The translations under genes and the position numbers were made by a program. A stretch of DNA of 64,000 bases. Origin: Candidatus Magasanikiibacteriota bacterium (GTDB taxonomy: Bacteria > Patescibacteriota > Patescibacteriia > Magasanikbacterales > UBA922). How positions within the stretch are numbered: the stretch's first letter is position 1; each line of letters starts with the position of its first letter. The stretch is from NCBI GenBank assembly GCA_041674805.1, contig JBAYVA010000002.1, positions 83,234 through 147,233 on the forward strand. The letters run 5' to 3'. The notes under the pieces are model-generated. The model ran no database searches. It was not told the origin of the DNA and saw nothing but the letters and a program-made list of their open reading frames with translations. Below, one piece after another: positions 1-64,000 of this stretch.

Positions 1-305
1 CTGAAAGTTCTGAAAAAATAAGAACACGTGTCGAACGTGCTCGTGAAATACAAAACAAAAGATTTGCTGATAGTTCTTATACCACAAACAGTGAAATGAA
101 AAATAAAGATATTAAAAATTTTTGTAAATTAAATGAAGCATCTATTGAATTACTCAGACAAGCAGTCAGCCATATGAATTTATCAGCCCGCAGTTATCAC
201 CGCATTTTAAAATTAGCCAGAACGATTGCTGATTTGGCAGGTGTAGAATATATCGCCACCGAGCATATTGCTGAGGCTTTGCAATATAGAGCGAAGGTAG
301 AGTGA
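1..305 (+). CDS. comM: Mg-chelatase-like AAA+ protein ComM/YifB, C-terminal fragment (the gene starts upstream of the window)
   Basis: Frame 3 is open from position 3. The translation ...ESSEKIRTRVERAREIQNKRF...LSARSYHRILKLARTIADLAGVEYIATEHIAEALQYR matches the conserved C-terminus of the YifB/ComM family. The stop is TGA at 303-305. Confidence 0.7.
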   Translation, partial: ESSEKIRTRVERAREIQNKRFADSSYTTNSEMKNKDIKNFCKLNEASIELLRQAVSHMNLSARSYHRILKLARTIADLAGVEYIATEHIAEALQYRAKVE

Positions 306-329
306 GAGATTTAACAAAAATTTTTATGT

Positions 330-1604
330 TTAAATTTTTTTAAAAAAATCTATAAAAATATACCAAGAATATTTCACCAAACTCGGTACATTGTGTAATT
401 TCAAAATCAAAGAGGATAGACCCTTTCCTTTTTCTTTACTATCACAAAATTGAAACAAAAAGCCTTCTTTTTCTTTGGCAATTATCTTATACATTTGTCT
501 AAAGGTACGATTTGTTTTCATTCTATCCCAAACAAATCTATAAAAAACTTGTTTTTTATAATAAGTAATTATATTATGATAATTATTCATATTTTTTAAA
601 AAACTAGCAAAAACTTTATCATCACTCTTATCAAAATAATCTACTAATAACTTAGCAGATTCAATACCTGAAATAATAGAACCTTTGATACCATCTGCAG
701 CAAAAGCTCCACAAAAACCAGCTGCATCACCTATCAATAAAATTTGTGATTTATAAATATTTTTAAGAGGTCCTCCAATTGGTATCTTACTACCATAAAC
801 ACCATAAGACGCATCAACAGAATTATCTATATTTATAATATTTTTTTTCAAAAGTACTTGTATAAATTTTTTTAACAATTCTTTGGCATTTTTATTCTCT
901 TTCATTTTTTTGGCAAGACCAATACGAAAAGCTTTTTTATCATCTATTATAGTAGAAGATAGCCAACCACCATAACCAAGTGAAAAATCACCAAACCAAA
1001 AATGATAAATTGTCTCTTCTGGATTTGGCCCTAATAAAATATTACCAAAATAAACTTCTTCTATACCAAATAGAAATTTTTTATTTTTTTCTAAAGAATT
1101 TTGTAAAGCAACCTTCGAGCTACCACCATCAGCTCCTATCAAAAATTTTGTTTTTACATTTATTTTATTACCTTTTTGCAAAAAATTGACTGTCATTTTT
1201 TTATTTTCTTCATCGATTTTACTATTATCTATATAAATAGTTTCTGTCCACAAAGTAACATTTTCTGATAAATTATTAGCCATTTCTTGTATCAATTTTT
1301 TTGTATCTGTTTGATAAATCCAAGGATCTTCCTTACTAGAAAAAAAATGTTCTTCAAAATCAGTAGTAACAACACCTATTGTTGTTATTTTATTAGTAAT
1401 ATAATTATCTATTTCAAAAAAACTATCAAATATTTGTCTAGTATGTTCTGTTATCAAACCTGTAGATTCTACAGTAAAACCAACTGATGGTTTAGCTTCT
1501 ACTATCAAAACTTTTATCTTAGAATCTTTAGGTAAATTACGAACAAAAGATAAACCAGAAAAGCTAGCTCCAACTACGACGATATCAAAATATAAATCAT
1601 TCAT
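330..1604 (-). CDS. FAD-dependent oxidoreductase, geranylgeranyl reductase family
   Basis: The N-terminus has a Rossmann dinucleotide-binding motif, DIVVVGASFSGLSF...VLIVE. LLIGDAAGFCGAFAADGIKGSIISG is typical of the GGR/FixC family. Confidence 0.7.
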   Translation of the reverse strand: MNDLYFDIVVVGASFSGLSFVRNLPKDSKIKVLIVEAKPSVGFTVESTGLITEHTRQIFDSFFEIDNYITNKITTIGVVTTDFEEHFFSSKEDPWIYQTDTKKLIQEMANNLSENVTLWTETIYIDNSKIDEENKKMTVNFLQKGNKINVKTKFLIGADGGSSKVALQNSLEKNKKFLFGIEEVYFGNILLGPNPEETIYHFWFGDFSLGYGGWLSSTIIDDKKAFRIGLAKKMKENKNAKELLKKFIQVLLKKNIINIDNSVDASYGVYGSKIPIGGPLKNIYKSQILLIGDAAGFCGAFAADGIKGSIISGIESAKLLVDYFDKSDDKVFASFLKNMNNYHNIITYYKKQVFYRFVWDRMKTNRTFRQMYKIIAKEKEGFLFQFCDSKEKGKGLSSLILKLHNVPSLVKYSWYIFIDFFKKI

Positions 1605-1697
1605 AATTTTAATAATTATTTATATAACAACTAAATTACAGCCAACTAAGCATACCACATTACAAAAAAAAGAAAAGCATATTTATACTTTTCTTTG

Positions 1698-1771
1698 TCG
1701 GAGTGAAAGGACTTGAACCTTCGACCCTCTGGTCCCAAACCAGATGCTCTAGCCAACTGAGCTACACTCCG
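1698..1771 (-). tRNA. tRNA-Pro (anticodon TGG)
   Basis: Reverse complement is CGGAGTGTAGCTCAGTTGGCTAGAGCATCTGGTTTGGGACCAGAGGGTCGAAGGTTCAAGTCCTTTCACTCCGA. It folds as a cloverleaf with anticodon loop TTTGGGA. Confidence 0.85.
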
Positions 1772-1774
1772 TTA

Positions 1775-1850
1775 TAAGTTAAAAGTTCATAAAGTTATAA
1801 AGTTTTTAAAGTTAAAAGTAACTTTTAACTTTATGAACTTTAAAAACTTT
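1775..1850. repeat. Long AT-rich imperfect palindrome between tRNA-Pro and tRNA-Phe
   Basis: Core perfect palindrome AAGTTAAAAGT-A-ACTTTTAACTT (about 1809-1831). The flanks are reshuffled complementary blocks: TTCATAAAGTT / AACTTTATGAA and AAAGTTTTTAAAG / CTTTAAAAACTTT. Confidence 0.6.
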
Positions 1851-1861
1851 CAACTTCTCTG

Positions 1862-1933
1862 TGCCGAGGGGGAGAATTGAACTCCCGACACGAGGATTTT
1901 CAGTCCACTGCTCTACCACTGAGCTACCTCGGC
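1862..1933 (-). tRNA. tRNA-Phe (anticodon GAA)
   Basis: Reverse complement is GCCGAGGTAGCTCAGTGGTAGAGCAGTGGACTGAAAATCC...GGGAGTTCAATTCTCCCCCTCGGCA. Anticodon loop is CTGAAAA. Confidence 0.85.
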
Positions 1934-2027
1934 TTTAAAAAACAGTTGACACTTGACTGTTAACAATTAACTTTCAAAATTACATCAATGTTAAATGTCA
2001 CAAGTCAAATGTCAACTGTCGATAGTG

Positions 2028-2100
2028 GACCAGACAGGACTCGAACCTGCCACATCCGCCGTGCAAGGGCGGCGCTCTACCAGATGAGCTACTGGCCCAT
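2028..2100 (-). tRNA. tRNA-Ala (anticodon TGC)
   Basis: Reverse complement is GGGCCAGTAGCTCATCTGGTAGAGCGCCGCCCTTGCACGGCGG...GGTTCGAGTCCTGTCTGGTCCA. It carries the G3:U70 Ala identity pair. Anticodon loop is CTTGCAC. Confidence 0.9.
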
Positions 2101-2194
2101 TATAATACAGACTTTTATACAACATTTTTAGACGAGAAAATTATATCAATAATACGATTAAAAGTCAATACTTTTAAGACACCTTTCCACAATA

Positions 2195-3892
2195 CTACTT
2201 TAAAAAGCTAATTCCTGAGGTAAATCTTAGTTGCATTTCATCTTTTTGACTTTTACGAAGATCAAAAAATGTCTTATTTGTCAAAGGTTTATTTTGAATA
2301 ATATCAGAAATCCACTGTCCTCCCAACAAGTGTGTCATCATCACATAATTGGCTCCAGCTTCATATAAATCATCCAAATAAGTATTATGATAAAGATTAC
2401 CAATAATAATAACTTTTTTATTTATTTTTCTAATGTGTTTGAACAAAATGATTTGATCATCAGGATTAGGTATTGTACAAACTATCATTTCTGCTTTTTC
2501 CAAAGGCAAACTTTCCAAAAATTCTATATCACTAACATCCCCAAAAAATGCCGGAATATGTCTATTTTTCAAAACTTTTACTGCTTCAGGATTATAATCC
2601 ACTACCGCATATTTCATATTTTTTTCAGCAAAACCTTCACACACTTTCCAACCAATACGATGATAACCAAAAACCCAATTAGTAAAAATTTCTTCATTTT
2701 TTTCTATTTGTTTGTGCTTATCATGTCCGAACAAATTGAAGACTGGACGCAAAAATTCAAAAATCTTCTCACTATAAGTAATAAGATAAGAAGATACAAT
2801 AATAGTTGTCAAAGCGACAATAGTAAAAATTTCTAATTCTTTGCCAACCACATGTCCCAAATTTCTTCCAACAATCAAAAGCACAAAACCAAATTCACTG
2901 ACCTGAGCCGCTGTCACACCAGCCAAAAAACTATTTCTTCTTGTGAATTTTTGTGAACGAAAAGCCCAATACAAAACAAAAGGATTACCAATCAAAATAA
3001 ATAAAGATAAAATCAAACCATTTATCCAAATTCCATCCAAATTAGTAAGTGACATTTCACTACCCAAAATAATAAAAAATATCACAATAAAAAAATCACG
3101 CAAAGGTTTGATACGACTAGAAATTTCTGATTGAAAAGGCGAAGAACCAAGAGTAAGACCAGCTACTATAGCACCAATTTCCAAAGAAAAACCCAACCAA
3201 TATAACAAACTAGAAATACCAAAACACCAAGTCAAAGTAAAAATAAAAAGAAATTCACCAGACTTCGCCACACTTTGTAAAATTTTTGGAATAATATATC
3301 TCGCTGTCAGTCCAACAAATCCCAACAAAATAAATATCTTACCAACTAATTCTCCTACTTCTACCCAAATATTATTTCCTTGACCTAATGATGTCACCAT
3401 CATCATAATAAAAATAGCCACAATATCTTGTACTACCATGAGACCAATAGTATATCTACCATAAACACTTTCAGTGTCTTTTTTGTCTGCCAATAATTTT
3501 ACAATAATAATAGTACTAGAGAAAGTCAAAGCCAAAGCCAAATAAATAGCTGACGATGCTGAAAATTTCATGGCAAGAAGTATCAAAAAGCCAAGAGAAG
3601 CTGTAAATATTACTTGGGCCATACCTGTAATGACCGCAACTTTACCAATACTCTTGATATGTTGAATATTGAGACTTAAACCTACCACAAACAAAAGCAA
3701 CACAACACCAAATTCAGCCAAAGCATCAAAAGTATGTCCACCTTCTTGCAACAAATTCAAAAACATCGGACCAGCAATAATGCCAGCAATCAGATAAGAA
3801 ATTAAAAGTGGTTGTTTTAACAAACGCAATACAAAAGCTACAGAAACAGTAATACCAAGCAAAGCAGAAATTTGAAGAAAAATATTATCCAT
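2195..3892 (-). CDS. Monovalent cation:proton antiporter-2 (CPA2, KefB/KefC-like) with C-terminal RCK/TrkA-N domain
   Basis: About 12 predicted TM segments in the Na+/H+ exchanger fold. The C-terminal part, VVDYNPEAVKVLKNRHIPAFFGDVSDIEFLE...AEMIVCTIP, is a Rossmann RCK domain. Confidence 0.8.
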   Translation of the reverse strand: MDNIFLQISALLGITVSVAFVLRLLKQPLLISYLIAGIIAGPMFLNLLQEGGHTFDALAEFGVVLLLFVVGLSLNIQHIKSIGKVAVITGMAQVIFTASLGFLILLAMKFSASSAIYLALALTFSSTIIIVKLLADKKDTESVYGRYTIGLMVVQDIVAIFIMMMVTSLGQGNNIWVEVGELVGKIFILLGFVGLTARYIIPKILQSVAKSGEFLFIFTLTWCFGISSLLYWLGFSLEIGAIVAGLTLGSSPFQSEISSRIKPLRDFFIVIFFIILGSEMSLTNLDGIWINGLILSLFILIGNPFVLYWAFRSQKFTRRNSFLAGVTAAQVSEFGFVLLIVGRNLGHVVGKELEIFTIVALTTIIVSSYLITYSEKIFEFLRPVFNLFGHDKHKQIEKNEEIFTNWVFGYHRIGWKVCEGFAEKNMKYAVVDYNPEAVKVLKNRHIPAFFGDVSDIEFLESLPLEKAEMIVCTIPNPDDQIILFKHIRKINKKVIIIGNLYHNTYLDDLYEAGANYVMMTHLLGGQWISDIIQNKPLTNKTFFDLRKSQKDEMQLRFTSGISFLK

Positions 3893-3953
3893 GTTTTTTT
3901 ATTATTTGTTTATAAACATATTATAACAAATTTTTAATTTTTTTTCTACAATT

Positions 3954-6900
3954 TTATTTAGAAATAAATTTTTTAATCAATTTTTTTATTTTTGAAAAAA
4001 TATTTTCTCCATTACTTTTCAAAAAAAGTCCAAACAAAATAGCAGTAAAACCACCAGCTGTAGCTGTTAAATATTTTTCAACAATATCCGCGTTGTCTTG
4101 CTCTTTGGCTTTTTCTTTTTTTGTTACCAAATCTTCACTAACACCTGTTTTAATAATATCATTTTGATCACGTGGCAACAATTGATATTCTGTTTTTGTT
4201 TGATGAAGTAGTCCAGTAATACTTACTAAATTACCTTCTTCAAATATATCTTTTTTTATACCAGCTCCTCTCTTAAAATATACTTTTATTTCCTCAGTTC
4301 CATCGTCTACATACATATAAGAACTTTTTATTTCTGTAATTTCACCACTTACCAAAATAAGACTACCTTCATATTGTTCCCCCACATCTTCTAATTCCAA
4401 GACTCTACCAATTGGTAATTCACTATGTCCCAATTTTTTTATATCATTTTTTTCTTTTAATTTTATTCTAGTTTCACCAGAAGTTTCTGTAATTTCTCCC
4501 ATAACTTCTATTTTGTCTCCCCTTTTTAAATCTGGAAAATCTTTACTAAACATATAAATTTGTACACCAGCATTTTCAGAAACTATATAAAAAATTTGTG
4601 TACCCATTATACCTGGTTCTACTGCTACTGTACCTGTCACACTAATCATATCACCCAAATCTTCATCACGTATTTTTTCTAAACTAGTGTTTATAACTGC
4701 TTTCACTGAATTACTCTTACTTTTTACTATTTTAACGGATTTTACTTCTGTTATTTCTTCTACAAAATTTACCTCACCAGGGCTAATAATTTTATTCCAA
4801 ATCCAGTTACCTTCACTATTACGAACATAAGAGGCTCCTTCTATTACATCATCAAATCTTACTTCCATTATAATAGTTCCATCAGGATACAAAAGACGCA
4901 CAGAATCACTAGTGTTATTCAAAGCCAACTTTGTATCTTGGCGACCAAAGACTTTATATTCTTTAGCTTTTATCAAAGTATTAGCTCCTACAGTATAAGC
5001 TTTTGATCCACCTTCTTCATCATCAATTTTTAAACCCGAAATATCAACATCTTCTTCTGTAGGATTGTGAATTTCAATAAATTCAGTAGTATCTGAACCT
5101 ACTGGATTTGGCAAAATCTCTGAAATGTACAAAACAGATATATCACTTGTTCCAGCATAACCACCCACAAAATCTTGAGACAATTTTACACTTAAAACAA
5201 CATCCTTTTTACTTTCATTACTACCATCACTTACTGTCAAAGATACAGTATAAACTCCTTGTTGCAAAAATTTATGTTCTACACTCGCGCCATCTTCATC
5301 AGTCCCATCAGCAAAATCCCAATGAAATTTTAAATCTTTTCCTTCTGGACTAACAGTATCAGAAGCATCAAATTTCACCCATTCATTTACAGCTACTTCG
5401 GTATCTACATCAAGTGCAATAATTGGTGCTGCACTTTTACCTTCTACTATGTTTTTGCTTCCAGCAGTAATTTTACTACTCCATACCCAAGTAGCATCAT
5501 CTTGCCTCACATAACTAAAAGAATCACTAGCACTACCAGGATAACTTACACTATTTACGATTGCCCCATTTGGAGAAAATAATTTTACTTCATCTCCTCC
5601 TGTATTATTTAGAGCTATTTGTGTCATAGTTCTTTTGAAAACAATGAATTCATTTGCTTTCAATACACCTTGTTTTATTGTATATTTTTTCTTACTAGAA
5701 TCAGATAATTGCCAATCTTTCAAATCAATAGTTTCTGTACCTTTATTCCAAATTTCAATAAACTCATCATCACTATCACTACCTGGAGGATTTGGATAAA
5801 TTTCATTCAAAACTATGTTTGTTTGCAAAGAAAAAATTTCTTGTTTTTCCAAATCTTCAGCTTTTAAAGATAAAACATTTTTTTGTCCCCTAGTAATAGT
5901 ATCTGTAATTATAAAATCATAATAATCATTATCAGCATCTTGTCCATCTGTTTTTCTTATCAACGAATATGGATCACTTGCCACAGCAGCATTATCATAA
6001 GTATTACCATCATCCCAATTGCCATAAGTAACTTTATCTATTTCTTTTTTACTAGGATCTAATAATAACAAAATATCACCAGCATTATTGAGACTTCCTT
6101 TTGGTTCCTCAATTACAAAAAAACCTTTAGGCAAAATAGTCCCTGTCAAAATCGTAATTGTTTCACTACCATCTTCCAAAGACCAATCATTTAAATCAAT
6201 AATTTCTGAAGTGTTGTTATATATTTCTACGAATTCTTTTTCTCCATCACTAGGATCAGAAACCAACTCGTTTATGACCAAATCTCGTGCATTATAATTT
6301 TTTGTTGTTACTTCAGAACTAGAAGACGAACCTCCACCAGAACTAGAAACTGGAATATTTTTAATAATATTGACTTCACCTGGCGTTGGTTCTGTGGTAA
6401 TAGAAAAATCATTTTTATTATTTCCCGTGTTTTGACCATCCACGATTCTCGCCACAGAATAAGGATCACTGTGTGCAGGAGCGTTGTCTGAAATATCTTC
6501 ATCAAAAAAATCTATCCAATCACCAAAACGCACTGTGTCTATCAAATTACCAGAATTATCATACAAAAAAATACCATCACCATCATTGTTCAATTTACTA
6601 GACAAAATATTTACTCGCAAAAAACTTTTTGTTTCCAAAATATTATCCAAAACCAAAATTTTTTTTGTGCTACTACTACTTTTGTCACCTTCGTGCACTT
6701 CCCAATCTTTCAAATCAATAGTAGAGGTAGAATTATTATATATTTCTACCCATTCATTTTCACCAGCCACAGGATCACTTACAAATTCATTAATAACTAT
6801 TTCATAATTAGGAATAGTATTTGTCGTGGTAGTAGTACTTTCAAAATTTTCTACTATACTAAAGTTAAAAATGTCACTTGCAAAATCATTTTTATCATCT

Positions 6901-7697
6901 ATAACTTTTAATTCAAGACTAAAGTTGCCAATATCAGAAAAAATATATGAAAAAAAAGAACTAGTTGATAAAAGTATATTATCAAACAACCAATTATACT
7001 CTACTATTTGGCCATCACTATCACTAGAAGTACTACCATCAAAATCTACAGCTTTTGATTTTTGAAAAATGTTTCCACTTGTAACAATTTTGGCAACAGG
7101 TTTTTGATTTTGAATATCATTATTATCTAAAGACCAATAATTTTTTTGTCCTACCGAATTATTGTCTGGATGTTCTTGCCAATTATCAATATTATTTATT
7201 GGCTGAAATACATCCATTCTTTCCAAAGAATGATTATTTTGGATGGCTTTATAAACAAAATTTTCTATGAAACTATCATCTTTTTTTAAACCTATTTCTT
7301 CTCCACCCTTGTTCAAAGTTGTCCAAGAACTGTCCAAAATTAAAGAAGAAAAATTTGGATATCTCTCAAAAAAATTCAAATCATTTTGAGTAATTACAGC
7401 GTATCCTTTTGGAGCTAAAATAAAAGTTTGAAACAAACTTTTTTCACTAATATTTAAACTATGATTAGTATCTGCTTCCCAAAATTTCCAGCCAGTCAAA
7501 TCCATACTTTCATCACCTTTGTTATAAATTTCTATCCACTGAAAACCACTTTCAGCACAACCAGTAGGACAAATTTCTGTAATCACCACATCATTATCAG
7601 AACCAAAAACAAAATTTTTAAATAAAAAAACACTCAATATAAGTGCTAAAAAAAACAAACTAAATTTTCTTAATTTAATAAAAAAAATTTTAATCAT
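3954..7697 (-). CDS. Giant secreted/membrane-anchored protein with multiple lamin-tail (LTD) domains, a PKD domain and a C-terminal OB-fold
   Basis: N-terminal signal/TM. At least five LTD-like repeats: VITEICPTG..WIEIYNKGDESMDLTGW, NEFVSDPVAGENEWVEIYNNS..DLKDW, INELVSDPSDGEKEFVEIYNNT, LNEIYPNPPGSDSDDEFIEIWNKG, ISEILPNPVGSDTTEFIEIHNPT. PKD-like HWDFADGTDEDGASVEHKF..YTVSLTVSDG. C-terminal OB-fold (ISVTGTVAVEPGIMGTQIFYIVSENAGVQIYMF) followed by a TM helix. Confidence 0.8.
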   Translation of the reverse strand: MIKIFFIKLRKFSLFFLALILSVFLFKNFVFGSDNDVVITEICPTGCAESGFQWIEIYNKGDESMDLTGWKFWEADTNHSLNISEKSLFQTFILAPKGYAVITQNDLNFFERYPNFSSLILDSSWTTLNKGGEEIGLKKDDSFIENFVYKAIQNNHSLERMDVFQPINNIDNWQEHPDNNSVGQKNYWSLDNNDIQNQKPVAKIVTSGNIFQKSKAVDFDGSTSSDSDGQIVEYNWLFDNILLSTSSFFSYIFSDIGNFSLELKVIDDKNDFASDIFNFSIVENFESTTTTTNTIPNYEIVINEFVSDPVAGENEWVEIYNNSTSTIDLKDWEVHEGDKSSSSTKKILVLDNILETKSFLRVNILSSKLNNDGDGIFLYDNSGNLIDTVRFGDWIDFFDEDISDNAPAHSDPYSVARIVDGQNTGNNKNDFSITTEPTPGEVNIIKNIPVSSSGGGSSSSSEVTTKNYNARDLVINELVSDPSDGEKEFVEIYNNTSEIIDLNDWSLEDGSETITILTGTILPKGFFVIEEPKGSLNNAGDILLLLDPSKKEIDKVTYGNWDDGNTYDNAAVASDPYSLIRKTDGQDADNDYYDFIITDTITRGQKNVLSLKAEDLEKQEIFSLQTNIVLNEIYPNPPGSDSDDEFIEIWNKGTETIDLKDWQLSDSSKKKYTIKQGVLKANEFIVFKRTMTQIALNNTGGDEVKLFSPNGAIVNSVSYPGSASDSFSYVRQDDATWVWSSKITAGSKNIVEGKSAAPIIALDVDTEVAVNEWVKFDASDTVSPEGKDLKFHWDFADGTDEDGASVEHKFLQQGVYTVSLTVSDGSNESKKDVVLSVKLSQDFVGGYAGTSDISVLYISEILPNPVGSDTTEFIEIHNPTEEDVDISGLKIDDEEGGSKAYTVGANTLIKAKEYKVFGRQDTKLALNNTSDSVRLLYPDGTIIMEVRFDDVIEGASYVRNSEGNWIWNKIISPGEVNFVEEITEVKSVKIVKSKSNSVKAVINTSLEKIRDEDLGDMISVTGTVAVEPGIMGTQIFYIVSENAGVQIYMFSKDFPDLKRGDKIEVMGEITETSGETRIKLKEKNDIKKLGHSELPIGRVLELEDVGEQYEGSLILVSGEITEIKSSYMYVDDGTEEIKVYFKRGAGIKKDIFEEGNLVSITGLLHQTKTEYQLLPRDQNDIIKTGVSEDLVTKKEKAKEQDNADIVEKYLTATAGGFTAILFGLFLKSNGENIFSKIKKLIKKFISK

Positions 7698-7823
7698 ATT
7701 CCCCCCTTAAAAGATTAGATTATAAAAACAAAAATATTATAACATAAAATTTTAAAAAATAAAAAGCCGTTTGACAACTTTGTGGACAAAGATCTATACT
7801 TACTAAAATAAAAAGAAAAAAAT

Positions 7824-8126
7824 ATGAAATACAATAAACTTATTCGTGATAAAATCCCAGAAAATTTAAATAAAAAAAACGTAAAATACAAAATTCATAT
7901 TGCCGACGAAAAAGAATATGAAGAAAAATTACGAGAAAAACTCGGTGAAGAAATGCAAGAATTTTTAAAAAATTCCAATGTAGAAGAATTAGCCGATATC
8001 TTGGAGGTAATATACGCTCTTTGCACTTTTTATAAGATAGACAGAAAAGACTTAGAAAAAACAAGAAAAGAAAAATTCGAAAAAAAGGGAGGTTTTAATG
8101 ATAAAATTATTTTAGAAGAAAGTTAA
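7824..8126 (+). CDS. MazG-like / phosphoribosyl-ATP pyrophosphohydrolase-like nucleotide pyrophosphohydrolase
   Basis: 100 aa. YNKLIRDKIPE...EKLREKLGEEMQEF...EELADILEVIYAL...KKGGF matches the small all-alpha NTP-PPase family. Confidence 0.65.
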   Translation: MKYNKLIRDKIPENLNKKNVKYKIHIADEKEYEEKLREKLGEEMQEFLKNSNVEELADILEVIYALCTFYKIDRKDLEKTRKEKFEKKGGFNDKIILEES

Positions 8127-8187
8127 AAAAATAAAAATACTCTTAGTTTAACAAGAGTATTTTTATTTAAATAACTAATAACTATAA

Positions 8188-9591
8188 TTATTTTCTAACG
8201 TAAGAAAGTGGATTAACAAATTTTCCATTTACACGAATTTCAAAGTGAGTGTGAGGTCCAGTAGAACGACCTGTAGATCCCATCAAGGCAATCGTTTGTC
8301 CTTGTGTCACATAGTCACCAACTTCTACAAATAATTTTGAGTTATGCCCATATAAAGATACTACACCATTACCATGATCAATTTTGATATAACAACCATA
8401 TCCACCATTATAACCACATTGTGAAGTAATTACAGTACCAGCTTTGGTTGCATAAATGGCTGTACCAATAGGGCCTGCAACATCCAAGCCAGTGTGTTTC
8501 AACCCATAATATTGGGTAACAATCTTAGCAGCAGTTGGCCACAAATAACCAGAACCAGCAGGAGCTTCTACTGAAGAAGGTAAAGCAACTACATTATTAT
8601 AAGAAGCAGGCCTTGTCGCTACATAAGTTGGTTTTTTAATTTCTTCCACTTTTTTGCCACCAGGAACGATAAGCAGTTCCCCTATCACAATATCAGCACC
8701 ACCCTCTTCCAATTTATTAAATTTTATAATTTCATCAGAATTCGCACCATAAACTTTGGCAATTTTGGAAATAGTATCATTTTTAACTACTTTGTGTGTC
8801 ACACCATCAGTTGGTAAAATAATCAAAGTTTGATTTGGTTTAATAGTAGACCTTGCAGTTAAATTGTTTGCCCATAAAATTGTATTTACACTAATACCAA
8901 AACGACTTGCTATTTCTCCTATTACATCCCCAGACTGTACAACATATTCCAAAATTTCACTTCTATTAGTTTTTACAATTTGTGAACCATTCGAATTTTG
9001 ATTTGCCAACTCTGAACCAGGAATAATTGTTGGTTTAGTTACTGCACTACCACCGACAGTGACACTTACCAAATCTTCTAATTTATTACTTTTATTTAAA
9101 ACTTCTTTGCTATTTTCTACAGAAATACTACCATCTTTCCAATTCAAATTACTTTTATCACTGTTATTTGTGTTTATATTGTTTACAAGTATTTCTTCTT
9201 CATAAAAGTCTTGATCACTAGTGTCGATAATTTTATATAGCAAAGAATTTCTACCAGAAATTTCACCAAATTCTTTGGTATATAATTTAGTATGGGGATA
9301 CATAATAACAAAAAATATTATAAACAAAAAAATCTGAAGAACACCTCTTCTACCAAAAATTTCTATTTTACTTTCTTGTCTAAATAATTTTAATTTATTT
9401 AAATTTTTTTTACTATAAAAAAGGGCTTTAAACAATACAAACCCCAAAGTTCTTTTATAAATATTATTAACAAATAACAAAAATTTCCAAAAAAAAGATA
9501 TCCCGAAAAAAGTAAACCTTTTTAAATATATCAAAGACTTAAGTAAATATAATATAAATTTGTAAAATTTTTGATTCATAGGTATGTCCAA
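8188..9591 (-). CDS. LysM-domain M23 family metallopeptidase (peptidoglycan endopeptidase)
   Basis: Two LysM motifs: VQSGDVIGEIASRFGISVNTILWANNL and VKNDTISKIAKVYGANSDEIIKFNKL. C-terminal M23 signature: HTGLDVAGPIGTAIYA...GYGCYIKIDHGNG..SLYGHNSK...GSTGRSTGPHTHFEIR. Confidence 0.85.
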   Translation of the reverse strand: MDIPMNQKFYKFILYLLKSLIYLKRFTFFGISFFWKFLLFVNNIYKRTLGFVLFKALFYSKKNLNKLKLFRQESKIEIFGRRGVLQIFLFIIFFVIMYPHTKLYTKEFGEISGRNSLLYKIIDTSDQDFYEEEILVNNINTNNSDKSNLNWKDGSISVENSKEVLNKSNKLEDLVSVTVGGSAVTKPTIIPGSELANQNSNGSQIVKTNRSEILEYVVQSGDVIGEIASRFGISVNTILWANNLTARSTIKPNQTLIILPTDGVTHKVVKNDTISKIAKVYGANSDEIIKFNKLEEGGADIVIGELLIVPGGKKVEEIKKPTYVATRPASYNNVVALPSSVEAPAGSGYLWPTAAKIVTQYYGLKHTGLDVAGPIGTAIYATKAGTVITSQCGYNGGYGCYIKIDHGNGVVSLYGHNSKLFVEVGDYVTQGQTIALMGSTGRSTGPHTHFEIRVNGKFVNPLSYVRK

Positions 9592-9701
9592 TTATAACTC
9601 AAAATAGACTTTTTTTCAATTCTAAACAATTTTTTAATCAAAAACAAAAAACTATTGAATTTTATAATAATCTATGCTATTATAATTTCACACAAAATAA
9701 T

Positions 9702-9776
9702 GGTACCGTAGCCAAGCGGTAAGGCAGGGGTCTGCAAAACCTCTATTCGTGAGTTCGATTCTCGCCGGTACCTCCA
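9702..9776 (+). tRNA. tRNA-Cys (anticodon GCA), CCA encoded
   Basis: GGTACCGTAGCCAAGCGGTAAGGCAGGGGTCTGCAAAACCTCTATTCGTGAGTTCGATTCTCGCCGGTACCTCCA. Anticodon loop is CTGCAAA. Confidence 0.85.
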
Positions 9777-9787
9777 TAATTATACAA

Positions 9788-9816
9788 AAAAACAGCTTAC
9801 CTAAGCTGTTTTTTAT
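9788..9816. terminator. Bidirectional Rho-independent terminator (tRNA-Cys / 3D-domain gene)
   Basis: A-run, then hairpin AACAGCTTA-CC-TAAGCTGTT, then T-run. Confidence 0.6.
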
Positions 9817-9824
9817 AATTTTTT

Positions 9825-10373
9825 TTATTTGTAAAAAATTTCCATTTTTACTCTTTTTACACCAAAATTTACAGCTTCATTTCTAGTTGGCATCCAAATA
9901 TCACCACGTCCGTAACCATATCTAGCATTCATTCTATCTCTTACTACGAAGATTTTGTCAACATAAAGATCTGGAAAACGTACTTTTGTTCCTAAAGGTA
10001 AAAAGTTAGCAGCAATTGTATTTTGTTCGCCAAACTTTTCATAGTTTTCACACAAATTATACTTATAATCTGCAGGAATACAAGGTGTGCTATCAGTTTG
10101 TCCAACATCACTTGAATAAGCTGTCATCACAGCCATTACAATTTTTCTAGGTTCAGCATCTTCAATATCAGGAAAAGAAGCTACTTCTTCCTCAGTTTCT
10201 TCTGCTTGAGCTACGTTATTTTTGAAAAAATCGCTAATTTTAGCAAAAAAGTCTCCTTTTGCTTCTACAACTTCTGGTTGTAAGGTATTAAACAAAACAG
10301 AGAAGACAACTATCAAAGATAAACTACCCTTAAAAAGGTGTTTATTTAGCTCTTTTTTTAATGTTTTTTTCAT
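9825..10373 (-). CDS. 3D-domain protein (MltA-C/YuiC-like, putative cell-wall lytic transglycosylase-like) with N-terminal signal/TM
   Basis: The C-terminal region, DSTPCIPADYKYNLCENYEK...LPLGTKVRFPD..VVRDRMNARYGYGRGDIWM, matches the three-Asp (3D) double-psi beta-barrel domain. Confidence 0.65.
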   Translation of the reverse strand: MKKTLKKELNKHLFKGSLSLIVVFSVLFNTLQPEVVEAKGDFFAKISDFFKNNVAQAEETEEEVASFPDIEDAEPRKIVMAVMTAYSSDVGQTDSTPCIPADYKYNLCENYEKFGEQNTIAANFLPLGTKVRFPDLYVDKIFVVRDRMNARYGYGRGDIWMPTRNEAVNFGVKRVKMEIFYK

Positions 10374-10528
10374 ATTTGTGTTTGTTTTTGGCTTATTTAA
10401 GCCTTTTTTGTCAGTTAAATAAATTATAAATTAATTACGATTGTTTAATTTAACGACGGCTTATTGTACCATAAATTAGCCTTTTTGTCAATATTTTGAT
10501 AGAATAGAAATAACTAATTATTTCTTTT

Positions 10529-13363
10529 ATGCCGATACAAAAAAGGTCTTATGGTTACCTAAATAATCACAAAAAAAACAAAAATAACCCAAACTCCGAA
10601 CTAAAAAAGAAAATCAAAAAAATTATTTTATTAAGTACTTTGTTTTTATCTGTTTTCACGATACTTTTTGTGACAATTTTAACAGCTTGGATTAGTAAAG
10701 ACTTACCAGATCCAAACAAACTAACTGATAGAAAAATTGCCCAAAGTACCAAAATTTATGATAGAACAGGACAACACTTACTCTATGAAATTTTTGCTGA
10801 TGAAAAACGTACCCTTATTGAATTTGAACAACTACCAAAAGATTTGATAAATGGTGTAGTTGCTACTGAAGATACCAAATTTTATGAACACAGTGGTATT
10901 AGACCTTTATCTATCTTTCGTTCTATCATTGCAGGTATTTTTACCAAACAACGCATTGGCAGTGGTGCCTCTACTCTTACTCAACAACTAGTCAAAAATG
11001 CTATTTTAACTAATGAAAGATCTGTCTTACGTAAAATAAAAGAAGCAGTCATGACAATAAGATTGGAACAAAAATATACCAAAGAACAAATATTAAAAAT
11101 TTATTTCAATGAAATACCTTATGGCTCTACCAATTACGGTGTAGAATCAGCTGCCCAAAGTTATTTTGGTAAAAAAACTAGTGAATTAACACTGGCTGAA
11201 TCAGCTACTTTGGCAGGTATTCCCAAAGCCCCTTCCAAATATATAAATGACAATGAAGCTTTGAAACAAAGACGTGATTTCGTTTTACGCAGAATGTACG
11301 AAGAAGGATATATTACCGAAGAACAAAAAAATCAAGCTCAAGCTGAAGAACTAAAAATTAAAAAAACTTTTCATAAGATGGAAGCCCCTCATTTTGTTGA
11401 ATATGTACACGAGCAGTTGGCTGCCAAATATGGAGAAACAACTCTTGATACAGAAGGTCTAAAAGTCATAACTACTCTTGACTGGGACAAACAACAAATT
11501 GCTGAAAAAATAATGGAAGAAGAATCTGAACAAATATTAAAAGATGCTGGCGCCAACAACACATCTTTGGTAGCAATTGATCCCAAAACAGGACAACTGT
11601 TGGCTATGTTAGGTTCTCGTAATTATTATGATGACACTATAAAAGGTCAATTCAATGTAGCAACTTTGGGAACAAGACAGCCAGGTTCTTCTTTTAAACC
11701 TATTATTTATGCTGCCGCTTTTGAAAAAGGCTATACTCCCGATACTATTTTATTTGATACATTAACAAATTTTGCTGTTTCAGGACAACCTTATATTCCC
11801 AAAAATTATGATTTGAAAGAAAGAGGTCCTGTCACTATCAGACAAGCTCTGCAAGGATCTTTAAATATACCAGCTGTTAAAGCAATGTATCTTGTCGGTG
11901 AAAAAAATGCTGAAACATTCTCCAAAAAACTTGGTTACACTACTATTAAAGATGGACAAGCTGGTCTATCATTAGTCTTGGGTGGTGGAGCTGTAAAACT
12001 ATTGGAGCATACTAATACTTTTGCCACCTTTGCTAACAAAGGTTACAAAAATGAAATAGTTACTATTTTGAAAGTAGAAGATGCCAATGGCAAAATATTG
12101 GAAGAATGGAAAAACAAAAAAGGAGAAAAAGTAATAGAAGAAGATACCGCCAATAATATTTCTAATATTTTGAGTGATGACGCTGCTCGTGCTTATATGT
12201 TTGGGGCTGGAGGAATTTTGACTTTACCTGGTAGACCAGTAGCTGCCAAAACAGGTACTACCAACAACTACGTAGATTCTTGGACTATGGGCTATACACC
12301 TTCTTTGGCTACAGGTGTCTGGGCAGGAAACACTAATAATTCACCAATGAAAGCTGGTTATGGTGGTAGTATGGTAGCTGCCAAAATTTGGAACAGTTTT
12401 ATGAAACAGGCTTTACAAAACACTGCTGTAGAAAATTTTCCACCACTACCAAAAAATACAGCTGAAAAACCTGTGCTAAAAGGATCAGAAGGAGGAAAAG
12501 TTACTTTAAAAATAGACAAAGCCACAGGAAAATTAGCTTCTACTTCTACACCTGAATATTTGATTGAAGAAAAAACATATATACAAGCTCATTCCATATT
12601 ACATTATGTAAAAAAAGATGATCCACGCGGTGAAGCTCCAGAAAATCCTAGTGACGATCCACAATATCTTGGTTGGGAAAAAGGCATAGAAGATTGGATA
12701 AATAAAAATAAAGAAGCCAATCCTGAATGGAATTTTAGTTTTGAAGAACCACCAACAGAATATGATGATGCCCATAGTTTGGAATTATTACCAAGTATTG
12801 AAATTGTATATCCTGCAAATGACGGAAAAATAAATACCCGACAATTGGATACAGATATTCGTGTTAGTGCACCAAGAGGTATTGCCAAAGTAACTTATCA
12901 ATTAGATGGCGTTTATGTTGGTGTTGTAAATTTACATCCTTTCAATCTTCACTATTACATGGAAGAACAAGATTCTGGGGAACATACTCTAAAAATAACA
13001 GCTGAAGATGATATAGGAAACCGCATGGAAAAAGAAATAAAATTTATTTTGGAAACTTCCGAAGTAAAAGCTACTGTAACATTTTTAGAAAATTATAATA
13101 TCATTAAAAAAGAAAATTTTCCAAAAACAATTACTTTGAAACCTATCAAATTAAATGAAATAAAAAGTGTATCATTATATTATGAAAATAATGGACAAAA
13201 AAATTTGATAGAAACTATAAACACTTTTGATAATTTAATTAATAATCAAATATTTATTAGTTGGAAAAGTTCCCCACAAATTGGTAAATACAAATTATTA
13301 GCAGAAACAATTGATAATAATAATGAAAAATCAATTTCAACATTAGAAATAGAAATACAATAA
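10529..13363 (+). CDS. mrcA: Class A penicillin-binding protein 1A (glycosyltransferase GT51 + transpeptidase) with long C-terminal extension
   Basis: N-terminal TM. GT51 motifs ATEDTKFYEHSGIRP, GASTLTQQLVKN and RKIKEAVMTIRLEQ. Transpeptidase motifs SSFKP, SLN and KTGTT. About 300 extra C-terminal residues. Confidence 0.9.
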   Translation: MPIQKRSYGYLNNHKKNKNNPNSELKKKIKKIILLSTLFLSVFTILFVTILTAWISKDLPDPNKLTDRKIAQSTKIYDRTGQHLLYEIFADEKRTLIEFEQLPKDLINGVVATEDTKFYEHSGIRPLSIFRSIIAGIFTKQRIGSGASTLTQQLVKNAILTNERSVLRKIKEAVMTIRLEQKYTKEQILKIYFNEIPYGSTNYGVESAAQSYFGKKTSELTLAESATLAGIPKAPSKYINDNEALKQRRDFVLRRMYEEGYITEEQKNQAQAEELKIKKTFHKMEAPHFVEYVHEQLAAKYGETTLDTEGLKVITTLDWDKQQIAEKIMEEESEQILKDAGANNTSLVAIDPKTGQLLAMLGSRNYYDDTIKGQFNVATLGTRQPGSSFKPIIYAAAFEKGYTPDTILFDTLTNFAVSGQPYIPKNYDLKERGPVTIRQALQGSLNIPAVKAMYLVGEKNAETFSKKLGYTTIKDGQAGLSLVLGGGAVKLLEHTNTFATFANKGYKNEIVTILKVEDANGKILEEWKNKKGEKVIEEDTANNISNILSDDAARAYMFGAGGILTLPGRPVAAKTGTTNNYVDSWTMGYTPSLATGVWAGNTNNSPMKAGYGGSMVAAKIWNSFMKQALQNTAVENFPPLPKNTAEKPVLKGSEGGKVTLKIDKATGKLASTSTPEYLIEEKTYIQAHSILHYVKKDDPRGEAPENPSDDPQYLGWEKGIEDWINKNKEANPEWNFSFEEPPTEYDDAHSLELLPSIEIVYPANDGKINTRQLDTDIRVSAPRGIAKVTYQLDGVYVGVVNLHPFNLHYYMEEQDSGEHTLKITAEDDIGNRMEKEIKFILETSEVKATVTFLENYNIIKKENFPKTITLKPIKLNEIKSVSLYYENNGQKNLIETINTFDNLINNQIFISWKSSPQIGKYKLLAETIDNNNEKSISTLEIEIQ

Positions 13364-13370
13364 AAAAATA

Positions 13371-13396
13371 AAATCACCTTTTAGGTGATTTTTTTG
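13371..13396. terminator. Bidirectional Rho-independent terminator
   Basis: AAATCACCT-TTT-AGGTGATTT hairpin flanked by A-run and T-run. Confidence 0.6.
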
Positions 13397-13468
13397 TAGA
13401 AAAAATTATTTAGAATTTTAAAAACCAATAAATAATTAATTAAAATGAACAATAATAAAATAGTTTTA

Positions 13469-13909
13469 TTAGAATATAAGTTTGTAAGTAAAACCTTCAT
13501 TCCATTGAGGGTTATTCCATTTCATAAAACCTACTTTTTCACACAGTTTTTGCATAGGATAGTTTTCAAAAGATGTTTCAGTAACAATCCCTATAGCTCC
13601 TCTATTTTTTGAATGTTCAATACATTTATCAATCAAACATTGTCCCATTCCAAATTTTTGAAACATTGAATCAACTAGTATCTCGCGAATAAAAAAGAAA
13701 TTATCTTCCCACCAATCTCTATCAATAGAACAAAAAGCCACAAATTTATCATTTTTTTTAGCCAATAAATATAAACTATCTTTTAGAACAAAATTTTTCT
13801 TGAGTAATTTAATTGTGCTTTTATCAAATATATAATTAAAAGATTTTTTACCCTCTAAAAGTTCAATTTCTTTTTCATTCTTTATTTCAGAAATAATAAT
13901 ATCATCCAT
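13469..13909 (-). CDS. GNAT family N-acetyltransferase
   Basis: 146 aa. Acetyl-CoA binding region QKFGMGQCLIDKCIEHSKNRGAIGIVTETSFENYPMQKLCEKVGF. Confidence 0.7.
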   Translation of the reverse strand: MDDIIISEIKNEKEIELLEGKKSFNYIFDKSTIKLLKKNFVLKDSLYLLAKKNDKFVAFCSIDRDWWEDNFFFIREILVDSMFQKFGMGQCLIDKCIEHSKNRGAIGIVTETSFENYPMQKLCEKVGFMKWNNPQWNEGFTYKLIF

Positions 13910-14122
13910 AAAATAAAAATAATTTTATTTAATTTTCAAATATAATATTGAATTTTAGATGATGTAATCTTTTTTATTACTTTGGAAAATAATTTTTTCT
14001 AGTTTTTAGCAAATTGAATTTAATTACAAGATAATTAATCATTTCAAATCTAAAAAAAATATCAACTAAATTATTATAAACAAAACAAAAAACAAATTAA
14101 TAATTTTATTTTATAAATAAAA

Positions 14123-15250
14123 TTATTTTTTAATAGGCATAACGATATACAAGTAATTGTCTTTTTCTTTTGGTCTAAAAATACAAGGAGCATCAGCACT
14201 ATTTACACCAAATTCAATGTTTTCACCTTCCATGTGTGCTAAACCATCCAACACATAGCTGTGGTTTAATAAAATGGAATTTTCTTCACCAATTACTTCA
14301 GCATCAACTTCAGAAGTATGTTCTCCAGCTTGAGTACTGGAAGAAGAAACTCCTACATTTTTTTTGCTTGGACTAAGCTCAAAAGAAACAGCATTGATAC
14401 CACCTGACGTAAACAAACTCGCTGCTTTGATTTTGTTGACCATAACACTTAGCGGAAAAGCAGCTGTTGTTTTAAAATTGTTTGGAATAATTTGTGTATA
14501 ATCTGGATAACGGCCTTCAATCAAACGACTAGTCATTTCAAAATTTCCATAACGAATAGCTATTTGATTATCACTTACCCAAACACGAACAATATCTTCA
14601 CCGCCATGACTTTTGGCAATTGTCAAAAGACGATTTATTTCATAAGCTACGCGTGCTGGTACAATACAGTGCACATTTTGAATTTCACCTTGTTTAATTT
14701 TTATTTTAGCTTCTGCCAAACGATAAGAATCTGTTGCTGCTAATACTAATCCATCATATTTTTCTGAAAAAAATGAAAAATAAATACCTGAAAATTCTGG
14801 TCTTACTTCGTTTTTGGAAACAGCTATAATAACTTTGCCAATAGCTTCTTTCAAATCATCAACTTGAACAACATAAGAATTTTTTTCTTCCACTTCTGGT
14901 AAAATTGGATAATCTTCATCTGTTGATCCTTTGATTTTAGTGCTAGAATTACCTGAAGTTATGATTAATTCATTGCCTTTTTGGTCTATTTCTACTTGTT
15001 CGCTTGTCAATAACTTAACATAATCTGCCAAAGTTTTTGCTGGAACTGTAAAATTTCCAGTAGTTTCTACTTTGGCTCTAATTTGTGTTTTTACTGCAAT
15101 TTCTAAGTTAGTACTGCTAATTTCAATACCTGAATCATTGGCTTTGATAAGTACGTTACTCAAAATTGGTAAGTTTGTATGTTTACTAGCTAAGGAACTC
15201 ACAAGACTCAAGGAATATTCTAAGTTTTCTTTTGTACATGTGAATTTCAT
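14123..15250 (-). CDS. dnaN: DNA polymerase III beta sliding clamp
   Basis: 375 aa. MKFTCTKENLEYSLSLVSSLASKHTNLPILSNVLIKA... is the canonical DnaN N-terminus. It has the three-domain length and lies directly downstream of dnaA. Confidence 0.9.
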   Translation of the reverse strand: MKFTCTKENLEYSLSLVSSLASKHTNLPILSNVLIKANDSGIEISSTNLEIAVKTQIRAKVETTGNFTVPAKTLADYVKLLTSEQVEIDQKGNELIITSGNSSTKIKGSTDEDYPILPEVEEKNSYVVQVDDLKEAIGKVIIAVSKNEVRPEFSGIYFSFFSEKYDGLVLAATDSYRLAEAKIKIKQGEIQNVHCIVPARVAYEINRLLTIAKSHGGEDIVRVWVSDNQIAIRYGNFEMTSRLIEGRYPDYTQIIPNNFKTTAAFPLSVMVNKIKAASLFTSGGINAVSFELSPSKKNVGVSSSSTQAGEHTSEVDAEVIGEENSILLNHSYVLDGLAHMEGENIEFGVNSADAPCIFRPKEKDNYLYIVMPIKK

Positions 15251-15764
15251 ATGTTTGTTGTTTTATTAGTATATATATATTTATATAACTAGTAATATAT
15301 AATAAGGCCTGTGTGTAAAGTGCGAAAGTCGTTTTTTTGTTTTGGTTGACTTATTTTTTTGTGTGGACTTCTGCGCTTAAACTGTGTTTTTAAATGTGGT
15401 ATTTCTGGTGATAACTTTTTTTTAATTTTTTTCCTGTTGATGAACTGTTGATTTGTGGATAGATTATGAACAGTCTTTTTTTAGTTATCAACTTTTTTGT
15501 TATCGAGAATTTTTTTTGTGAATTGTTTGTTATTAACTTTTTTTAAATATTATTTTTAAAGGAATAATTTTTATTAGTTTTTGTTTGTCTTGTCAGAACT
15601 CTTAGTTTGGAGTTGATAGAATGAATCTAATAAAAATATAATTTTTTGTTTGCTAATAAAACTTCTCTGTTTTTTTGTTGAGAAATTTTTCAAAAATTAT
15701 AATGATTTACAATTTTTGAAAAATCCCTCATCTTTTTTTTAAAAAGATTTTTGGGATTATTTTT
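15251..15764. promoter_or_regulatory. dnaA-dnaN intergenic spacer (514 bp) with DnaA-box-like motifs; possible second oriC module
   Basis: TGTGGATAG at 15454-15462 is one mismatch from the TGTGGATAA consensus. Weaker boxes TGTGGACTT and TTATCAACT are also present. The region is AT-rich, and TTATGAACAGT is also found at 17303. Confidence 0.4.
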
Positions 15765-17150
15765 TTAAACAGCGTTGGAATATAATCTTTGTTTTATCAT
15801 TTCCAAATCTTGTTTGAGCTTTAAGTCGTTGTCTATACTTTGTAATATTTTACTGTGTGCATGCATAGCTGTAGTATGATCTCTACCACCTAGTTCATCA
15901 CCTATATTTGGATAAGAAAGTTTCAACTCTTCTCTTAGCAAATACATGATAATTTGACGTGGAAAAGCTAATTTTTTTTCACGACTTTTGCCGAGTACAT
16001 CATCGATAGAGATATCAAAATAACCAGCTACGACATTTATTATTTCACGAGGAGTTAAAGAACGTTTCATACTTTGTTCTTCAAAACTAGATAATACTTG
16101 TTTAATAGTTTCTTCAGTTGCTTCAATATTTTTTAGTTCGTGATAAGCAATAATTTTGTTGAGAGCGCCTTCTAATTCACGAATATTATTTTTAACATTT
16201 GTCGCAATAAATTGGATAAGTTTTCCTTCAATTTTGAAATCTTTTTCCTGAGCTTTTCTTTGTAGAATAGCTAAACGAGTTTCTAAGTCAGGAGGAGAAA
16301 TATCAGCAATCATACCCCATTCAAATCTACTGCGTAAGCGATCTTCTAAAGCAGGTATGGCTTTTGGTGGTCTATCACTTGTTAAAACAACTTGTTTACC
16401 TTGTTGGTGTAATTCGTTGAAAGTGTGAAAAAATTCTTCTTGTGTTTGTTCTTTGCCACCAATAAATTGAATATCATCAATCAAAAGTAAATCAACATTT
16501 CTATATCTATCTTTGAATTCTTTGGCTCTACCTTCTTTTACAGAAGAAACAAATTCATTGGTAAATTTTTCAGAACTAACGTATAAAATTTTTGTTTGAG
16601 GATTGGCCTCAAGCATAGTATGGCCAATCGCTTGTATAAGATGAGTTTTTCCCAAACCTACTCCTCCATAAATGAATAAAGGGTTGTAAGAATCTCCAGG
16701 ACGACGAGCTACGGCTTGAGCTGCAGCATGAGCAAGTTCATTACCTTTACCTACGACAAAAGTATCAAAAGTATATTTTGGATTCAAACCAAATTGCTGA
16801 ACCAAAGTATTTTTTCTTTGGTTATTGTATAAAGGGTTTGTAATAGTAGAAATTTGTGGTAACTTCTCTGACATTTTACATTCAGATTCTTTGATATTTT
16901 TTATATTTTCTACTATATAATCTACTTTTTTGATAGGTTTGCCTGTCACTCTTTCTAAGATCTTGATTATTTGAGAGTGATGCTTCTTTTCTAACCAACT
17001 CTTTGTAAAGGAGTTAGGAACACAAATATTCACTAATCCTTCTTCATAATTTGCTATTCCTGTGTTTTTGAACCATGTCGTAAATTGAGCTTTGGATAAA
17101 CTTAGCTCAAATTCGGCCAAAACAGCTTGCCAGATTTCGTGAGTGGTCAT
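15765..17150 (-). CDS. dnaA: Chromosomal replication initiator protein DnaA
   Basis: Walker A GGVGLGKTHLIQAIGH, Walker B LLLIDDIQF, and a C-terminal helix-turn-helix DNA-binding domain. Confidence 0.95.
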   Translation of the reverse strand: MTTHEIWQAVLAEFELSLSKAQFTTWFKNTGIANYEEGLVNICVPNSFTKSWLEKKHHSQIIKILERVTGKPIKKVDYIVENIKNIKESECKMSEKLPQISTITNPLYNNQRKNTLVQQFGLNPKYTFDTFVVGKGNELAHAAAQAVARRPGDSYNPLFIYGGVGLGKTHLIQAIGHTMLEANPQTKILYVSSEKFTNEFVSSVKEGRAKEFKDRYRNVDLLLIDDIQFIGGKEQTQEEFFHTFNELHQQGKQVVLTSDRPPKAIPALEDRLRSRFEWGMIADISPPDLETRLAILQRKAQEKDFKIEGKLIQFIATNVKNNIRELEGALNKIIAYHELKNIEATEETIKQVLSSFEEQSMKRSLTPREIINVVAGYFDISIDDVLGKSREKKLAFPRQIIMYLLREELKLSYPNIGDELGGRDHTTAMHAHSKILQSIDNDLKLKQDLEMIKQRLYSNAV

Positions 17151-17733
17151 AGATAAAGTCTTTATTTTTATGTTTTTTCATTTTATCACAGTTTGCTAAT
17201 TTAAAAAATCCTCTAAATTAAGCTAAAAGTGCATAAAGTTGTGGACAACTTGTGGATTCTGTGGATAATTTGGCTAAAATACTTTATATTTTTTATTAAA
17301 AAATTATGAACAGTTTGGAGATTTTTACTTTTTTTATTTTAGAAAAATAGATTTTTTGTTAATAGCGTTTTTTTGCTAATTTTAGTAAAAAATGAATAAA
17401 AATAGTTGATTGCTTTATTATAATAACACATCCTTCACTCGTAGCAAAAACAAAGGTCAGAAATGTTTTTTTACCAATGTTTTTGTCTAAAGGTGGATAA
17501 TTACTACGAAATAATACAATTTATACCCTATTTTTGATTTTATTAGGATTTGTAGATTCATTAATTTTGATTAATGTGGTCAATTTATTAGATTTTTGTG
17601 TTTTTTGAAGTTGAAAATTTTTTTTATGTAAGTTAGTTTTTCTTATTATTGTCTAAGTTTTTATCAATACTTGACAAAACTTTAAATTTTTTGTATTATT
17701 TAGCTACATTATTTAGTTTTGAACTTATAAGTT
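17151..17733. promoter_or_regulatory. Candidate oriC: DnaA-box cluster plus AT-rich unwinding region between divergent dnaA and rpmH
   Basis: Three tandem same-orientation boxes: TTGTGGACA (17239-17247), TTGTGGATT (17250-17258) and TGTGGATAA (17260-17268). They are followed by a long A/T-rich tract at 17280-17420. The dnaA<-|->rpmH arrangement is the classic origin synteny. Confidence 0.7.
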
Positions 17734-17913
17734 ATGGCAACAAAAAGAACATATCAGCCAAAAAAACGTAAAAGAGCAAAGACCCATGGTTTTCTAGAAA
17801 GAATGAAAACAAAAGATGGTCGTAAAGTTCTTAAGGCACGTCGTGATAAAGGCAGAAAAAAACTTACAGTAAGTGAAGAAAGAACAGGTAAAAGAACAAG
17901 AAAAACACGTTAA
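17734..17913 (+). CDS. rpmH: 50S ribosomal protein L34 (59 aa, with a 13-residue basic C-terminal extension)
   Basis: Not in the ORF table because it is under 60 aa. Translation: [59 protein letters not shown]. The L34 consensus normally ends near ...KRLTV. It sits upstream of rnpA. Confidence 0.85.
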
Positions 17914-17978
17914 TTTGTCTGTTTTTAATCTAATAACCATTACTACCTCGTTTTTACGAGGTTTTTGTGTTATAATAT

Positions 17979-18362
17979 TTGTATATGTTAGCCAAAGAAT
18001 TTAGATTAAGAGGTAAAAAAGAATGGGAAGTTTTGTTTGCAGAAGGTAACTTTGCTTCGGCAAATTTTTTGACGGTCAAATTTTGGAAGATAGAAGTAAA
18101 TAAATTTCCTCGTAGAAAGTTTCAAGTATCAGATCTTAAGATAGGCTTTAGTGTTGGTTTAAAAATAAGTAAAAGTGCTGTAAAACGTAATAGTGTTAAA
18201 AGAAAAATGAGTGAAGTTGTGAGATTGTTATTAAAAGACAATAAAATTAAATCAGGTTATTTGATTGGATTCTTGGCTAAAAATAATATTTTAGATGTTG
18301 ATTACTCACAAATAGAAGCAGATATTATTAATTGTCTGAAAAAATCTAAACTATTAATCTAA
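17979..18362 (+). CDS. rnpA: Ribonuclease P protein component
   Basis: 127 aa basic protein. ...LAKEFRLRGKKEWEVLF... It follows rpmH in the conserved operon. Confidence 0.85.
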   Translation: MYMLAKEFRLRGKKEWEVLFAEGNFASANFLTVKFWKIEVNKFPRRKFQVSDLKIGFSVGLKISKSAVKRNSVKRKMSEVVRLLLKDNKIKSGYLIGFLAKNNILDVDYSQIEADIINCLKKSKLLI

Positions 18363-18388
18363 AAATTTAGCTTAAAATAGATAAAAAA

Positions 18389-18414
18389 TGAACTTACAAA
18401 GTTCATTTTTTTTG
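18389..18414 (+). terminator. Rho-independent terminator after rnpA
   Basis: ATGAACT-TACAA-AGTTCAT hairpin followed by T8. Confidence 0.6.
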
Positions 18415-18883
18415 TATTTGTTTGTTTCTTTTGAAAATATTCAAATTTTTTATAAATTTACGAAAAGTTTTGTTTTTTATTTTATTTTTTTATGAGAGAT
18501 AATTAATTTGTATTTGTTAATGTTACTTTTTGTCTTTAATTAGCCAAATATATTTATAGTTTTTTTGTTTTATTTTTTAGTAATTATAATTTTGTTATTT
18601 TTTGCTAAAAATTTGTCATAATTTGTTTTTTAAGAAAAAAATTTTGTAAAAAATTATATTATTTTTTATAGGAACTTAAAAATTTTGTTGTTAATTCAAA
18701 AAAATGGCTAAAATTAGCACAGTTTAAAAAGTAAAAATAATTTTATTTTTACATATTGTTTTAATTTGTTTTTTTTGTTACAGTTAGTTTAAAGTTAGAC
18801 ATATATATTTTGAAAAATATTTTACTAATTTTTAATAAAATATTGTCAAAATTTTACTTTTTATAATTCATAATTTTGGCTTT

Positions 18884-19141
18884 ATGAAGCACAAAATAAC
18901 ATATTTACCACGTATTCCAATTTTGTTTTTGATAAGTCTTTATCAAAAGACATTATCCCCTGATCATGGCTGGTTCAAGAAGTATCATCCTAATGGTTAT
19001 TGTCGTTTTTATCCTACTTGTAGTCAGTATGGTTATGAGGTGATAAAGAAAAAAGGTTTGATCAGAGGTATTCCTCAAACTGCTTGGCGTATTATGCGTT
19101 GCAACCCTTGGTCTAAGGGGGGTGTTGACTTGCCGAAGTAG
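18884..19141 (+). CDS. yidD: Membrane protein insertion efficiency factor YidD
   Basis: LISLYQKTLSPDHG...CRFYPTCSQYGYEVIKKKGLIRG..TAWRIMRCNPWSKGGVD is the YidD signature. Confidence 0.85.
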   Translation: MKHKITYLPRIPILFLISLYQKTLSPDHGWFKKYHPNGYCRFYPTCSQYGYEVIKKKGLIRGIPQTAWRIMRCNPWSKGGVDLPK

Positions 19142-19183
19142 TTTTGTGTTATAATATAGTTATAATTTTTAATTTAAAATAAT

Positions 19184-19543
19184 ATGAATATGGAATCTGG
19201 AGCTAGAAGGAATAGTGATTTTAAATTTTCTAGAGAAGGTAGAAAAGATGATGAGGATCCTTTGGCTGAAATTTTACCTAAAGAAGATAAAACCACAGAT
19301 GTCTTTTTAGCAGGTATGAGCCCTGAGGAATCATCTTTTTTTAGAAATTCACAAATTAAGCAAGCTCATGAGGATGTCTATAAAGCCGCAGCTGTATCAG
19401 AAACAAACCCTAGTGATTCTTTTAACGAACAAGAAACAGAATGGTTTGCACAAGGTGAAAGGCAAGATTTTCAAGAAAAAGATATACCAAGAAAAGAGAA
19501 TCTTGTAAAAAGATTGTTTAAGAGAATGTTTGGTAGTAAATAA
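19184..19543 (+). CDS. Hypothetical acidic/disordered protein
   Basis: 119-aa ORF, compositionally biased (E/D/K/S rich), with no recognisable domain. It lies in the same orientation between yidD and a DUF167 gene. Confidence 0.4.
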   Translation: MNMESGARRNSDFKFSREGRKDDEDPLAEILPKEDKTTDVFLAGMSPEESSFFRNSQIKQAHEDVYKAAAVSETNPSDSFNEQETEWFAQGERQDFQEKDIPRKENLVKRLFKRMFGSK

Positions 19544-19592
19544 AAATAATTTAGCAGCCTTTATCTGAGGCTGCTTTTGATAAAATATAATT

Positions 19593-19814
19593 ATGCTTCT
19601 AAACATCAAAGTAATACCAAAATCATCTTTAAACAAGGTTATAAGGCTTTCTGAGAATGAATTGAAGGTGAAGTTGACTTCCCCACCTGTTGATGGCGAA
19701 GCAAATAAAAAATTGATAGAAATACTTAGTAAAGAATTTAATGTTGCTAAATCAAAGATTAGAATTGTGAAAGGTGAGACTGGAAAAAATAAGGTAGTTG
19801 ATATTGAATTTTAA
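19593..19814 (+). CDS. DUF167 / YggU-family (UPF0235) protein
   Basis: LNIKVIPKSSLNKVI...LKVKLTSPPVDGEANKKLIEILSKEFNVAKSKIRIVKGETGKNKVVDI matches the YggU pattern. Confidence 0.75.
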   Translation: MLLNIKVIPKSSLNKVIRLSENELKVKLTSPPVDGEANKKLIEILSKEFNVAKSKIRIVKGETGKNKVVDIEF

Positions 19815-19871
19815 ATTTAGCAATTTTAAATTTTAAATGGTGTCATTTCAAAATTTTAAAATTTCTAAATT

Positions 19872-19902
19872 AAAAACGTCCTTAGTGATAAGGACGTTTT
19901 TG
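19872..19902. terminator. Bidirectional Rho-independent terminator (DUF167 gene / tig)
   Basis: AACGTCCTTA-GTGA-TAAGGACGTT perfect 10-bp stem flanked by A-run and T-run. Confidence 0.75.
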
Positions 19903-19915
19903 TTTATCTAAATTT

Positions 19916-21283
19916 TTAATGATTATGACCTGTATGATCTTCGTGATCTTCTTCTGCCATGGCATGTCCGTGAGAATGTTCTTCATGCTTATGTCTTTCA
20001 CCTTCTACTAATTTATCTGCCAAAAAGTTTACAACTTTTTTATTTAATAGCATGTTGTGAATAGAATCAAGTACTTCTGGTTTTTTCAAATTTTCTAGAT
20101 ACTCAGCAGTTTCTTTGTAGTATTCACGTAGATTTTTTACTTCAGCATCTAATTCATCTTTGGAAATAGTTAGACTGTGTGCTAGAGCTACTTCACGAGA
20201 AAGCAATGAAGCTTTGGCTCTATCAGTTGCTTTGTTTCTAAAATCTTCTTGTAATTCTTTTTCATTTTTTTTGATGTCTTGTAAATATTGTTCAATTGTT
20301 ACACCATGTTTTTCTAAATCATGTTGTAATTCATAAAACATTTTTTTGAGTTCAGCTTCTACTAACACTTCTGGAATTTCTTCAAATTTAGTTTCTTTGA
20401 TCAATGTTTCAAACATTTCTATTTCAGCTATTTCATCAGCTTTGTGTTCAGCTTCGTGAGTCAAATTTTCTTTGATTAGGTCTTTTAATTTGTCTAAACT
20501 TTCTTGTCCTAATACTTTGGCAAAAGCATCGTCTGCTTTTGGTATTTCTCTACCAAAAACTTCTTTTACTTTTACTTTGAATTTGCCAGTTTTACCAGCT
20601 AATTGTGCACTATAATAATTTTTTGGAAAAGGTAAATCAAATTCTTTTTCATCACCTTTTTCTAAACCAATCAAAGCATCATTGAAACCAGGGATATGTT
20701 GATGATCTTCTGATAAATAAACATTGTAATCAATAGCCTGTCCACCTTCTACTGGTACTCCATCCAAAAACAAATTCATATCTATAACGATCTTGTCTTC
20801 TTTTGTTGCTTTGCCTTTTTTGATTACTTCTTTTGCTTGCATTTTTAATAAATTATCAATAGTTTCATTTACTGATTGATCATTTACTTCTTTGACTGTT
20901 CTTTTTATTTTGATTGATTCTAATTTTGGTAATTCAACTTTTGGTAACAAAGCTACTTTGGCAGAATAAACTAAATCATTAGCAGGTGCCATTTTTTGAA
21001 TATTGATATCTGGCATGCCAATAGTATTTAATTTTTCAGCTGTTACAGTTTGATAAAAACTGTCTTGGATAATATCTTCCAAAGCTTCTTGCAAAAGTTT
21101 CATTTCACCTACTTCTTGTTTGACCATTTCAAAAGGAGCTTTGCCTTTGCGGAAACCTCTAATAGCTACACGATTTGAAATAGTAGTAGCTGCTTTTTCT
21201 AAATGTTTTTGATAATCTTTTGGACTAACTGTAATAGTAAGTTCAATTTGTGATTTTTCTAATTTTTCTATTTTGTGTTCCAT
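19916..21283 (-). CDS. tig: Trigger factor (ribosome-associated chaperone/PPIase) with His-rich C-terminal tail
   Basis: N-terminal ribosome-binding signature GFRKGKAP, a central FKBP-like domain, and a C-terminal tail ERHKHEEHSHGHAMAEEDHEDHTGHNH. Confidence 0.9.
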   Translation of the reverse strand: MEHKIEKLEKSQIELTITVSPKDYQKHLEKAATTISNRVAIRGFRKGKAPFEMVKQEVGEMKLLQEALEDIIQDSFYQTVTAEKLNTIGMPDINIQKMAPANDLVYSAKVALLPKVELPKLESIKIKRTVKEVNDQSVNETIDNLLKMQAKEVIKKGKATKEDKIVIDMNLFLDGVPVEGGQAIDYNVYLSEDHQHIPGFNDALIGLEKGDEKEFDLPFPKNYYSAQLAGKTGKFKVKVKEVFGREIPKADDAFAKVLGQESLDKLKDLIKENLTHEAEHKADEIAEIEMFETLIKETKFEEIPEVLVEAELKKMFYELQHDLEKHGVTIEQYLQDIKKNEKELQEDFRNKATDRAKASLLSREVALAHSLTISKDELDAEVKNLREYYKETAEYLENLKKPEVLDSIHNMLLNKKVVNFLADKLVEGERHKHEEHSHGHAMAEEDHEDHTGHNH

Positions 21284-21300
21284 ACTTTATTTTTTAAAAC

Positions 21301-21345
21301 GCGGAATTACGCGGACTTTTACGCGGATAGACGCGGAAAGTGACC
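21301..21345. repeat. Four phased direct repeats of the GC-rich heptamer ACGCGGA in the tig leader
   Basis: ACGCGGAatt ACGCGGActttt ACGCGGAtag ACGCGGAaag, with spacing 10/12/10 bp. The 20-mer TTACGCGGATAGACGCGGAA recurs exactly at 43445-43464. Confidence 0.8.
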
Positions 21346-21381
21346 AAAATAATGCGTTTATTTTTGATTAAAAAGTGGCTA

Positions 21382-21410
21382 TAATATAGCTTGTTTTGCT
21401 TGAAATGTCA
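21382..21410 (-). promoter_or_regulatory. Sigma70-type promoter for tig
   Basis: On the minus strand: TTGACA (21410-21405), 17-bp spacer, TATATT (21387-21382). Confidence 0.6.
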
Positions 21411-21416
21411 ACTGTT

Positions 21417-21459
21417 GGCAAGCAGAGTAAGCAAAGTAAGCAGAATAGGCATAATAAGT
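21417..21459. repeat. 43-bp promoter-proximal element with 9-bp-phased TAAGCA units (copy 1)
   Basis: GCAAGCAGAGTAAGCAAAGTAAGCAGAATAGGCATAATAAGT. A near-identical inverted copy (38/43) lies at 24971-25013. Confidence 0.8.
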
Positions 21460-21508
21460 TTTTGACGAGGATATTTTTTGGTGTTATTGTTTGTTGCGGA
21501 GGTGAGAA

Positions 21509-21646
21509 ATGAAAGAATTTCTTGAGACCCTCATCGGCATTCTCGCTTCCCTTTTTTGGGGAGCGGTGTTCGCCGTTTTCCTCTTTGATGAGGAAGCGGC
21601 GGCGACCTTCCTGCGAGGGGAGGTCAAATATGTCACGGGGGTTTGA
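21509..21646 (+). CDS. Small hydrophobic peptide (45 aa) inside the GC-rich island; SD-led
   Basis: GGAGGTGAgaaATG. Translation MKEFLETLIGILASLFWGAVFAVFLFDEEAAATFLRGEVKYVTGV has one TM helix plus a charged tail. Not in the ORF table because it is under 60 aa. Local GC is about 55%, versus about 30% for the genome. Confidence 0.4.
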   Translation: MKEFLETLIGILASLFWGAVFAVFLFDEEAAATFLRGEVKYVTGV

Positions 21647-21727
21647 AAAGGAGGGCGGTCCGGGCGTACGTGCGCGGACCAAACTCATAAATTAAGACCG
21701 TTTTTCTTTATTGAAAGACGGTTTTTT

Positions 21728-21976
21728 TTGACAGTTCATTTTTTTGTAGTAGTTTTTAAATATCTTCCACGGAAGGAGGTGGTTGTGGGTGGTGAGAGCC
21801 CCTTTCATACGCTGATCCAGTGTCCAAACTGTAGGCGTTATACGGACTCAAGAGAGTTCGAAACGCTGACAAAAGATGGGGGAGAGTACAAAAAGTGCCC
21901 ATATTGTGGGTGGTCACATCTTGTGTCTATGCCCTCGGCGTACTTTAAGTATAGGAGGGACGATGGAATTAATTAG
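21728..21976 (+). CDS. Small CxxC...CxxC zinc-ribbon protein inside the GC-rich island (likely true start GTG at 21782, 64 aa)
   Basis: GGAAGGAGGTggttGTG. ...SPFHTLIQCPNCRRYTDSREFETLTKDGGEYKKCPYCGWSHLV. The two Cys pairs form a zinc ribbon. Confidence 0.45.
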   Translation: MTVHFFVVVFKYLPRKEVVVGGESPFHTLIQCPNCRRYTDSREFETLTKDGGEYKKCPYCGWSHLVSMPSAYFKYRRDDGIN

Positions 21977-22063
21977 GTAAGGGGTGGGGAAGGTGGATGC
22001 GCGCGACTTCTACGAAAGTGGTTGTCGTGCGCGTTCGTTCAAATAAAAAATAAAATTTTAAAA

Positions 22064-22099
22064 TTAAAAAAACACTCTCAAATTGAGAGTGTTTTTTAT
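22064..22099. terminator. Bidirectional Rho-independent terminator (GC-island transcript / hppA)
   Basis: A-run, then hairpin ACACTCTC-AAATT-GAGAGTGT, then T6. Confidence 0.75.
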
Positions 22100-22119
22100 T
22101 TCAGTTTAAATCAATGCTT

Positions 22120-24108
22120 TTATTTTAACAAACCAATTATGAGCAAAGCCACAATGTTAGCCACTTTGATCATAGGATTGATTGCAGGGCCAGCTGTGTC
22201 CTTGTAAGGGTCACCTACAGTGTCACCAGTGACAGCAGCTTGATGTGCAAAACTTCCTTTACCACCGTGATTGCCTTCTTCAATATATTTTTTTGCATTG
22301 TCCCAAGCACCACCACCAGTAGTCATAGAAATTGCGACGAATAGACCGGTGATAATAGTACCAACAAGCAAACCACCAAGAGCAGCAGCACCCAAGAAAT
22401 AACCAACTAAGATTGGAGCTACAACAGGGATAACTGCTGGTAAAATCATTTGACCAATAGCACCTTTAGTTACTATATCTACTGTTTTGGCATAGTCAGG
22501 TTTGGCTTGACCTTCCATAATACCTTTGATTTCACGGAATTGTCTGCGAACTTCTTCTACTACACTACCAGCTACTTTACCTACTGATTGCATTAGTAAT
22601 GAACCAAATAAGTAAGGAAGCAAACCACCAATAAATAAACCTGTCAAAACTTTTGGATCATCAATTCTAAATACTGTACTGATACCTTCTGCATCAAGTT
22701 TGTGTGTGAAATCTGCAAATAATACTAGAGCAGCTAGAGCAGCTGAAGCGATAGCATAACCTTTGGTAACAGCTTTTGTGGTGTTGCCAACAGCATCTAG
22801 CGGATCTGTAACATTTCTAACATCTTCTCCAAGTTCTGCCATTTCGGCGATACCACCAGCATTGTCAGTGATAGGTCCATAAGCGTCGATTGCTACGACA
22901 ATACCAGTAAGAGAAAGCATAGACATAGCAGCGATAGCTACTCCGTAAAGTCCCATGAAGTGATAAGCTACAAGCATACCGGCGACAATAGCCAATACTG
23001 GCAAAGCAGTTGATTTCATGGATACTGCTAGACCTGTGATGACATTGGTACCATGACCTGTTTCACTAGATTTTGCAATTTGTTTTACAGGAGCATATTT
23101 GGTTGAAGTATAATATTCAGTAATCCAAACCATAGCACCAGTAAGTACGATACCAACTACAGTTGTCCAGAAAACATCAGCAGTAGTCGCATTTAAATCA
23201 GCAGCGTAGTGTCTACTCAAGAAAAAGAAACCAATTATTGAGAAAAGGCCAGACATTATTAGACCTTTGTACAAAGCTCCCATGATGTTGTTCTTTTTGC
23301 CAAGTCTGATGAAGAAACTTCCAAAGATTGAAGCAATAATAGAAATAGCTCCAAGCATAAGAGGAAACATAATACCTGCAGTAGTACCAACAAAAGTAAG
23401 TCCACCAAGTACCATCGCAGCGACAGCTGTTACTGCATAAGTTTCAAACAAGTCAGCAGCCATACCAGCACAGTCACCGACGTTGTCACCGACGTTGTCA
23501 GCAATTACAGCTGGATTACGAGGATCATCTTCTGGAATACCTTTTTCTACTTTTCCAACTAAATCAGCTCCGACGTCAGCAGCTTTGGTAAAAATACCAC
23601 CACCGATACGAGCGAATATTGAGATAAGACTACCACCGAAAGCTAATCCAATAAGAGCATCTAGGTCTTTGGTCAATAAATAAAAACCAGCAACTCCCAA
23701 AAGTCCAAGACCAACTACGAGTAAACCAGTAACAGTACCACCTTTGACAGCTACATCTAAAGCAGCTTTTAAACCTTTTTTGGCAGCTTCAGTAGTACGA
23801 ACATTGGCTTTGACAGATACATTCATACCTACAAAACCAGCAATTCCAGAGAAAAGAGCTCCAACTAGGAAACCTAGTCCAGTCATCCAGCCTAAAGTTA
23901 GTCCAAGAACCAAGAAAACAAGGATAGCTACATAAGAAATAGTCTTATATTGGCGAGCCAAATAAGCTTTGGCACCTTCTTGGATAGCGCGAGCAATATT
24001 TTGCATGCGTTCTGATCCTGTAGGCTGTTTGTTTATCCATTGAATTAAAAAGATACCGTAACCAATCGCCAAAACGGCTGGTCCGATAAGCAGTAGTGTT
24101 GTTAGCAT
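22120..24108 (-). CDS. hppA: Membrane-bound proton/sodium-translocating pyrophosphatase
   Basis: 662 aa, about 16 TM. Signature [22 protein letters not shown] and the conserved motif EYYTS are present. Confidence 0.9.
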
Positions 24109-24238
24109 ACTCTACTTTATAAATTAAAAATAAATGAATTAATAGGTAGATTATAGGGAAAAAGGGTTGAAAAGTCAAGGGAACTTAGTCAAAAGTCTAT
24201 AAAGTTCGTAAAGTTGAAAGTCGTTTAAAAAACAAAAA

Positions 24239-24262
24239 ATAGTCTTTTTAGGACTATTTTTT
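24239..24262. terminator. Rho-independent terminator (for the minus-strand gene 24254..24898; bidirectional)
   Basis: ATAGTC-TTTTTAG-GACTAT hairpin flanked by A6 and T6. Confidence 0.55.
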
Positions 24263-24898
24263 AATTTGGATAAGTTTGGCTAGTTGTTTTTGGCTTATTT
24301 TCAATAGATCTTCTAGTTTCGTTTCTTTATTTTTCTGTAAATAATTTTTTACCAGGAAATAGCCTATTACTCTACCTATATATGCAGGTTTGCTTTTGGG
24401 ATTATGAAACCATTTGGCAGGGTTGTAATCTTTTAGCTTAAAAAATCTTTTATTTTTGTTTATCAGGTCTTCAACTTCATTTTTGTTTAATTCAAAATTT
24501 TCGGTTAGGGCGAATTTGGTAATTGTTTTTTCAAAGTTTAGGGCCACGCCGTGCAGTAATATTTCTTCTAATAGTGTCTTAGGAAAGCCAAATTTCTGGT
24601 AAATACTGAGTAAATAAAGATCATTAGAAACAGGGCGTCTGACGTATTGTTTGAGATATTTTTTGAATTTTTTGTGTTTGGTGTCAAAAGTAACAGCTAG
24701 TACATTGTCGTTTATTATTCTGGTTTCCACAGCGCTACCAACACGAGTTCCGTCCTCCATAACTAAAATATCAACATTCTTAGTGTCAAGATATTTGGAA
24801 ATTTGTTTCAATACCAAATCAAACTCTTTTTTTAGTCGGGTGTTATAGGGTTTTAGCAGAGGGTTAGCTTGGAGAATGTGGAGGTGGATGTTTTTCAT
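24254..24898 (-). CDS. Hypothetical protein (214 aa)
   Basis: Long ORF with ordinary composition. No motif that I can assign with confidence. Confidence 0.5.
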   Translation of the reverse strand: MKNIHLHILQANPLLKPYNTRLKKEFDLVLKQISKYLDTKNVDILVMEDGTRVGSAVETRIINDNVLAVTFDTKHKKFKKYLKQYVRRPVSNDLYLLSIYQKFGFPKTLLEEILLHGVALNFEKTITKFALTENFELNKNEVEDLINKNKRFFKLKDYNPAKWFHNPKSKPAYIGRVIGYFLVKNYLQKNKETKLEDLLKISQKQLAKLIQIKK

Positions 24899-24970
24899 AA
24901 ATATATAGATAAAGTAATTAAAGTATATCTCTTTGTCTTTGTCTAGTCAAAAGCTAATAATTTTAAGGTA

Positions 24971-25013
24971 ACTTATTCTGCCTATTTTGCTTACTTTGCT
25001 TATTTTGCTTGCT
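24971..25013. repeat. 43-bp promoter-proximal element (copy 2, inverted relative to copy 1)
   Basis: Reverse complement is GCAAGCAAAATAAGCAAAGTAAGCAAAATAGGCAGAATAAGT. It overlaps the polA -35. Confidence 0.8.
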
Positions 25014-25023
25014 ATGTTACAAT
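24996..25023 (+). promoter_or_regulatory. Sigma70-type promoter for polA
   Basis: TTGCTT (24996-25001), 16-bp spacer, TACAAT (25018-25023). ATG at 25043. Confidence 0.5.
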
Positions 25024-25042
25024 ATACTGGATAATAAAAATT

Positions 25043-27766
25043 ATGACAGAAACAAAAGAACAAAATTTTAAAAAACTAGTAATAATTGACGGTAACGCCA
25101 TTGTTCACCGTGCTTATCACGCCCTACCACCCATGCGAGTAAAAGATGGTAGTATGGTAAATGTAGTTTATGGTTTTGCGTCTATGTTGCTCAAGATTAT
25201 CAATGATGTGAAGCCAGAATATTTGGCTGTGAGTTTTGATGTGGCAGGTGGTACTTTTCGTGATGAAATTTTTGCTGATTATAAAGCCACACGTGTCAAA
25301 GCGGATCAAGATTTATATGATCAATTTCCTCTTGTTTATGATTTAGTTAATGCTTTCAATATTCCTATTTTTACCAAAGAAGGATTTGAAGCTGATGATG
25401 TTATTGGTACTTTGGCGTTCGATGTTGCAGGGATACGAAATACAAAAAATACAAAATTACGAAATGTAAAATCGTTAATTGTGACAGGAGATAAAGATTT
25501 ATTACAGTTAGTAGATGATAAACATAATATCGAAGTGATGTTGCTTAAAAAAGGCATGTCAGAGTTTGAAAGTTGTAATGAGCAAGGTGTAATAGATAAA
25601 TTTGGTTTTGGTCCAGACATGATAATTTCTTACAAATCTTTGTGTGGCGATGCTTCTGATAATATCCCGGGTGTCAAAGGTATTGGAGATAAAACAGCTA
25701 CAGGTTTGATAATTCAAATAGGTAGTATTGATAAAATTTATGAAGAATTAGAAAATAAGTCTTCTGATATTTATGAAGAATTTAGTTCTTCAGTAATAAA
25801 TAAATTAATTGAACAAAAAGAAAGTGCTTTGATGAGTAAAGACTTGGCTACTATTCGTACTGATGTAGAAGGAATTGATTTTGATTTGGAAAAAGCCAAG
25901 ACACAAGATTTTGATAGAGAAAAAATAGTATCTCTTTTTCAAAAATTTGAATTTTATTCTTTGATAAAAAGATTGCCAGGTTCAGAAAATGTTTTAATAC
26001 AAAAAAACAAAAAAACAAAAAATAAATTACAATTATCAAAAAAAATAATTAGAGTAGATGAAAAAAATGTTGAAGAATTAATAAAAAATATTTTGCAAGA
26101 GAAATATTTTGTAGCCAAAGAAATTATGTTAGATGATAATATTTTTGCTTCTAATAATTTTTCTCTTTTGATTTCTACTTTGAAAGAAAACTATTTTTTT
26201 GAAAATATAAATTCAAAAGTATTCAAAATTTTTGAAAATGAAAAAATATTTTTTGTAGGGCATGATTTGAAAAATCTTATCAAACTTATTCAATTACAAA
26301 AAATTGAAATAAAAAATAAGATTTTTGATACGATGATAGCTTCTTATATTTTGAATTCTAGTACGAGAGCTCATGATATCAAGTCAGTTTGTTTGCGTGA
26401 GCTTGGCAAAGAGATTTTGATTTTGGATGCACAAAAAAGTTTGTTTGGTATAGACCCTAAAAACACTTTGGAAGAAATACAAGCTACTTTGGAAGTATAT
26501 ACTATTTATCGAGAAAAATTGAAAATAGAAAAAAATGAAGATTTGTATTTTGATATAGAAATGCCATTATTGAAAGTACTGGCTGAAATGGAGTTAAATG
26601 GTATTGCGATAGATGTAGATATGTTGAATGATTTGTCACAACAAGTAAATAAGACTTTGGGAAAACTGGAAAAACAAATTTGGGAAGAAGCTGGTGAAGA
26701 ATTTAATGTAGCTTCATCTGTACAGTTGCGTGATATTTTGTTTGATAAAATGGATTTACCTACTCAAGGTATCAAAAAAGGTAAAACTGGTTATTCTACT
26801 GCTGCAGCTGAATTGGAAAAATTGCGAGATTTCCATCCGATTATTTCTTATATAGAGGAATTTCGTGAATTGGAAAAATTGCGTAATACGTATATAGATG
26901 TTTTACCAAATTTACGTAATCAATTGACTAATAGAATTCATACTACTTATAATCAAACAGTAGCTTCCACAGGACGTCTTTCTAGTTCTGATCCAAATCT
27001 GCAAAATATTCCGATTCGTACTGAACTTGGTAAAAAAGTTCGCGAAGTTTTTATAGCTGAAAAAGGTAATGCTTTGATTGCCGCAGATTATTCACAAATC
27101 GAATTGCGTGTGGTGGCTTCACTGGCAAAAGATGAAAGAATGATTGAAATTTTCAAAAATAAACAAGATATTCATACTGCTACAGCGGCTGCTATCAATG
27201 GTGTTGATCTAAAAGATGTAACTAAAGAAATGCGTCGGGCTGCCAAAGAAGTTAATTTTGGAGTTTTGTATGGTATGGGTGCTTTTGGTTTAGCTTCTCG
27301 TACTGGTATTAGTCGTTATGATGCTCAAGAATTTATAGATAAATATTTTGCAAATTTTTCTGGTGTAAAAAAGTATATGGAAAATATTTTGAAACAAGCA
27401 GAAGAAGATGGTTTTGTAGAAACATTGTTTGGGCGTCGTCGTTATATTCCAGAATTACACTCTAATAATTTTCAATTACGTTCTTCAGGTGAAAGAATGG
27501 CAGTAAATATGCCAGTTCAAGGTACTGCAGCAGATATTATGAAACTTGCTATGATTGCAGTTAGTAATAAAATAAATATCAAAAAATATGAAAACAAAGT
27601 AAGATTGTGTTTGCAAGTACACGATGAATTGGTATTAGAAGTTAGTGAAGATTTGAAAGATGAAATTGCTGAATTAGTAAAACACGAAATGGAAAATGTA
27701 ATGAAATTAGAAGTACCTCTTGATGTAGAAGTAAATGTTGGTTATAGTTGGGGACGTCTTAAGTAA
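25043..27766 (+). CDS. polA: DNA polymerase I (5'-3' exonuclease + polymerase; 3'-5' exonuclease region degenerate)
   Basis: N-terminal FEN/5'-nuclease region: KKLVIIDGNAIVHRAYHAL. Polymerase motif A DYSQIELRVVASL, motif B RRAAKEVNFGVLYGMGAFGL, motif C LQVHDELVLEV. Confidence 0.95.
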   Translation: MTETKEQNFKKLVIIDGNAIVHRAYHALPPMRVKDGSMVNVVYGFASMLLKIINDVKPEYLAVSFDVAGGTFRDEIFADYKATRVKADQDLYDQFPLVYDLVNAFNIPIFTKEGFEADDVIGTLAFDVAGIRNTKNTKLRNVKSLIVTGDKDLLQLVDDKHNIEVMLLKKGMSEFESCNEQGVIDKFGFGPDMIISYKSLCGDASDNIPGVKGIGDKTATGLIIQIGSIDKIYEELENKSSDIYEEFSSSVINKLIEQKESALMSKDLATIRTDVEGIDFDLEKAKTQDFDREKIVSLFQKFEFYSLIKRLPGSENVLIQKNKKTKNKLQLSKKIIRVDEKNVEELIKNILQEKYFVAKEIMLDDNIFASNNFSLLISTLKENYFFENINSKVFKIFENEKIFFVGHDLKNLIKLIQLQKIEIKNKIFDTMIASYILNSSTRAHDIKSVCLRELGKEILILDAQKSLFGIDPKNTLEEIQATLEVYTIYREKLKIEKNEDLYFDIEMPLLKVLAEMELNGIAIDVDMLNDLSQQVNKTLGKLEKQIWEEAGEEFNVASSVQLRDILFDKMDLPTQGIKKGKTGYSTAAAELEKLRDFHPIISYIEEFRELEKLRNTYIDVLPNLRNQLTNRIHTTYNQTVASTGRLSSSDPNLQNIPIRTELGKKVREVFIAEKGNALIAADYSQIELRVVASLAKDERMIEIFKNKQDIHTATAAAINGVDLKDVTKEMRRAAKEVNFGVLYGMGAFGLASRTGISRYDAQEFIDKYFANFSGVKKYMENILKQAEEDGFVETLFGRRRYIPELHSNNFQLRSSGERMAVNMPVQGTAADIMKLAMIAVSNKINIKKYENKVRLCLQVHDELVLEVSEDLKDEIAELVKHEMENVMKLEVPLDVEVNVGYSWGRLK

Positions 27767-27861
27767 GCACCTAATCACTTTATCACTTAAATACTTTTTT
27801 ATTTTTAAAATAACCAACCTACGGTCACATCCGGAACATCCGGATTATCTGTATATCAGGA

Positions 27862-28830
27862 TTGTTTATGATTATATTTCTATACGGCAAAGACACTTAC
27901 CGTAGTAAACAACAACTCAAAAAAATGGTTGAGAAGTTCAAAGTTGAACGTGACCCACAGGGCTACAATGTGGTTGATTTGGATTGTGAAAAAGAAGATA
28001 AAAATAATATTTTACAACAAATGCTCACCTCCCCTTTTTTGGCAGAAAAGAAAATGGTGATTTTGAAAAACTTATTGACAACGACAGAACACAAAGATTT
28101 TTTGAAAGAAATAAAAAAAAGAATAGAGGAAAATAATTTTCCAGAAAATAATATTATTGTTTTTTGGGAGAATACTGATATTTTCAAAAATAAAAATTCC
28201 AAAGAATTATCTGAAGTTTTGAAGACAGAAAAATTTGCACAATTTTTTGGAGAATTAAAAGGTTTGGATTTATCAAATTGGATTAAACAAGAAGTTTCTT
28301 TACGTGGTGGAAAAATTGAGGTACCTTCTTTGAATTATTTGTTACAAAACTTTTCTTTGGATATGTGGTCTTTATCAAATTTATTGGATCAATTGTTATC
28401 ATATAATACAGCAATTGATTTAGTGACTACTCAAAAATTTGTAGAAGAAAAAATTGATGATAATATTTTTAATCTCGTAGATGCTATTGTCGCTGGCCAA
28501 AAAAATAAAGCTTTCAAAATGATTCGCAAACAATATGAAAAAGGAGAAGATGCACAGTTTATTTTTGCCATGTTGTTGCGTCAGTTTAGAATTTTGCTTG
28601 AGATGCGTGAAATATATGAGAAACAAGATAGTATTCATAGTAATGATTTAGCAAAGATGCTCGGACTTCATCCTTTTGTAGTTACCAAATCACTCGTTTT
28701 TGTAAAAAGATATACTTTGTCTCATTTGAAAAATATTTATTTAAAATTATTGGAAATGGATACCAAAACAAAAACTGGTCAGGGAGACCAGTCTTTATTG
28801 ATTGATGTTTTGGTGGGAACAACAATGTAA
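27862..28830 (+). CDS. holA: DNA polymerase III delta subunit-like (clamp-loader HolA family)
   Basis: 322 aa. The N-terminus IFLYGKDTYRSKQQLKKMVEKF resembles the HolA start (LYGEE...). The rest has an all-alpha C-terminal domain. The gene sits next to polA. Confidence 0.55.
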   Translation: MFMIIFLYGKDTYRSKQQLKKMVEKFKVERDPQGYNVVDLDCEKEDKNNILQQMLTSPFLAEKKMVILKNLLTTTEHKDFLKEIKKRIEENNFPENNIIVFWENTDIFKNKNSKELSEVLKTEKFAQFFGELKGLDLSNWIKQEVSLRGGKIEVPSLNYLLQNFSLDMWSLSNLLDQLLSYNTAIDLVTTQKFVEEKIDDNIFNLVDAIVAGQKNKAFKMIRKQYEKGEDAQFIFAMLLRQFRILLEMREIYEKQDSIHSNDLAKMLGLHPFVVTKSLVFVKRYTLSHLKNIYLKLLEMDTKTKTGQGDQSLLIDVLVGTTM

Positions 28831-28859
28831 TCTTGATTAGAACTACATAAACTAACAAA

Positions 28860-28890
28860 ATAAGGAAAAGGTAATTCCTTATTTTTTTTC
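28860..28890. terminator. Bidirectional Rho-independent terminator (holA-like / GGDEF-like gene)
   Basis: ATAAGGAA-AAGGTAA-TTCCTTAT perfect 8-bp stem followed by T8. Confidence 0.7.
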
Positions 28891-29883
28891 TACTAATTTT
28901 TCATAACACTCTAGAGCATGTCCTACTATTTCTTTTTCTGATTTATCTTTTAGTACTTCTTGCATAGGACGCATGACCTGTCTTATGTAAGAAAGTTTTT
29001 CTTTTTCTCCTTCTTCAAAATAAGTTTCTGTTTCTTCTGATGAAATTATTCTATCAGCTGAAGATGTATCATCTTTATCTTCTAAAAGATTCTTTGTTCT
29101 GATTAGTTTAGAAATTTCTCCTGCTTTGTCAGCCTCTTCACGCTTGTTTTTGAACAAATCTTTTTCACTTACCATTTCTGGAGCAACTACAGTATAGCCA
29201 ACACTTATAGTTTGTTTGTTTCCATCAGGTCTTTCACTGTTTTGTTCAATATTGGTTACCATTCTGGCTAAAACATTTTTTACATCAGTAACTTTGTCTT
29301 GTGGCATTGTCAAAAACATACCATATTCATCTCCACTGAATCTGATCCCTACGTCTCCTTTGGCTAGTGAAAGAGTAGCTTCCAAATTTTTGGCAACTGT
29401 TTTAAGTAACTCGTCTCCTCTTTCGTGGGTGAATGAATCATTTATTTTTTTAAAATTATCCAAATCAAAAGTCACAAAGACAATAACATTGTTACTACCT
29501 TGTATTTCAGTCATTTTTCTTTTAAATTCCTGTTGGGCACCATATCGGCTAAATAACTCTGGAGTCAAATTTTCTTGACCTTCTTTTATGGTACTTTCTG
29601 TTAGTTTTTTTAATTCAGTTAAAGACGCTGTTAGAGCTTTGTCTTGAAATTCTGGAGAAATTTCTACAGTTTCACCCTTTTTAGATTTTCTTGTTTTTTC
29701 ACCAGCAATCAATCTTTTGTAGTTTTTGGCAAACCAGTTGCGTAATTCTTCTTGATTTTGTTTAGTAAGATCTTTTTCATCAATAGTGTTGAAGTAATTA
29801 TCTAAAGCTTCATTTATACCTTTATTTGTTATAGTTTCGTCACCAAACAATATCTCTCTAGATTGGGGTGTTGTTTCACTCAT
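28879..29883 (-). CDS. GGDEF-domain (diguanylate cyclase-like) protein with variant SGDEY signature and unknown N-terminal domain
   Basis: VTFDLDNFKKINDSFTHERGDELLKTVAKNL...GDVGIRFSGDEYGMFL...TISVGYTV follows the GGDEF fold consensus (DxDxFKxINDxxGHxxGD...RxGGDEF...SiGv). Confidence 0.6.
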   Translation of the reverse strand: MSETTPQSREILFGDETITNKGINEALDNYFNTIDEKDLTKQNQEELRNWFAKNYKRLIAGEKTRKSKKGETVEISPEFQDKALTASLTELKKLTESTIKEGQENLTPELFSRYGAQQEFKRKMTEIQGSNNVIVFVTFDLDNFKKINDSFTHERGDELLKTVAKNLEATLSLAKGDVGIRFSGDEYGMFLTMPQDKVTDVKNVLARMVTNIEQNSERPDGNKQTISVGYTVVAPEMVSEKDLFKNKREEADKAGEISKLIRTKNLLEDKDDTSSADRIISSEETETYFEEGEKEKLSYIRQVMRPMQEVLKDKSEKEIVGHALECYEKLVEKK

Positions 29884-29948
29884 ATAAGTATCTTTTAAAA
29901 AATAAAAATCCTGACTTATTATAGTCAGGATTTATTTTATATGTTATT

Positions 29949-30287
29949 TTATTTTTTTGCAACTTTTTTTGTGATTTTCTTTTTAGTCGCAGGTTTTTTT
30001 GCTTTAGCTTTTGCTGGAACTACAGTTTTTTGGTCAATTTTCAATTTTGAAGCAAGTCTAGATAAGTAACGAGAAGCTGTATTTGCTTTCAAAACACCTT
30101 TTTTTACAGCTTTGTCTAGTGTTTTTTGAGCTAAGCGAATTTTTTCACTTACTTCTTTTTCACCAGATAAAACGGCTTTGCGAGCTGTTTTCAAAGCATC
30201 TTTGTAAGCTTTTTTGAAAACTTTGTTTTCTACTTCACGTTTTTTTGCTTGACGCAATGCTTTTTTAGCATTTTCTAGTATAGGCAT
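29949..30287 (-). CDS. rpsT: 30S ribosomal protein S20 with lysine-rich C-terminal extension
   Basis: ENAKKALRQAKKREVENKVFKKAYKDALKTARKAV...LDKAVKKGVLKANTASRYLSRLASKL matches S20. It is followed by the tail KAKAKKPATKKKITKKVAKK. Confidence 0.8.
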   Translation of the reverse strand: MPILENAKKALRQAKKREVENKVFKKAYKDALKTARKAVLSGEKEVSEKIRLAQKTLDKAVKKGVLKANTASRYLSRLASKLKIDQKTVVPAKAKAKKPATKKKITKKVAKK

Positions 30288-30438
30288 AATTTTTTGTAAA
30301 TTTTTTTAGTTAAAATTATATTGTTTGATACATTTTTAGGGAGAACTTTCCTAAATATTGTTTGTATCATTGAGAGCGTGATTAGTATATGTTATTTGTC
30401 TGTTTTTGTCAAGAGTTAGCTCAAAAGTAGACTAACTA

Positions 30439-31917
30439 CTAAATAGTTTTACTGATATAATAGTCTACTGGTGCAAAGTCATCTGTTAAAACTGGCATAG
30501 ATTCTTCTATTTTGCCAATCCATAAGTGTGTTAGATATTTTTGAATTTCTTCATCAGTAGACTCTAGTTTTATTTTTTTGTCGGACTTTAGAGCTACTAG
30601 AATTATATTTTGAACTTCTTTGTCATTGTGTGAATTTCTTACAGGAAATAGATAGACTTGAGGAAAAACATTTTGGTAAGTAGCATATTCTGCACGTAGA
30701 AATTTACCTTGTTCGCCGTTTATAGAAGAAATGATATTCAAAATTACAATACCTTCATCATTTAAAATATTATATTTTTTTTGTACAGCTTCTTTGGTGG
30801 TCAATTGGTAAGGAATAGAAAAATGTGAACTAAAAGCATCTCCAAAAATAACATCGTATTTTTTGTTTGTTTTATTTAAATAAACGCGTCCATCTTCATG
30901 ATAAATTTTCAAATTTGGATTTTCTTTTAAATTGAAATATTGTTTGGCAAGTTCTGTGACTTGTGGATCTATTTCAACTACGTCTATTTTAGCTTCTGGA
31001 TATTTTGATAAAAAATCTTTTGGATAAGAGTAACCAGCACCTCCGAGCATTAGTGTTTCTTTGAAATCGGGCTTGAAGTGTCTTGCTAAGTGATAATACT
31101 TAGTATATTCATAAACTAGTTCCTCACTGTTTAAAAACATTGCGGAACTATGTTCATTGTTGATAGAGAGTGTCCGTTTATTTCCAGCTTGATTATCAGA
31201 AATCCAAACGCGGTTGTAAGAGGTATCTGTATCTAAGAAGAGTCTTTTTTGATTGTTGTTATTAGAAGTGAGAGACAAAGTAGACAGATTCAAAAATATA
31301 ATTATAAAAATTGTTAATTTTGTTTTTATTAAATTTTTTGATGAAAGTATAATAGAGATTATGATAAGAGATAAAGACAAAATCATTAATAATTTATTAG
31401 TACCAAAATGTGGAATCAAATAAAATCCTGAAAAAAATGTTCCAAAAATACTACCAGCTGTTGAAATAGCATATAAATTTCCTATGGTGACTCCAGAACT
31501 ATTTAAATTATTAAGTTTTAGTTTGGCTGCATAGGGAGAAACAATACCGAGTAACAGACTTGGAGGTAAAAACAGAATCAAAGAAGCAATTACGGCTGAA
31601 GTTTTGACATCTTTTATATTATTTTGTAAAAAAATTAAGAGAATATCTTTTTGAAAAATAGTTAGACCTATAAAAAGAGCTGCTAATAAAATAATTATGG
31701 ATAAAGTATTTATATTTGGTTTTTTGTCAGCTAGTTTGCCTCCAAGATAATAGCCAAGACTAAGACTTCCTAGTATGATGCCGATGAGACTTGTCCAAAC
31801 AAAAATTGAGGTACCAAAATATGGTCCTAATATTCTAGAGCCAACAAGTTCAAAAATCATAACAATTGCACCACATGCAAAGATAGCAATTTCCAAATTA
31901 TATTTAGTTAGTTTCAT
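30439..31917 (-). CDS. Spermidine synthase-like aminopropyltransferase fused to an N-terminal polytopic membrane domain
   Basis: About 8 TM helices, then LMLGGAGYSYPKDFLSKYPEAKIDVVEIDPQVTELAKQYF...DVIFGDAFSS, which is the SpeE-type SAM-dependent fold. Confidence 0.7.
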   Translation of the reverse strand: MKLTKYNLEIAIFACGAIVMIFELVGSRILGPYFGTSIFVWTSLIGIILGSLSLGYYLGGKLADKKPNINTLSIIILLAALFIGLTIFQKDILLIFLQNNIKDVKTSAVIASLILFLPPSLLLGIVSPYAAKLKLNNLNSSGVTIGNLYAISTAGSIFGTFFSGFYLIPHFGTNKLLMILSLSLIIISIILSSKNLIKTKLTIFIIIFLNLSTLSLTSNNNNQKRLFLDTDTSYNRVWISDNQAGNKRTLSINNEHSSAMFLNSEELVYEYTKYYHLARHFKPDFKETLMLGGAGYSYPKDFLSKYPEAKIDVVEIDPQVTELAKQYFNLKENPNLKIYHEDGRVYLNKTNKKYDVIFGDAFSSHFSIPYQLTTKEAVQKKYNILNDEGIVILNIISSINGEQGKFLRAEYATYQNVFPQVYLFPVRNSHNDKEVQNIILVALKSDKKIKLESTDEEIQKYLTHLWIGKIEESMPVLTDDFAPVDYYISKTI

Positions 31918-32738
31918 TTTGGTTTAATTAGGTTTTTAATAACTTCAAATAAATCCAAGTATTTTTTAATTTCTCCTGTCCAATCATAGTTATTTTCAGG
32001 ATGGATTTGAAATTCAATATAAGTACAAGTACGAAAAACTAATGCTCGTAAAAGTAGTTGATCAAATTCTTTTATGTTTTTACCTAGATTAATTATTGAT
32101 ACATCTAAATTATCATTTGCTAACGCACTAATTAACATATCAGCAATGGGATAATTGGCTGGTCTAAAATATGGTGTCATATCAAGTATAGTAGGAGGAA
32201 GTGTATCAGAAAATAATATTTGACCAGGTCCCCAATCACCATGAACAAGTTGGTTAGGAAGATTATTTTCTTTTAGTAATTCAAAAATATTTTCAAGTTG
32301 TTTTTTTGCTGGTTCAAAATTTGGTAGTGGCAATTCTCCCCAAGCAATTTTGTCAGCAATAGCGAACACGTCTGTTTTTTTATCAAACCAGTCTGGTTTT
32401 TTGATATCTTTTAATTCATTGTGAAATATTTTACTGAGTTCAATAGCTTTTGTATAGTTATCTTTTTTATGTGCACCTTCCAAAAATTCACTAGCAGTCC
32501 AACCTTCAAAAACAAAACAATCATTATTGACTTTTTTATATTTTGGCACGCGGAATTCACTACTTTGGAGATTATTATTTATTTCTGCTAGCCAAGTTGT
32601 TTCGATTGGATTGTCTGTTGGTTTTAGTACAATATTCCCAACACGAAAGCATGTTCCTTGCCCACCATCAAGTAGTTCTGGTTTACCAGAAGTATTAAAA
32701 GCTTGTAGAATATCTTGGGTAGGAACTTTTTCTGGCAT
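31914..32738 (-). CDS. Phosphotransferase-family kinase (APH/ChoK-like)
   Basis: LVHGDWGPGQILF matches the Brenner HGD catalytic motif of aminoglycoside/choline kinase-like enzymes. A downstream Asp motif is also present. Confidence 0.55.
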   Translation of the reverse strand: MPEKVPTQDILQAFNTSGKPELLDGGQGTCFRVGNIVLKPTDNPIETTWLAEINNNLQSSEFRVPKYKKVNNDCFVFEGWTASEFLEGAHKKDNYTKAIELSKIFHNELKDIKKPDWFDKKTDVFAIADKIAWGELPLPNFEPAKKQLENIFELLKENNLPNQLVHGDWGPGQILFSDTLPPTILDMTPYFRPANYPIADMLISALANDNLDVSIINLGKNIKEFDQLLLRALVFRTCTYIEFQIHPENNYDWTGEIKKYLDLFEVIKNLIKPK

Positions 32739-32750
32739 ATTTTAAATTTG

Positions 32751-33683
32751 CTATGTTGTCCAATCTTTACTCTTAATCTTTATTTTTTTCCGTTCAGCTA
32801 ATTTTTTAATTAAAGTGAGTTTTGATATTAGTTCATCAAAATTTTTTGATTGTAACACGGACAATATTATGTCTTTTTTATTTACCTCTAATTCATCGGT
32901 GCCGACAAGATAGATTAATTCCATACATAAATCAAAAAGTATCACATTGTATTCATCAAGTTTTTTTAAACTTTCTGGTTCATCTTTTTGTAATTTTTCT
33001 CTTTCGGTCGGGTTTATTCTTATGTGGTCATATCCGCCGATTATTCCATTACTTGATAATCTAGCTAAAAGTTCTTCACGGTAGAGACTGAAACCTTTTG
33101 CAATGTGTTCATTTTTTTCATCGGTAAAAGTATGTCCATCAAGTTGTGCAAACAATCCTATCAAGTGATTTATTTCGTGAGGTATATTTTCTGATAGATA
33201 TGATTGATTAGTAGTATCTTTAATTATTATGAATGATACAGATTCCGAATCTCTTATTTTTGCAGTTTTTGCTTGGGTCCTCCCATTTTCATTTGGAAAT
33301 AAAATTTGGTAGGCAGTATCTGTCATTACGATAGTATAAATACCAGTACTTAATCTTTTTAATTGGTAACCATTTTCAGGGATTCTTTCTATAACATCTT
33401 GTGGAAATGCTTGTTTTAAAAAGTCTAAGGCCACTAGTTTTCCCTCAACAACACGTTTTTCATATTTTTCTTTATACTTTTCTGTACTTTGTAGATAGAT
33501 TCTTAACATTTTTTTTATATCTTCAGGAAATTCATCTACACTTTTTTCTTCAAAATTTGATCCACCAGACAATTGGTTTATAAAAGATATGTAGGCTTCT
33601 CCTACTTTTCTAGACAACCTTAAATATTCGTCCTCTTTAGAATAATCTCTATGTTCTGAATTAAATTTTATTTGTTCAGACAT
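32751..33683 (-). CDS. Hypothetical protein with HEXXH zincin-like motif
   Basis: 310 aa. IPHEINHLIGLF is the only recognisable signature. Confidence 0.45.
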   Translation of the reverse strand: MSEQIKFNSEHRDYSKEDEYLRLSRKVGEAYISFINQLSGGSNFEEKSVDEFPEDIKKMLRIYLQSTEKYKEKYEKRVVEGKLVALDFLKQAFPQDVIERIPENGYQLKRLSTGIYTIVMTDTAYQILFPNENGRTQAKTAKIRDSESVSFIIIKDTTNQSYLSENIPHEINHLIGLFAQLDGHTFTDEKNEHIAKGFSLYREELLARLSSNGIIGGYDHIRINPTEREKLQKDEPESLKKLDEYNVILFDLCMELIYLVGTDELEVNKKDIILSVLQSKNFDELISKLTLIKKLAERKKIKIKSKDWTT

Positions 33684-33690
33684 ATTTATT

Positions 33691-34863
33691 TTACTCTATT
33701 TCCATTTTCGGCTTATCCAACAACTCTGGTTCAACACTTTTTTCTCCGCCAGTAATACGAACGACGTCTTTGTCTATTTTGCCAAGCTCTTTGTAAGCGG
33801 TGTTGTAATGATTGACTGTAGTAGTCATGCTAATACCAAGTTTTTTCATGAAGTCTTCATAAGCATTGAGATGTTTGCTAAGTTGCTCAACATTCTTGCG
33901 AATTTCTTTGGCGCCATCTTCTATCTTCATCGCGCGTAAACCTTGCAAAACAGTTTGCAAATAGGCTGCAAAAGTTGTTGGTGAAACGATGACAACTTTT
34001 TTTTCATTGAAAGCATAATCAATAAGATTTCTGGTATTTACTTTAACAGCTCCGACTTCGTTGACTAGCAAATCATAATAAATAGCTTCGGAAGGGATGA
34101 ACATGAAAGCGAATTCAAGCGTCCCCTCTTTTGTTTTGATATATTTACTTGTTTCATCAATTCTTTTTTTCAAATCATTTTTGAAATCTACTTCCAATTT
34201 TTTACGAACGTCTTCATTTTCTTCGTGCAAAAGTCTTTGATAATTATCTAGAGAAAATTTGGCGTCCACAGGGATAGTACCTTCTTTGGTGATGATAAGG
34301 GCGTCCACAATATCACCATCATCGAATTTGTGTTGAAATTCAAAAGAGCCAGGTGGCAACATGTTTTCCATGACAAGTTGCAAACCAGCTTCACCTAAGT
34401 TGCCACGTTGTTTTTGGTGCTTCAAAACTTTTTCCAAATTTGAAAGTTGTTCAGAAAAGCCAATAACTTGTTGATTGGTTTTGTCTAAACTTGTTAGTTT
34501 CTCTGTGATGTCGGCAATCATCTTATTGCTTTGGGTAGATATGCCTTGAATAATTTTGGCATTTTGTCCAAATTGATCTTGAATAGTTCTATTTATATTG
34601 AATTGAGTGTCATTCATGGACTTGTGTGTCTCAGACATTTTTTGATCTAGAGTTTTGTTTAGGTCTTGCATTTGTTGTTGCAAAAGCATAAACATGTTTT
34701 GTTCGCCTTCTTTTGGTTTTTTCAAATCTTGTACTTTTTGATAAAGAAAAAAAATGCCGGCAAGAGTGGCTAAGAGTAATAAAGTTAATATAATAAGAAT
34801 TGCGGTTTGCATAAATAAAGTATTATTGAGGTATATTATTTGCGAAGTAAATAGACAACACAC
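33691..34863 (-). CDS. rmuC: DNA recombination protein RmuC
   Basis: N-terminal TM plus coiled coil. The C-terminal region LGEAGLQLVMENMLPPGSFEFQHKF...DALIITKEGTIPVDAKF matches the RmuC family. Confidence 0.8.
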   Translation of the reverse strand: MCCLFTSQIIYLNNTLFMQTAILIILTLLLLATLAGIFFLYQKVQDLKKPKEGEQNMFMLLQQQMQDLNKTLDQKMSETHKSMNDTQFNINRTIQDQFGQNAKIIQGISTQSNKMIADITEKLTSLDKTNQQVIGFSEQLSNLEKVLKHQKQRGNLGEAGLQLVMENMLPPGSFEFQHKFDDGDIVDALIITKEGTIPVDAKFSLDNYQRLLHEENEDVRKKLEVDFKNDLKKRIDETSKYIKTKEGTLEFAFMFIPSEAIYYDLLVNEVGAVKVNTRNLIDYAFNEKKVVIVSPTTFAAYLQTVLQGLRAMKIEDGAKEIRKNVEQLSKHLNAYEDFMKKLGISMTTTVNHYNTAYKELGKIDKDVVRITGGEKSVEPELLDKPKMEIE

Positions 34864-35006
34864 AATAGTAAACAGATTTTGTTATATTCTATTTACTCTG
34901 GTCTTTTTACTATTTACAGCAGTTGTTTACTTGCTTTTACTAAAAAAAAAGGTTACAATGGCTAACGCAATTATACCAAAGATACCAATAATAACAGATA
35001 ACATAT

Positions 35007-35243
35007 TTAAAATAGTTTAACTATTGCTAAAGTAGCAATTAATGCCCAAAAAACGTTTAATACTGTTGTTGGATAATCTTTTTTTGTACTAGAGTAGTAA
35101 ACTAAAGCTAAGGCACCAGTAACATTCATCGATTGGTATAAAAAAGAATTAGAATTGGTAATTTCAAAACTGGTCAAAGCAAAAGCTACAAGGATTATAA
35201 TGGCACCGTACCATCCAATTAGGTTGTGTAAAAGTCTGTGCAT
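35007..35243 (-). CDS. Small two-TM membrane protein (CBU_0592-like family)
   Basis: 78 aa. HNLIGWYGAIIILVAFALTSF...VTGALALVYYS. Confidence 0.5.
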   Translation of the reverse strand: MHRLLHNLIGWYGAIIILVAFALTSFEITNSNSFLYQSMNVTGALALVYYSSTKKDYPTTVLNVFWALIATLAIVKLF

Positions 35244-35326
35244 AAGTTGATTTATTCACAGCTATTATAACATTTTTGTTTTTAATTGTATAGAATACTC
35301 TACTATTTTATAAAAAATATACACAG

Positions 35327-35368
35327 ATTCTCATTTAGTTCAGTGGATACCTGCCCGCCCTTACTTAT
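35327..35368 (+). pseudogene. tRNA fragment (a D-arm copy TAGTTCAGTGGATA plus a GC-rich stem) immediately upstream of tRNA-Arg
   Basis: TCTCATTTAGTTCAGTGGATACCTGCCCGCCCTTACTTAT duplicates the D-arm of the adjacent tRNA. No complete cloverleaf can be formed. Confidence 0.45.
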
Positions 35369-35440
35369 GCCCCTGTAGTTCAGTGGATAGAACAAGACAC
35401 TCCTAACGTCTAGACACATGTTCGATTCATGTCAGGGGCA
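35369..35440 (+). tRNA. tRNA-Arg (anticodon CCT)
   Basis: GCCCCTGTAGTTCAGTGGATAGAACAAGACACTCCTAACGTCTAGACACATGTTCGATTCATGTCAGGGGCA. Anticodon loop is CTCCTAA. There is an A31:C39 mismatch. Confidence 0.7.
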
Positions 35441-35515
35441 CAGGCAATGGCAGACGAGAAACAATACACTGCTAACGTTTAGGTATATATTGTGTTTATA
35501 TAGTTTATAATATGT

Positions 35516-35548
35516 ATATTTGTATACATTTGTGTATACAAATATAAA
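35516..35548. repeat. Perfect 13-bp inverted repeat ATATTTGTATACA-tttg-TGTATACAAATAT
   Basis: Read directly from the sequence. It lies between tRNA-Arg and the recombinase gene. Confidence 0.8.
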
Positions 35549-36041
35549 CAATTGTAACTATTTTTTTTAGTAAAACATAATGTTTGCAATAATATTGTAA
35601 ATGAAATTCTTCCACAGATGGCTGTGGATTATTTTTTTAATTTGGATTTCTCCTTTAGTTTTCATTTTTATCTTTCTTATAAAATAGATTAAGCTTTTTA
35701 TGTAAGCAAAGTGAATAAGTTTAAATTTTTTTTATTAGTCTGAATTAGCGATCCAACTGTTGCCTCTTTTCCGATTTCAGTGTAACTTCAGAGTAGCTTA
35801 TTATAAAATATAAAAAAATAGAAATTTGATCTATAAATTCATTAGGACTATCTATAATTTGTATAAAGATGCGAAAAAAATAAAACGAACTATTAGATGA
35901 ATCTTTTAAGAATTTTGAAAGTTTATATATAATATGTATATACAAATTATGGATGTATACAATATACTATACAAACGCAAACAAAAAACGCCAGTAAAAG
36001 GCGTTTTTTGTTATGTTTCACGTGTAACATTATATATTTTG

Positions 36042-36062
36042 TTTCATGTTTCACATGAAACT
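36042..36062. terminator. Hairpin GTTTCATGT-TTC-ACATGAAAC at the 3' end of the recombinase gene
   Basis: Perfect 9-bp stem overlapping the stop codon. A CACGTG palindrome sits nearby. Confidence 0.45.
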
Positions 36063-36889
36063 TGATCCAAATGGCTGAAAATATTGAGTGTTTGTACAGG
36101 CTTACTTGTTTTGTATTTTTTGGTAGTACGAATATTTTTATGGCCAAGTATTTTTTGAAGTTGTTTTTCATCGATTCCCCTTTCAAGCATTTCTTTACTA
36201 AAGCTGTGTCGTAAAGATTGAAAAGTTATTTTTTTAGTTATTTTGGCACGTTTTAGGGCTTCTGTGAAAGCTTTTTCAACAGATCTGATACTTAGTTGTT
36301 TATTTTGTGGGTTTATAAAAACAAAATCATTCATTTTTTTGAAAGCGACAAATCTTTTCAATTCATTTTTTATTGTCTGAGGTAATATAGTTTCTCTATT
36401 TTCTTTAGTTGATTTGTTGTTTAGGGTAATAATGTTGTTTTCAAATTGTAAATTTTTGACTTTTATATCTATAATCTCACTTATTTTTAATCCTGAACCA
36501 TAAGATAATAAAAAAATGAGACAATGTTTTTGATTTTTGGTATTTTCTATTATTTTCTCAAATTGTTTTTTGTTCAAAGTATTTATCTTGTTTGTATTTG
36601 TTTTAAAAAAAATTATAGACACTGTTTGTTTTTTGAAATTTTTGTAATAAAATGACAAAATGTTTAAAATTAAATTTTTTGTTTGATTTGATTTTTTTTG
36701 TTGAGTTTTCAAAAATAGTTTTATTGATGTATTTTCGTCAGATATTTTTTTTTTATTTAAAAAAAATAAATATTTTTCTAAATAAAAAAGGTAGGATTTA
36801 ATAGTTGTTGGCTTATAGTTTTTTTGTAGTAAATCAGTTTTTATTTTTGATAAAATATTTTTTTCTGAAATTTTTTTTTGTTTTTTCAT
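36044..36889 (-). CDS. Tyrosine recombinase/integrase (XerC/D-like, phage integrase family), possibly degenerate
   Basis: The C-terminus has box II LRHSFSKEML and LGHKNIRTTKKYKTS with the catalytic Tyr. The box I position reads GLKISE (Lys where Arg is expected). The N-terminus is a SAM-like core-binding domain. Confidence 0.7.
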   Translation of the reverse strand: MKKQKKISEKNILSKIKTDLLQKNYKPTTIKSYLFYLEKYLFFLNKKKISDENTSIKLFLKTQQKKSNQTKNLILNILSFYYKNFKKQTVSIIFFKTNTNKINTLNKKQFEKIIENTKNQKHCLIFLLSYGSGLKISEIIDIKVKNLQFENNIITLNNKSTKENRETILPQTIKNELKRFVAFKKMNDFVFINPQNKQLSIRSVEKAFTEALKRAKITKKITFQSLRHSFSKEMLERGIDEKQLQKILGHKNIRTTKKYKTSKPVQTLNIFSHLDQVSCET

Positions 36890-36939
36890 ATAAATTTATT
36901 ATAACATAAGTTCGTATAATATACAATATATAGTTATTA

Positions 36940-36964
36940 ACAATAACTATATTGCTATTTCTAT
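36940..36964. repeat. Perfect 11-bp inverted repeat ATATAGTTATT-aac-AATAACTATAT upstream of the recombinase start
   Basis: Read directly from the sequence. It is a candidate recombinase-binding or operator site. Confidence 0.75.
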
Positions 36965-37034
36965 AAGATATGGTACGAAAAGCTTTTGTGGTGTATAATA
37001 TTAGTACTTATGAAAAATTATATACAAAAGCGTT

Positions 37035-37862
37035 ATGCAAAAACAATTGAAATCTTTTGATGGTACTCAAATAAATTATGATATTGTAAGAGTGAAGAAT
37101 TCAGAAAAGTTTTTAATTTTTTTACACGGCGTCGGTAGTGATCTTACCTCTTGGCACAAAGAAACAGTACCTTTCCATAAAAAAGGCTATTCAACTTTGG
37201 TGTTAGACATGAGGGGGCATGGTAAGTCTGATAGACCAGAGACACCACAAGATTATGATTTGAACAATTTTGCCAAAGACGTTTTTCTTATTATTAAACA
37301 TGAGAATATTGAAAAATTTGTTTTTGTAGGGCATTGTTTTGGGGCAATGGTATCTATGATGTTCCATAAAATGTATCCCAAATTGGCAAAATCTTATATT
37401 TTAGTTGATTCTACTTACAAAGCACCAAGATCACTCAGGCTTATTTTTCATAAAAATTTGTTTTTTGTAAAATTACTTAATTATTTTTTGATTAGAAGTG
37501 TTGATAATAAGAAAATTTTTGGTCACAATAATTTTGATAAATACGTGGGAACAGGGGACTGGAACATACAAAGAATTTTTGCTGATATTACTCATACCAG
37601 TTTCAAATCTTGGATTTTTACTTATCAAAATGTCGCAAAGTTTGATGCTATAGACATAATGAAAAAAATAAAACAAAGAGTATTGATTGTAGAGGGTGGC
37701 AGAGATAGTGTAATAAGTGTTTTGCAGGCCAAAAAAATGCATAGTTTAATCCAAAATTCTGAATTGTCAATTGTACCTGAGGCTAATCATATTATTATTC
37801 TCAATAATCCAAAAGAACTTGAAGTGGAAATTTATAAATTTTTGAAATCATTGAATTTTTAG
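37035..37862 (+). CDS. Alpha/beta-fold hydrolase
   Basis: FLHGVGSDLTSW, nucleophile elbow GHCFG, and the C-terminal His of the triad. Confidence 0.7.
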   Translation: MQKQLKSFDGTQINYDIVRVKNSEKFLIFLHGVGSDLTSWHKETVPFHKKGYSTLVLDMRGHGKSDRPETPQDYDLNNFAKDVFLIIKHENIEKFVFVGHCFGAMVSMMFHKMYPKLAKSYILVDSTYKAPRSLRLIFHKNLFFVKLLNYFLIRSVDNKKIFGHNNFDKYVGTGDWNIQRIFADITHTSFKSWIFTYQNVAKFDAIDIMKKIKQRVLIVEGGRDSVISVLQAKKMHSLIQNSELSIVPEANHIIILNNPKELEVEIYKFLKSLNF

Positions 37863-37888
37863 ATTTATAATATTATATAAAATAGTTT

Positions 37889-38455
37889 ATGAACAAAAAA
37901 ATAAAATCCTTACTTATTGGTGGTAATTTGTGGTATTTAGGTGAGGGCATGTTTGGTCCTTTGTTAGCTGTTTTTACTGAAAAAATTGGTGGTGATGTTC
38001 TTGATATAAGTTATGCTTGGTCGATTTATCTTTTAGTTATGGGTTTGCTAACAATGTTTGTTGGTAAGTTTTCTGATAAATCTGATAAAGCAAAAATAAT
38101 GGTATTTGGTTATGCTTTGAATGCTTTTTTTACCTTTGCTTATTTGTTTGTAGATTCATCTTTGAAACTTTTCGTTGTGCAGGCTGGTTTGGGTATATCA
38201 GCTTCTTTGGCTGCTCCAACTTGGTATTCATTGTATGCTAAGTATGAAGATAAAAATAAAGATGGTATGGAATGGGGTTTGGCAAGTGGTAGTTCGAATA
38301 TTATTACAGGTATTGCAATTTTAATTGGAGGTATTATTTTGAAATTTTATTCTTTTAATATTTTATTTTGTGTAATGGGTACTTTGCAGGTTGTGGCTAC
38401 TATTTATCAATTCCAAATTTTGAAAAAAAAGAAATTATTATTTTTTAAAAGATAG
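37889..38455 (+). CDS. MFS-transporter-like half protein (about 6 TM); possible gene fragment
   Basis: 188 aa, hydrophobic, with MFS-like loop motifs. No partner half is adjacent. Confidence 0.4.
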   Translation: MNKKIKSLLIGGNLWYLGEGMFGPLLAVFTEKIGGDVLDISYAWSIYLLVMGLLTMFVGKFSDKSDKAKIMVFGYALNAFFTFAYLFVDSSLKLFVVQAGLGISASLAAPTWYSLYAKYEDKNKDGMEWGLASGSSNIITGIAILIGGIILKFYSFNILFCVMGTLQVVATIYQFQILKKKKLLFFKR

Positions 38456-38458
38456 TTT

Positions 38459-38815
38459 ATGTTTAAGAAATTGACTCCTGAAGAAGAACAAATAATTTTG
38501 AACAAAGGCACTGAGGCTCCTTTTTCGGGTGAATATTATTTGAATAATGATAAAGGTGTTTATACTTGTAAACGTTGTGGTACTAAACTTTATAAATCAG
38601 AGGACAAATTTGATTCTGGTTGTGGTTGGCCGAGTTTTGATGATGAAATTGAAGGTAGTATAAAAAGATTGGTGGATAGTGATGGTTTGCGTACAGAAAT
38701 TCAATGTGCTAATTGCGGGGCACATCTTGGTCATGTTTTTGCTGGTGAAGGTATGACTCCAAAAAATATTAGGCATTGTGTAAATTCTTTGTCTTTGTTA
38801 TTTGAAAAGGACTAG
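38459..38815 (+). CDS. msrB: Peptide-methionine (R)-S-oxide reductase
   Basis: Two CxxC pairs, CKRCGTKLY...CANCGAHLGHVF, and the catalytic CGWPSF. Confidence 0.9.
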   Translation: MFKKLTPEEEQIILNKGTEAPFSGEYYLNNDKGVYTCKRCGTKLYKSEDKFDSGCGWPSFDDEIEGSIKRLVDSDGLRTEIQCANCGAHLGHVFAGEGMTPKNIRHCVNSLSLLFEKD

Positions 38816-38883
38816 TAATCTAGATGGTCATTTTATTATTTCAATTTTATCTCTTCGTTATTGTAAAATAAGATAGATATAAG

Positions 38884-38899
38884 GAGATAAAATGGAGAT
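38884..38899 (+). promoter_or_regulatory. GAGATAAAATGGAGAT 16-mer (copy 1), in the msrB-msrA spacer, which is packed with GAGATA(A) motifs in both orientations
   Basis: Exact 16-mer. Additional GAGATAA/TTATCTC copies at about 38845, 38906 and 38930. Confidence 0.6.
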
Positions 38900-38978
38900 G
38901 ATTAAATTATCTCTATCTTATATCTGTTTTATCTCAATTTTTTGCTCGAGTCTTTAGTAAATAAAACACAAATTATAT

Positions 38979-39476
38979 ATGAACATTCTAAAAAAAATGA
39001 ACAAGGCATATTTCGCTGGTGGTTGTTTTTGGGGAGTGCAATATTATTTTGATAAGCTCCCGGGCGTTGTCAAAACAACAGTTGGTTATATGGGTGGAGA
39101 AAAACAAGAACCAACTTACCAAGAAGTTTGTGCTCATACGACTGGTCATTTGGAAGCTTTGGAAGTTGTATTTGATTCTGACAAAATAGATTTTGAAAAA
39201 GTATGTAAATATTTTTTTGAAATTCATGATCCAACTCAAAAAAATGGACAAGGACCTGATATTGGAGAACAATATTTGTCAGCTGTATTTTGTGTAGATG
39301 ATGAACAAAGAAATATTACAAAAAAATTGATTCTTATTTTGAAAGAAAAGGGGCTTGATATTTTTACTAAAATTTTACCAGCTGGAGAATTTTGGGAAGC
39401 AGAAAATTATCACCAAAAGTATTATGAAAAAAATGGACATGAACCTTATTGTCATTTTTATACTAAGCGTTTTTAG
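38979..39476 (+). CDS. msrA: Peptide-methionine (S)-S-oxide reductase
   Basis: AYFAGGCFWGVQYYF active-site signature. Confidence 0.9.
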   Translation: MNILKKMNKAYFAGGCFWGVQYYFDKLPGVVKTTVGYMGGEKQEPTYQEVCAHTTGHLEALEVVFDSDKIDFEKVCKYFFEIHDPTQKNGQGPDIGEQYLSAVFCVDDEQRNITKKLILILKEKGLDIFTKILPAGEFWEAENYHQKYYEKNGHEPYCHFYTKRF

Positions 39477-39539
39477 AGGATTGATTCAAATATTCGGATA
39501 ATTCAAATAACAGATATAATAAATTATTAATTTTAACTT

Positions 39540-40022
39540 ATGAAAATAGATTTCAAAAAACTAACAATATCTATTGTTGGTACACAACTTGCAGGTGTCT
39601 TAGGTTCGGTTTTTAATTTTGTTTCTATACCTACTTGGTATACAACTTTGAATAAACCAAGTTTCAATCCACCAAATTGGGTATTTGGACCTGTTTGGAC
39701 AATTTTGTTTTTGATGATGGGAGTTGCTGTTTATTTGGTCTGGACCAAAAAGACAATTTTTCATCAAAAAAAGAAAAAAGAAGCTTTGCAAATTTATTTA
39801 TTGCAACTTTTGTTAAATGTTTTGTGGAGTGCTTTGTTTTTTGGAATTTTGAATCCAGGTTTGGCTTTTGCTGAAATAATTGTTTTGTGGTTAGCTATTG
39901 TAATAACTATTTTCAAATTTAATAAATTTTCTACATTGGCTGCATGGTTGTTGGTACCTTATTTATTGTGGGTGAGTTTTGCTAGTATTCTGAATTTTTC
40001 GATTTGGATTTTGAATTTTTGA
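39540..40022 (+). CDS. tspO: TspO/MBR (tryptophan-rich sensory protein) family
   Basis: Five TM helices. W..L.KPSFNPPNWVFGPVWTILFLMMGVAVYLVW is the TspO signature. Confidence 0.8.
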   Translation: MKIDFKKLTISIVGTQLAGVLGSVFNFVSIPTWYTTLNKPSFNPPNWVFGPVWTILFLMMGVAVYLVWTKKTIFHQKKKKEALQIYLLQLLLNVLWSALFFGILNPGLAFAEIIVLWLAIVITIFKFNKFSTLAAWLLVPYLLWVSFASILNFSIWILNF

Positions 40023-40079
40023 TTTTTGACAAAATCATATTTTGTTGATAATATGTTTTTACTTTATTTGAAGTAAAAA

Positions 40080-40153
40080 GGGCCTTTAGCTCAGCTGGCT
40101 AGAGCGCTTCCATGGCATGGAAGAGGTCATGGGTTCAAGTCCCATAAGGTCCA
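40080..40153 (+). tRNA. tRNA-Ala (anticodon GGC)
   Basis: GGGCCTTTAGCTCAGCTGGCTAGAGCGCTTCCATGGCATGGAAGAGGTCATGGGTTCAAGTCCCATAAGGTCCA. G3:U70 is present. Anticodon loop is ATGGCAT. Confidence 0.85.
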
Positions 40154-40170
40154 CAATTAAATAAAGCAAA

Positions 40171-40244
40171 GGGCCGTTTCCCGATTCATCGGGAGGCTAG
40201 AGTGCCCGGACGGGAGGTCGCTGGTTCGAATCCAGTAAGGTCCA
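40171..40244 (+). other. Atypical tRNA-like element (intact acceptor and T-arm, no standard anticodon arm)
   Basis: GGGCCGTTTCCCGATTCATCGGGAGGCTAGAGTGCCCGGACGGGAGGTCGCTGGTTCGAATCCAGTAAGGTCCA. The acceptor pairs 6/7, and it has a G3:U70-like pair. The T-arm GCTGG-TTCGAAT-CCAGT carries compensatory changes relative to the neighbouring tRNA-Ala. The middle folds as two short hairpins, CCCG-ATTCAT-CGGG and CCCG-GA-CGGG, not as an anticodon stem-loop. Confidence 0.4.
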
Positions 40245-40318
40245 CAAAAAAACTTTCTATTTTATAGAGAGTTTTTTGTTTTTTGATTACATGTTATACT
40301 ATAAAAATAATATAATAA

Positions 40319-41185
40319 TTGAAATATATGCGACCACAAAATTTTAAAACAAAAATATTTCTTGATAGTGGTAATCCAGTTGAAACCAGAGAAGCAATTA
40401 AACTTCTTGGTTTTCTTGATGGACAAACTACCAATCCAAGTCTTATTGCCAAAAATCCAGAATTGCAAGCCAAAATTTTTGCAGGAGAAAAATTAACTTC
40501 TGAAGAAGTAAATGCTTTTTATAAAAGTGTAATAGAAGAAATTCGTGCTTTGATTCCAGAAGGTTCTATTTCTATAGAAGTCTATGCAGACAAAGAAACC
40601 AGTTTAGAAAAAATTTTGATACAAGCAAGAGAAATGAATAGTTGGATAAAAAATGCTCATATTAAGTTGCCTATTACAAAAACAGGTTTGGAAGCTGAAA
40701 AAATTTTAGTTGAAGAAAATATCAAAGTGAATATGACTCTTTGTTTTTCACAAGAGCAAGCAGCGGCTGTATATAATATGAGTAATGGCGCAAAAAAAGG
40801 GGATGTATTTGTTTCTCCTTTTATTGGTAGACTTGATGATAAGGGACAAAATGGTATGAGTTTGATTGCTAATATCCAAAAAATGTACGAAAAAGGGGAT
40901 GGACATGTTGAATTGTTGGCGGCTAGTGTCAGAACTTATGAACATTTTATGGCGTGTTTGGCTTTGAAAGTAGATATTATTACAGCTCCTTTAAAAATTT
41001 TGGAAGAATGGTGGAAAAGAGATTTGGAGTTACCTCAAACAGATTTTGTGTATAACAAAAAAGATTTAGTAAATTTGGATTTTGAGAATGTAGATTTATC
41101 AAAAGCTGAATATAATATTCAACATGAATTGACAAATATTGGTTTGGAAAAATTTGTAAGTGATTGGAAGACATTGATTACATAG
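40319..41185 (+). CDS. tal: Transaldolase-family protein
   Basis: FLDSGNPVETREA...GQTTNPSLIAKN and the Schiff-base lysine context HIKLPITKTGLEA. Confidence 0.8.
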   Translation: MKYMRPQNFKTKIFLDSGNPVETREAIKLLGFLDGQTTNPSLIAKNPELQAKIFAGEKLTSEEVNAFYKSVIEEIRALIPEGSISIEVYADKETSLEKILIQAREMNSWIKNAHIKLPITKTGLEAEKILVEENIKVNMTLCFSQEQAAAVYNMSNGAKKGDVFVSPFIGRLDDKGQNGMSLIANIQKMYEKGDGHVELLAASVRTYEHFMACLALKVDIITAPLKILEEWWKRDLELPQTDFVYNKKDLVNLDFENVDLSKAEYNIQHELTNIGLEKFVSDWKTLIT

Positions 41186-41288
41186 ATTCAAAAAATATTA
41201 AACTAATAAAAAAACAGGTTTTGAAACCTGTTTTTTGTTTAAAACATTGACAAAAAAATCCTTTTCATATATAATCTTAACCATCAAT

Positions 41289-41361
41289 GCGGATGTCGTA
41301 TAATGGCTTATTATCTCGGCCTTCCAAGCCGATGACGCCGGTTCGATTCCGGTCATCCGCT
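41289..41361 (+). tRNA. tRNA-Gly (anticodon TCC)
   Basis: GCGGATGTCGTATAATGGCTTATTATCTCGGCCTTCCAAGCCGATGACGCCGGTTCGATTCCGGTCATCCGCT. Confidence 0.85.
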
Positions 41362-41449
41362 CTAAAGGCTTTGACCTTAAAATTTACACAGTGTGGTTAG
41401 TTAAAACGTTTAGTAGGAAGAATAAATATATCGTAGTATTCAAACATAT

Positions 41450-41523
41450 CGCGGGATAGAGCAGTCAGGCAGCTCGTCGGGCTCATAACCCGAAGGTCGT
41501 CGGTTCAAATCCGACTCCCGCAA
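41450..41523 (+). tRNA. Initiator tRNA-fMet (anticodon CAT)
   Basis: CGCGGGATAGAGCAGTCAGGCAGCTCGTCGGGCTCATAACCCGAAGGTCGTCGGTTCAAATCCGACTCCCGCAA. C1xA72 mismatch, and three G:C pairs in the anticodon stem (GGG/CCC). Confidence 0.75.
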
Positions 41524-41574
41524 CAAAGGTATTTACATTTTTTGTAAATATGTTAAAATGAATTTCGCAAAAAT

Positions 41575-41647
41575 GCGGTAGTAGTTCAGTTGGTAGAACG
41601 CTTCCTTGCCAAGGAAGAGGTCGCCGGTTCGAATCCGGTCTGCCGCT
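41575..41647 (+). tRNA. tRNA-Gly (anticodon GCC)
   Basis: GCGGTAGTAGTTCAGTTGGTAGAACGCTTCCTTGCCAAGGAAGAGGTCGCCGGTTCGAATCCGGTCTGCCGCT. Confidence 0.85.
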
Positions 41648-41654
41648 CTTATAG

Positions 41655-41679
41655 ACACCAATTATATTGGTGTTTTTTT
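41655..41679 (+). terminator. Rho-independent terminator after the tRNA cluster
   Basis: ACACCAAT-TATA-TTGGTGT followed by T6. Confidence 0.65.
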
Positions 41680-41955
41680 ATCTTTAAAATGTTCAAAATA
41701 AAAATATACACAGGTTTTGGGGATAACAATAGACTTTTTTTGTTTTTTTGTGTATAATAGTTTTATTGTTGAGTTGAATACAATTTAACAATATTGAAGT
41801 AGCAATACTTCAAACAAGGGTTATAATTTATTTTAGCCCTCACTGTATGGCCACAGAAACTCCTCTTTTTTCGGGGGGTTTTTGTTTTGCTCAAGTTCAC
41901 TTGCGATAGTCTTTTAATTCTGTTAAAATTCAATTATATATTTTAACTTTTTATT

Positions 41956-42438
41956 ATGCCTATTGAATCACGTAAAGATTTTATTTCTTGGGATGAGTGT
42001 TTTATGCGCATTGCTCACGTTATTGCTTTGCGTTCTAAGGATCCTTCTACGCAGGTGGGTGCTGTAATTGCTGATAGGGATAATGTGGTTATTGGTCTTG
42101 GTTATAATGGTTTTCCAAGGGGTATTGAAAGTGATAAATTACCTTGGGATAGAGAAGGTGAAAAATTATCTGATACCAAGTATGCCTATGTTTGTCATGC
42201 TGAAGAAAATGCAATATATAATTCAAGTAAACAGCCAAAAGATTGTAAAATTTATTGCTCTCTTTTCCCTTGTAATGAATGTGCTAAGACAATTGTCCAA
42301 AATGGAATTACAGAAATAGTTTATGAGAGTGACAAATATCATGATGATGATATTTTTGTAGCCTCACGTCGTATCTTGGATGCGGCTGGTGTAGTTTGTC
42401 GACAATTTATTTCAGAAGAAACAAAAAATAAAGAATAA
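41956..42438 (+). CDS. dCMP deaminase (ComEB-like)
   Basis: Zinc-binding CDA motifs HAEENAI and PCNECAK. Confidence 0.85.
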   Translation: MPIESRKDFISWDECFMRIAHVIALRSKDPSTQVGAVIADRDNVVIGLGYNGFPRGIESDKLPWDREGEKLSDTKYAYVCHAEENAIYNSSKQPKDCKIYCSLFPCNECAKTIVQNGITEIVYESDKYHDDDIFVASRRILDAAGVVCRQFISEETKNKE

Positions 42439-42443
42439 AAAAT

Positions 42444-43007
42444 ATGTCAAATAAAATAATTTTAGGTTTTGTTGGTGATTTGGCTTCTGGTAAGGGAACC
42501 TTGGCTAAATATTTACAAGAAAAGTATAATTGTAATACTTACAGATTTTCTAATATGCTTCGTGATGTTTTAGATAGAATCTATGTAGAAAAAAATCGTG
42601 AAAATATGCAACTCGTTTCAAAAGTATTGCGCGAAAATTTTGGGCAAGATGTGATGAGCAATGTCATTGCCAAAGATGTGGTTGGTGACAAAAATGAACT
42701 TGTTGTGGTAGATGGTATTAGACGTCCAACTGACATCACTTATTTACAAAATTTAGAAGGTTTTCATCTAATATATATTACAGCTGACGTCAAAACTCGT
42801 TGGCAAAGAATGGTGAATCGTCAAGAAAATCCTGATGAAAAAGACAAAACGTTTGAACAATTTTTACTTGATGAACAAGCAGAAGCAGATATGCTGATAA
42901 AAGAGCTTGGTAGTAAAGCTGAAAAAACAATAAATAATGATGGTACAATCGAAGAACTTTATAACAAAATAGAAAATATTTTAGAAAGTTATGGACATAA
43001 AAATTAA
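42444..43007 (+). CDS. P-loop nucleoside/nucleotide kinase-family protein
   Basis: Walker A GDLASGKGT, 187 aa, NMP-kinase-like size. Embedded in the dTTP-synthesis cluster, so a dNMP kinase role is inferred. Confidence 0.5.
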   Translation: MSNKIILGFVGDLASGKGTLAKYLQEKYNCNTYRFSNMLRDVLDRIYVEKNRENMQLVSKVLRENFGQDVMSNVIAKDVVGDKNELVVVDGIRRPTDITYLQNLEGFHLIYITADVKTRWQRMVNRQENPDEKDKTFEQFLLDEQAEADMLIKELGSKAEKTINNDGTIEELYNKIENILESYGHKN

Positions 43008-43425
43008 ACGCATAGACAAAAGTTTACCTTTACCAGAATACAAAACACAAGGCTCTATTGCTTTTGATATGTATTCTCGCGAAGAAATGAAAATTGCGCC
43101 AAAATCTTTGGCACTTTTACCAAGTAATTTCATTATCAAAACTCCAGAAAGTCACGGACTTATTTTGTCAGCTAGATCTAGTCTTGCTAAGAAAAAAGGT
43201 TTGATGCTCGCCAATGGTGTTGGTACAATTGATAGGGATTATTGTGGTGAAAATGATGAAATATTATTGTCAGTTTATAATTTTACAGATGCAGAAGTAA
43301 TTGTAGAAAAAGGTGAGCGTATCGCCCAAGGTATGTTTATGCGTATTGATAGTGGTAATTTTGTAGAAGTAGAAAAAATGGAAGAAAATGATAGGGGGGG
43401 GTTTGGGAGTACAGGTTCGTTTTAA
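42991..43425 (+). CDS. dut: dUTP diphosphatase
   Basis: Trimeric dUTPase motifs AFDMYS, ANGVGTIDRDYCGE and the C-terminal GGFGSTG. Confidence 0.85.
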   Translation: MDIKIKRIDKSLPLPEYKTQGSIAFDMYSREEMKIAPKSLALLPSNFIIKTPESHGLILSARSSLAKKKGLMLANGVGTIDRDYCGENDEILLSVYNFTDAEVIVEKGERIAQGMFMRIDSGNFVEVEKMEENDRGGFGSTGSF

Positions 43426-43444
43426 TGCAGATTAGTATTGATAT

Positions 43445-43464
43445 TTACGCGGATAGACGCGGAA
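43445..43464. repeat. TTACGCGGATAGACGCGGAA (two ACGCGGA units) 16 bp upstream of the thyA start
   Basis: Exact copy of the 20-mer in the tig leader (21321-21340). Confidence 0.8.
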
Positions 43465-43479
43465 TTAATTTTATAAAAT

Positions 43480-44352
43480 ATGAAAGCATACTTGGATATT
43501 GTTAAAAAAATATTAGATAGTGGAATAGAAAAAACAGATAGAACAGGTACTGGTACTATTTCTATACCTGGCATCATGTTTGAACATGAAATGAGCAAAG
43601 GTTTTCCATTACTTACCACAAAAAAAATGCCTTTCAAAATTTTGGCTGTGGAGTTGGAATTTTTTATCAAAGGTCTTACTGACAAACAATGGTTGATTGA
43701 TAGAAACTGTCATATTTGGGATGAATGGGCAAATCCTGAAAAAGCTCCTTATGGACATGACGAAGCTAGCAAAAAAAGAATGGCAGAAGAAAGAGATTTG
43801 GGGCCAGTTTATGGTTTCCAATGGCGTCATTTTGGTGCACCTTATTATAATTATGATAGTGATTATACAGAACAAGGTTTTGATCAGCTGAAATATGTAG
43901 TTGATAATTTGAAAAATAAACCAGACGATAGAAGAATGGTTGTAAGCGCCTGGAATCCTGCAATGGCTTCTAAAATGGCTCTCCCTCCATGTCACTATGC
44001 TTTTCAAGTTACGGTTACTGATGGTAAATTAAATCTTATGTGGAACCAAAGATCTGTGGACACTATGCTAGGGCTTCCTTTTAATATCGCTAGTTATGCT
44101 TTGTTATTACATCTTTTGGCAAAAGAATCCAATTTGGGTGAGGGTAAGCTCGTTGGTTTCCTTGGTGACACTCATATTTACAAAAATCATATAGAAGGTG
44201 CAGAAGAACAACTTAGTCGTGATTCAAATAAATATCAATTACCAAAATTGGAAACAGAAAATTTCACTTCTATTTTTGACTGGAAAGCTGAAGATACCAA
44301 AGTCGTTGGTTACGAAAGTTTTGATAGAATAAAATTTGATATTGCTGTTTAA
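43480..44352 (+). CDS. thyA: Thymidylate synthase
   Basis: Catalytic-Cys context LPPCHYAFQ, folate-binding region, 290 aa. Confidence 0.9.
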   Translation: MKAYLDIVKKILDSGIEKTDRTGTGTISIPGIMFEHEMSKGFPLLTTKKMPFKILAVELEFFIKGLTDKQWLIDRNCHIWDEWANPEKAPYGHDEASKKRMAEERDLGPVYGFQWRHFGAPYYNYDSDYTEQGFDQLKYVVDNLKNKPDDRRMVVSAWNPAMASKMALPPCHYAFQVTVTDGKLNLMWNQRSVDTMLGLPFNIASYALLLHLLAKESNLGEGKLVGFLGDTHIYKNHIEGAEEQLSRDSNKYQLPKLETENFTSIFDWKAEDTKVVGYESFDRIKFDIAV

Positions 44353-44363
44353 TTTAAAAATAT

Positions 44364-44834
44364 ATGCTTTCACTTATCGCCGCTATTTCAGAAAATAATT
44401 GCATTGGAAAAAACAATGCTTTGCCTTGGAATATCAAAGAAGACATGAAACATTTCAAAGAAATTACTAGTGGAAATATTGTTCTTATGGGACGTAATAC
44501 TTGGGAATCAATTCCCGAAAGATTTCGTCCACTGCCAAATAGAAAAAATATTGTGATTACTCGCGATGAAAATTATTTGTTGCCAGAAAATGTAGAAAAA
44601 TATTTTAGTATTGAAGAAGCTCTTGAAAAATACAAAAATGAAAATGTTTTTATCATTGGTGGAGCAAGTATTTATAAACAAACAATTGATATTGCTGATA
44701 AACTATATATTACCGAAGTTCACAAGACATTTGATGGAGATGTTTTTTTCCCAGAAATAAATAAAAATATTTGGAAAGAAGTTGGGCGTGAAGATTTTGG
44801 TGAATTTAGTTTTGTTGAGTACTCTCATAAATAA
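44364..44834 (+). CDS. folA: Dihydrofolate reductase
   Basis: MLSLIAAISENNCIGKNNALPWNIKEDMKHFK...LMGRNTWESIP. Confidence 0.85.
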   Translation: MLSLIAAISENNCIGKNNALPWNIKEDMKHFKEITSGNIVLMGRNTWESIPERFRPLPNRKNIVITRDENYLLPENVEKYFSIEEALEKYKNENVFIIGGASIYKQTIDIADKLYITEVHKTFDGDVFFPEINKNIWKEVGREDFGEFSFVEYSHK

Positions 44835-44837
44835 ATT

Positions 44838-44853
44838 GAGATAAAATAGAGAT
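44838..44853 (+). promoter_or_regulatory. GAGATAAAATAGAGAT (copy 2, one mismatch) plus a third GAGATAAT half-site, 35 bp upstream of tmk
   Basis: TTGAGATAAAATAGAGATACAATTGAGATAATT. Confidence 0.55.
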
Positions 44854-44887
44854 ACAATTGAGATAATTTTTTTAAATAAAATAATTT

Positions 44888-45475
44888 ATGAAAAATGGAT
44901 TATTCATAGTTTTACACGGAATAAATAATTTGGGCAAAACTACTCAAGCCAAAATGTTGGTTGAAAAATTGCAAGCAGAAGGACATAAAGCAGAATATAT
45001 GAAATATCCTGTTTATGATTTGGAACCATCTGGTGTAATTTTGAATAATTATTTACGTGAGGGAAACAAATTTAGTCTGACTCCTCGTGAAATTCAAACA
45101 ATTTACGCTCTCAATCGTACACAATATGAATCAACTTTGAAAGAAAAGTTAGAAAGTGGTATAAATATTATTGCCGAAGATTACACTGGCACGGGAATTT
45201 GTTGGGGGATTGGTGCTGGAGTGGATGAAGAATATTTGAAATTAATAAATTCACATTTATTAAAAGAAGATTTAGATTTTCTTTTTGATGGTAAACGTTT
45301 TACAGAAAGTACAGAAAAAAATCATAAGCATGAAACAGATGAAGAACTTTTGGAAAAAGTGAGACAAACACATTTGAGAATAGGTGAAGAATTTGGTTGG
45401 AAAAAAATAAATGCTAATTTAACAATTCTAGAAATTCATGCTATACTATGGGAAGAAATAAAAAAATTAATTTAA
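44888..45475 (+). CDS. tmk: Thymidylate kinase-like
   Basis: FIVLHGINNLGKTTQAKML is a P-loop in the dTMP-kinase arrangement. About 195 aa. Confidence 0.7.
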   Translation: MKNGLFIVLHGINNLGKTTQAKMLVEKLQAEGHKAEYMKYPVYDLEPSGVILNNYLREGNKFSLTPREIQTIYALNRTQYESTLKEKLESGINIIAEDYTGTGICWGIGAGVDEEYLKLINSHLLKEDLDFLFDGKRFTESTEKNHKHETDEELLEKVRQTHLRIGEEFGWKKINANLTILEIHAILWEEIKKLI

Positions 45476-45484
45476 AATAATTTT

Positions 45485-46264
45485 ATGTTGCCTTCCATTA
45501 GTAAATTTTTTGTGAAATCTAGCAAAATTTATTTGTCTGTTTTTACAAAAATGTGGCCATATTTTATAATTTTGGCTGTTTTTTCATTTGTTATTTTATT
45601 GAAAGATATATCAAATGTTGTTTTAGTTGATTTAATAAAAAATGTATATTTGAGAACTTCATTGATAGGTCTCGCTGCTTTTATTTTTTCTTTGTTAAGT
45701 TTTTCTTTGTCTATTTCTATAGTACGTTTTTTTTCAGCTTTTGTTACAAACAGTATTTTGCCAAAATTTTTTTCTAATTTAAAAGAATCTTTTTTTATAG
45801 CTTGGAAACATGTGGGGTTAGTTTTGATTTTTATGATACCTACAATTTTGATTTATTCTATTTTCATAGCTAGTTTAGCAGGAGTATTGTCTTTTGGGCA
45901 GATGATTATCTCTAATTTTGTTTTGTTGTTTTTATTACTCTTAGTTGTTTTGTGGTTTGTAGTATTAGGACAAGCTGTTGCTTTGGAAAATGCTGGAAGT
46001 TTTGCTTCAATAAAAAATTCTATTTTTTTGGTAAAAGGTAGAGTGTTTGAATCTTTTTTATTGACTGCTCTTCCTTTACTTTTGGTAAGTATTGTTTTCA
46101 ATTTAATATTTGATAGTATATTAACTATATTTTTATCTACAGATAGTTGGTTTTATTCATTATTGCTTCTTTTTGCTGTTATTTGTATTTTTTCTTTTAG
46201 TTTATTATTGACTACTTTGTTATATTTTGAACTAAAAAATAATAAAAATATTGAAAATGTTTAG
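45485..46264 (+). CDS. Hypothetical polytopic membrane protein
   Basis: 259 aa with about 6 predicted TM helices. No known motif. Confidence 0.5.
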   Translation: MLPSISKFFVKSSKIYLSVFTKMWPYFIILAVFSFVILLKDISNVVLVDLIKNVYLRTSLIGLAAFIFSLLSFSLSISIVRFFSAFVTNSILPKFFSNLKESFFIAWKHVGLVLIFMIPTILIYSIFIASLAGVLSFGQMIISNFVLLFLLLLVVLWFVVLGQAVALENAGSFASIKNSIFLVKGRVFESFLLTALPLLLVSIVFNLIFDSILTIFLSTDSWFYSLLLLFAVICIFSFSLLLTTLLYFELKNNKNIENV

Positions 46265-46283
46265 ATTTATTTTTTATTTTCAA

Positions 46284-46312
46284 GAGACCTCCAAAATTTG
46301 GGGGTCTTTTCT
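46284..46312 (+). terminator. Rho-independent terminator
   Basis: GACCTCC-AAAATTT-GGGGGTC followed by a T-run. Confidence 0.65.
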
Positions 46313-46460
46313 TTTGTCTTTTCTCGTGTTACAATCAAGTTATGGATGTCTAACTTTGACTTTTTTTAGAGTCATCCTATAGACGTGCTATTAAGTTATT
46401 TTAAAAAAGATCCCTCTCCTTCGACTCCTTCGTCGCTCAGGATCGGGATGACAAAAACAT

Positions 46461-48002
46461 ATGAAACAATACGTCCCAATTATTGGCATGGAAGTGCATG
46501 TTGAATTAAAAACAAAGTCAAAAATGTTTTGTTCTTGCTCAAACAATCCTAATATTGATACACCAAATAAAAACATTTGTGAAATTTGTCTTGCTCATCC
46601 AGGAACTTTGCCAGTTCCAAACAAAAAAGCGATAGAATGGACTGTTTTAGTTGGAAAAGCGCTAAATTGTCATATTTTGGAATTTTCCAAGTTTGATCGT
46701 AAGCATTATTTTTATCCAGATTTACCAAAGGGTTACCAGATTTCTCAGTATGAAGAGCCTATTGCTGAACATGGATTTGTTGATTTGGATTTTATAGGAG
46801 AAAATCCTATTCGTGATACTGCTAAGATTGGTATTACTCGTGCTCATCTTGAAGAAGATACTGCTAGACTAAATCATGGTGAAGATGGAAGTACTCTTGT
46901 CGATTTCAATCGTTCTGGGGTGCCTTTAGTTGAAATTGTGACTGATCCAGATTTCAAGTCAGCTCTTGAAGCTAAGACTTATTGTCAAGAATTACGCAAC
47001 ATTGTGCGTTATTTGGGGGTGAGTGACGCTGATATGGAAAAAGGTCAAATGCGTTGTGAAGCCAATATTTCTGTCCAAGAAGTTGGTAGTTTTGAAATAG
47101 TTGACGGTGTGGTAAAACCTTTGAACGGTACAAAATTAAATAACAAAGTAGAGTTGAAAAACCTGAATTCTTTCAAAGCTGTTGAGCGTGGTATTGATTT
47201 TGAAATCAAAAGGCAAACAGCCATGATAGAAAAAGGTGAAACTTGGGTACAGCAGACTCGTGGTTGGGATGACAGCAAACAAGAAACTGTGATGCAACGT
47301 ACCAAAGAAAATGCAGCAGATTATCGTTATTTTCCAGATCCAGATATTCCACCTTTTCATCCTCTCAAAATTGCCGGAAATATTTCTTTGCCAGAGTTAC
47401 CAGCTCAAAAGAGATTGCGTTTTCGTGAAGAATATTTTCTTTCTTTTTCTGATGCTAAGATTTTAACAGACAGCAAAGAACTATCTTATTTTACTGAAGC
47501 TGTGATGAGTGACCTTGTTGAGTGGTTGGATTCTATGCCAGAATCAGAGAACAAAGCCGAAAATGTTCCACAAAAAATTAGTCGTTTAGCTGGCAGTTGG
47601 ATTACTACCAAACTTTTGGGAATTCTCAAAGAAAAAAATATGGATATCACTGATGTCAAATTTTCTCCTGAGAATTTTGCTGAACTTATTGCCCTTATTT
47701 ATAATAACAAAGTAAACGCTACCAATGCTTACAAAATTTTGCTTATTATGGTTGGTCTTGGTGTAGACAAAGATCCAACACATATTTTGGAAGAAAAAGG
47801 TTGGGGACAGGTTTCTGACAGTGGTCAAATTGAAAGTCTTGTTGATGATGTGATTGCTAATTATCCAGACCAAGTTGCTCAAGTCAAAGCCGGCAAAGAA
47901 ACTGTTATCAAATTTTTGATTGGTATGGTGATGAAAGCAAGTGAAGGAAGTGCTGATGTGAAAGTGGTGGAGGAAATTTTGAAAAACAAATTGTCATCAT
48001 AA
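46461..48002 (+). CDS. gatB: Asp-tRNA(Asn)/Glu-tRNA(Gln) amidotransferase subunit B
   Basis: MKQYVPIIGMEVHVELKTKSKMFCSCSN..., 513 aa, with a C-terminal GatB/YqeY domain. Confidence 0.9.
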   Translation: MKQYVPIIGMEVHVELKTKSKMFCSCSNNPNIDTPNKNICEICLAHPGTLPVPNKKAIEWTVLVGKALNCHILEFSKFDRKHYFYPDLPKGYQISQYEEPIAEHGFVDLDFIGENPIRDTAKIGITRAHLEEDTARLNHGEDGSTLVDFNRSGVPLVEIVTDPDFKSALEAKTYCQELRNIVRYLGVSDADMEKGQMRCEANISVQEVGSFEIVDGVVKPLNGTKLNNKVELKNLNSFKAVERGIDFEIKRQTAMIEKGETWVQQTRGWDDSKQETVMQRTKENAADYRYFPDPDIPPFHPLKIAGNISLPELPAQKRLRFREEYFLSFSDAKILTDSKELSYFTEAVMSDLVEWLDSMPESENKAENVPQKISRLAGSWITTKLLGILKEKNMDITDVKFSPENFAELIALIYNNKVNATNAYKILLIMVGLGVDKDPTHILEEKGWGQVSDSGQIESLVDDVIANYPDQVAQVKAGKETVIKFLIGMVMKASEGSADVKVVEEILKNKLSS

Positions 48003-48014
48003 TTTTTTGATTTT

Positions 48015-48047
48015 AAAAAAAGCTATCAATATTTGATAGCTTTTTTA
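48015..48047. terminator. Bidirectional Rho-independent terminator (gatB / PRTase-deaminase gene)
   Basis: A6, then AGCTATCAA-TAT-TTGATAGCT, then T6. Confidence 0.75.
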
Positions 48048-48065
48048 TTTTATTATTATCAATTT

Positions 48066-49232
48066 TTAGGCAAAAGAAAGTCCTGGTTCCAACATCATTT
48101 CTTCATTTTCTATTTTTGTTTTTTGAAAAATATTTTGGTTGGCATAAAATTTTTCATTGGTTGCCATTAGTCTAATGTTTTTACCATTTTCTACTAAATA
48201 CTGAATACCGTTACCACAAATTTTGTTGTCAGCTACATCTTTTTGACCAATGATAACCCATTTTAGTTGTGGCATATCAGATATAAGATGTGAGCATGGT
48301 GTATATTTGCCATTACGATAGGTGCATGGTTCCATTGTACAATAAAGCATGTATTCGTGTTCTTCCCAATCAGGAGTATTATTTTTTAGCATAGACAAAG
48401 CATCTTGTTCAGCATGAACATGTCCACGTCTGTATCCCCAAGCAGAAATTTCGAAAGTTTCAGAATCTACCAATGTGGCTCCTACGCCATAGCCGTGTCT
48501 AGATTTATTTGAAACATCTTCAGCTAATCGTTCAGTGATAGTATAAAATCTACGGTTTACGTCAGCCCAAAAAACATCTTTGAAACGACTAGACATACTA
48601 CAAATTACTTTATTATTTTCTATATAAGTATCAAAAAGGTAGGAATAATCATATTTTTCAAAAATATCATTTTTTTGTCTATAATTACTTTTATCATTTA
48701 CACAATAAATGCCTGTAATTTTTGTATCTGAGCTTATTGACTCAACTGCTTTTACCATATTTACAATAGTTCCTCCAGTTGAAGCCATACAGTCTACAAT
48801 AGCAATTTTTTTATTTTTTAGAGCTTTACTCATATACATTGTACGTTCGTAATAGCCTGTTTGTTGTGAAAAATCAACACATTCTATATCATAATGAAAT
48901 GTTTTGGCAATAATCAAAGGAAGTCGTAATTGTGCAGCGATCAAAGTAGCAATGCCTATACCATCAGATTCTATAGACAGTATAACTTCGGTATCTTTTG
49001 GTATCATTTCTGCTAAATATTTTGCCAAAGTGTTATAAATTCCTTGATTAGCTAGAGTAAAACCTTTGAAAGGATATATAAAATATTGATAATTAGAAAC
49101 AGTACCACCTTTACTATCAGTTGTACGTATTTGTGCTTCACGAAATAAATTCATAGCATCACCTACATCTTTTTTTATGGCTATTATTTCTTGATATGTT
49201 TGTTGAAGTTCTTTTTCAAGAAGATTTAACAT
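48066..49232 (-). CDS. Fusion protein: type I phosphoribosyltransferase domain (N-terminal) + CDA-fold zinc deaminase domain (C-terminal)
   Basis: PRPP-binding loop KIAIVDCMASTGGTIVNMV. Deaminase motifs GHVHAEQDAL and CTMEPCTYRNGKYTPC, ending ...VIIGQ. Confidence 0.65.
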   Translation of the reverse strand: MLNLLEKELQQTYQEIIAIKKDVGDAMNLFREAQIRTTDSKGGTVSNYQYFIYPFKGFTLANQGIYNTLAKYLAEMIPKDTEVILSIESDGIGIATLIAAQLRLPLIIAKTFHYDIECVDFSQQTGYYERTMYMSKALKNKKIAIVDCMASTGGTIVNMVKAVESISSDTKITGIYCVNDKSNYRQKNDIFEKYDYSYLFDTYIENNKVICSMSSRFKDVFWADVNRRFYTITERLAEDVSNKSRHGYGVGATLVDSETFEISAWGYRRGHVHAEQDALSMLKNNTPDWEEHEYMLYCTMEPCTYRNGKYTPCSHLISDMPQLKWVIIGQKDVADNKICGNGIQYLVENGKNIRLMATNEKFYANQNIFQKTKIENEEMMLEPGLSFA

Positions 49233-49438
49233 ATTATATAAAATTAGTCACACCAAAGTGGTATGTAGTAAATAAAAAATCATCCGTATTAGGATGATTT
49301 TATTGTATATATAAAGAAATGAACACTAGCGGATAGCTGGATTTGACTGTTTCTAAATTGTTGTATTGAAGTTATATTCATACCTTACTAATAATAGCAT
49401 GTTTTGAAATAAACAACAATCATAAATTGTGTATATTT

Positions 49439-50089
49439 TTATTCTATATTTATTTTATCTCCCAAAAACTTTGGTTGAATATCAAATAATAAATCAAGCA
49501 TCATTTTGAGTCGTGCGAAGCTTTCCCTGATTTGTATTTTTGTATTAGCATAAGATTTTACATTACGAGCATTGTATCCTATAGCGTCTATACCTTTTTT
49601 GTTGGCAATATATATGGCACGTTCATTGTGGAATTTTTGTGAGATGATAGTAATATTCTCTTGTCCAAATATTTCTTTGCTTCGGACGACTGAGTCTAGA
49701 GTTCGAAAGCCAGCATAATCGAGGAAGATGCTCGAAGTCGGCACGCCAGCTTCTATCAAATCATTTTGAATAGTTGTTGGTTCATTGTATTTCTTTGTGC
49801 TGTTGTCTCCACTTACTAAAATAAAATCAATTTTGTTAGCTTCAAAAAGTTTTTTGGCAGCTGTAATTCTATAAGCATAATAAGCATTTATTCTGCCATC
49901 TTTCAAATATTTACTTGTGCCGAGTAATAATCCGACTTTGTTGTGAGGAATATTTTCTATTGAATCATAAATTTTTTCGTCAGTGTTTTTTTCTATTATT
50001 TTGTTGGTGATAATAATAGATGAAGAAAGAAAAATAAAACTCAAGAAAAAAATTAGTAAAAGTTTTAAGAATATTTTTTTCATAATCAA
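49439..50089 (-). CDS. SanA/YdcF/ElyC (DUF218) family protein
   Basis: N-terminal TM. ILVSGDNSTKKYNEPTTIQNDLIEAGVP...DYAGFRTLDSVVRSKEIFG. Confidence 0.7.
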   Translation of the reverse strand: MIMKKIFLKLLLIFFLSFIFLSSSIIITNKIIEKNTDEKIYDSIENIPHNKVGLLLGTSKYLKDGRINAYYAYRITAAKKLFEANKIDFILVSGDNSTKKYNEPTTIQNDLIEAGVPTSSIFLDYAGFRTLDSVVRSKEIFGQENITIISQKFHNERAIYIANKKGIDAIGYNARNVKSYANTKIQIRESFARLKMMLDLLFDIQPKFLGDKINIE

Positions 50090-50643
50090 AACTTCTCCGT
50101 AATATGCAAATGTTTTCTAATTTTATTTTTCCAAGTTTCAAAACTTTCTACCAAAGTTATCAATCCCAACATCACCATGATGAATACTACTGGCTGAGTA
50201 GAATATTGAGGCAGATTAAAAATGCTAAAATTTTGTAAAAATAATTTTAATAATTGCCAGATAATCATTGAGACTAGAGTTGCTAACAAAAATTTAATTA
50301 CGAAAAAATCAAAGTTGAGAAAATTCTGTATGAACTTGCCATCCATTTTTTTTAACCAATTAATATATTTTTGGGAGACAGGATGTTTTTTTGTGTATAG
50401 TAAAAATAATTTGATTATGAAAATAATGATTCCAGAAATAAGAATAGTCAACATAATATCGAAGACTACATGCCACCAAGTAGGGTATTCTTTTCTGATA
50501 GTATTAACCAAAGGTGTGTCCATTAGTTTTAAGCCCGCTGGCAAGGTGAGGGTGGCATAGAGGAAGACAATAGCCGTGACTCTCTGTATCCAGAGCAATA
50601 TTTTGCTGTGTGTTTTTTGGTTTGGATAGTATGTTTTGTTCAT
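50086..50643 (-). CDS. Hypothetical membrane protein (about 5 TM)
   Basis: 185 aa. It overlaps the downstream gene by 4 bp, suggesting an operon. Confidence 0.5.
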   Translation of the reverse strand: MNKTYYPNQKTHSKILLWIQRVTAIVFLYATLTLPAGLKLMDTPLVNTIRKEYPTWWHVVFDIMLTILISGIIIFIIKLFLLYTKKHPVSQKYINWLKKMDGKFIQNFLNFDFFVIKFLLATLVSMIIWQLLKLFLQNFSIFNLPQYSTQPVVFIMVMLGLITLVESFETWKNKIRKHLHITEKF

Positions 50644-50700
50644 AGTTTATAGACTTTACAAAGGTTCAATGTTATGTTATTTTAACATATGCGGAAGATA

Positions 50701-50729
50701 TTGACAAAAGTAGCAAAATGTGCTACACT
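50701..50729 (+). promoter_or_regulatory. Sigma70-type promoter for surface-protein gene A
   Basis: TTGACA, 17-bp spacer, TACACT. A conserved leader of about 140 nt follows. Confidence 0.5.
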
Positions 50730-50866
50730 ACTCCGTTTATTACACATATATAAAAAGGCTTTATTTAGCCGATTAATTCATAATTTACAAATGGTTGTGA
50801 TTTCCATAAACCATTATAATGTGTAGTCATTTTAATTTATACATATTAAGTCTAATATATTCGTCT

Positions 50867-53788
50867 ATGAAAAAGAACTTTTTCGCTAAACTAGGCCATT
50901 TTTTCCTGGTTTCAGCTGTTTTATTCAATGGTTTTGGTGTAGCCTTTGTGAAGGCTGATGTTGTAGAAGTTTTGGGTATGTCTCCAAATACAGCAACTTT
51001 GTCTGAGGGTGACATTAACCCTATTTCTTTAGTAACAATTTCTAATTCATCTACTAGTACTATAAATCTAACATTTACTATGTCAGGTGAAGCTGTTAGA
51101 AGTATAGATGGTAGTGGTGATTATGAATTGTTTGTTGGGGAAGGTTCTCCATTTGTAGTTGTTGATACAAACTTAATAAGTGTGCCTGCAAATGATTCTG
51201 TCATCTTTCCTATAAATATTATAAATGACACAGTATCAGAAAATGCAGAATCTTTTGGTTTGACATTTGAAACAGCTAGTTATGATGATGAAAATAGAAC
51301 ACCTGTAGAAGGTTTTAGTTCTCGTGGTGCTATAAATTTTACTATCAATGATAATGATATTACACCTCCTACTTTTGATACTATTGTCCCTAGTCCATTT
51401 TCAAGAAATGAAAGTGATAATTTTGGTGGTATTGCTACTTTTATAAATAATGCTAGTACAACTTTAGATTTTCATTTTGAAATTAGTGGAACAGCTTCTA
51501 CATCTGATTATATAATTGAAACAACTAGTCGTAGTATAAATGAAAATGGAGATGTTATGGCGGTGCCTAATAGTGTGGATTTAGAAAATGGTATAATTAG
51601 TGGGGTTACAGGAAATGAAAAAAGAAGATTTAATTTTAAACCAGTAGAGGACACAGAAGTAGAAATTGATGAAACAGTTATTATTACATTGAAATATGCT
51701 ACTGATATTGAACAAAGAGTTTATGATTTTGCAGATATTTCTTACACTACTATTATTAAAGATAATGATACTGCATCCACTACTACCACAGCTAACGTCA
51801 CATTTTCTTTTTCAACTTCTACTATTAATGAAAATTCTGGTAATGTAAATGTTGCTAATGTTATTAATAATGAAAATCAAGATGTATCTGTGAAATTTAC
51901 ATTTTCTGGCACAGCAGTATATGGCACAGACTATACTTTGAGATCAGGAACTGGTACTTCTATTTTTGGTAATGGTACAGAAGCAGTACTTTTGATAGGT
52001 ATTAATAGTAGTAGTAGTTTTCCTTTGACTCTGAATACAGTTGATAGTGATAAAACTGTTGAAATTACTCTTACACAAGTAAATTTTGCGGATAATTCAA
52101 CAACAACATCTTTCACTGCAGGAAATGTTACAACACATACACTTACTATCAAAAATGTTCCTACATCAGGTGAAAATAATATTCCAACAATAAAAACACC
52201 GATAGCCACACAATATATAGATCTTTATGTTACTTCTACATTAACTATTAATAATGAAATATTAAAGAATTTATTTTTTGATTTAGATACTAATGATAGA
52301 GTTGGTATTAGTTTGACTAATAATACAGATGCTACTGTTGTAACAACAACATCAGACATAGAATTTTCTAGTTTAGTATTAACAGGTTTAAAAGTTGGAA
52401 CAAGTACTATTGAACTTACTGGTGATGATCATCGTGGTGGTATTGTTACCTCAACTTTCGATGTAATCGTTACTGATTCTACTCCTGTTGAGGGAAATAA
52501 TGCTCCAACATCAACTGTAATAGATGATAAAACATTGGAGGTTGGTCAGACTTTTGATATTATTCCTAGTGTTATTTTTGAAGATGTAGAAGATAGTGAT
52601 GATAAGTTAACTTATGGTGTAGAAATTAGTGCTGGTTCTGTTGTTTCTGTAACAACAACAAATTTTACAAATTCTTGGGCATATACTTTTACTGCTGAAA
52701 GTGTAGGTACTTCTACAATTACTCTTAGTGCAACTGATTTGGGTGGTCTTAGTACAAGTACATCATTTAAGGTAACTGTCACAGAAGATGTAACACCTAT
52801 ATTAATAAAAGAAATAGTTAATCAAACTTTAAAAGTAGGTGAAAGTGTAGTTTTGAACTTAAATGATTATTTTTCAGATCCAAACGAAGATGTCTTGTCT
52901 TTTTTAACAAGTATTAACGTTCCAAATTTAATTACTACAACACTTAATACTGAAACAAATAAATTAACAATTACTGGTGTAGCTATAGGTACAACTCTTA
53001 TGAGTGTTACTGCCTCTGATAGTCAACATAGTGTTTATGATATATTTAATGTCACAGTAAAAGAAAATAATGAAGGTAATACTGATAACAATACCGGTTC
53101 AAGTAACGGCGGTGGTAGTTTATTACCAAACACAGCTCCTCAAGCTTCTATGGTTGTTGGTCAAGAAGTAACTATCGAAGTAAACAAAGAAATTACTTTT
53201 GATGCTAGTAGTAGTGTAGATAAAGAAGGAAACATTAGATTTTATTTCTGGAACTTTGGTGACGGAAGTGATGAAGTATATTACACTGTCCCAACAGTCA
53301 AATATACTTATACTAAAATAGGTAATTACACTTTGAATATCAAAGTAAAAGATGCTTACGGTGCTGAGAGTAGTGCGCAAGTAAAGGTAAAAGTTGTAGC
53401 TGGCAAAGCTTCTACAAATACGGGAACTCCAAATACTAATACTGAAAGTGGAACTAAAACTGAAACTGAAACTACAACTTCTACTTCAACAACTGATACC
53501 CCAACTCCTGTAGAAGAAACTGGAAGTACTGGTAGTACAAATAATAATACTAACAATAACACTTCTGCTAATAATACTGAAGAAGAAGCAATAACAACTG
53601 AGGAAGAAAATACTTCTATAGAAGAAGAGACTACTTCTGAAAATACTGAAGAAGAAATTACTGAAGAAGTACCTGCTGAAACAACAGAAGAATTACCAAC
53701 TTGGATCAAGATCATCTTTGGCAGTGGTGCTCTAGCTGCTATTGCTGGCGCTGGACTTGCTATCAATAGAGTGAGAAAAAATGTGTAA
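50867..53788 (+). CDS. Giant cell-surface protein A (signal peptide, Ig/cadherin-like repeats, PKD domain, Thr/Glu-rich stalk, C-terminal TM anchor)
   Basis: The likely true start is MKKNFFAKLGHFFLVSAVLFNGFGV, which matches the paralog start. The ORF-table start at 50819 adds 16 non-conserved residues. PKD: FYFWNFGDGSDEVYYTVPTVKYTYTKIGNYTLNIKVKDAYG. C-terminal EELPTWIKIIFGSGALAAIAGAGLAINRVRKNV. Confidence 0.8.
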   Translation: MKKNFFAKLGHFFLVSAVLFNGFGVAFVKADVVEVLGMSPNTATLSEGDINPISLVTISNSSTSTINLTFTMSGEAVRSIDGSGDYELFVGEGSPFVVVDTNLISVPANDSVIFPINIINDTVSENAESFGLTFETASYDDENRTPVEGFSSRGAINFTINDNDITPPTFDTIVPSPFSRNESDNFGGIATFINNASTTLDFHFEISGTASTSDYIIETTSRSINENGDVMAVPNSVDLENGIISGVTGNEKRRFNFKPVEDTEVEIDETVIITLKYATDIEQRVYDFADISYTTIIKDNDTASTTTTANVTFSFSTSTINENSGNVNVANVINNENQDVSVKFTFSGTAVYGTDYTLRSGTGTSIFGNGTEAVLLIGINSSSSFPLTLNTVDSDKTVEITLTQVNFADNSTTTSFTAGNVTTHTLTIKNVPTSGENNIPTIKTPIATQYIDLYVTSTLTINNEILKNLFFDLDTNDRVGISLTNNTDATVVTTTSDIEFSSLVLTGLKVGTSTIELTGDDHRGGIVTSTFDVIVTDSTPVEGNNAPTSTVIDDKTLEVGQTFDIIPSVIFEDVEDSDDKLTYGVEISAGSVVSVTTTNFTNSWAYTFTAESVGTSTITLSATDLGGLSTSTSFKVTVTEDVTPILIKEIVNQTLKVGESVVLNLNDYFSDPNEDVLSFLTSINVPNLITTTLNTETNKLTITGVAIGTTLMSVTASDSQHSVYDIFNVTVKENNEGNTDNNTGSSNGGGSLLPNTAPQASMVVGQEVTIEVNKEITFDASSSVDKEGNIRFYFWNFGDGSDEVYYTVPTVKYTYTKIGNYTLNIKVKDAYGAESSAQVKVKVVAGKASTNTGTPNTNTESGTKTETETTTSTSTTDTPTPVEETGSTGSTNNNTNNNTSANNTEEEAITTEEENTSIEEETTSENTEEEITEEVPAETTEELPTWIKIIFGSGALAAIAGAGLAINRVRKNV

Positions 53789-54158
53789 GATTGTTTGATA
53801 ATATAAAAAATAAAGAAGCTATTCATATATATTGAGTAGCTTCTTTTTTTATGAAGTTTTGATTGTTCACACATAGACTTTACAAGATATAAAGATTATG
53901 TTAATTTAATATATGTAGGATGTTGACAAAAATAGTATGGTATGTTGTTAATTTCTCTCATATTTAGATACATTCAAAGGCTTTATTTGGCCAATTAGTA
54001 ATTCAAAATGGTCGTGACCATTCACATAAACCATTGTAATATATAGTCAGTTTACTCATACTTAAAAAGTATGATAAATTTATCTATTAATTCATACTAA
54101 TTGAGTATGATATATTTAACTTATTAATTCAAAATTACCAAGTTTAATATATTTACTT

Positions 54159-57100
54159 ATGAAAAATAATTTTTTTGCTAAACTGGGAAACTTTTTTCTG
54201 GTTTCGGCTGTATTGTTCAATGGTTTTGGGGTAGGTTTGGTAAGTGCAGAATATGCAGAAGTTGTCTCTCCCACATTCTCTTTACTTGTTGATAATGTAA
54301 AAGAAGGAAATTTAGGAGAAACAACTACTTATAATGTTGGTGTAAAATATAATGGTCCAGTTTTGGTCTCTGATTATACTGTGGAAGTAATATTTTATAG
54401 TGTTTTAAATGATACTTTTGCTGAATATGGTGTTGATTATGAGGTACCTAATTCTGTGCCTAATTTGGAAGATTCTTCGTATTTTCTTACTTTTACGCCA
54501 GCAACACAAAATGATGAATTGTTTGTTCCTGTAACTGTTATGGGTAACGATACTATTAATAGTTTTAATGTTTTATTCAAATACATTATTTTTACTATAA
54601 AAGGTATTAATATCGACCAACCTGACCAGCTGTTTGGTTTGAGTATTGAAGATGATGATGTTCCTACTATTATTGAACCAATATTTACTCCCGCTACTTC
54701 TGTTGTCTATGAAGGTGTTGCTACAGGAGCTAATGTTACTAAGTTGGTAAACAATAATAATACTGATTTAATTTATACTATTGAACTTACTGGTGATGCT
54801 TTACTCGAACAAGAATTTGGATTGTCTGTTATTGATGAACAAAATATCTCTACACCAATCATGAGTAATTTTTTCAATCTTTCTGTACCAAGAAATTCTA
54901 GTTCTACTTTTTCTGTTCGTACAAATGGTATTTATGATAATTCGTCTTTTGATAATGTTGCAAAACAGACAATTTGGACTGTAACAAATGCGTTTGATGA
55001 GAGTATCTTTATTGATTATGATTTATCTTTAAGTAATATCAACTTTACTTTGGATATAAAAGATGAGGAAAATGATGTAGGTTTTATAAATCCAGCTTCA
55101 TCTGTTGCAGAAGGAATTTCATTGAATGACTCTAATTCATCACTTGTATACAACAATGGTACTGACAATGATGTGTCTTTGACATTTGAACTTTCGGGTA
55201 CGGCATCTTCTTTAACGGATTATACTGTAAGAACAAATGAATTGAGTTCAGGTTCTACTTGGGTAGTACCAAAAAATTCTATTAAATCTTTTCCTGTAGA
55301 TATCTTGAATGTAACTGGTGAAAAAAATTTAGTGTTTACAATTACAAAAATAGATTTATTAAATGACAATGGTACCATTAAAAATGGAAATATTACACCT
55401 ATTTTACCGAATGCACAGACACACACTTTGACAATTCTGGATAATGTTGTACCGCCTGTAAATCATGCACCTGTTGCAATTATGCAACCAATACTTTTGG
55501 GTAATGTTAATGTTGGTTCAAACTCAACCCCTGTTTCATTTTCAACCACTTTTTCAGATCCTGATTCAGATGTACTTACATATAGTGTAGAACTTTCAAA
55601 TCCTGTAATTGCAACATCTCAAATAACAGCAGGTGAGTTGGTACTTACAGGAACAAGTGTCGGTACAACAACAGTAACAATGATGGCTACAGATCCTGAT
55701 GGCTTGAGTGCTAGTACCACGTTTAGTTTGACTGTCGTAGAAAATAATAATGGTGGTGGAAATAATTCTCCAACAGTAAATATTCCAATAGCCACACAAT
55801 ATATTGATCTCTATACTACTTCCACATTAACTATTAATAATGCAATATTGCAGAATTTATTTTCTGATGCTGATGTTAATGACATAGTTGGTATTAGTTT
55901 GACTAATAATACAGATGCTACTGTTGTGACAACAACACCAGGCATAGAATTTTCTAGTTTAATGTTGACAGGTTTGAAAGTCGGTGCAAGTGTTATTGAA
56001 CTTACGGGAGATGATACACATGGTGGTATTGTTACCTCTACTTTTGCGGTAATCGTTAGTGACTCTACTCCTATAGAAGGAAATAATGCTCCTACATTAT
56101 CAACTACAACAGTATTTGTAGATAACGAAATTTCTTTGCAAGAAACATTTGGATCAAATCTTCATCTTTATTTCGAAGATGTTGATGCGGGTGATACATT
56201 AACTTTTTCAGCTACTACAACTGATGCTTCTATAGTGACAAGTGGAATTGACGCATTGGGTCAAATAACACTGACACCACATAATTATGGTACAGTTCAA
56301 GTAATTGTTACTGCCACAGATAATCAAGGTGCTAGTGTCTCTGATGCATTTTCTTTGAAAGTAAATACTCCACCAGAATTAACAGTAAATACTTTAGGAA
56401 ATAAACAAATTGATTTGAAAGTATCATCTAGTTTGTTAATAGATAGTAATACAATTCGTGGTGTTTTTACAGATAGAGATGGAGAAATACTTACTATTTC
56501 TGTAAGTGATAATAGTGATAATACTGTTGTAACAACTACTCTTGGAGAAGATGATTCTCTCACTTTACTTGGTTTAAAAGTGGGAACAAGTACGATTGAA
56601 ATCACTGCTGACGATGGTTATGAAATTACCTCTACTACATTTCTTGTTACGGTTGTAAATTCTACATCTGAAGAAACAGGGAATAATGGTGGCAACTCTG
56701 GCAGTTCAAGTGGATCTAGTGGCGGTGGTGGTTCTGCTCTTCTTTCTAATACAGCTCCTCAAGCTGCTATAACTAATGGTCAAGAAGTAACTGTGGAAGT
56801 AAACAAAGAAATTACTTTTGATGCTAGTCAAAGTACTGACAAAGAAAATAATATTAGATTTTACTTCTGGAACTTTGGTGATGATAGTGATGAAGTATAT
56901 TACACGGTACCAACAGTCAAACATACTTATACTAAAATAAGTAATTACACTTTGATAAGCAAAGTACGTGATGCTTACGGTGCTGAGAGTATTGCTGAAG
57001 TAAAAGTAAAAGTTGTAGCTGCTAAAGGTTCTACAAATACGGGAACTACAAATAATACTTCAAATACTAATACAGAAAGTGAAACTAAAAATGAAACTAC

Positions 57101-57431
57101 AATTCCAAAAACTGATACAACTACATCTGTAAAAGAAACTGGAAGTACTGGTACTACTACAAATACTAATAACAATAATTCTTCTAACAATACTGAAGAA
57201 GAAACAGTTATTGAAGAAGAAATTATAGAAGAAAGTACAATTGAGGAAGAAGATACTTCTTCTGAAGAAGAGTTTATTTTTGAAAATATCAAAGAAGAAA
57301 GTATTAAAGAAACACCAGTTGGAGAAGTAGAAGAACTACCAACTTGGATAAAAATCATCTTTGGTAGTGGTGCTTTAGCTGCTGTAGCTGGCGCTGGTCT
57401 TGCTATTAATAAAGTGAGAAAGAATATATAA
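54159..57431 (+). CDS. Giant cell-surface protein B (paralog of A)
   Basis: MKNNFFAKLGNFFLVSAVLFNGFGV signal peptide. PKD domain is about 85% identical to A. C-terminal EELPTWIKIIFGSGALAAVAGAGLAINKVRKNI. Confidence 0.8.
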   Translation: MKNNFFAKLGNFFLVSAVLFNGFGVGLVSAEYAEVVSPTFSLLVDNVKEGNLGETTTYNVGVKYNGPVLVSDYTVEVIFYSVLNDTFAEYGVDYEVPNSVPNLEDSSYFLTFTPATQNDELFVPVTVMGNDTINSFNVLFKYIIFTIKGINIDQPDQLFGLSIEDDDVPTIIEPIFTPATSVVYEGVATGANVTKLVNNNNTDLIYTIELTGDALLEQEFGLSVIDEQNISTPIMSNFFNLSVPRNSSSTFSVRTNGIYDNSSFDNVAKQTIWTVTNAFDESIFIDYDLSLSNINFTLDIKDEENDVGFINPASSVAEGISLNDSNSSLVYNNGTDNDVSLTFELSGTASSLTDYTVRTNELSSGSTWVVPKNSIKSFPVDILNVTGEKNLVFTITKIDLLNDNGTIKNGNITPILPNAQTHTLTILDNVVPPVNHAPVAIMQPILLGNVNVGSNSTPVSFSTTFSDPDSDVLTYSVELSNPVIATSQITAGELVLTGTSVGTTTVTMMATDPDGLSASTTFSLTVVENNNGGGNNSPTVNIPIATQYIDLYTTSTLTINNAILQNLFSDADVNDIVGISLTNNTDATVVTTTPGIEFSSLMLTGLKVGASVIELTGDDTHGGIVTSTFAVIVSDSTPIEGNNAPTLSTTTVFVDNEISLQETFGSNLHLYFEDVDAGDTLTFSATTTDASIVTSGIDALGQITLTPHNYGTVQVIVTATDNQGASVSDAFSLKVNTPPELTVNTLGNKQIDLKVSSSLLIDSNTIRGVFTDRDGEILTISVSDNSDNTVVTTTLGEDDSLTLLGLKVGTSTIEITADDGYEITSTTFLVTVVNSTSEETGNNGGNSGSSSGSSGGGGSALLSNTAPQAAITNGQEVTVEVNKEITFDASQSTDKENNIRFYFWNFGDDSDEVYYTVPTVKHTYTKISNYTLISKVRDAYGAESIAEVKVKVVAAKGSTNTGTTNNTSNTNTESETKNETTIPKTDTTTSVKETGSTGTTTNTNNNNSSNNTEEETVIEEEIIEESTIEEEDTSSEEEFIFENIKEESIKETPVGEVEELPTWIKIIFGSGALAAVAGAGLAINKVRKNI

Positions 57432-57449
57432 TTTCTTAATTGTGAAATT

Positions 57450-57484
57450 AAAAAACACTGTCCGTGATAGGACAGTGTTTTTGT
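57450..57484. terminator. Bidirectional Rho-independent terminator (surface protein B / miaA)
   Basis: A5, then AACACTGTCC-GTGATA-GGACAGTGTT, then T6. Confidence 0.75.
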
Positions 57485-57494
57485 TTTCTTAATT

Positions 57495-58445
57495 TTAATC
57501 TTTTAAAAATTTTGCTATCAATTTTTCTGCTTCATCTCTATTTTCTAGCCAGTTGATTCTTTGGTCACGCTTGAACCAAGTCATTTGTTTTTTGGCAAAA
57601 TGTTTGGTCTCTCTTTTCAGTTTTTTGATAGCATCTTCCAGGCTTTCTTTTCCTTCTAAATGATCACGAAATTGACGATAACCAATACCACTCATACTTG
57701 GTAAGTCCCAGCTGTATTTTTGTTTTTGTAGTTTTTTTATTTCTTCCAAAATTCCTTCTTGTATCATTTTGTCAACGCGATCCTCTATTCTTTGGTGAAT
57801 AATTTCTTTTTCTGCTTTGAGGCCAATTTGTAAAATATCAAAAAGTTGTTCGCCCATTTTTTGTTGAGTAGAAAATGGTTCACCGCTGAGGATACTGACT
57901 TCTAGAGCTCGGATAATTCTTCTTTTGTTGTTGATATCAATTATTTCGGCAGAAATAGGATCTACTTGTTTTAACCATTCGACTAGATCTTCAATACTTT
58001 TTTCTTCGAAACTTCTTCTTAGTTTTTTGTTGGGAGCAATTCTTGGCATCTTATAATTATCAACTAGTGATTGTATATACATACCAGTACCACCGACCAC
58101 AAAAGGAATTTTATTTTTCATGTGGATCATCTTGGCATACTTGATGGCTTGGTCGTGAAATTCGGCGGCAGTGAAATATTTGCCAGGATCAAGGAAATCT
58201 ACCAAATAATGTGGAACATCATCAACATAATAATTTTTTTTGAAACCCTCGCGTTTCCATTGACCGAGAGGTTTGGCTGTGCCTATGTCCATTTTTTTAT
58301 AAAGTTGTCTTGAATCTGCTGAAATTATTTCTCCTCCAAATTTTTTGGCCAAATGCAAACTCCAATCAGTTTTGCCACTGGCGGTAGGTCCCAAGATGAC
58401 AATTAGTTTGGGAAGTTGTGTGTTTTCTGTATGTTTGTTGGACAC
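57495..58445 (-). CDS. miaA: tRNA dimethylallyltransferase
   Basis: P-loop LIVILGPTASGKTDWSLHLAKKFGGEIISADSRQLYKKMDIGTAKP. Confidence 0.9.
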   Translation of the reverse strand: MSNKHTENTQLPKLIVILGPTASGKTDWSLHLAKKFGGEIISADSRQLYKKMDIGTAKPLGQWKREGFKKNYYVDDVPHYLVDFLDPGKYFTAAEFHDQAIKYAKMIHMKNKIPFVVGGTGMYIQSLVDNYKMPRIAPNKKLRRSFEEKSIEDLVEWLKQVDPISAEIIDINNKRRIIRALEVSILSGEPFSTQQKMGEQLFDILQIGLKAEKEIIHQRIEDRVDKMIQEGILEEIKKLQKQKYSWDLPSMSGIGYRQFRDHLEGKESLEDAIKKLKRETKHFAKKQMTWFKRDQRINWLENRDEAEKLIAKFLKD

Positions 58446-58473
58446 AAGATTGTAAGTTATTTATATATTGTTA

Positions 58474-59814
58474 TTATAGCATTTTCCCCCATAAAATCCA
58501 GTGTCCTGCTTCGGTGATGATTACTTTTACTATTTTACCAATCAAAGATTTGTCTCCTGGAAAATTGATGCGTTTCATTTCGCGAGAGTTGCCACCGCAC
58601 ATTCCGTTTTTGAAAGTGTCCACCAAGACAGATACTTCTTTGTTTAAGTATAATTGATTTTTGCGTAAAACGATATCTTCCATCAAATGTTGTAATTTAA
58701 ACCAACGTTTTTTCTTTTCATCTTGAGTAATATTGTCTGTGAAAGCTTTGTCAGCTGTCGTGCCAGAACGAGTAGAATATTTGGCAGTATAAGATATATC
58801 AAAATCACATTCTTGATAAAGTGAAATAGTTTCAGCAAAATCTTCGTCTGTCTCATCACAAAAACCAACAATAATATCTGTACCAATTGCAATGTCTGGT
58901 TTTTTTTCTCTGATTTTCTTTATTTTTTCTAAATACAATTCACGAGTGTGCTTGCGATTCATTTTTTTCAAAATCTTGCTACTGCCAGATTGCACTGGTA
59001 AATGTATAAAATTCAATTGTTTTGGCAGTGTCAAAGCATCAATTACTTCATCGTCCATGTGAATCGGATGTGGTGCTGTCCAGTGAATACGTTCTAGCCC
59101 CTCAATTTGATTTAGTTCCCATAGCAATTTGGCAAAATCATTTTGTGTATAAGGATTATTTGAACTGAATTTGTCGTCTTCTTTGGCAAGCCAATGATTG
59201 ACTATTTGTCCCAAGAGTGTGATTTCTAGACAGCCATAGTTTACTAGAGATTTTACTTCATCAAGAATATCTTTGAGTGGTCTGTTTACTTCCATACCTC
59301 GAGCATAAGGTACGACACAATAGGTACAGAACTGGTTACAACCTGTCTGAATGGTCACAAAAGCCTGGAATTTACTTTTGACGTGTGGTTTGACACTTAG
59401 ATAATCAAGTTCTAAATCTATTGGTCTAAGCTCTGGATTGAGTTCTGAGAGCCACTTTGGCATCATAATCACATCTTTAGTCGGGAAAAATAGATCTACG
59501 CCTTTCAATCTTTTGCGTAATGTGCCATCTTTGTCACGTCCTGGCATACAGCCTGTCACTGCGACGATTAAGTTTGGTTTAGTTTCTTTTAACTTTGCAA
59601 ATTCATGAGAAAAACTATAGATACGATCTTCAGCCGATTCGCGAATAGAGCAACTGTTCATGAGTATCACGTCAGCTTCTTCTGGCTTATCTGTTGATAT
59701 CATATTCATGGACTCAAAAATAGATTCAATACGCTCTGAATCATTTTTGTTCATTTGGCAACCGAATGTTATAATATGATAGTGGAATTTTTTGTTTTCT
59801 TGATGGTCTTTCAT
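58474..59814 (-). CDS. miaB: tRNA-i6A37 methylthiotransferase (radical SAM)
   Basis: N-terminal MTTase Cys triad (FGCQMN...), radical-SAM CNQFCTYCVVP, and a TRAM domain. Confidence 0.9.
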   Translation of the reverse strand: MKDHQENKKFHYHIITFGCQMNKNDSERIESIFESMNMISTDKPEEADVILMNSCSIRESAEDRIYSFSHEFAKLKETKPNLIVAVTGCMPGRDKDGTLRKRLKGVDLFFPTKDVIMMPKWLSELNPELRPIDLELDYLSVKPHVKSKFQAFVTIQTGCNQFCTYCVVPYARGMEVNRPLKDILDEVKSLVNYGCLEITLLGQIVNHWLAKEDDKFSSNNPYTQNDFAKLLWELNQIEGLERIHWTAPHPIHMDDEVIDALTLPKQLNFIHLPVQSGSSKILKKMNRKHTRELYLEKIKKIREKKPDIAIGTDIIVGFCDETDEDFAETISLYQECDFDISYTAKYSTRSGTTADKAFTDNITQDEKKKRWFKLQHLMEDIVLRKNQLYLNKEVSVLVDTFKNGMCGGNSREMKRINFPGDKSLIGKIVKVIITEAGHWILWGKML

Positions 59815-59967
59815 AAAATTTTAACATTTATAACTTACAATAAGGAATGGGGAACGGGGAATGAGGAATGTTTATTAAAAAAATGATTAGTATAAATTCT
59901 TGTTAAGATTAGTGTTACAATTATAATGATTTTTTCAAAAAATGCAAGAGTTAGCAAAAAATTGACA

Positions 59968-59996
59968 TTGACAAAACGCGTTTTTTGTGCTATAAT
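59968..59996 (+). promoter_or_regulatory. Perfect-consensus sigma70 promoter
   Basis: TTGACA (59968-59973), 17 bp, TATAAT (59991-59996). About 34 nt upstream of the ATG at 60030. Confidence 0.7.
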
Positions 59997-60029
59997 AAGT
60001 ACATAAATTAATATTTTTAATATAAAAAT

Positions 60030-60329
60030 ATGGAATCAGAAAGAAAAATACCTTTAGGTCATTCTGAATATAACATGCCTGCTGTTGGAATTTCTATGGG
60101 TAACTCAAGTAAAAAACCTGAATTTGTTAATACTAAAGTTGCAAGATCTTACGCTGAAAAAGTTCCTTCTCGTGATATACAAAAATCTCCATTAGAATCA
60201 TTAGAAACACAAACTATAAAACAAAAATCAGAAACACAAACTACAAAACAAAGAATTGAGGATCTTCGTAGTAGAATTTTGAAAACAAGAAGAGATTCAA
60301 ATACTCCCTCATCACTTTCAAAAGATTAA
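60030..60329 (+). CDS. Hypothetical low-complexity protein
   Basis: 99 aa, S/T/K/Q-rich, predicted disordered. Confidence 0.45.
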   Translation: MESERKIPLGHSEYNMPAVGISMGNSSKKPEFVNTKVARSYAEKVPSRDIQKSPLESLETQTIKQKSETQTTKQRIEDLRSRILKTRRDSNTPSSLSKD

Positions 60330-60365
60330 AAACAATATTTATCATCTTTATTTAATTCAAAATAT

Positions 60366-61412
60366 ATGAATTCAAGATCTCCAGAAGAGCGACATCCTCA
60401 AAAGGGTATAGAGGATTTTACAGGTTCTGGTTCTAATGTGAAAAAAGAATCTAACGTTGTGTCTGTTACTGAACAATTAGCTCAAAAGAAACGTGAAAAA
60501 TTTCTTGCAGGTTTTGCAGTTGGAAACAAGAGACAGATAAAAGATATGATAGCAAATAGAAAATCTGCTCCGGATAATGGTGGGTTGTCTGTTACTGAAC
60601 AATTAGCTCAAAAGAAAGGTGAAATTATTGAATCTAAAAAAGAATCAGAATTAAAATCAGATATTGATACTACAAAACCTATGAGAGATCGTAGTTTTTT
60701 GGCTGAAGCTAGATCAGCTGAAAGAAGAAGAGAAGAATATGTGGCTACAGGCAAAAGAAAACAACAAGAACAAGAAGAGGAAAAACTTGATTTAGAAGTT
60801 GCTTATAAAAATTTGGCTTCTGCTGTTGTTAAAGATGCTACAAAATTAGAGGAATATTTGGATAATGATGTTTTGAATAGACAATATTTTGCTAAAGATG
60901 GAGATATTCGTAGTGATAAAATTGCAGAAGTAAGATCTGGTTTTGTGGATAATGGAAAAGTTTCTGGAGATAAAATAGTTGTAAGAAATATAGATGAAGA
61001 AGCATTTTTGAGAGATTATAAAGAAACTGGAGTAATAAAACATTTTGAAGAAGAAAAAACACACACACCAGAAGAAACTGGAGTAATAAAACATTTTGAA
61101 GAAGAAAAAATAAAAACACCAGAAGAATTAAAAAGTGAATGTATCGTTATTATCAAAGAATTAAAAACTAATTATGGTGTAAATGTAAATGAAGATGGTA
61201 CTATTCCTGCTGGTTTCTTAGGAATGAATAGAAAAAAAGTTTTGAAGCTTGAAGAAACAGTTCCTATTTTTTCTGCAACAACTAAAGAGCTCGTTGATTT
61301 GAATACACAAATATATGCTGCATCTCACAATACTAATAATGTGCGTGTAAGTAGTAATGTTAAAAGAAATAATACTCCAAGAACAGGAGGCAATGTCTTG
61401 ACAGGTAATTAA
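60366..61412 (+). CDS. Hypothetical protein with internal tandem repeats
   Basis: Repeats LSVTEQLAQKK(R/G)E... x2 and ETGVIKHFEEEK(T/I)(H/K)TPEE x2. K/E-rich. Confidence 0.5.
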   Translation: MNSRSPEERHPQKGIEDFTGSGSNVKKESNVVSVTEQLAQKKREKFLAGFAVGNKRQIKDMIANRKSAPDNGGLSVTEQLAQKKGEIIESKKESELKSDIDTTKPMRDRSFLAEARSAERRREEYVATGKRKQQEQEEEKLDLEVAYKNLASAVVKDATKLEEYLDNDVLNRQYFAKDGDIRSDKIAEVRSGFVDNGKVSGDKIVVRNIDEEAFLRDYKETGVIKHFEEEKTHTPEETGVIKHFEEEKIKTPEELKSECIVIIKELKTNYGVNVNEDGTIPAGFLGMNRKKVLKLEETVPIFSATTKELVDLNTQIYAASHNTNNVRVSSNVKRNNTPRTGGNVLTGN

Positions 61413-61423
61413 TAATATTTTTT

Positions 61424-61630
61424 ATGGAAGATAACACACAAAAAACAAATCCAATTCCTGATTATACAAACATGACAGAACAAGAAAGAATGGACGCCGC
61501 TATGAAACAAGCTGGTATGGCTCCAGGTGATATTGGTAAGATGGTTGCCAAAAATATGGCTACCAATATGGCCAAGAGTACTGCTAAGAATTGGATTAGA
61601 ACTTTGCTTCATAGTATTTTTAAGTTTTAA
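61424..61630 (+). CDS. Hypothetical small protein
   Basis: 68 aa. Alanine/methionine-rich MAKxxA repeats and an amphipathic C-terminus. Confidence 0.4.
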   Translation: MEDNTQKTNPIPDYTNMTEQERMDAAMKQAGMAPGDIGKMVAKNMATNMAKSTAKNWIRTLLHSIFKF

Positions 61631-61740
61631 ACATTTTTTTGTTGAAAGTGCTCCTTAGTTTTTAAGGAGTATTTTTTTGACATTGCAATAACACAAATAC
61701 TCACGAATATTCACAAATATTTTTTTTGGTTAGTTCTATT

Positions 61741-61756
61741 ATCTCCATTTTATCTC
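61741..61756 (-). promoter_or_regulatory. GAGATAAAATGGAGAT (copy 3, exact, minus strand), about 110 bp upstream of the pseudouridine synthase gene
   Basis: The plus strand reads ATCTCCATTTTATCTC. Confidence 0.55.
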
Positions 61757-61863
61757 TATTTATTATTAGATTTTATTAAAATATAAAAATATTCCGCCCA
61801 AGGCTGATCAGTCTTCGCTGAAAAAGTATTAAAACACTCTCGTTAAGTAAGTATTTCAAAATT

Positions 61864-62622
61864 ATGCTCGTTCGTCTCCAAAAACACATCGCAGATTTAG
61901 GAATTTGTTCTCGTCGTAAGGCTGAAGAACTTATTTTGGCTAAAAAAGTAAAAGTAAATGGAAAATTAATTACAGAAATGGGTGTAAAAGTGGATCCAGA
62001 AAAAGATAAAGTTGAAATCATAACAGACAAAAAAACAAAAACATTTGTAAAAAGAACTTTTGATAGTCCTGTTAATAATAATGGCAAAGTTTATATTATT
62101 TTGAACAAACCTGTTGGTTACATTACAAGTGCTTCTAGTGAACAAGGTGAATCAGTGTTGGATCTTTTGACTTCACAAAACTGTGTAATGAAAGGTGGAG
62201 AAGTGAAGGCTAGAGTTTATCCTGTTGGTCGTTTAGACAAAGATTCTGAAGGATTAGTACTTTTGACTAACGATGGTGATTTGACGAATGAACTTACTCA
62301 TCCTCGTTATGAACACGAAAAAGAATATGAAATTACTATTGATGGTTTTCTTACCAAAGATGCTGTGAAGATATTGACCAAGGGTATGCAAATAGGTGAT
62401 GATTATGTAAATGGTATACAGCTTGTGAAAGAATTCAAAAAAGGACGTACTTCTATTATTACAGCAATTTTAACAGAAGGTAAAAACAGACAAATTAGAA
62501 AGATGTTTGGTAGTATTGGTTACCGTGTAATGACCTTACGTCGTAGCCGTATAAATAAATTGAAATTGGGTGTATTGCCTGTGGGAAAGTGGAAATATAT
62601 AACTAAAGATAAAATTGTTTAA
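61864..62622 (+). CDS. Pseudouridine synthase, RsuA/RluB family (S4 domain + catalytic domain)
   Basis: S4: LQKHIADLGICSRRKAEELI. Catalytic: GRLDKDSEGLVLLTNDGDLTNELTHP. Confidence 0.85.
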   Translation: MLVRLQKHIADLGICSRRKAEELILAKKVKVNGKLITEMGVKVDPEKDKVEIITDKKTKTFVKRTFDSPVNNNGKVYIILNKPVGYITSASSEQGESVLDLLTSQNCVMKGGEVKARVYPVGRLDKDSEGLVLLTNDGDLTNELTHPRYEHEKEYEITIDGFLTKDAVKILTKGMQIGDDYVNGIQLVKEFKKGRTSIITAILTEGKNRQIRKMFGSIGYRVMTLRRSRINKLKLGVLPVGKWKYITKDKIV

Positions 62623-62694
62623 ATCATTTTTACTGGAGTATTTTAGATTTTGGTTTAGTATGATATACTAAAAGTATAATATTAATTTTTTTAT

Positions 62695-63756
62695 ATGATA
62701 AAAGGTACAGCAAATTTTAGTAAAATGAGATCAATATTTTTTTTCGGTCTTATTGGTATTTTGACTTTAGGAGTATTATATCTTTTTGCTCCATTTTTTT
62801 ATCCTATATTTTGGGCAGCCGTGCTCGCAGTAATTTTTTATCCACTTTATAAATGGTTTTTAAAATTATTTAAAAAAGAAGGAATAAGTGCTGGTGTTTC
62901 GGCAAGTATTGTTTTTTTGATGTTGATTTCGGTAGTTAGTATTTTATCTTTTTTATTGGTTAACCAATCAATATCTCTATATAATGATGTCTCAAGTAGT
63001 GGTGTGTTCCAAAATTCAACTAATAATTTTTCTTCTTGGCTAGAAAAAACTCCTTTGTCACCATATTTTACAGAACTAAAAAATAATTGGACTTCATATA
63101 TTAATGATTTCACTAAGAATCTTAGTGTTTGGATTGTTAATTTTGTAAAGGATGGTACTACTGTTTCTATAATATTTGTATTCAAAATTTTTATAATGTT
63201 TTATACTTTATATTATTTTTTTAAAGATGGTAAAAGATTATTGATTTGGTTAGAAAAAATATCACCTTTGGGGAATAAATATGAAGTAAGTCTTTATGAT
63301 AGATTCACTTCTACGGTGAGGGCTACTTTAAAAAGTACTTTATTTGTCGGTACTATACAAGGTACTTTGGGTGGTTTTATATTTTGGTTGACAGGTATAA
63401 AAGGAGCTTTTGTTTGGGGTGTAATCATGGTTATTATTGCTATTATACCTGCTGTGGGACCTTCTCTTGTCCTTGGAATTGCTGCTATTATAATGCTTGT
63501 GGTTGGAAATATTTGGCAAGCTATAGTTTTGGCTATTGCTACTGTAGTTATTAGTTTTGTTGATAATCTTATTCGTCCTGCTTTTATTGGCAAAGATATT
63601 CAAATGCATCCTTTATTAGTTTTCTTTAGTATTTTGGGTGGTTTGGCTTTGTTTGGGGCTTCTGGTTTTGTTATAGGTCCTGTGATTGCAGCTCTTTATC
63701 TTTCTGTTATTGCTATTTATGAAAGTTATTATAAGAAAGAGTTGAAAGATAATTAG
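62695..63756 (+). CDS. AI-2E family transporter (PerM/YdiK/YhhT-like)
   Basis: Eight TM helices. The C-terminal conserved block ...ISFVDNLIRPAFIGKDIQMHPLLVFFSILGGLALFGASGFVIGPVI. Confidence 0.8.
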   Translation: MIKGTANFSKMRSIFFFGLIGILTLGVLYLFAPFFYPIFWAAVLAVIFYPLYKWFLKLFKKEGISAGVSASIVFLMLISVVSILSFLLVNQSISLYNDVSSSGVFQNSTNNFSSWLEKTPLSPYFTELKNNWTSYINDFTKNLSVWIVNFVKDGTTVSIIFVFKIFIMFYTLYYFFKDGKRLLIWLEKISPLGNKYEVSLYDRFTSTVRATLKSTLFVGTIQGTLGGFIFWLTGIKGAFVWGVIMVIIAIIPAVGPSLVLGIAAIIMLVVGNIWQAIVLAIATVVISFVDNLIRPAFIGKDIQMHPLLVFFSILGGLALFGASGFVIGPVIAALYLSVIAIYESYYKKELKDN

Positions 63757-63923
63757 TAAAGTAAAAAATAATAATATAAATAAAACGTTTTATTAAATAA
63801 TAGAACGTTTTTAATTACAAATTTCTAATGTCAAAACTTTTTGTAATTAATAATTTGAAATTGATTTGATATTTGGATTTTTTAATTTGAAGTTTGTTTC
63901 TTAGTAAGAAAATTTATATATTA

Positions 63924-63950
63924 AAAAATAGACTTAGTAGTCTATTTTTT
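63924..63950. terminator. Bidirectional Rho-independent terminator
   Basis: A6, then TAGACT-TAGT-AGTCTA, then T6. Confidence 0.6.
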
Positions 63951-63951
63951 G

Positions 63952-64000
63952 TACCGCGGGCGGGACTTGAACCCGCACGACATTGCTGCCAAGGGATTTT
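63952..64000 (-). tRNA. Partial tRNA (3' half; gene continues beyond window end), isotype undetermined
   Basis: Reverse complement is ...GTCGTGCGGGTTCAAGTCCCGCCCGCGGTACA. It has a T-arm GCGGG-TTCAAGT-CCCGC and acceptor 3' strand CCGCGGT, with discriminator A. Confidence 0.6.

Follow-up and report, generated by a model that had tools for sequence, protein, structure and literature searches.

The window, the whole 64-kb stretch of DNA analyzed here, holds tig, the gene for trigger factor, on its minus strand and, on its plus strand, a same-strand cluster encoding dCMP deaminase, a kinase, Dut, ThyA, FolA, and Tmk in a gene order shared with relatives. A short array of direct heptamer repeats, which we call module A, lies in the tig leader, and a second copy lies in the spacer between dut and thyA. 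The features of the two loci are as follows, in order of position.

19916..21283, minus strand: tig (trigger factor), 455 aa; Pfam Trigger_N/FKBP_C/Trigger_C
21299..21337, plus strand: module A, tig copy, ACGCGGA att ACGCGGA ctttt ACGCGGA tag ACGCGGA
21338..21361, minus strand: 24-nt leader segment directly 5' of the array, TAAACGCATTATTTTGGTCACTTT in tig sense
21383..21411, minus strand: tig promoter, TTGACA-17-TATATT, 11/12 consensus matches
42991..43425, plus strand: dut (dUTPase); Pfam dUTPase
43425..43463, plus strand: module A, thyA copy, ATGCAGA tta GTATTGA tattt ACGCGGA tag ACGCGGA
43480..44352, plus strand: thyA (thymidylate synthase); Pfam Thymidylat_synt

The tig and dut–thyA loci

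The trigger factor protein is identical to a MAG protein that NCBI lists as "trigger factor [Candidatus Magasanikbacteria bacterium]," and its gene, as is the case for most genes of the window, lacks a Shine–Dalgarno sequence. Both promoter hexamers and the first 14 bases of the leader are invariant in five relatives. The predicted transcription start of tig is near 21376, which would give a leader of ~93 nt; from the position of the promoter, module A would occupy about +40 to +78 of this leader, and the heptamer nearest to the tig ATG is 15 nt away from it. A leader of ~93 nt is unusually long for the window. Nearly no window gene has a Shine–Dalgarno sequence when all ORF starts are checked, and at many of them a TATAAT-like hexamer stands 20–30 nt before the ATG, implying very short leaders. 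We considered that the tig leader might encode a leader peptide, as a TTG-started ORF of 17 codons spans the array in the window, and rejected this since the ORF is absent in relatives. Between the tig promoter and the H+-PPase gene lies an island of ~50% GC (21480–22040) in this 30% GC genome. The island contains a 45-aa hydrophobic ORF (21509–21646), which is kept in L142 and L143, and a zinc-ribbon ORF (21776–21976); both have a strong GGAGGTG-type Shine–Dalgarno sequence, nearly absent from other genes here, and are followed by terminator-like hairpins. The island has no Rfam match.

An earlier note on this DNA had reported four copies of ACGCGGA between the tig promoter and the start codon, and they are present on the plus strand at 21299–21305, 21309–21315, 21321–21327, and 21331–21337. 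The array therefore spans 21299–21337, slightly to the left of the 21301–21345 given in that note. The start-to-start spacing is 10/12/10, so that the heptamers form two pairs with 10 bp inside each pair and 22 bp from pair start to pair start; the resulting offsets of 0, 10, 22, and 32 bp place all four on one face of the helix, in agreement with the helical phasing proposed previously. The heptamer is also as non-random in this AT-rich DNA as had been claimed. Where 0.57 exact copies would be expected, the window contains 8, a number that was reached in 0 of 100 dinucleotide-preserving shuffles. Six of the eight belong to the two loci under study, and the remaining two, at 4087 (minus strand) and 32548 (plus strand), are single and lie inside ORFs.

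At the second locus, the exact 20-mer TTACGCGGATAGACGCGGAA occurs at 21319–21338 and again at 43445–43464, where the earlier note had placed it just upstream of thyA. A second copy of the 20-mer in the window has an expectation of ~1e-8 (by arithmetic, with 35% per A or T and 15% per G or C). The copy at 43445–43464 comprises the last two units of the thyA array and their flanks and stops 15 nt before the thyA ATG (43480), within a dut–thyA spacer of 54 nt. Upstream of it are two degenerate units, ATGCAGA (43425–43431) and GTATTGA (43435–43441), and given that these keep the 10/12/10 spacing, the four-unit module is present at both loci. The thyA copy extends from the last base of the dut stop codon to 16 nt before the thyA ATG. 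The two copies are on opposite strands relative to their genes, as noted before: the tig mRNA sense reads TCCGCGT four times, whereas the sense strand at thyA reads ACGCGGA. A promoter scan of the plus strand within 43426–43479 yielded no convincing candidate, and thyA is thus probably co-transcribed with dut as part of the dCMP deaminase-kinase-dut-thyA-folA-tmk cluster.

Scoring of the window with a PWM combined with the four-unit 0/10/22/32 architecture gives 53 bits at tig and 36 bits at thyA, compared with shuffle maxima that average 7.9 and reach 20.6 at most; only these two loci rise above the shuffled controls. A scan that allows flexible spacing of 9–12 bp returns the same two loci and no others. 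The array is therefore real and non-random at both positions. The consensus unit of module A is RYGCNGA, in which G3, C4, G6, and A7 are the best-conserved positions.

Conservation and probable copying of module A

Relatives of tig were gathered by scanning metagenomes and GTDB with tig. The closest clade, with tig 77–80% identical, consists of L002–L007, L141–L144, and L481 (the last found with P0007), and the tig leaders of all of these contain an orthologous four-unit array. Representative arrays, in tig sense, are the following.

L142 and L143: TCTGCGT aaa TCTGCGT catta TCTGCAG taa TCCGCGT
L144: TCCGTAT gat TCTGCGT aatta TCCGCAC caa TCAGCGT
L141: CCTACGT gaa TCTGCGC catta TCTGCAG taa TTCGCGT

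The 10/12/10 layout of four units is held in at least five diverged tig leaders while the sequences of the units drift; in L481, an insertion of 43 nt separates units 1 and 2. Mean pairwise identity among the tig arrays is 0.76 in the heptamer columns and 0.52 in the spacer columns. Within the heptamers, in tig sense, positions 1, 2, 4, and 5 have identities of 0.8–0.9 and position 3 an identity of 0.4. The 24-nt segment directly 5' of the array is found only in the window and L481 and is missing from L141–L144 in the alignment. In tig relatives at or below 65% tig identity, the promoter is retained, the leaders are short, and the array is absent in all; scanning all 80 GTDB loci for the four-unit architecture bears out the absence of the array in distant tig relatives.

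For thyA, the informative relatives are L012–L019 (P0121-type), in which thyA is 90% identical and the following array stands directly after the dut stop codon (in L014, the first unit is GCGCGGA).

L012–L019: GCGCTGA ctt GCGCTGA ctttt ACGCGGA tag ACGCGGA

Between the window and L012, the 20-mer is identical at 20 of 20 positions; four-fold degenerate sites of thyA and dut are 0.59–0.64 identical, and the probability of such identity under neutrality is ~0.62^20 = 7e-5. The first two units and the flanks of the thyA copy have diverged between the same two genomes. Depending on the genome, the array precedes the thyA ATG by 16 to about 105 nt, owing to an inserted GC hairpin. L012 (2793–2929) and L014 (1929–1998), which have identical thyA genes, differ by an insertion of ~70 nt between the array and thyA that carries a GC-rich hairpin, CCTGCC taccgg... 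GGCAGG, and that looks like a small mobile or MITE-like insertion. The dut–thyA array is absent from L020 (thyA 88% identical), L233 (83%), L234 (85%), L231, and L230, and in L221–L225 it has decayed to GCATTGA gtt AAACAGA ttt AAACTGA tt ACACATA. The decayed thyA loci share samples with tig loci of the L143 type (L005/L223 and L479/L225).

In close relatives, then, both sites occupy orthologous positions with the orientation of each kept, which was the check that the earlier note had proposed for conservation. As judged from these alignments, purifying selection acts on the heptamer positions of both copies within a narrow clade. Module A is dispensable and narrow in distribution; it is a genuine cis element that is present in two copies, maintained by selection, and restricted to one clade.

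The exact sequence identity seen in the window probably has a different origin. The spacers ctttt and tag of the window tig copy are those of its own thyA copy and of the P0121-type thyA copies, whereas orthologous tig copies have taatg and ttt in their place; because the window tig spacers match thyA copies rather than orthologous tig copies, recent homogenization is indicated. The identity of units within the genome most plausibly results from recent gene conversion involving the pair of paralogous arrays, which are 22 kb apart in direct orientation. The fourfold perfect repeat and the exact 20-mer are accordingly best read as products of that presumed event and not as operator requirements. 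A shared operator would not predict the exact 20-mer to which the earlier note had drawn attention: the tig units of relatives are heterogeneous, and recent homogenization appears to fit instead. We also considered an element integrated between two direct copies, given a tyrosine recombinase gene at 36044..36889, and rejected it: polA, holA, rpsT, and tRNAs lie between the two copies, and relatives show synteny across this interval.

A second shared tandem repeat, module B, occurs at 21418–21458 (in minus-strand sense), just upstream of the tig −35 hexamer, and at 24972–25012 (plus strand), at or upstream of the polA −35 hexamer. Its unit is TTTGCTTAC with a period of 9 bp (CTTATTnTGCCTATTyTGCTTACTTTGCTTAyTyTGCTTGC); the two copies are identical at 37 of 41 positions and are oriented alike relative to tig and polA. 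Module B is present at both genes in L142 and at polA only in L144/L007. The tig control region thus shares one module with thyA and another with polA. A kinship of the module B units (AAGCAGA) with module A was rejected, as they score 12.5 bits, below shuffle maxima of 16.5 ± 3.7. The exact tandem ACATCCGGA ACATCCGGA at 27827–27844, ~20 nt upstream of the start of holA (DNA polymerase III delta), is a further promoter-region repeat that is short and rich in GC. Repetition is also seen in coding sequence: the adjacent large PKD-domain paralogues at 50819–53788 and 54159–57431 share blocks of 200–300 nt that are 80–86% identical, as well as low-complexity Thr/Asn/Glu-rich repeats.

Candidate functions of module A

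One reading of module A, which we consider unlikely but worth serious attention, is that it is the functionless relic of a minisatellite of ~10-bp period that was copied between two intergenic regions and is decaying, with occasional gene conversion. The small number of copies is in keeping with this, as no third array occurs in ~84 kb of the source contig (the window and 10 kb on each side, L226 and L228) or elsewhere in 1.37 Mb of related Magasanikbacteria DNA. So are the loss or decay of the thyA copy in close relatives, the insertion that interrupts the tig copy of L481, and the greater similarity of the window tig copy to the thyA copies of other genomes, a signature of conversion. The presence of module B upstream of both tig and polA shows that copying of short intergenic modules does take place in this genome, and in viral contigs arbitrarily chosen heptamers commonly form arrays of 10-bp period. 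A decaying repeat does not readily account for heptamer columns that are clearly more conserved than the spacers, a thyA 20-mer left intact despite saturated synonymous divergence, a spacing retained across diverged tig leaders, or the survival of GC-rich units under strong AT pressure in a genome of ~30% GC. The position of both copies on the chromosome invites another reading at the level of DNA, namely an anchor for a chromosome-organizing protein (centromere-like iterons) or a polar replication site near oriC. The dnaA and dnaN genes at 14.1–17.2 kb coincide with the lowest cumulative GC skew (a minimum near 14–16 kb), so that the window spans the replication origin. Both modules share one chromosomal strand and lie to one side of dnaA/dnaN, the sole heptamer left of the origin, at 4087, occupies the other strand, and the direct-repeat iteron layout resembles ParR/parC-type centromeres. 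We nevertheless regard a role of this kind as quite improbable: with four independent placements only, the strand pattern has a chance of ~1/8, the window contains no partition genes, and the sites lie precisely in a leader and an intercistronic spacer with conserved orientation relative to the genes. A link to oriC through DnaA boxes was rejected, as CGCGG is absent from the origin region at 14–18 kb.

Module A could instead act in RNA, as GC hairpins with palindromic cores that affect mRNA stability or processing, stabilizing the 5' end of the tig mRNA and serving as a 3' stabilizer of dut or a weak attenuator; we think this doubtful. The earlier note had held that the opposite strands of the two copies argue against an RNA element. 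The orientation itself is as described, yet the argument is weaker than claimed, because the palindromic cores CGCG, GCGC, and TGCA form small hairpins in either orientation, and hairpins function in either orientation. Both copies lie in transcribed regions near start codons, and the thyA copy begins at the dut stop codon. Predicted folds are somewhat stabler than those of shuffles (z of −2.2 to −4.3), RNAalifold of four tig leaders predicts nested R1:R4 and R2:R3 helices, the second of which is intact in all four with one compensatory pair (C-G vs U-A), and UUUU follows the R3:R4 hairpin in L012. Against this, RNAalifold gives a consensus energy of only −6.5 kcal/mol, of which the covariation term is −0.56, and the topology differs between adjacent pairs in the window and L012 and nested ones in L141, L142, and L144. 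The register of R1:R4 shifts among sequences, the thyA copies disrupt the nested helix, and the tig and thyA loci have no RNA fold in common. The most conserved positions, G6 and A7, are outside the stems, and position 5, which closes the stem, is the most variable. At the Rfam 15 gathering threshold, the whole window yields tRNAs only, and E-value mode around both array sites gives matches at chance level. A scan for terminators or extra promoters at both sites found none; no GC-rich stem of at least 5 bp with a T run occurs at 21290–21345 or 43425–43479, where the best local stems are 4 bp. The most improbable of the readings, to our minds, is pairing in trans between the tig leader and dut–thyA spacer RNAs, by which one mRNA would titrate or target the other. 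In the window, the tig leader segment 5'-UUCCGCGUCUAUCCGCGUAA is exactly complementary over 20 nt to the dut–thyA spacer RNA, both segments are probably transcribed, and the variable base shifts in parallel (CGGA/UCCG in the window type and CAGA/UCUG in the L143 type). This extended complementarity is confined to the present genome. In the L143 type (tig of L005/L479 and thyA of L223/L225), there are ~4–5 contiguous pairs per unit; in L481 and P0121, treated as one genome type by shared project name only, the spacers differ and single heptamers alone can pair. Moreover, parallel change is equally expected from one DNA motif read on two strands. We also tried CsrA-type GGA sites, which fit ACGCGGAUG in thyA sense, and rejected them, as the tig mRNA has the complement and relatives have AGA/TGA.

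We tentatively favor, with a probability of about 0.45, the reading of module A as an operator array at which a putative DNA-binding protein would act as a roadblock, both in the tig leader and at dut–thyA. The opposite orientation of the array relative to tig and thyA, each conserved, suits a ligand that recognizes duplex DNA. The conserved G3, C4, G6, and A7 differ from the palindromic core, and position 5, needed for self-pairing of CGCG, is the most variable; together with the opposite gene orientations, the placement of G6 and A7 outside the stems and the variability of position 5 favor recognition of duplex DNA. A heptamer followed by 3 nt and repeated 2–4 times is how the proven CtsR and MraZ operators are laid out. 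We posit that module A may be bound by a sequence-specific protein, either in the form of two dimers arranged head to tail or as a larger oligomer. At tig, this protein would occupy DNA ~40–78 bp downstream of the transcription start and would repress by roadblock, possibly also hindering access of the 30S subunit; at dut–thyA, its position within the operon would let it limit read-through into thyA-folA-tmk. We infer that the ligand would be a protein on duplex DNA, that its effect would be repression, and that tig and thyA would respond together.

The DNA-level operator of the earlier note is therefore sustained in that the array is non-random, conserved, and kept in orientation, with no shared RNA fold; the search for a cognate regulator gene did not find one. 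Among the window ORFs scanned against Pfam, we recognize no DNA-binding regulator other than the tyrosine recombinase, and neither the 64-kb window nor the adjoining 20 kb contains a regulator gene that could be tied to the array. At L226:18338–20519, ~8–10 kb beyond window position 1, there is a gene for a TrmB-family regulator, beside which are two small genes (191 and 204 aa) whose sole Pfam match is the RNA polymerase alpha C-terminal domain; we see no link between the array and either the TrmB-family or the alpha-CTD-only genes. The same note had joined tig and thyA in a regulon. This goes further than our results, given that the window contains no regulator, ~84 kb of the source contig and 1.37 Mb of related DNA contain no third site, and the thyA copy is lost or decayed in relatives. 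A regulatory link of protein folding to thymidylate synthesis is plausible. The fuller version, a circuit of the clade's own in which a putative oligomeric protein on RYGCNGA arrays couples trigger factor to dTMP and DNA-precursor synthesis through thyA-folA-tmk, and in which module B may tie in polA, is speculative and probably incorrect in this complete form.

To our knowledge, next to nothing has been learned about how CPR/Patescibacteria regulate their genes. These bacteria are not culturable alone and encode very few recognizable regulators. The array offers a short, delimited, and constrained bait with which a CPR regulator might be found, and it shows sites arising, being homogenized between loci, and decaying within a genus-level clade. 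If the circuit exists, module A would be among the first cis-regulatory elements defined in CPR bacteria and an example of an operator spread between promoters by gene conversion. If module A is merely a decaying repeat, it still documents the copying of a ~40-bp intergenic module between promoters in a reduced genome.

Resemblance to known operators and to phage arrays

Module A resembles the sites of CtsR, MraZ, and PhoB in layout only. The CtsR operator, RGTCAAA-NAN-RGTCAAA, consists of tandem direct heptamers with a 3-nt gap that are bound by a dimeric repressor; CtsR operators can stand in rows, and they control protein-quality-control genes (PMC12634643). Likewise, ACGCGGA-att-ACGCGGA and ACGCGGA-tag-ACGCGGA are each two heptamers 3 nt apart, and tig is a chaperone gene. 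The units differ, however (RYGCNGA vs (A/G)GTCAAA), and CtsR boxes overlap the −35/−10 hexamers or the transcription start of clp-type genes, whereas module A would be at +40 to +78 of tig or inside an operon. In addition, thyA is not a CtsR-type target, and the lineage is CPR and not Firmicutes. The window ORFs scanned against Pfam include no ctsR gene. The MraZ boxes of Mollicutes, (AAAGTGK-N3)x3, are direct repeats with a 10-bp period that are bound by an oligomeric ring (PMC5282649). Module A has in common with these boxes, and with HsdC repeats, a heptamer with a 3-nt spacer in 3–4 direct repeats (four units in module A), and the genomes in both cases are reduced and have few regulators. 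It lacks the GTG(G/K) core, and its neighbors are tig and dut/thyA rather than mraZ and the dcw cluster. A tblastn search with E. coli and B. subtilis MraZ queries gave no match in the window and ~1.4 Mb of Magasanikbacteria sequence centered on tig/thyA and not on dcw. We do not assign module A to CtsR or MraZ because its unit sequence, position, and neighbors do not fit.

Regulators of the OmpR/PhoB family bind repeats of 6–7 bp with a period of 10–11 bp as head-to-tail dimers, with two dimers per four repeats; pho boxes are direct repeats of 7 bp with a 4-bp spacer, and often two boxes, that is, four repeats, are present. The offsets of 0, 10, 22, and 32 in module A fit the 10–11 bp periodicity. 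In contrast to module A, which lies downstream of the predicted start, sites of this family are usually at or upstream of the −35 hexamer and activating, and we find no response-regulator domain among the window ORFs scanned against Pfam. The iteron and centromere arrays to which ribbon-helix-helix proteins bind (ParR/parC, omega heptads) likewise consist of short repeats in direct orientation along one face of the helix, as do the stoperators of mycobacteriophages, which lie in short intergenic spaces within transcription units and block elongation. These iterons and stoperators belong to plasmids and phages and have many copies, whereas module A has two chromosomal copies beside housekeeping genes. 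Finally, REP/BIME sequences are similar in being GC-rich extragenic elements of ~40 bp that occur within transcription units in either orientation; they differ in being imperfect palindromes with tens to hundreds of copies, module A being a direct repeat with two copies and weak self-pairing.

Six phage contigs, L079 (IMGVR_UViG_3300031999_000479), L053, L022, L054, L058, and L081, contain 3–4 tandem ACGCRGA-N3 units directly upstream of the Shine–Dalgarno sequence and start codon of many structural genes. In L079, seven such arrays occur within 11.6 kb, between genes for major head, adaptor, and neck proteins, and the first unit of the phage arrays is often CCGCNGA. The phage arrays have no Rfam match, none was found in annotated phages, and a literature search did not return the sequence. 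When viral contigs were examined with ACGCGGA-N3-ACGCGGA and, as controls, with two heptamers of equal composition, arrays of 10-bp spacing occurred in 11 of 120 loci for the former and in 8 of 120 and 4 of 120 for the controls. Given that control heptamers also yield such arrays, the phage arrays are no evidence of relatedness, and we rejected a kinship with module A. Arrays of heptamers with a 10-bp period are a common design.

Follow-up and report, generated by a model that had tools for sequence, protein, structure and literature searches.

A conserved small-peptide gene led by a Shine-Dalgarno sequence, next to a probable exchangeable cassette, in a GC-rich island between hppA and tig of a Magasanikbacteria genome

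A short GC-rich island, set between the terminator of hppA and the promoter of tig within the 64,000 nucleotides of Candidatus Magasanikbacteria DNA analysed here (the window), carries two transcription units (units 1 and 2, Table 1). As far as sequence comparison can tell, unit 1 is a genuine, conserved and previously unannotated gene for an acidic peptide of 43-45 aa. The island itself is probably lineage-specific accessory DNA, confined to one Candidatus Magasanikbacteria subclade and composed of two independent mini-genes, and on balance we favour its description as a lineage-specific gene for a small membrane peptide, dependent on a Shine-Dalgarno (SD) sequence, together with an exchangeable cassette.

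Table 1. Features of the island, in window coordinates
Feature	Position	Strand	Basis
Unit 1, whole	21462-21729	+	promoter to terminator
Unit 1 promoter: -35 TTGACG, 17-nt spacer, TG-extended -10 TATTGT	21462-21490	+	promoter scan
Unit 1 SD GGAGGTG, ATG 4 nt downstream	21498-21504	+	duplex of -10.8 kcal/mol
Unit 1 coding sequence, 45-aa acidic peptide MKEFLETLIGILASLFWGAVFAVFLFDEEAAATFLRGEVKYVTGV	21509-21646	+	frame, dN/dS, fold, AF2
Unit 1 3′ element: AAGGAGG, hairpin 21657-21680 (GGTCCGGGC...GCGCGGACC), AAACTC	21648-21686	+	8-allele conservation
Unit 1 intrinsic terminator, GACCG...CGGTC stem and T8	21696-21729	+	sequence reading and fold
Unit 2 promoter: TTGACA, 16 nt, TAGTTT	21728-21755	+	sequence reading
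Unit 2 SD AAGGAGGTG, GTG 3 nt downstream	21773-21781	+	duplex of -13.6 kcal/mol
Unit 2 coding sequence, 63-aa CxxC...CxxC zinc-ribbon ORF	21785-21976	+	ORF list
Unit 2 3′ hairpin, 13+4 bp, GAAA loop, after the purine-rich stretch GGGGTGGGGAAGGTGG	21995-22038	+	fold, single instance
Bidirectional intrinsic terminator common to unit 2 (+) and hppA (-)	22067-22097	.	terminator scan

The source contig and its relatives belong to Magasanikbacteria, and the whole window has a GC content of 30.7%. Positions 21480-22060 reach 46.8%, the top value of all 581-nt windows (z = 3.8; the runner-up elsewhere has 42.5%), the three richest 200-nt windows (53-54% GC) all fall inside the island, and 50-nt values within it go up to 54-60%. 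The composition is therefore atypical for the host, as the original prediction had it, and the island is the GC maximum of the window; the ~55% GC initially given for its 0.55 kb was nevertheless overstated, because two blocks of ~50% GC (21497-21735 and 21771-22045) flank a spacer of 25% GC. The annotation of the source contig calls no gene within this gap, and in one metagenome-assembled genome the gene call at the unit 1 locus is an ORF of 116 aa that lies on the wrong strand. Unit 1 is in this regard a small-protein family missed by every pipeline, of the kind of CPR gene that composition-trained gene callers overlook.

The translation signals of the island are equally foreign to its surroundings. 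An SD-like motif is absent in 43 of the 45 window ORFs of at least 120 aa, whose duplexes with ACCUCCUUU have a mean energy of +0.2 kcal/mol. Against this, the island ORFs reach -10.8 (unit 1) and -13.6 kcal/mol (unit 2, the strongest of the window), and no other intergenic SD-led small ORF occurs in the window besides this pair, so that the picture of an SD-poor host with two SD-led ORFs is confirmed. The anti-SD motif is missing from about half of the Parcubacteria 16S genes (PMC9297842). It is the invariance of GGAGGTG, identical in 8/8 alleles of unit 1, that points to a functional use of the SD in this lineage: unchanged in front of a fast-evolving ORF, the motif would be an indirect sign of a working anti-SD that nearly all host genes ignore, and it bears on the question of how translation is initiated in Parcubacteria.

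The evidence that unit 1 encodes a protein comes from the comparison of its 8 alleles, which were located by synteny and one pattern scan. The promoter, a strong one belonging to unit 1 itself, is near-invariant among them, with coding sequences that go down to 14-40% amino acid identity. A frame of 43-45 codons is maintained in all 8, and frame, length, SD and start are preserved despite a nucleotide divergence of 40-60%. Moreover, dN/dS between alleles stays below 1 (0.15-0.9), and the differences at the three codon positions (0.43/0.37/0.51) show their maximum at the third. The alternative that the island is non-coding and holds one or two structured RNAs with merely incidental ORFs could appeal to its high GC, to the G>C skew of its + strand, to fold z-scores of -6.2 and -6.8 and to the missing gene call in the source contig, and for unit 2, of which one sequence exists, it may still apply. 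It is hard to reconcile with the survival of the unit 1 reading frame just described, and a search of Rfam with 21250-22150 at E up to 10 matched no family (best E = 0.09, terminator-driven; across the window only tRNAs attained the gathering score), and we regard it as highly improbable. The first of the two predicted ORFs, a 45-aa protein with a hydrophobic helix, thus proved to be a real gene.

The RNA of unit 1 is constrained as well. In the window allele, the coding sequence folds with a minimum free energy (MFE) of -65 kcal/mol, which corresponds to z = -3.8 relative to permutations of synonymous codons, and in 6 of the 7 alleles tested in this way z ranges from -2.6 to -5.7; the exception, L004, is AT-rich and weakly hydrophobic (Kyte-Doolittle 1.27), with an unexceptional structure (z = -0.3). 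Applied to two unit 2 ORFs, the same test gave about -2.1, and for host genes it stayed between -1.2 and +0.8. In the 3′ element, the hairpin is closed at its base by a clamp of GAG with CUC. Of the cells of this element, 86.9% are paired (16-45% in slid controls), and 7 pairs are altered on both sides, a degree of covariation matched by 0/500 shuffles. Other alleles have equivalent terminators of differing sequence, and the transcript would measure ~235 nt. Conserved frame, dN/dS below 1, codon periodicity, excess folding and a covarying hairpin all being present, unit 1 is therefore both protein-coding and selected for RNA structure, a clear overlap of the two kinds of selection on one short gene. 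The structured RNA that had been offered as an alternative holds in part, since the body of the mRNA and the 3′ hairpin are under structural selection, but not as a replacement of the ORF: the hairpin covaries next to an ORF that is conserved, with codon periodicity and dN/dS below 1. The hairpins foreseen after each ORF, and the strong terminator behind the second, were found as well (Table 1).

A covariance model of the 3′ element matches at unit 1 loci only, with no second copy in 207 kb, and we consequently rejected the idea that an AAGGAGG-hairpin-AAACUC module is common to all cassettes. By eye, the ends of unit 2 and of a GC-rich gene in L003 look like this element, a likeness that stays loose because the model recognises unit 1 alone. 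We also rejected a connection of the ACGCGGA repeats with the hairpin of unit 1, one arm of which reads GCGCGGA, as it fails in L004. Similarly, we discarded as unsupported a hok-like fold-back of the 5′ and 3′ ends that would hide the SD: in some MFE structures the 3′ CUC does pair with GAG from the SD, but accessibility is inconsistent between alleles. The predicted probability that the SD is unpaired goes from 0.09 to 0.83 (0.83 in the window allele), and with such a variable accessibility a single translational-control fold for unit 1 is not supported by the models.

Structure of this kind raises the question of a dual-function RNA, in which the transcript, or a fragment with the 3′ hairpin and terminator, would regulate and the peptide would be a second product, as in SgrS/SgrT or RNAIII/hld. 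Synonymous sites selected for folding are what one would expect of it, as are a 5′ leader and a 3′ element better conserved than the coding sequence, and a covarying hairpin set between invariant AAGGAGG and AAACUC. We still deem it quite unlikely, as there is no known target, the coding-region helices share no single register among all alleles, and neither Rfam nor the covariance-model search of 207 kb brought up a match or a second copy.

The peptide of the window allele has a maximum Kyte-Doolittle score of 2.46 over 19 aa, and 6 of the 7 scored alleles fall between 1.96 and 2.46 (1.27 in L004; L038 was left out). An AF2 model (pLDDT 82.7) places a hydrophobic helix at residues 2-25 and a second one at 28-43, so that a membrane-type N-terminal helix followed by a short second helix is predicted, and the net charge lies between -3 and -6 across alleles. 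A likeness to AgrD-type pheromone precursors was dismissed, no processing gene being found nearby. Type I toxins described so far tend to have a neutral or positive charge. That unit 1 is nonetheless such a toxin, its stable folded mRNA being curbed by an undetected antisense or trans sRNA (for instance, read-through from the convergent hppA), is in our opinion unlikely. The small size and hydrophobic helix of the peptide would suit it, as would the intergenic position, narrow distribution and allelic diversity of the gene, its exceptionally structured mRNA and its convergence with hppA in all alleles, with a terminator common to both genes in L029. Yet a consensus scan, weak enough for a non-canonical promoter to escape it, gave no promoter-like site on the - strand of 21460-22100 (the only one is the tig promoter at 21411-21383), and in L004, L016 and L029, where unit 1 abuts the hppA terminator, there is no space for a separate convergent gene. 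To this we add an SD that is not consistently sequestered in the predicted folds, an acidic product, and a single-copy gene whose peptide matched no toxin family in Pfam or PADLOC.

The distribution of the island is narrow. Unit 1 adjoins and converges with the 3′ end of hppA in 8/8 alleles, even where the other side of the locus differs: in L024 and L025 it is flanked by the start of a different gene (MKQKQ...) and not by tig, and in L003 there is an extra gene. In relatives whose hppA is 84-85% identical, the gap between hppA and tig measures 139-168 nt and the island is absent. Of the horizontal acquisition originally put forward, what holds is an insertion specific to one subclade; a recent transfer of unit 1 is not supported, since it is conserved with allelic variation across that subclade. 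Within it, alleles L012 and L029 form a mosaic, with 97-100% identity up to the SD and 50-83% beyond. This mosaic shows, at the level of sequence, a coding segment swapped between strains through recombination within its conserved flanks (promoter-SD on the 5′ side, hairpin on the 3′ side), which gives rise to distinct alleles.

These data also bear on whether unit 1 could encode a small membrane protein that modulates the product of hppA next door, a Na+/H+-pyrophosphatase, in the style of AcrZ, MgtS or KdpF. The constant adjacency and the predicted architecture of a membrane-type helix plus a short helix are in line with such a role, which we judge very unlikely. Unit 1 is not co-transcribed with hppA, and hppA genes at 76-85% identity, as well as that of L022 at 97%, occur without it; adjacency may merely mark an insertion site. 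Moreover, allele replacement is difficult to square with a partnership because hppA is nearly invariant, with 90-99% identity.

Next to unit 1, the situation is one of turnover. The window aligns with its closest relative, L021, up to 21766, and the segment 21767-22054, which includes the unit 2 ORF and constitutes a strain-specific cassette, cannot be aligned there. Five states of this slot were seen: the zinc ribbon of the window, a TM protein with DYKRRMTDKPW, AT-rich ORFs of 39 and 304 aa, a basic ORF of 55 aa read from the other strand, or no insert at all. The TTGACA...TAGTTT layout of the promoter recurs in L003 and L021 upstream of unit 2 ORFs that are unrelated, and every relative retains the 22067-22097 terminator at the 3′ end of hppA. 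It seems likely, then, that unit 2 is an expression slot of its own, with a conserved promoter, a shared terminator and an insert that differs by strain.

The second predicted ORF stands as a CxxC...CxxC zinc-ribbon protein, though of 63 and not 64 aa. Its motif is CxxC-X21-CxxC (C13/C16 and C38/C41), and an AF2 model from this single sequence (pLDDT 71; 75-85 over residues 10-48) shows a five-strand ribbon, so that two CxxC knuckles go along with a predicted beta-ribbon as in zinc ribbons. Known from one sequence, the ORF is probably translated. Zinc ribbons were the top Foldseek matches of this model, none of them significant, all Pfam models scored below their cut-offs (DUF7575, 19.6 bits against 28.5; Zn_ribbon_3, 18.9 against 27), and a HMMER search of 1.84 billion protein representatives returned only long Cys-repeat proteins.

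A horizontally acquired module of a toxin and a zinc-ribbon partner, or a regulatory pair derived from a phage or plasmid, had been the preferred reading of the original prediction. Two units of similar design and atypical composition do lie side by side. However, such a pair is unsupported because the slot of unit 2 contains unrelated ORFs or nothing in other strains (in three alleles unit 1 has no such companion), and because a separate promoter and terminator serve each of the two units. Judging from these loci, unit 2 is not the functional partner of unit 1. Nor did a mobile origin find any backing: blastn against phage and plasmid collections and a DNA-pattern scan of viral contigs gave no match, PHROG returned generic Cys motifs with nothing above cut-off, and the four viral stretches that matched a pattern of the zinc-ribbon peptide were not confirmed by tblastn (0/4). 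PADLOC matched no family to any of five island and slot proteins, and word-index protein searches with both island peptides yielded zero candidates. Altogether, we consider this reading extremely improbable. Attenuation of unit 2 by a leader peptide in unit 1 was likewise rejected because what follows unit 1 varies between strains or is missing altogether, unit 2 having in addition its own promoter. Integron cassettes carry a promoterless ORF and an attC of 57-141 nt, with integrase and attI adjacent; we dismissed this possibility too, given one promoter and one terminator per unit, hairpins of 22-44 nt and no integrase among the genes called around the locus.

Coming back to the SD-dependent membrane peptide with an adjacent exchangeable cassette, its mode of action can be sketched as follows. 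The transcript of unit 1 would be a compact, nuclease-resistant mRNA, on which ribosomes would enter solely through SD-anti-SD pairing because the AU-rich unstructured entry of host genes is unavailable. The product would then insert into the membrane, or lie on it, and act there. Exchange of alleles would be less expected of a housekeeping gene than of a membrane peptide that is competitive, toxin-like or partner-specific, and unit 1 may be either type-I-toxin-like or a membrane modulator. A bolder proposal, which taken as a whole we think unlikely to be right, would make the gap between hppA and tig a recombination hot spot for a class of mini-genes (promoter, canonical SD, small ORF in a hyper-stable fold, post-stop purine motif and hairpin) for which an anti-SD kept by the ribosomes would serve as a private channel of translation, in a cell whose other genes start without an SD, unit 1 being a polymorphic, toxin-like or strain-discriminating membrane peptide with alleles swapped through its SD and 3′-hairpin arms.

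Among known systems, the best Foldseek match of unit 2 is ZifS TTHA0897 (PDB 8yoz), with a probability of 0.92 and 30% identity over 37 columns at an E-value of 0.12. Unit 2 shares with stand-alone zinc ribbons its two CxxC knuckles and modelled beta-ribbon, and differs from them in falling below the cut-off of every Pfam zinc-ribbon model and in having no database homologue. Unit 1 resembles the mRNAs of type I toxins (hok, tisB, fst, txpA, aapA1) in a product of less than 60 aa with a hydrophobic helix, in being intergenic and transcribed from a promoter of its own, in the great stability of the folded mRNA, and in a distribution that is narrow and patchy with diverse alleles. Unlike them, unit 1 has no detectable antisense or divergent sRNA gene and no consistent predicted sequestration of the SD, and it is acidic, single copy and unrelated in sequence to any toxin family. 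AcrZ, MgtS, KdpF and CydX resemble it in their 40-50 aa, in an N-terminal membrane-type helix with a short second helix and in their location beside a membrane transporter gene; in contrast, unit 1 converges with hppA instead of sharing an operon, hppA exists alone in close and distant relatives, and the coding segment is allelically replaced. With SgrS/SgrT, RNAIII/hld and SR1/SR1P, unit 1 has in common a short transcript that combines a small peptide with conserved RNA structure beyond coding needs, whereas no base-pairing target or seed was identified for it and its structure is spread across the coding sequence without a separate regulatory domain. Finally, rpsU in Flavobacteriia is a rare SD-led gene in an SD-poor genome. 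The genes of the island differ from it in being small orphan ORFs of an accessory nature that do not encode a ribosomal protein, and in having no known autoregulatory logic. They share with rpsU a strong canonical SD on very few genes where initiation is generally SD-independent, which implies that such genes are translated under a regime of their own.

The studied DNA belongs to Candidatus Magasanikbacteria (CPR), as judged from an identical tig protein on contig ERZ27247358 k141_2249070 and from relatives named Magasanikbacteria. Its tig and hppA (membrane pyrophosphatase) genes are separated by 836 nt, where the annotation of the source contig calls zero genes and where a GC-rich island is found. 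The GC peak originally reported for 21480-22060 was recovered, since its 46.8% is the maximum of all 581-nt windows (z 3.8) in a sequence of 30.7% GC, and the top three 200-nt windows (53-54%) all fall inside the island. The proposed value of ~55%, however, holds only locally, because a 25% GC spacer splits two blocks of ~50% GC. On the + strand, where G exceeds C, the island comprises two self-contained units: unit 1 (21462-21729), a mini-gene for a 45-aa membrane-type peptide, and unit 2, which fills a neighbouring slot with a Zn-ribbon ORF. ORF listing, promoter and terminator scans and folds located all the ORFs, hairpins and terminators where they had been predicted.

Features of the tig-hppA locus and content of the variable slot (window coordinates unless a locus of a relative, L, is named)
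Feature	Position	Strand	Description
tig	19916-21283	-	
Unit 1 promoter	21462-21490	+	TTGACG-17-TATTGT, TG upstream
Unit 1 SD	21498-21504	+	GGAGGTG
Unit 1 ORF	21509-21646	+	45 codons
Unit 1 3' element	21648-21686	+	AAGGAGG, 24-nt hairpin, AAACTC
Unit 1 terminator	21696-21729	+	
Unit 2 promoter	21728-21755	+	TTGACA-16-TAGTTT
Unit 2 SD	21773-21781	+	AAGGAGGTG
Unit 2 ORF	21785-21976	+	GTG start, 63 codons, CxxC...CxxC
Unit 2 hairpin	21995-22038	+	17 bp
Bidirectional terminator	22067-22097		also ends hppA
hppA	22120-24108	-	
Slot, window			Zn-ribbon ORF
Slot, L021 and L003			membrane-type protein with DYKRRMTDKPW motif
Slot, L012			AT-rich ORFs, 39 and 304 aa
Slot, L038	~2440-2660	hppA strand (opposite unit 1)	55-aa basic ORF, SD-led (GGAGGGATC ATG), then long hairpin
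Slot, L004, L016, L029			empty

The translation signals of the island are exceptional in the window, as originally pointed out. Among the 45 ORFs of 120 aa or longer, 43 lack an SD-like motif, and duplexes with the canonical 16S tail, which may not be that of the host lineage, average +0.2 kcal/mol (about background), whereas the ORFs of units 1 and 2 reach -10.8 and -13.6 kcal/mol. A scan for combinations of SD and start codon revealed no further intergenic SD-led small ORFs in the window. These small genes sit in a CPR lineage otherwise not using SD sequences. The two long ORFs with SD-like starts are one at 3954-7697 (- strand), by far the stronger (AAGGGGGGAAT ATG, -10.7 kcal/mol), whose 1247-aa product is of surface type and has Lamin-tail and PKD domains, and one of 214 aa at 49439-50083 (GGAG, -6.6 kcal/mol).

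Unit 1 loci of relatives were gathered through tig synteny, one metagenome pattern scan and contigs encoding close hppA homologues, and comprise eight distinct alleles (window, L012, L016, L029, L003, L021, L004 and L038). All eight keep the promoter, the purine-rich motif, the hairpin, AAACTC, the terminator and a frame of 43-45 codons, despite identities to the window allele as low as 35-42% (peptide) and 45-58% (nucleotide). Every computable pair gave a dN/dS below 1 (0.15-0.93), differences by codon position were 0.43/0.37/0.51 (0.27/0.19/0.38 in the closer group), and the remaining two reading frames are not maintained open. On comparative sequence grounds, these features settle unit 1 as protein-coding; a non-coding RNA, for which no ORF conservation would be expected, was rejected given the frame shared among alleles. 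GGAGGTG is invariant 3-6 nt upstream of the ATG in the eight alleles, which argues for a functional SD, although the anti-SD motif is missing from about half of the 16S genes of Parcubacteria (PMC9297842). The peptide is acidic (net charge -3 to -6), and in six of the seven scored alleles, a set without L038, its hydrophobic stretch lies above the customary Kyte-Doolittle cut-off; that of L004 falls below it. A single-sequence AF2 model predicts helices at 2-25 and 28-43 joined by a turn (pLDDT 82.7). Unit 1 is unannotated in every record examined. The annotation of GCA_028687045.1 has a 116-aa ORF on the opposite strand (L021 6312-6662), likely a mis-call due to stop-poor GC-rich sequence.

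The same RNA is also under constraint as a structure. Folds of the + strand beat dinucleotide shuffles (z -6.2 and -6.8 for units 1 and 2), with no Rfam family match for the island even at E values up to 10. The 3' hairpin of unit 1 covaries: together with its GAG/CUC basal clamp, 86.9% of cells are paired versus 16-45% in slid controls, and seven pairs show changes on both sides, values reached by none of 500 shuffles. When synonymous codons were permuted among identical amino acids, which preserves protein and codon content, the native coding sequence was far stabler in six of seven alleles (z -2.6 to -5.7; at most 2.5% of permutations equally stable), the exception being the AT-rich L004 allele, while host gene segments gave z -1.2 to +0.8 and two unit 2 ORFs about -2.1. 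This shows an overlapping selection for RNA folding on the coding region, which in the window allele reaches -65 kcal/mol over 138 nt. Coding-region helices are common to the window, L012, L016 and L029, with compensatory, often synonymous changes. No single helix register was found across all alleles, and SD accessibility varies from 0.09 to 0.83 (the window allele) rather than being consistently low, so selection apparently promotes compactness and stability of the mRNA body rather than one particular translational switch.

Unit 1 is convergent with the hppA 3' end in every locus, and it occurs in genomes with an HppA sharing at least 90% identity with that of the window. Relatives at 84-85% have an hppA-tig spacing of 139-168 nt with only a terminator and the tig promoter, and in one 97% relative hppA is immediately followed by a sortase gene. 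A covariance model of the 3' element found no additional copy in 207 kb, and the genuine matches of the metagenome scan were without exception this locus; unit 1 is therefore no dispersed repeat but a single-copy insertion that is fixed in one subclade. An 81% relative carries at the equivalent position a different SD-led, GC-rich 70-aa ORF convergent with hppA (L036 5178-5390, - strand), which suggests that this flank gathers mini-genes of this sort in at least two lineages of Magasanikbacteria; after that ORF come AGGGAGG and what may be a 20-aa ORF.

The alleles are mosaic, showing allele replacement. L012 and L029, from the same sample and 95.5% identical at their hppA 3' ends, share 97-100% identity over 150 nt through the SD and then drop immediately to 50-83%, and the coding sequence of the window type (83-97% identity with L012) lies behind a different upstream repeat array. 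Alignment of the window with L021, its closest hppA relative (99% at the protein level), gives 89% identity towards hppA and 77% towards tig and leaves 21767-22054 unalignable.

From the unit 1 terminator to the hppA terminator, we find a variable slot, a cassette site that adjoins unit 1 in this lineage-specific insertion. The unit 2 promoter is common to the window, L003 and L021 despite unrelated ORFs. Because other strains hold unrelated ORFs or nothing there, the module of a toxin plus a Zn-ribbon partner initially put forward is contradicted. The Zn-ribbon ORF has no relative among 5.8 billion clustered proteins (word index) or in viral contigs, a full HMMER search of 1.84 billion representatives retrieved only Cys-repeat proteins, and it falls under the cut-off of every Pfam model. 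AF2, run on the single sequence, models it as a plausible zinc ribbon (pLDDT 71 overall, 75-85 in the core), whose structural neighbours are generic and non-significant (best ZifS 8yoz, E 0.12). Unit 2 could alternatively be non-coding, but this orphan ORF, represented by one sequence, is probably translated.

Other repeats surround the locus. The heptad ACGCGGA occurs eight times in the window (0.57 expected): four copies with 10-12-nt spacing are found in the tig leader, between the -10 and the ATG (21299-21337), and two, 3 nt apart (43447-43463), directly precede thyA (43480). Degenerate copies occupy the same place in L003, L004, L021 and L029, with none in L038; the array has the appearance of an operator made of direct repeats or of a binding array for RNA and protein. 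Directly upstream of the tig -35 (21418-21460) lies an array with 9-nt periodicity (AGCAGAGTA AGCAAAGTA AGCAGAATA GGCATAATA), which recurs ahead of polA (24970-25012) with its orientation towards the promoter unchanged, and also in L021 and L004; other strains have a different short-repeat array at the tig site (ACGTGGTA- or ATACGTG-like). Between the tig promoter and unit 1, L003 carries an inserted 830-nt segment (2771-3601; L026 6792-7607) with an estimated GC content of roughly 58%, against 33-39% for the genome; a promoter of consensus type, TTGACA-17-TATAAT, stands before it. Its gene is likely a 264-aa ORF on the tig strand, without Pfam, PHROG or PADLOC matches, instead of the 271-aa antisense frame publicly annotated; after the stop codon come AAGGAGGG, a hairpin and AGACUCAAAAA, an arrangement similar to the unit 1 3' end. 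An element of ~40 nt (CCTCCTTC...GCTACGGCGG[GA]CA[GA]G), differently placed in the tig-unit 1 spacer of L003 (~2655-2690) and L029 (~3565-3605), is possibly a small sequence that is mobile or repeated.

Altogether, unit 1 is shown to be a small-protein gene that is conserved but unannotated and whose SD is strong in a genome with few such sites. Its folded body would provide stability and make initiation dependent on the SD, the peptide would act at the membrane, and the allelic diversity could reflect a competitive, toxin-like or partner-specific role. A type I toxin is a rival explanation, but no antisense promoter was found, a separate antitoxin gene would have no space in three of the alleles, sequestration of the SD is not consistent and the peptide is acidic; we found no paper dealing with this locus, nor any that treats type I toxins of Patescibacteria. 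The suggested phage or plasmid origin found no backing either, as phage, plasmid and viral, PHROG and PADLOC comparisons linked the island to neither phages nor plasmids nor defence systems. The small-protein gene of unit 1 represents a new family with a hyper-structured mRNA and an adjoining strain-variable orphan cassette, and it belongs to two known kinds, lineage-specific small membrane-protein genes and structured small-ORF mRNAs.

Follow-up and report, generated by a model that had tools for sequence, protein, structure and literature searches.

Adenine is converted to IMP by two-enzyme routes, in eukaryotes by APRT together with AMP deaminase and in bacteria and archaea by adenine deaminase together with Hpt. 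The known metabolic deaminases of AMP, adenosine, and adenine are stand-alone members of the amidohydrolase (TIM-barrel) superfamily. A single polypeptide that combines a deaminase with a phosphoribosyltransferase (PRTase) has been engineered from yeast proteins: the FCY1–FUR1 fusion (FCU1) joins cytosine deaminase to UPRT. [quoted passage not shown] 2011, PMC3239186). The zinc motif of RibD has been defined as PCxHxG(K/R)TPPC, and a functional RibD also has a conserved Asn within a PNP motif and His42/47 at the substrate site (PMC3668577). In B. subtilis RibG the residues D101 and N103 bind the 2′- and 3′-OH of the ribose (PMC8256712), and AbRibD has D106 as the counterpart of D101. Our literature search found no papers that describe a fusion of a PRTase with a RibD-like deaminase and none on a CDA-fold purine-nucleotide deaminase, including AMP or GMP deaminase.

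Here we describe such a fusion gene from a window of 64,000 nucleotides (the whole stretch of DNA that was analyzed) of Candidatus Magasanikbacteria, a lineage of ultra-small bacteria in which the gene is conserved. The CPR/Patescibacteria, with their very small genomes, rely strongly on salvage, and their nucleotide metabolism has largely been inferred from distant homology. The open reading frame starts with ATG, ends with TAA, has zero internal stops, and codes for 388 aa. The gene and the two hairpins that flank it are:

48066..49232, minus strand: complete gene, an intact ORF for a PRTase domain and a RibD-like deaminase domain (two Pfam domains above cutoff)
48016..48046, no strand assigned: terminator-like hairpin of 14 pairs with an A-run and a T-run, between the convergent gatB and the fusion gene
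49276..49301, minus strand: hairpin with a T-run, 43 nt upstream of the start codon of the fusion gene, which it separates from a SanA-like gene upstream

From its sequence the hairpin next to gatB is likely a two-way terminator. The upstream hairpin matches no Rfam family, and no riboswitch or leader was detected upstream of the gene at the gathering threshold, with E ≤ 5 giving only noise. An upstream hairpin with T-run is enriched among the orthologues (9/22 versus 20/195) and is best interpreted as terminating the preceding gene.

The first-pass annotation of this DNA had put the gene next to the dTTP cluster, which comprises a separate dCMP deaminase gene (41956–42438), dUTPase, thyA, folA, and tmk (to 45475). 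The gene is indeed near (2.6 kb) and the dCMP deaminase is a separate one, but the fusion gene is not in the cluster: it is encoded on the opposite strand, with hairpins on both sides and with a membrane-protein gene and gatB in between. Because the gene is convergent, terminator-like hairpins are found on both sides, and the neighborhood differs in every relative examined, a functional tie to the thymidylate operon is rejected and the closeness is coincidental. Genes for purine interconversion were not found among the annotated ORFs of the 64-kb window.

Both domains are recognized by Pfam above the gathering cutoffs, PF00156 (Pribosyltran) at aa 71–188 with 29.1 bits (cutoff 26.3) and PF00383 (dCMP_cyt_deam_1) at aa 236–321 with 30.9 bits (cutoff 25), and both folds are matched, in agreement with the earlier reading as a type I PRTase fused to a deaminase of the CDA superfamily. 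The two-domain architecture and the length are common to ∼35 clusters at 90% identity (371–396 aa, with a single exception of 355 aa), and the fusion is present in 23 GTDB species-representative genomes; where the names are informative, all carriers are Magasanikbacteria/Patescibacteria. In the alignment of 35 fused-family sequences the residues H273, E275, P302, C303, C313, D147, and S151–T155 are invariant. The fusion is confirmed as genuine, well beyond chance. Only one relative (L042) appears to have a split gene, and it has a single in-frame TGA at the codon of the invariant Gly266, which is no two-gene organization. With the ORF uninterrupted and the fusion conserved, the frameshift or pair of separate genes that had been considered earlier is ruled out. 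Annotation pipelines label the family proteins ‘adenine phosphoribosyltransferase’, ‘RibD-like pyrimidine deaminase’, or ‘hypothetical protein’; none of these three names is adequate, and the initial impression that this is not a standard annotated salvage enzyme is borne out.

In the AlphaFold2 model of the 388-aa protein, which is a confident one (pLDDT 86.7, pTM 0.83), two domains are joined by a helix. The parts of the protein are:

49140..49232, minus strand: N-terminal long helix, aa 1–31 (helix 2–31 in the model; missing from PRTase-only relatives)
48591..49130, minus strand: type I PRTase domain, aa 35–214, APRT/archaeal-Hpt/XPRT-like by NCBIfam and Foldseek
48513..48590, minus strand: interdomain helix, aa 215–240 in the model, also found at the N-terminus of standalone deaminases
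48135..48512, minus strand: RibD-clade zinc deaminase domain, aa 241–366, from NCBIfam, profile, and Foldseek matches
48069..48134, minus strand: C-terminal tail, aa 367–388, pLDDT <50 and variable in the alignment

The interdomain region (aa 211–240) is modeled with a mean pLDDT of 91–93 per 10-residue block, and one standalone deaminase (P0074) starts with the counterpart of this helix. Standalone PRTases align to the fusion only from about residue 25–45.

Concerning the PRTase half, the highest score is obtained with the NCBIfam model of archaeal Hpt (HPT_Archaea, NF040646), of which profile positions 18–182 of 184 are covered with 78.8 bits, below the cutoff of 200. The APRT subfamily model NF002635 (76.6 bits, cutoff 146), the APRT model TIGR01090 (29.5 bits, cutoff 185.85), and the XPRT model TIGR01744 (20.3 bits, cutoff 164) also stay below their cutoffs. 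In Foldseek (probability 1.00) the neighbors are of the purine type (APRT/XPRT/PurR), with target-normalized TM-scores of 0.75–0.77 to XPRT 1y0b/6w1i and APRTs, the best being those to B. subtilis XPRT; PurR is the top match among solved structures by structure as well as by sequence (Foldseek, phmmer). The UPRT models reach 14.7 bits (TIGR01091, E 0.018, cutoff 208) and 13.9 bits (PF14681, cutoff 27). From sequence and predicted structure we place the N-terminal half in a CPR-specific, uncharacterized sub-clade within the APRT/archaeal-Hpt/XPRT group and not with UPRT. The first-pass annotation had given cytosine to uracil to UMP as an example of what the fusion could do, a concept that goes back to FCU1. 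The example does not hold up against the 14.7 bits for UPRT versus 76.6–78.8 bits for archaeal Hpt/APRT and the purine-PRTase structural neighbors.

Four stretches of this half are characteristic:

49062..49091, minus strand: motif YQYFIYPFKG, aa 48–57, the clade version of archaeal-Hpt YxYF[IV]HP[LI][ST]DG
48957..48971, minus strand: PPi-loop region ESDGI, aa 88–92, with D90, G91, and I92 invariant
48837..48905, minus strand: conserved loop after strand 3, aa 110–132, with K110, H113, Y114, Q123, G126, Y127, R130, and M132 invariant
48768..48806, minus strand: PRPP-binding loop IAIVDCMASTGGT, aa 143–155, with Cys148 as the second acidic residue

In the first motif, Y48, Y50, Y53, P54, F55, and K56 are invariant in the fused-family alignment. 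Asp90 occupies the position of an Arg/Lys in APRT, OPRT, and PurR (aligned against 6fsp, PurR, and distant relatives), and canonical relatives have RKRxYG where the fused family has its loop after strand 3. A type I PRPP loop typically consists of a hydrophobic run, a pair of neighboring acidic residues, more hydrophobic residues, and [ST]-G-x-T. The PRPP loop of the fusion reads IAIVD147-C148-MASTGGT, in which C148 is invariant as well; its second acidic position is Cys in the fused family, whereas the wider clade has D[CA] and distant relatives have DD. Because D-C stands for D-D, Asp90 for Arg/Lys, and the RKR loop is lost, the PRTase half may use another donor or acceptor or be inactive.

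In the latter case the domain would be a PurR/PyrR-like binder of PRPP or of a nucleotide that regulates the deaminase or presents the substrate to it, as the PurR repressor among the top Foldseek and phmmer matches and the replaced acidic and basic PPi-binding residues could indicate. We consider such a non-catalytic role quite unlikely, as neither the putative catalytic loop (K110 to R130) nor the STGGT phosphate loop varies and the clade also occurs standalone beside nucleoside phosphorylase/nucleosidase genes, without a DNA-binding or other effector domain. In UPRT, with its D-P motif, one acidic residue in the PRPP loop is enough. Moreover, the fusion has no winged-helix DNA-binding domain, loops that have degenerated in PurR do not vary in the fused family, and the standalone relatives of its PRTase occupy salvage-type gene pairs.

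The deaminase half has its best profile matches among RibD structures; TadA scores lower (25.5 versus 31.7 bits) and aligns only up to the PC motif. RibD (TIGR00326) is the sole deaminase family among the NCBIfam matches listed, with 40.1 bits at a cutoff of 156.35. Foldseek likewise returns RibD/RibG/Rib2 as best matches, with an rmsd of 2.4–2.7 Å over 134–141 columns to RibG/RibD, and the identity to RibDs is 32–45% over about 110 aa. Profile and fold searches thus place this half inside the CDA superfamily. The residues that matter are found in four segments:

48423..48440, minus strand: loop W265-G266-Y-R268-R269-G before HAE, replacing the substrate-binding His42 of RibD and adding two Arg
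48408..48416, minus strand: H273-A-E275, zinc ligand and catalytic glutamate
48294..48332, minus strand: zinc motif E301-P-C303...C313, EPCTYRNGKYTPC, aa 301–313, with a 9-residue insert containing Y305, R306, and N307
48228..48239, minus strand: D332-V-A-D335, counterpart of RibG D101/N103

The coordinates of the PRPP loop, of HAE, and of the zinc motif, all three quoted in the first-pass annotation, were verified.

Residues were counted per column in up to 38 fused-family members and up to 30 RibDs. The His and Glu of HAE are found in 38/38 family members and 30/30 RibDs, and the column of D332 is Asp in all of these sequences, with D335 present in 36/38. Two traits of the RibD-like clade are recognizable, the C-x9/10-C spacing and the extended loop after strand 4, where KDVADNKICGNG aligns with RDPNPLVAGRG of RibG. 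A deaminase of the TadA, dCMP deaminase, or guanine deaminase type, with a short PCxxC, does not fit the spacing of 9–10 residues between the cysteines, nor the finding of RibD as the sole deaminase family among the NCBIfam matches listed. The RibD-like character conferred by this insert had been missed in the first-pass annotation; it is the most informative feature of the protein.

The base pocket is different. Where RibD/RibG has Asn23-Pro24, His42, His76, Lys79, and Thr80, the fused family has Gly-Tyr (G247/Y248), Gly after Trp (W265/G266), Tyr (Y305), Gly, and His/Tyr, and its zinc motif reads PCxYRNxxGxTPC instead of PCxHxG(K/R)TPPC. By column, Asn (29/29 RibDs) is changed to Gly (34/38), the His before HAE (25–26 of 29–30) to Gly (37/38) preceded by W265 (36/38), the His inside the CxxC insert (28/30) to Tyr (32/38), Lys (26/30) to Gly (30/38), and Thr (27/30) to His/Tyr. 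New arginines have been acquired: R306 is found in 38/38 members, and the two columns before HAE have R in 34 (plus K in 4) and R in 32 of 38. The C-terminal half is a RibD-clade deaminase domain in which the catalytic and zinc core and the ribose-binding Asp are kept; the residues that mark a deaminase of the riboflavin pathway (N23, H42, H76, K79) have given way to aromatic residues and arginines.

Because the defining RibD residues are replaced, the reductase domain is absent, and the score is 40 bits at a cutoff of 156, the predicted enzyme is not a DAROPP deaminase. A role in the riboflavin pathway could be suspected from RibD being the closest deaminase family and from a small flavokinase-like gene that is convergently downstream in 5 loci. 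Apart from this gene no riboflavin-synthesis genes were found among the neighbors examined, and the replaced Asn, His, His, Lys/Arg, and Thr are reported to be strictly conserved in RibD. Toxins and editors are numerous among the CDA-fold deaminases (PMC3239186), so that a defense, toxin, or nucleic-acid-editing deaminase has to be considered too. There is no toxin-delivery or immunity context, and the settings are ordinary chromosomal ones across the lineage; the PADLOC-DB models gave 0 families at E ≤ 1 with the fusion protein, a viral scan and a phage tblastn search gave 0 matches for the fusion, and plasmid matches cover one half at a time and never the full length. A defense or mobile element is rejected on these grounds, and a riboflavin, defense, toxin, or editing role taken together is very improbable. 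Thus, of the earlier suggestion that the deaminase acts on a nucleotide as a modification or defense-type enzyme, the nucleotide part fits the evidence and the defense part does not.

Which substrate might be bound by the remodeled pocket? The changes to G247/Y248, W265/G266, and Y305 suggest a roomier pocket with more surface for stacking, as would be required for a bicyclic purine. In addition, R306 is part of the loop with which RibD binds the phosphate and R268/R269 belong to the loop preceding HAE, so that the domain would keep the hold of RibD on the ribose and probably on the phosphate while its base pocket has been rebuilt. In the mechanism we propose, the N-terminal domain would join a free purine base to PRPP, yielding a nucleoside 5′-monophosphate, and the RibD-descended zinc hydrolytic deaminase domain would then deaminate that nucleotide. 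The net reaction would most likely be adenine + PRPP + H2O → IMP + PPi + NH3, via AMP, and adenine from SAM by-products or from scavenged nucleosides could be fed into the IMP/GMP branch. The data show the fusion and its conservation, the fold and clade of either half, intact catalytic residues, and the gene associations; that both halves are active, which step comes first, and which base is used are what we infer. In its general form, a purine PRTase with a deaminase acting on a ribose-bearing purine, this mechanism appears somewhat probable; that the fusion is a bifunctional purine-salvage enzyme, most likely leading from adenine via AMP to IMP, is our tentative reading, held with a little less than even confidence, and adenine to IMP specifically is possible but doubtful.

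The chemistry of the ring counts against AMP, as the RibD-derived pocket is chemically closest to a 2-amino-6-oxo (guanine-type) ring and not to adenine. In a guanine version, the PRTase would make GMP and the RibD-like domain would remove the 2-amino group to give XMP, or guanine would be converted to xanthine and then to XMP. The RibD substrate has the 2-amino-4-oxo-pyrimidine ring of guanine (known from the pathway; PMC8256712), and the Asn that contacts its 5-amino group is changed to Gly247, which could make room for the imidazole C8. The best model of the N-terminal half is a hypoxanthine/guanine PRTase and its best target-normalized TM-score is to an XPRT. However, it is hard to see what would be gained anabolically by turning GMP into XMP, which can only be converted back to GMP with expenditure of ATP. 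Adenosine/SAH metabolism is what the gene associations (see below) point to, and His42, which is in the substrate-binding site of RibD (PMC3668577), is lost. Overall, guanine chemistry seems unlikely to us.

The order of the two steps could also be reversed, with the free base deaminated first (adenine to hypoxanthine, or cytosine to uracil) and the PRTase then making IMP or UMP. Methanogens without APRT use adenine in this order, via adenine deaminase and then Hpt, and the N-terminal half resembles archaeal Hpt. Free-base deaminases of the CDA fold exist as well, GuaD and yeast cytosine deaminase (PMC3239186). On the other hand, the invariant counterpart of the ribose-binding Asp of RibG and the Arg-rich patch at the phosphate site of RibD/Rib2 argue for a substrate that bears ribose and phosphate, and base-first deamination is to our mind no more probable than the guanine version; its pyrimidine form is very unlikely given 14.7 bits (E 0.018) for UPRT against 77–79 bits for the purine PRTase models. 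For adenine, the net reaction of the base-first route is identical to that of the nucleotide-first mechanism proposed here.

The gene neighborhoods of relatives bear on the proposed salvage of adenine. In other CPR, where the PRTase sub-clade is widespread, PRTase-only members adjoin or cluster with an orthologous AMP-nucleosidase/PNP-like PNP_UDP_1 gene in 7/7 loci, and this pairing is a classic one of base release with base salvage. As six different fused loci, drawn from two divergent sub-clades, have a PfkB nucleoside kinase and an adenosylhomocysteinase (TIGR00936, 633 bits versus a cutoff of 498) downstream on the same strand, in one case (L010) with the kinase start 38 bp downstream of the fusion gene, the family is tied to adenosine/adenine metabolism. 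The association is seen in only 6/25 non-redundant loci and not in the window, and shared synteny may account for part of it. Separate halves were never found as neighbors: there is no deaminase half within 10 kb of the PRTase-only loci and no PRTase half at the standalone deaminase loci, and P0074 was not found in metagenome contigs. The idea that a split gene pair might lend ‘Rosetta stone’ support was dropped. Since each half also exists alone without its partner nearby, the coupling of PRTase and deaminase is not obligatory.

In a few divergent relatives the fusion is associated with a methyltransferase. The protein P0040 ends in a class I methyltransferase domain, and at another locus (L038) a related methyltransferase gene overlaps the start of the fusion gene by 4 bp and an NDK gene follows. 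Phosphoribosylation, deamination, and, in some relatives, SAM-dependent methylation could make up a short pathway that synthesizes or detoxifies an unusual base, all the more as the PRTase and deaminase pockets both diverge from all characterized families. But the link to methyltransferases is limited to the P0037/P0039/P0040 clade and is seen neither in the window nor at the Magasanikbacteria loci, and class I methyltransferases are common as chance neighbors; we regard a modified nucleotide as improbable.

If the substrate is a purine nucleotide, the chemistry of the CDA fold would be extended and a step of purine interconversion would be filled in these organisms. The C-terminal domain could then be the first CDA-fold (RibD-clade) deaminase acting on a free purine nucleotide, fused to a CPR-specific purine PRTase in a one-protein route from adenine to IMP, a view that we put forward as speculative and rather doubtful. 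If true, bacteria would have an AMP deaminase without kinship to the amidohydrolase-type enzymes for AMP, adenosine, and adenine, and the present ones, with their reduced genomes, could draw on adenine set free in SAM-dependent reactions for their guanine nucleotides. Both kinds of enzyme are already well known, and it is the physiological role that we propose. The family represents a lineage-specific solution, a new PRTase sub-clade joined to a repurposed riboflavin-pathway deaminase, and calls for caution in automated annotation.

When compared with archaeal Hpt, APRT, and XPRT (for example, T. thermophilus APRT 6fsp/5zgo and XPRT 1y0b), the N-terminal half has the same fold and, overall, the same length, shares with archaeal Hpt the N-terminal YxYF..P..G motif, and contains the STGGT 5′-phosphate loop. 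Its clade differs from the Hpt/APRT group by co-varying changes from EAxGIP to xDGI, from RKRxYG to [KR]xFHYN, and from DD to D[CA], and it is here fused to a deaminase. With RibD/RibG (EC 3.5.4.26) and fungal Rib2 the C-terminal half has in common the fold, the clade, HAE, EPC, the long insert between the cysteines, the extended loop after strand 4, and the invariant Asp matching RibG D101; it differs from RibD/RibG in lacking the C-terminal reductase domain (RibD_C) and in the invariant or near-invariant arginines R306, R268, and R269. In FCU1 as well as in the fusion described here, a CDA-fold deaminase and a PRTase are combined in one polypeptide, but FCU1 is artificial, acts on pyrimidines, and deaminates the base first, whereas a purine-type PRTase is joined to a RibD-like deaminase here. 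Finally, the net chemistry proposed, with loss of ammonia, is the same as that of the two-enzyme routes from adenine to IMP, whereas in the present case a CDA-fold deaminase is covalently linked to its PRTase.

The reading frame at 48066-49232 (minus strand) runs unbroken from an ATG start to a TAA stop and codes for 388 aa. All motifs quoted in the first-pass annotation, which had claimed a fusion of a type I phosphoribosyltransferase (PRTase) with a CDA-fold zinc deaminase, were found in the window at verified coordinates:

48768-48806, minus strand: PRPP loop IAIVDCMASTGGT
48408-48416, minus strand: HAE motif
48294-48332, minus strand: Cys-ligand motif EPCTYRNGKYTPC

The fusion itself holds, as both Pfam domains score above their cutoffs on this one intact frame (PF00156 Pribosyltran, aa 71-188, 29.1 bits against 26.3; PF00383 dCMP_cyt_deam_1, aa 236-321, 30.9 bits against 25). 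The AlphaFold2 model, calculated with 35 homologues as input, is confident (pLDDT 86.7, pTM 0.83) and has an N-terminal helix, the PRTase domain, a long linking helix (aa 215-240), the deaminase domain and a disordered tail.

The two-domain protein is conserved. Among 5.8 billion protein clusters searched, 38 relatives came up, and about 35 of them are full-length (371-396 aa, one of 355 aa) with the architecture of the window protein; wherever the source organism of a fused relative is named, it is Candidatus Magasanikbacteria or Patescibacteria. The zinc/catalytic residues H273, E275, P302, C303 and C313 and the PRPP-loop residues D147, C148 and S151-T155 are invariant in the alignment of 35 sequences. 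When 1.84 billion representatives were searched exhaustively with HMMER, only three clusters at 50% identity had the full fusion. Its distribution among CPR genomes had been proposed as a check: with each GTDB species represented by one genome, 23 genomes were found to carry it, two of them with near-identical copies, L007 (98%) and L008 (96%, titled 'Ca. Magasanikbacteria RIFOXYD12_FULL_33_17'). A frameshift separating two genes, which would have spoken against the fusion, is ruled out: the window frame is intact, the fusion is conserved, and the sole 'split' relative, L042 (1570-1730, 87% identity), is divided into ORFs of 265 and 111 aa because the codon of the invariant Gly266, otherwise GGA, reads as one in-frame TGA. 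The flanking ORFs of this contig of only 3 kb have no internal stops, and recoding of UGA as Gly is less likely than a nonsense mutation or an error of assembly.

Judged by its sequence, the N-terminal half is purine-PRTase-like and derives from a new, distinct sub-clade. The top curated models, NF040646 (archaeal hypoxanthine/guanine PRTase, 78.8 bits) and NF002635 (APRT subfamily, 76.6 bits), are covered nearly over their full length yet score far under their cutoffs, and the UPRT model reaches 14.7 bits. Tracing the sub-clade by aligning this half with ever more distant relatives revealed three features that change together: EAxGIP to xDGI, RKRxYG to [KR]xFHYN, and VDDV..STGGT to VD[CA]..STGG. 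Some members of the sub-clade stand alone, with lengths of about 195-225 aa; in species-representative genomes such proteins come from other CPR lineages, namely Parcubacteria, Falkowbacteria, Paceibacterota and two MAGs titled 'uncultured Candidatus Saccharibacteria'; within 10 kb of these PRTase-only loci no deaminase half was found.

By profile and by fold, the PDB matches to the N-terminal half are APRT, XPRT, PurR and related proteins, and a PurR-like, non-catalytic domain is one of the main rival explanations. The PRTase-only loci point to activity. An orthologous PNP_UDP_1 gene is present at 7/7 of them: it directly adjoins the PRTase in L030 (9178-10528) and L031 (9148-10525), lies with it in one tight cluster in L032-L034 (~5100-12000) and is also found at L035 and L037. 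The short AMP-nucleosidase type ranks first among its curated matches, followed by uridine phosphorylase and DeoD. Since a base-releasing enzyme and a PRTase side by side make up the classic pairing for salvage, we infer that enzymes of the sub-clade catalyse a reaction with a free base, probably a purine. The L032-L034 cluster, flanked by aminoacyl-tRNA synthetase genes, additionally codes for a class I methyltransferase (208 aa) and for a protein of 692 aa with an N-terminal half similar to SHMT/fluorothreonine transaldolase; it may represent a pathway salvaging SAM by-products.

The C-terminal half lies within the CDA superfamily, as had been claimed: besides PF00383 above cutoff, RibD is its top deaminase match in the PDB in both profile and fold searches (rmsd of 2.4-2.7 A across 134-141 columns of the alignment), and TIGR00326 RibD (40.1 bits) is the sole deaminase family among the NCBIfam matches listed. 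In RibD/RibG the phosphate is bound by Lys79 (Arg84 in A. baumannii), His76 and Thr80, the ribose hydroxyls by Asp101 and Asn103, Asn23 and His42 form part of the pyrimidine/ribose site, and the canonical motif is PCxHxG(R/K)TPPC (PMC8256712; PMC3668577). When these columns are compared between 29-30 RibDs and 38 fused-family members, H49, A50, E51, E72-P73-C74, C83 and Asp101 are common to both, the last corresponding to D332 of the window protein (Asp in 38/38 family members). In the window protein Asn23-Pro24 is replaced by Gly247-Tyr248, His42 by Gly266 (preceded by Trp265) and His76 by Tyr305; in the fused family Lys79 is replaced by Gly and Thr80 by His or Tyr. The family has newly acquired the invariant Arg306 beside Tyr305, Asn307, Arg268-Arg269 ahead of HAE, and Asp335, and three aromatic residues have been added to the base pocket. 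The alignment thus shows that the catalytic core is intact and the ribose-binding Asp kept, and that the base pocket has been rebuilt. This half therefore has a RibD-clade scaffold and is very probably competent for catalysis. A deaminase of the riboflavin pathway is ruled out by the replacement of Asn23, His42, His76, Lys79 and Thr80.

Standalone deaminases of the same subtype (~163 aa) are encoded at L039 (5174-5665), L040 (2010-2501) and L041 (1107-1598), with no PRTase of the sub-clade nearby. These contigs have 37-41% GC, YkuD is encoded on L039 and L040, and L039 also has genes for ankyrin-repeat and NamZ proteins; the contigs seem to come from a different, possibly host-associated, lineage.

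The first-pass annotation had placed the fusion gene next to a dTTP-synthesis cluster with a separate dCMP deaminase. This deaminase is indeed present, but the cluster is 2.6 kb away on the opposite strand:

41289-41648, plus strand: tRNA cluster Gly-TCC, Met-CAT, Gly-GCC, ahead of the thymidylate operon
41956-45475, plus strand: thymidylate operon (dCMP deaminase, kinase, dUTPase, thyA, folA, tmk)
41956-42438, plus strand: ComEB-type dCMP deaminase
42444-43007, plus strand: AAA_17/dNMP-kinase-like protein
42991-43425, plus strand: dUTPase

The fusion gene is convergent with gatB, sharing a two-way hairpin (48016-48046), and is parted from the upstream SanA-like gene by a hairpin with a T-run (49301-49276, minus strand). 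Such an element 9-43 nt 5' of the start codon occurs at 9/22 orthologous loci (L001, L007, L009, L010, L011, L015, L019, L026, L027) versus 20/195 other genes (Fisher p = 6e-4), and several stems have CCAC...GTGGTTTT in common. The hairpin matched no Rfam family, and no known riboswitch was found ahead of the gene. As it leaves little room for a promoter, it points to transcripts with no leader or a very short one, or to control by read-through.

Elsewhere in the window, dnaN (14123-15250, minus) and dnaA (15765-17150, minus) lie at the cumulative GC skew minimum (12000-18000), which suggests that the chromosome's origin of replication lies within the window. GC content peaks at 0.40 against a background of ~0.30 at 22001-24000, over an ORF of 662 aa (22120-24108, minus). 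Two very large ORFs code for 989 aa (50819-53788, plus) and 1090 aa (54159-57431, plus); with its N-terminal hydrophobic segment, Thr/Ser-rich repeats and C-terminal hydrophobic anchor, the 989-aa product looks like a cell-surface protein.

Neighbours vary over the 25 non-redundant fused loci. A Wzy_C-type membrane protein recurs as a neighbour in 11/25, and 6/25 have a block of S20, fusion, (flavokinase-like), PfkB nucleoside kinase and adenosylhomocysteinase. In two divergent sub-clades PfkB kinase and AhcY are encoded 3' of the fusion and on its strand, the kinase starting 38 bp past the fusion gene in L010. The partner block in this part of the family is adenosine/SAH-related. At L003 (9143-9502, minus), L018, L021, L023 and L025 a riboflavin-kinase-like gene (119-121 aa where the short ORF is seen) lies just downstream; it is a curious neighbour of a RibD-derived deaminase, and its convergent orientation argues against co-transcription. 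The suggestion of a defence-type deaminase fails, as defence-system models gave no match to the fusion, no viral or phage copies were found, and plasmid matches are half-domain only.

We suggest a general mechanism, which we consider on balance somewhat probable, in which the PRTase domain would form a nucleoside monophosphate from PRPP and a free purine base and the deaminase domain would then deaminate this nucleotide. Its most coherent version would be adenine to AMP to IMP, because SAM by-products release adenine, the partner genes are adenosine-related and IMP feeds guanine nucleotides; as the specific reaction it is tentative and rather doubtful. Spermidine-synthase and radical-SAM reactions yield the adenine-containing by-products MTA and 5'-deoxyadenosine. 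As the window encodes a spermidine-synthase-domain protein (30439-31917, minus) and a radical-SAM/UPF0004 MiaB-like enzyme (58474-59814, minus), release of adenine is to be expected in this organism. Guanine-type chemistry, another main rival, would be nearest to the ring of RibD's natural substrate but makes little sense metabolically. Likewise a main rival is the base-first order with deamination before phosphoribosylation, which would leave the net reaction for adenine unchanged. Finally, the main rivals include a modified-nucleotide pathway involving the methyltransferase of a divergent fused branch: P0040 (624 aa) carries a class I SAM methyltransferase at its C-terminus, and at L038 (3088-5640) a methyltransferase gene overlaps the fusion start by 4 bp, with NDK downstream.

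The deaminase-fold survey mentions no PRTase fusion (PMC3239186), our literature search found no paper on a PRTase-RibD-like deaminase fusion, and databases label the protein 'hypothetical protein', 'adenine phosphoribosyltransferase' or 'RibD-like pyrimidine deaminase'. No named PRTase or deaminase family in NCBIfam has a curated cutoff that the protein reaches. It matches the superfamily and clade definitions, but at the level of residues it does not qualify as a functional RibD. We classify as new the lineage-restricted architecture, in which a new PRTase sub-clade is joined to a repurposed RibD-type deaminase; the kinds of enzyme themselves are known. The significance would be greater if the deaminase were truly a CDA-fold purine-nucleotide deaminase. 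The Cys ligands of the fused family are spaced by 9-10 residues as in RibD, whereas TadA, dCMP and guanine deaminases have CxxC. The C-terminal half has a basic patch at the site of phosphate binding in RibD and Rib2, and the ribose-binding Asp is kept.
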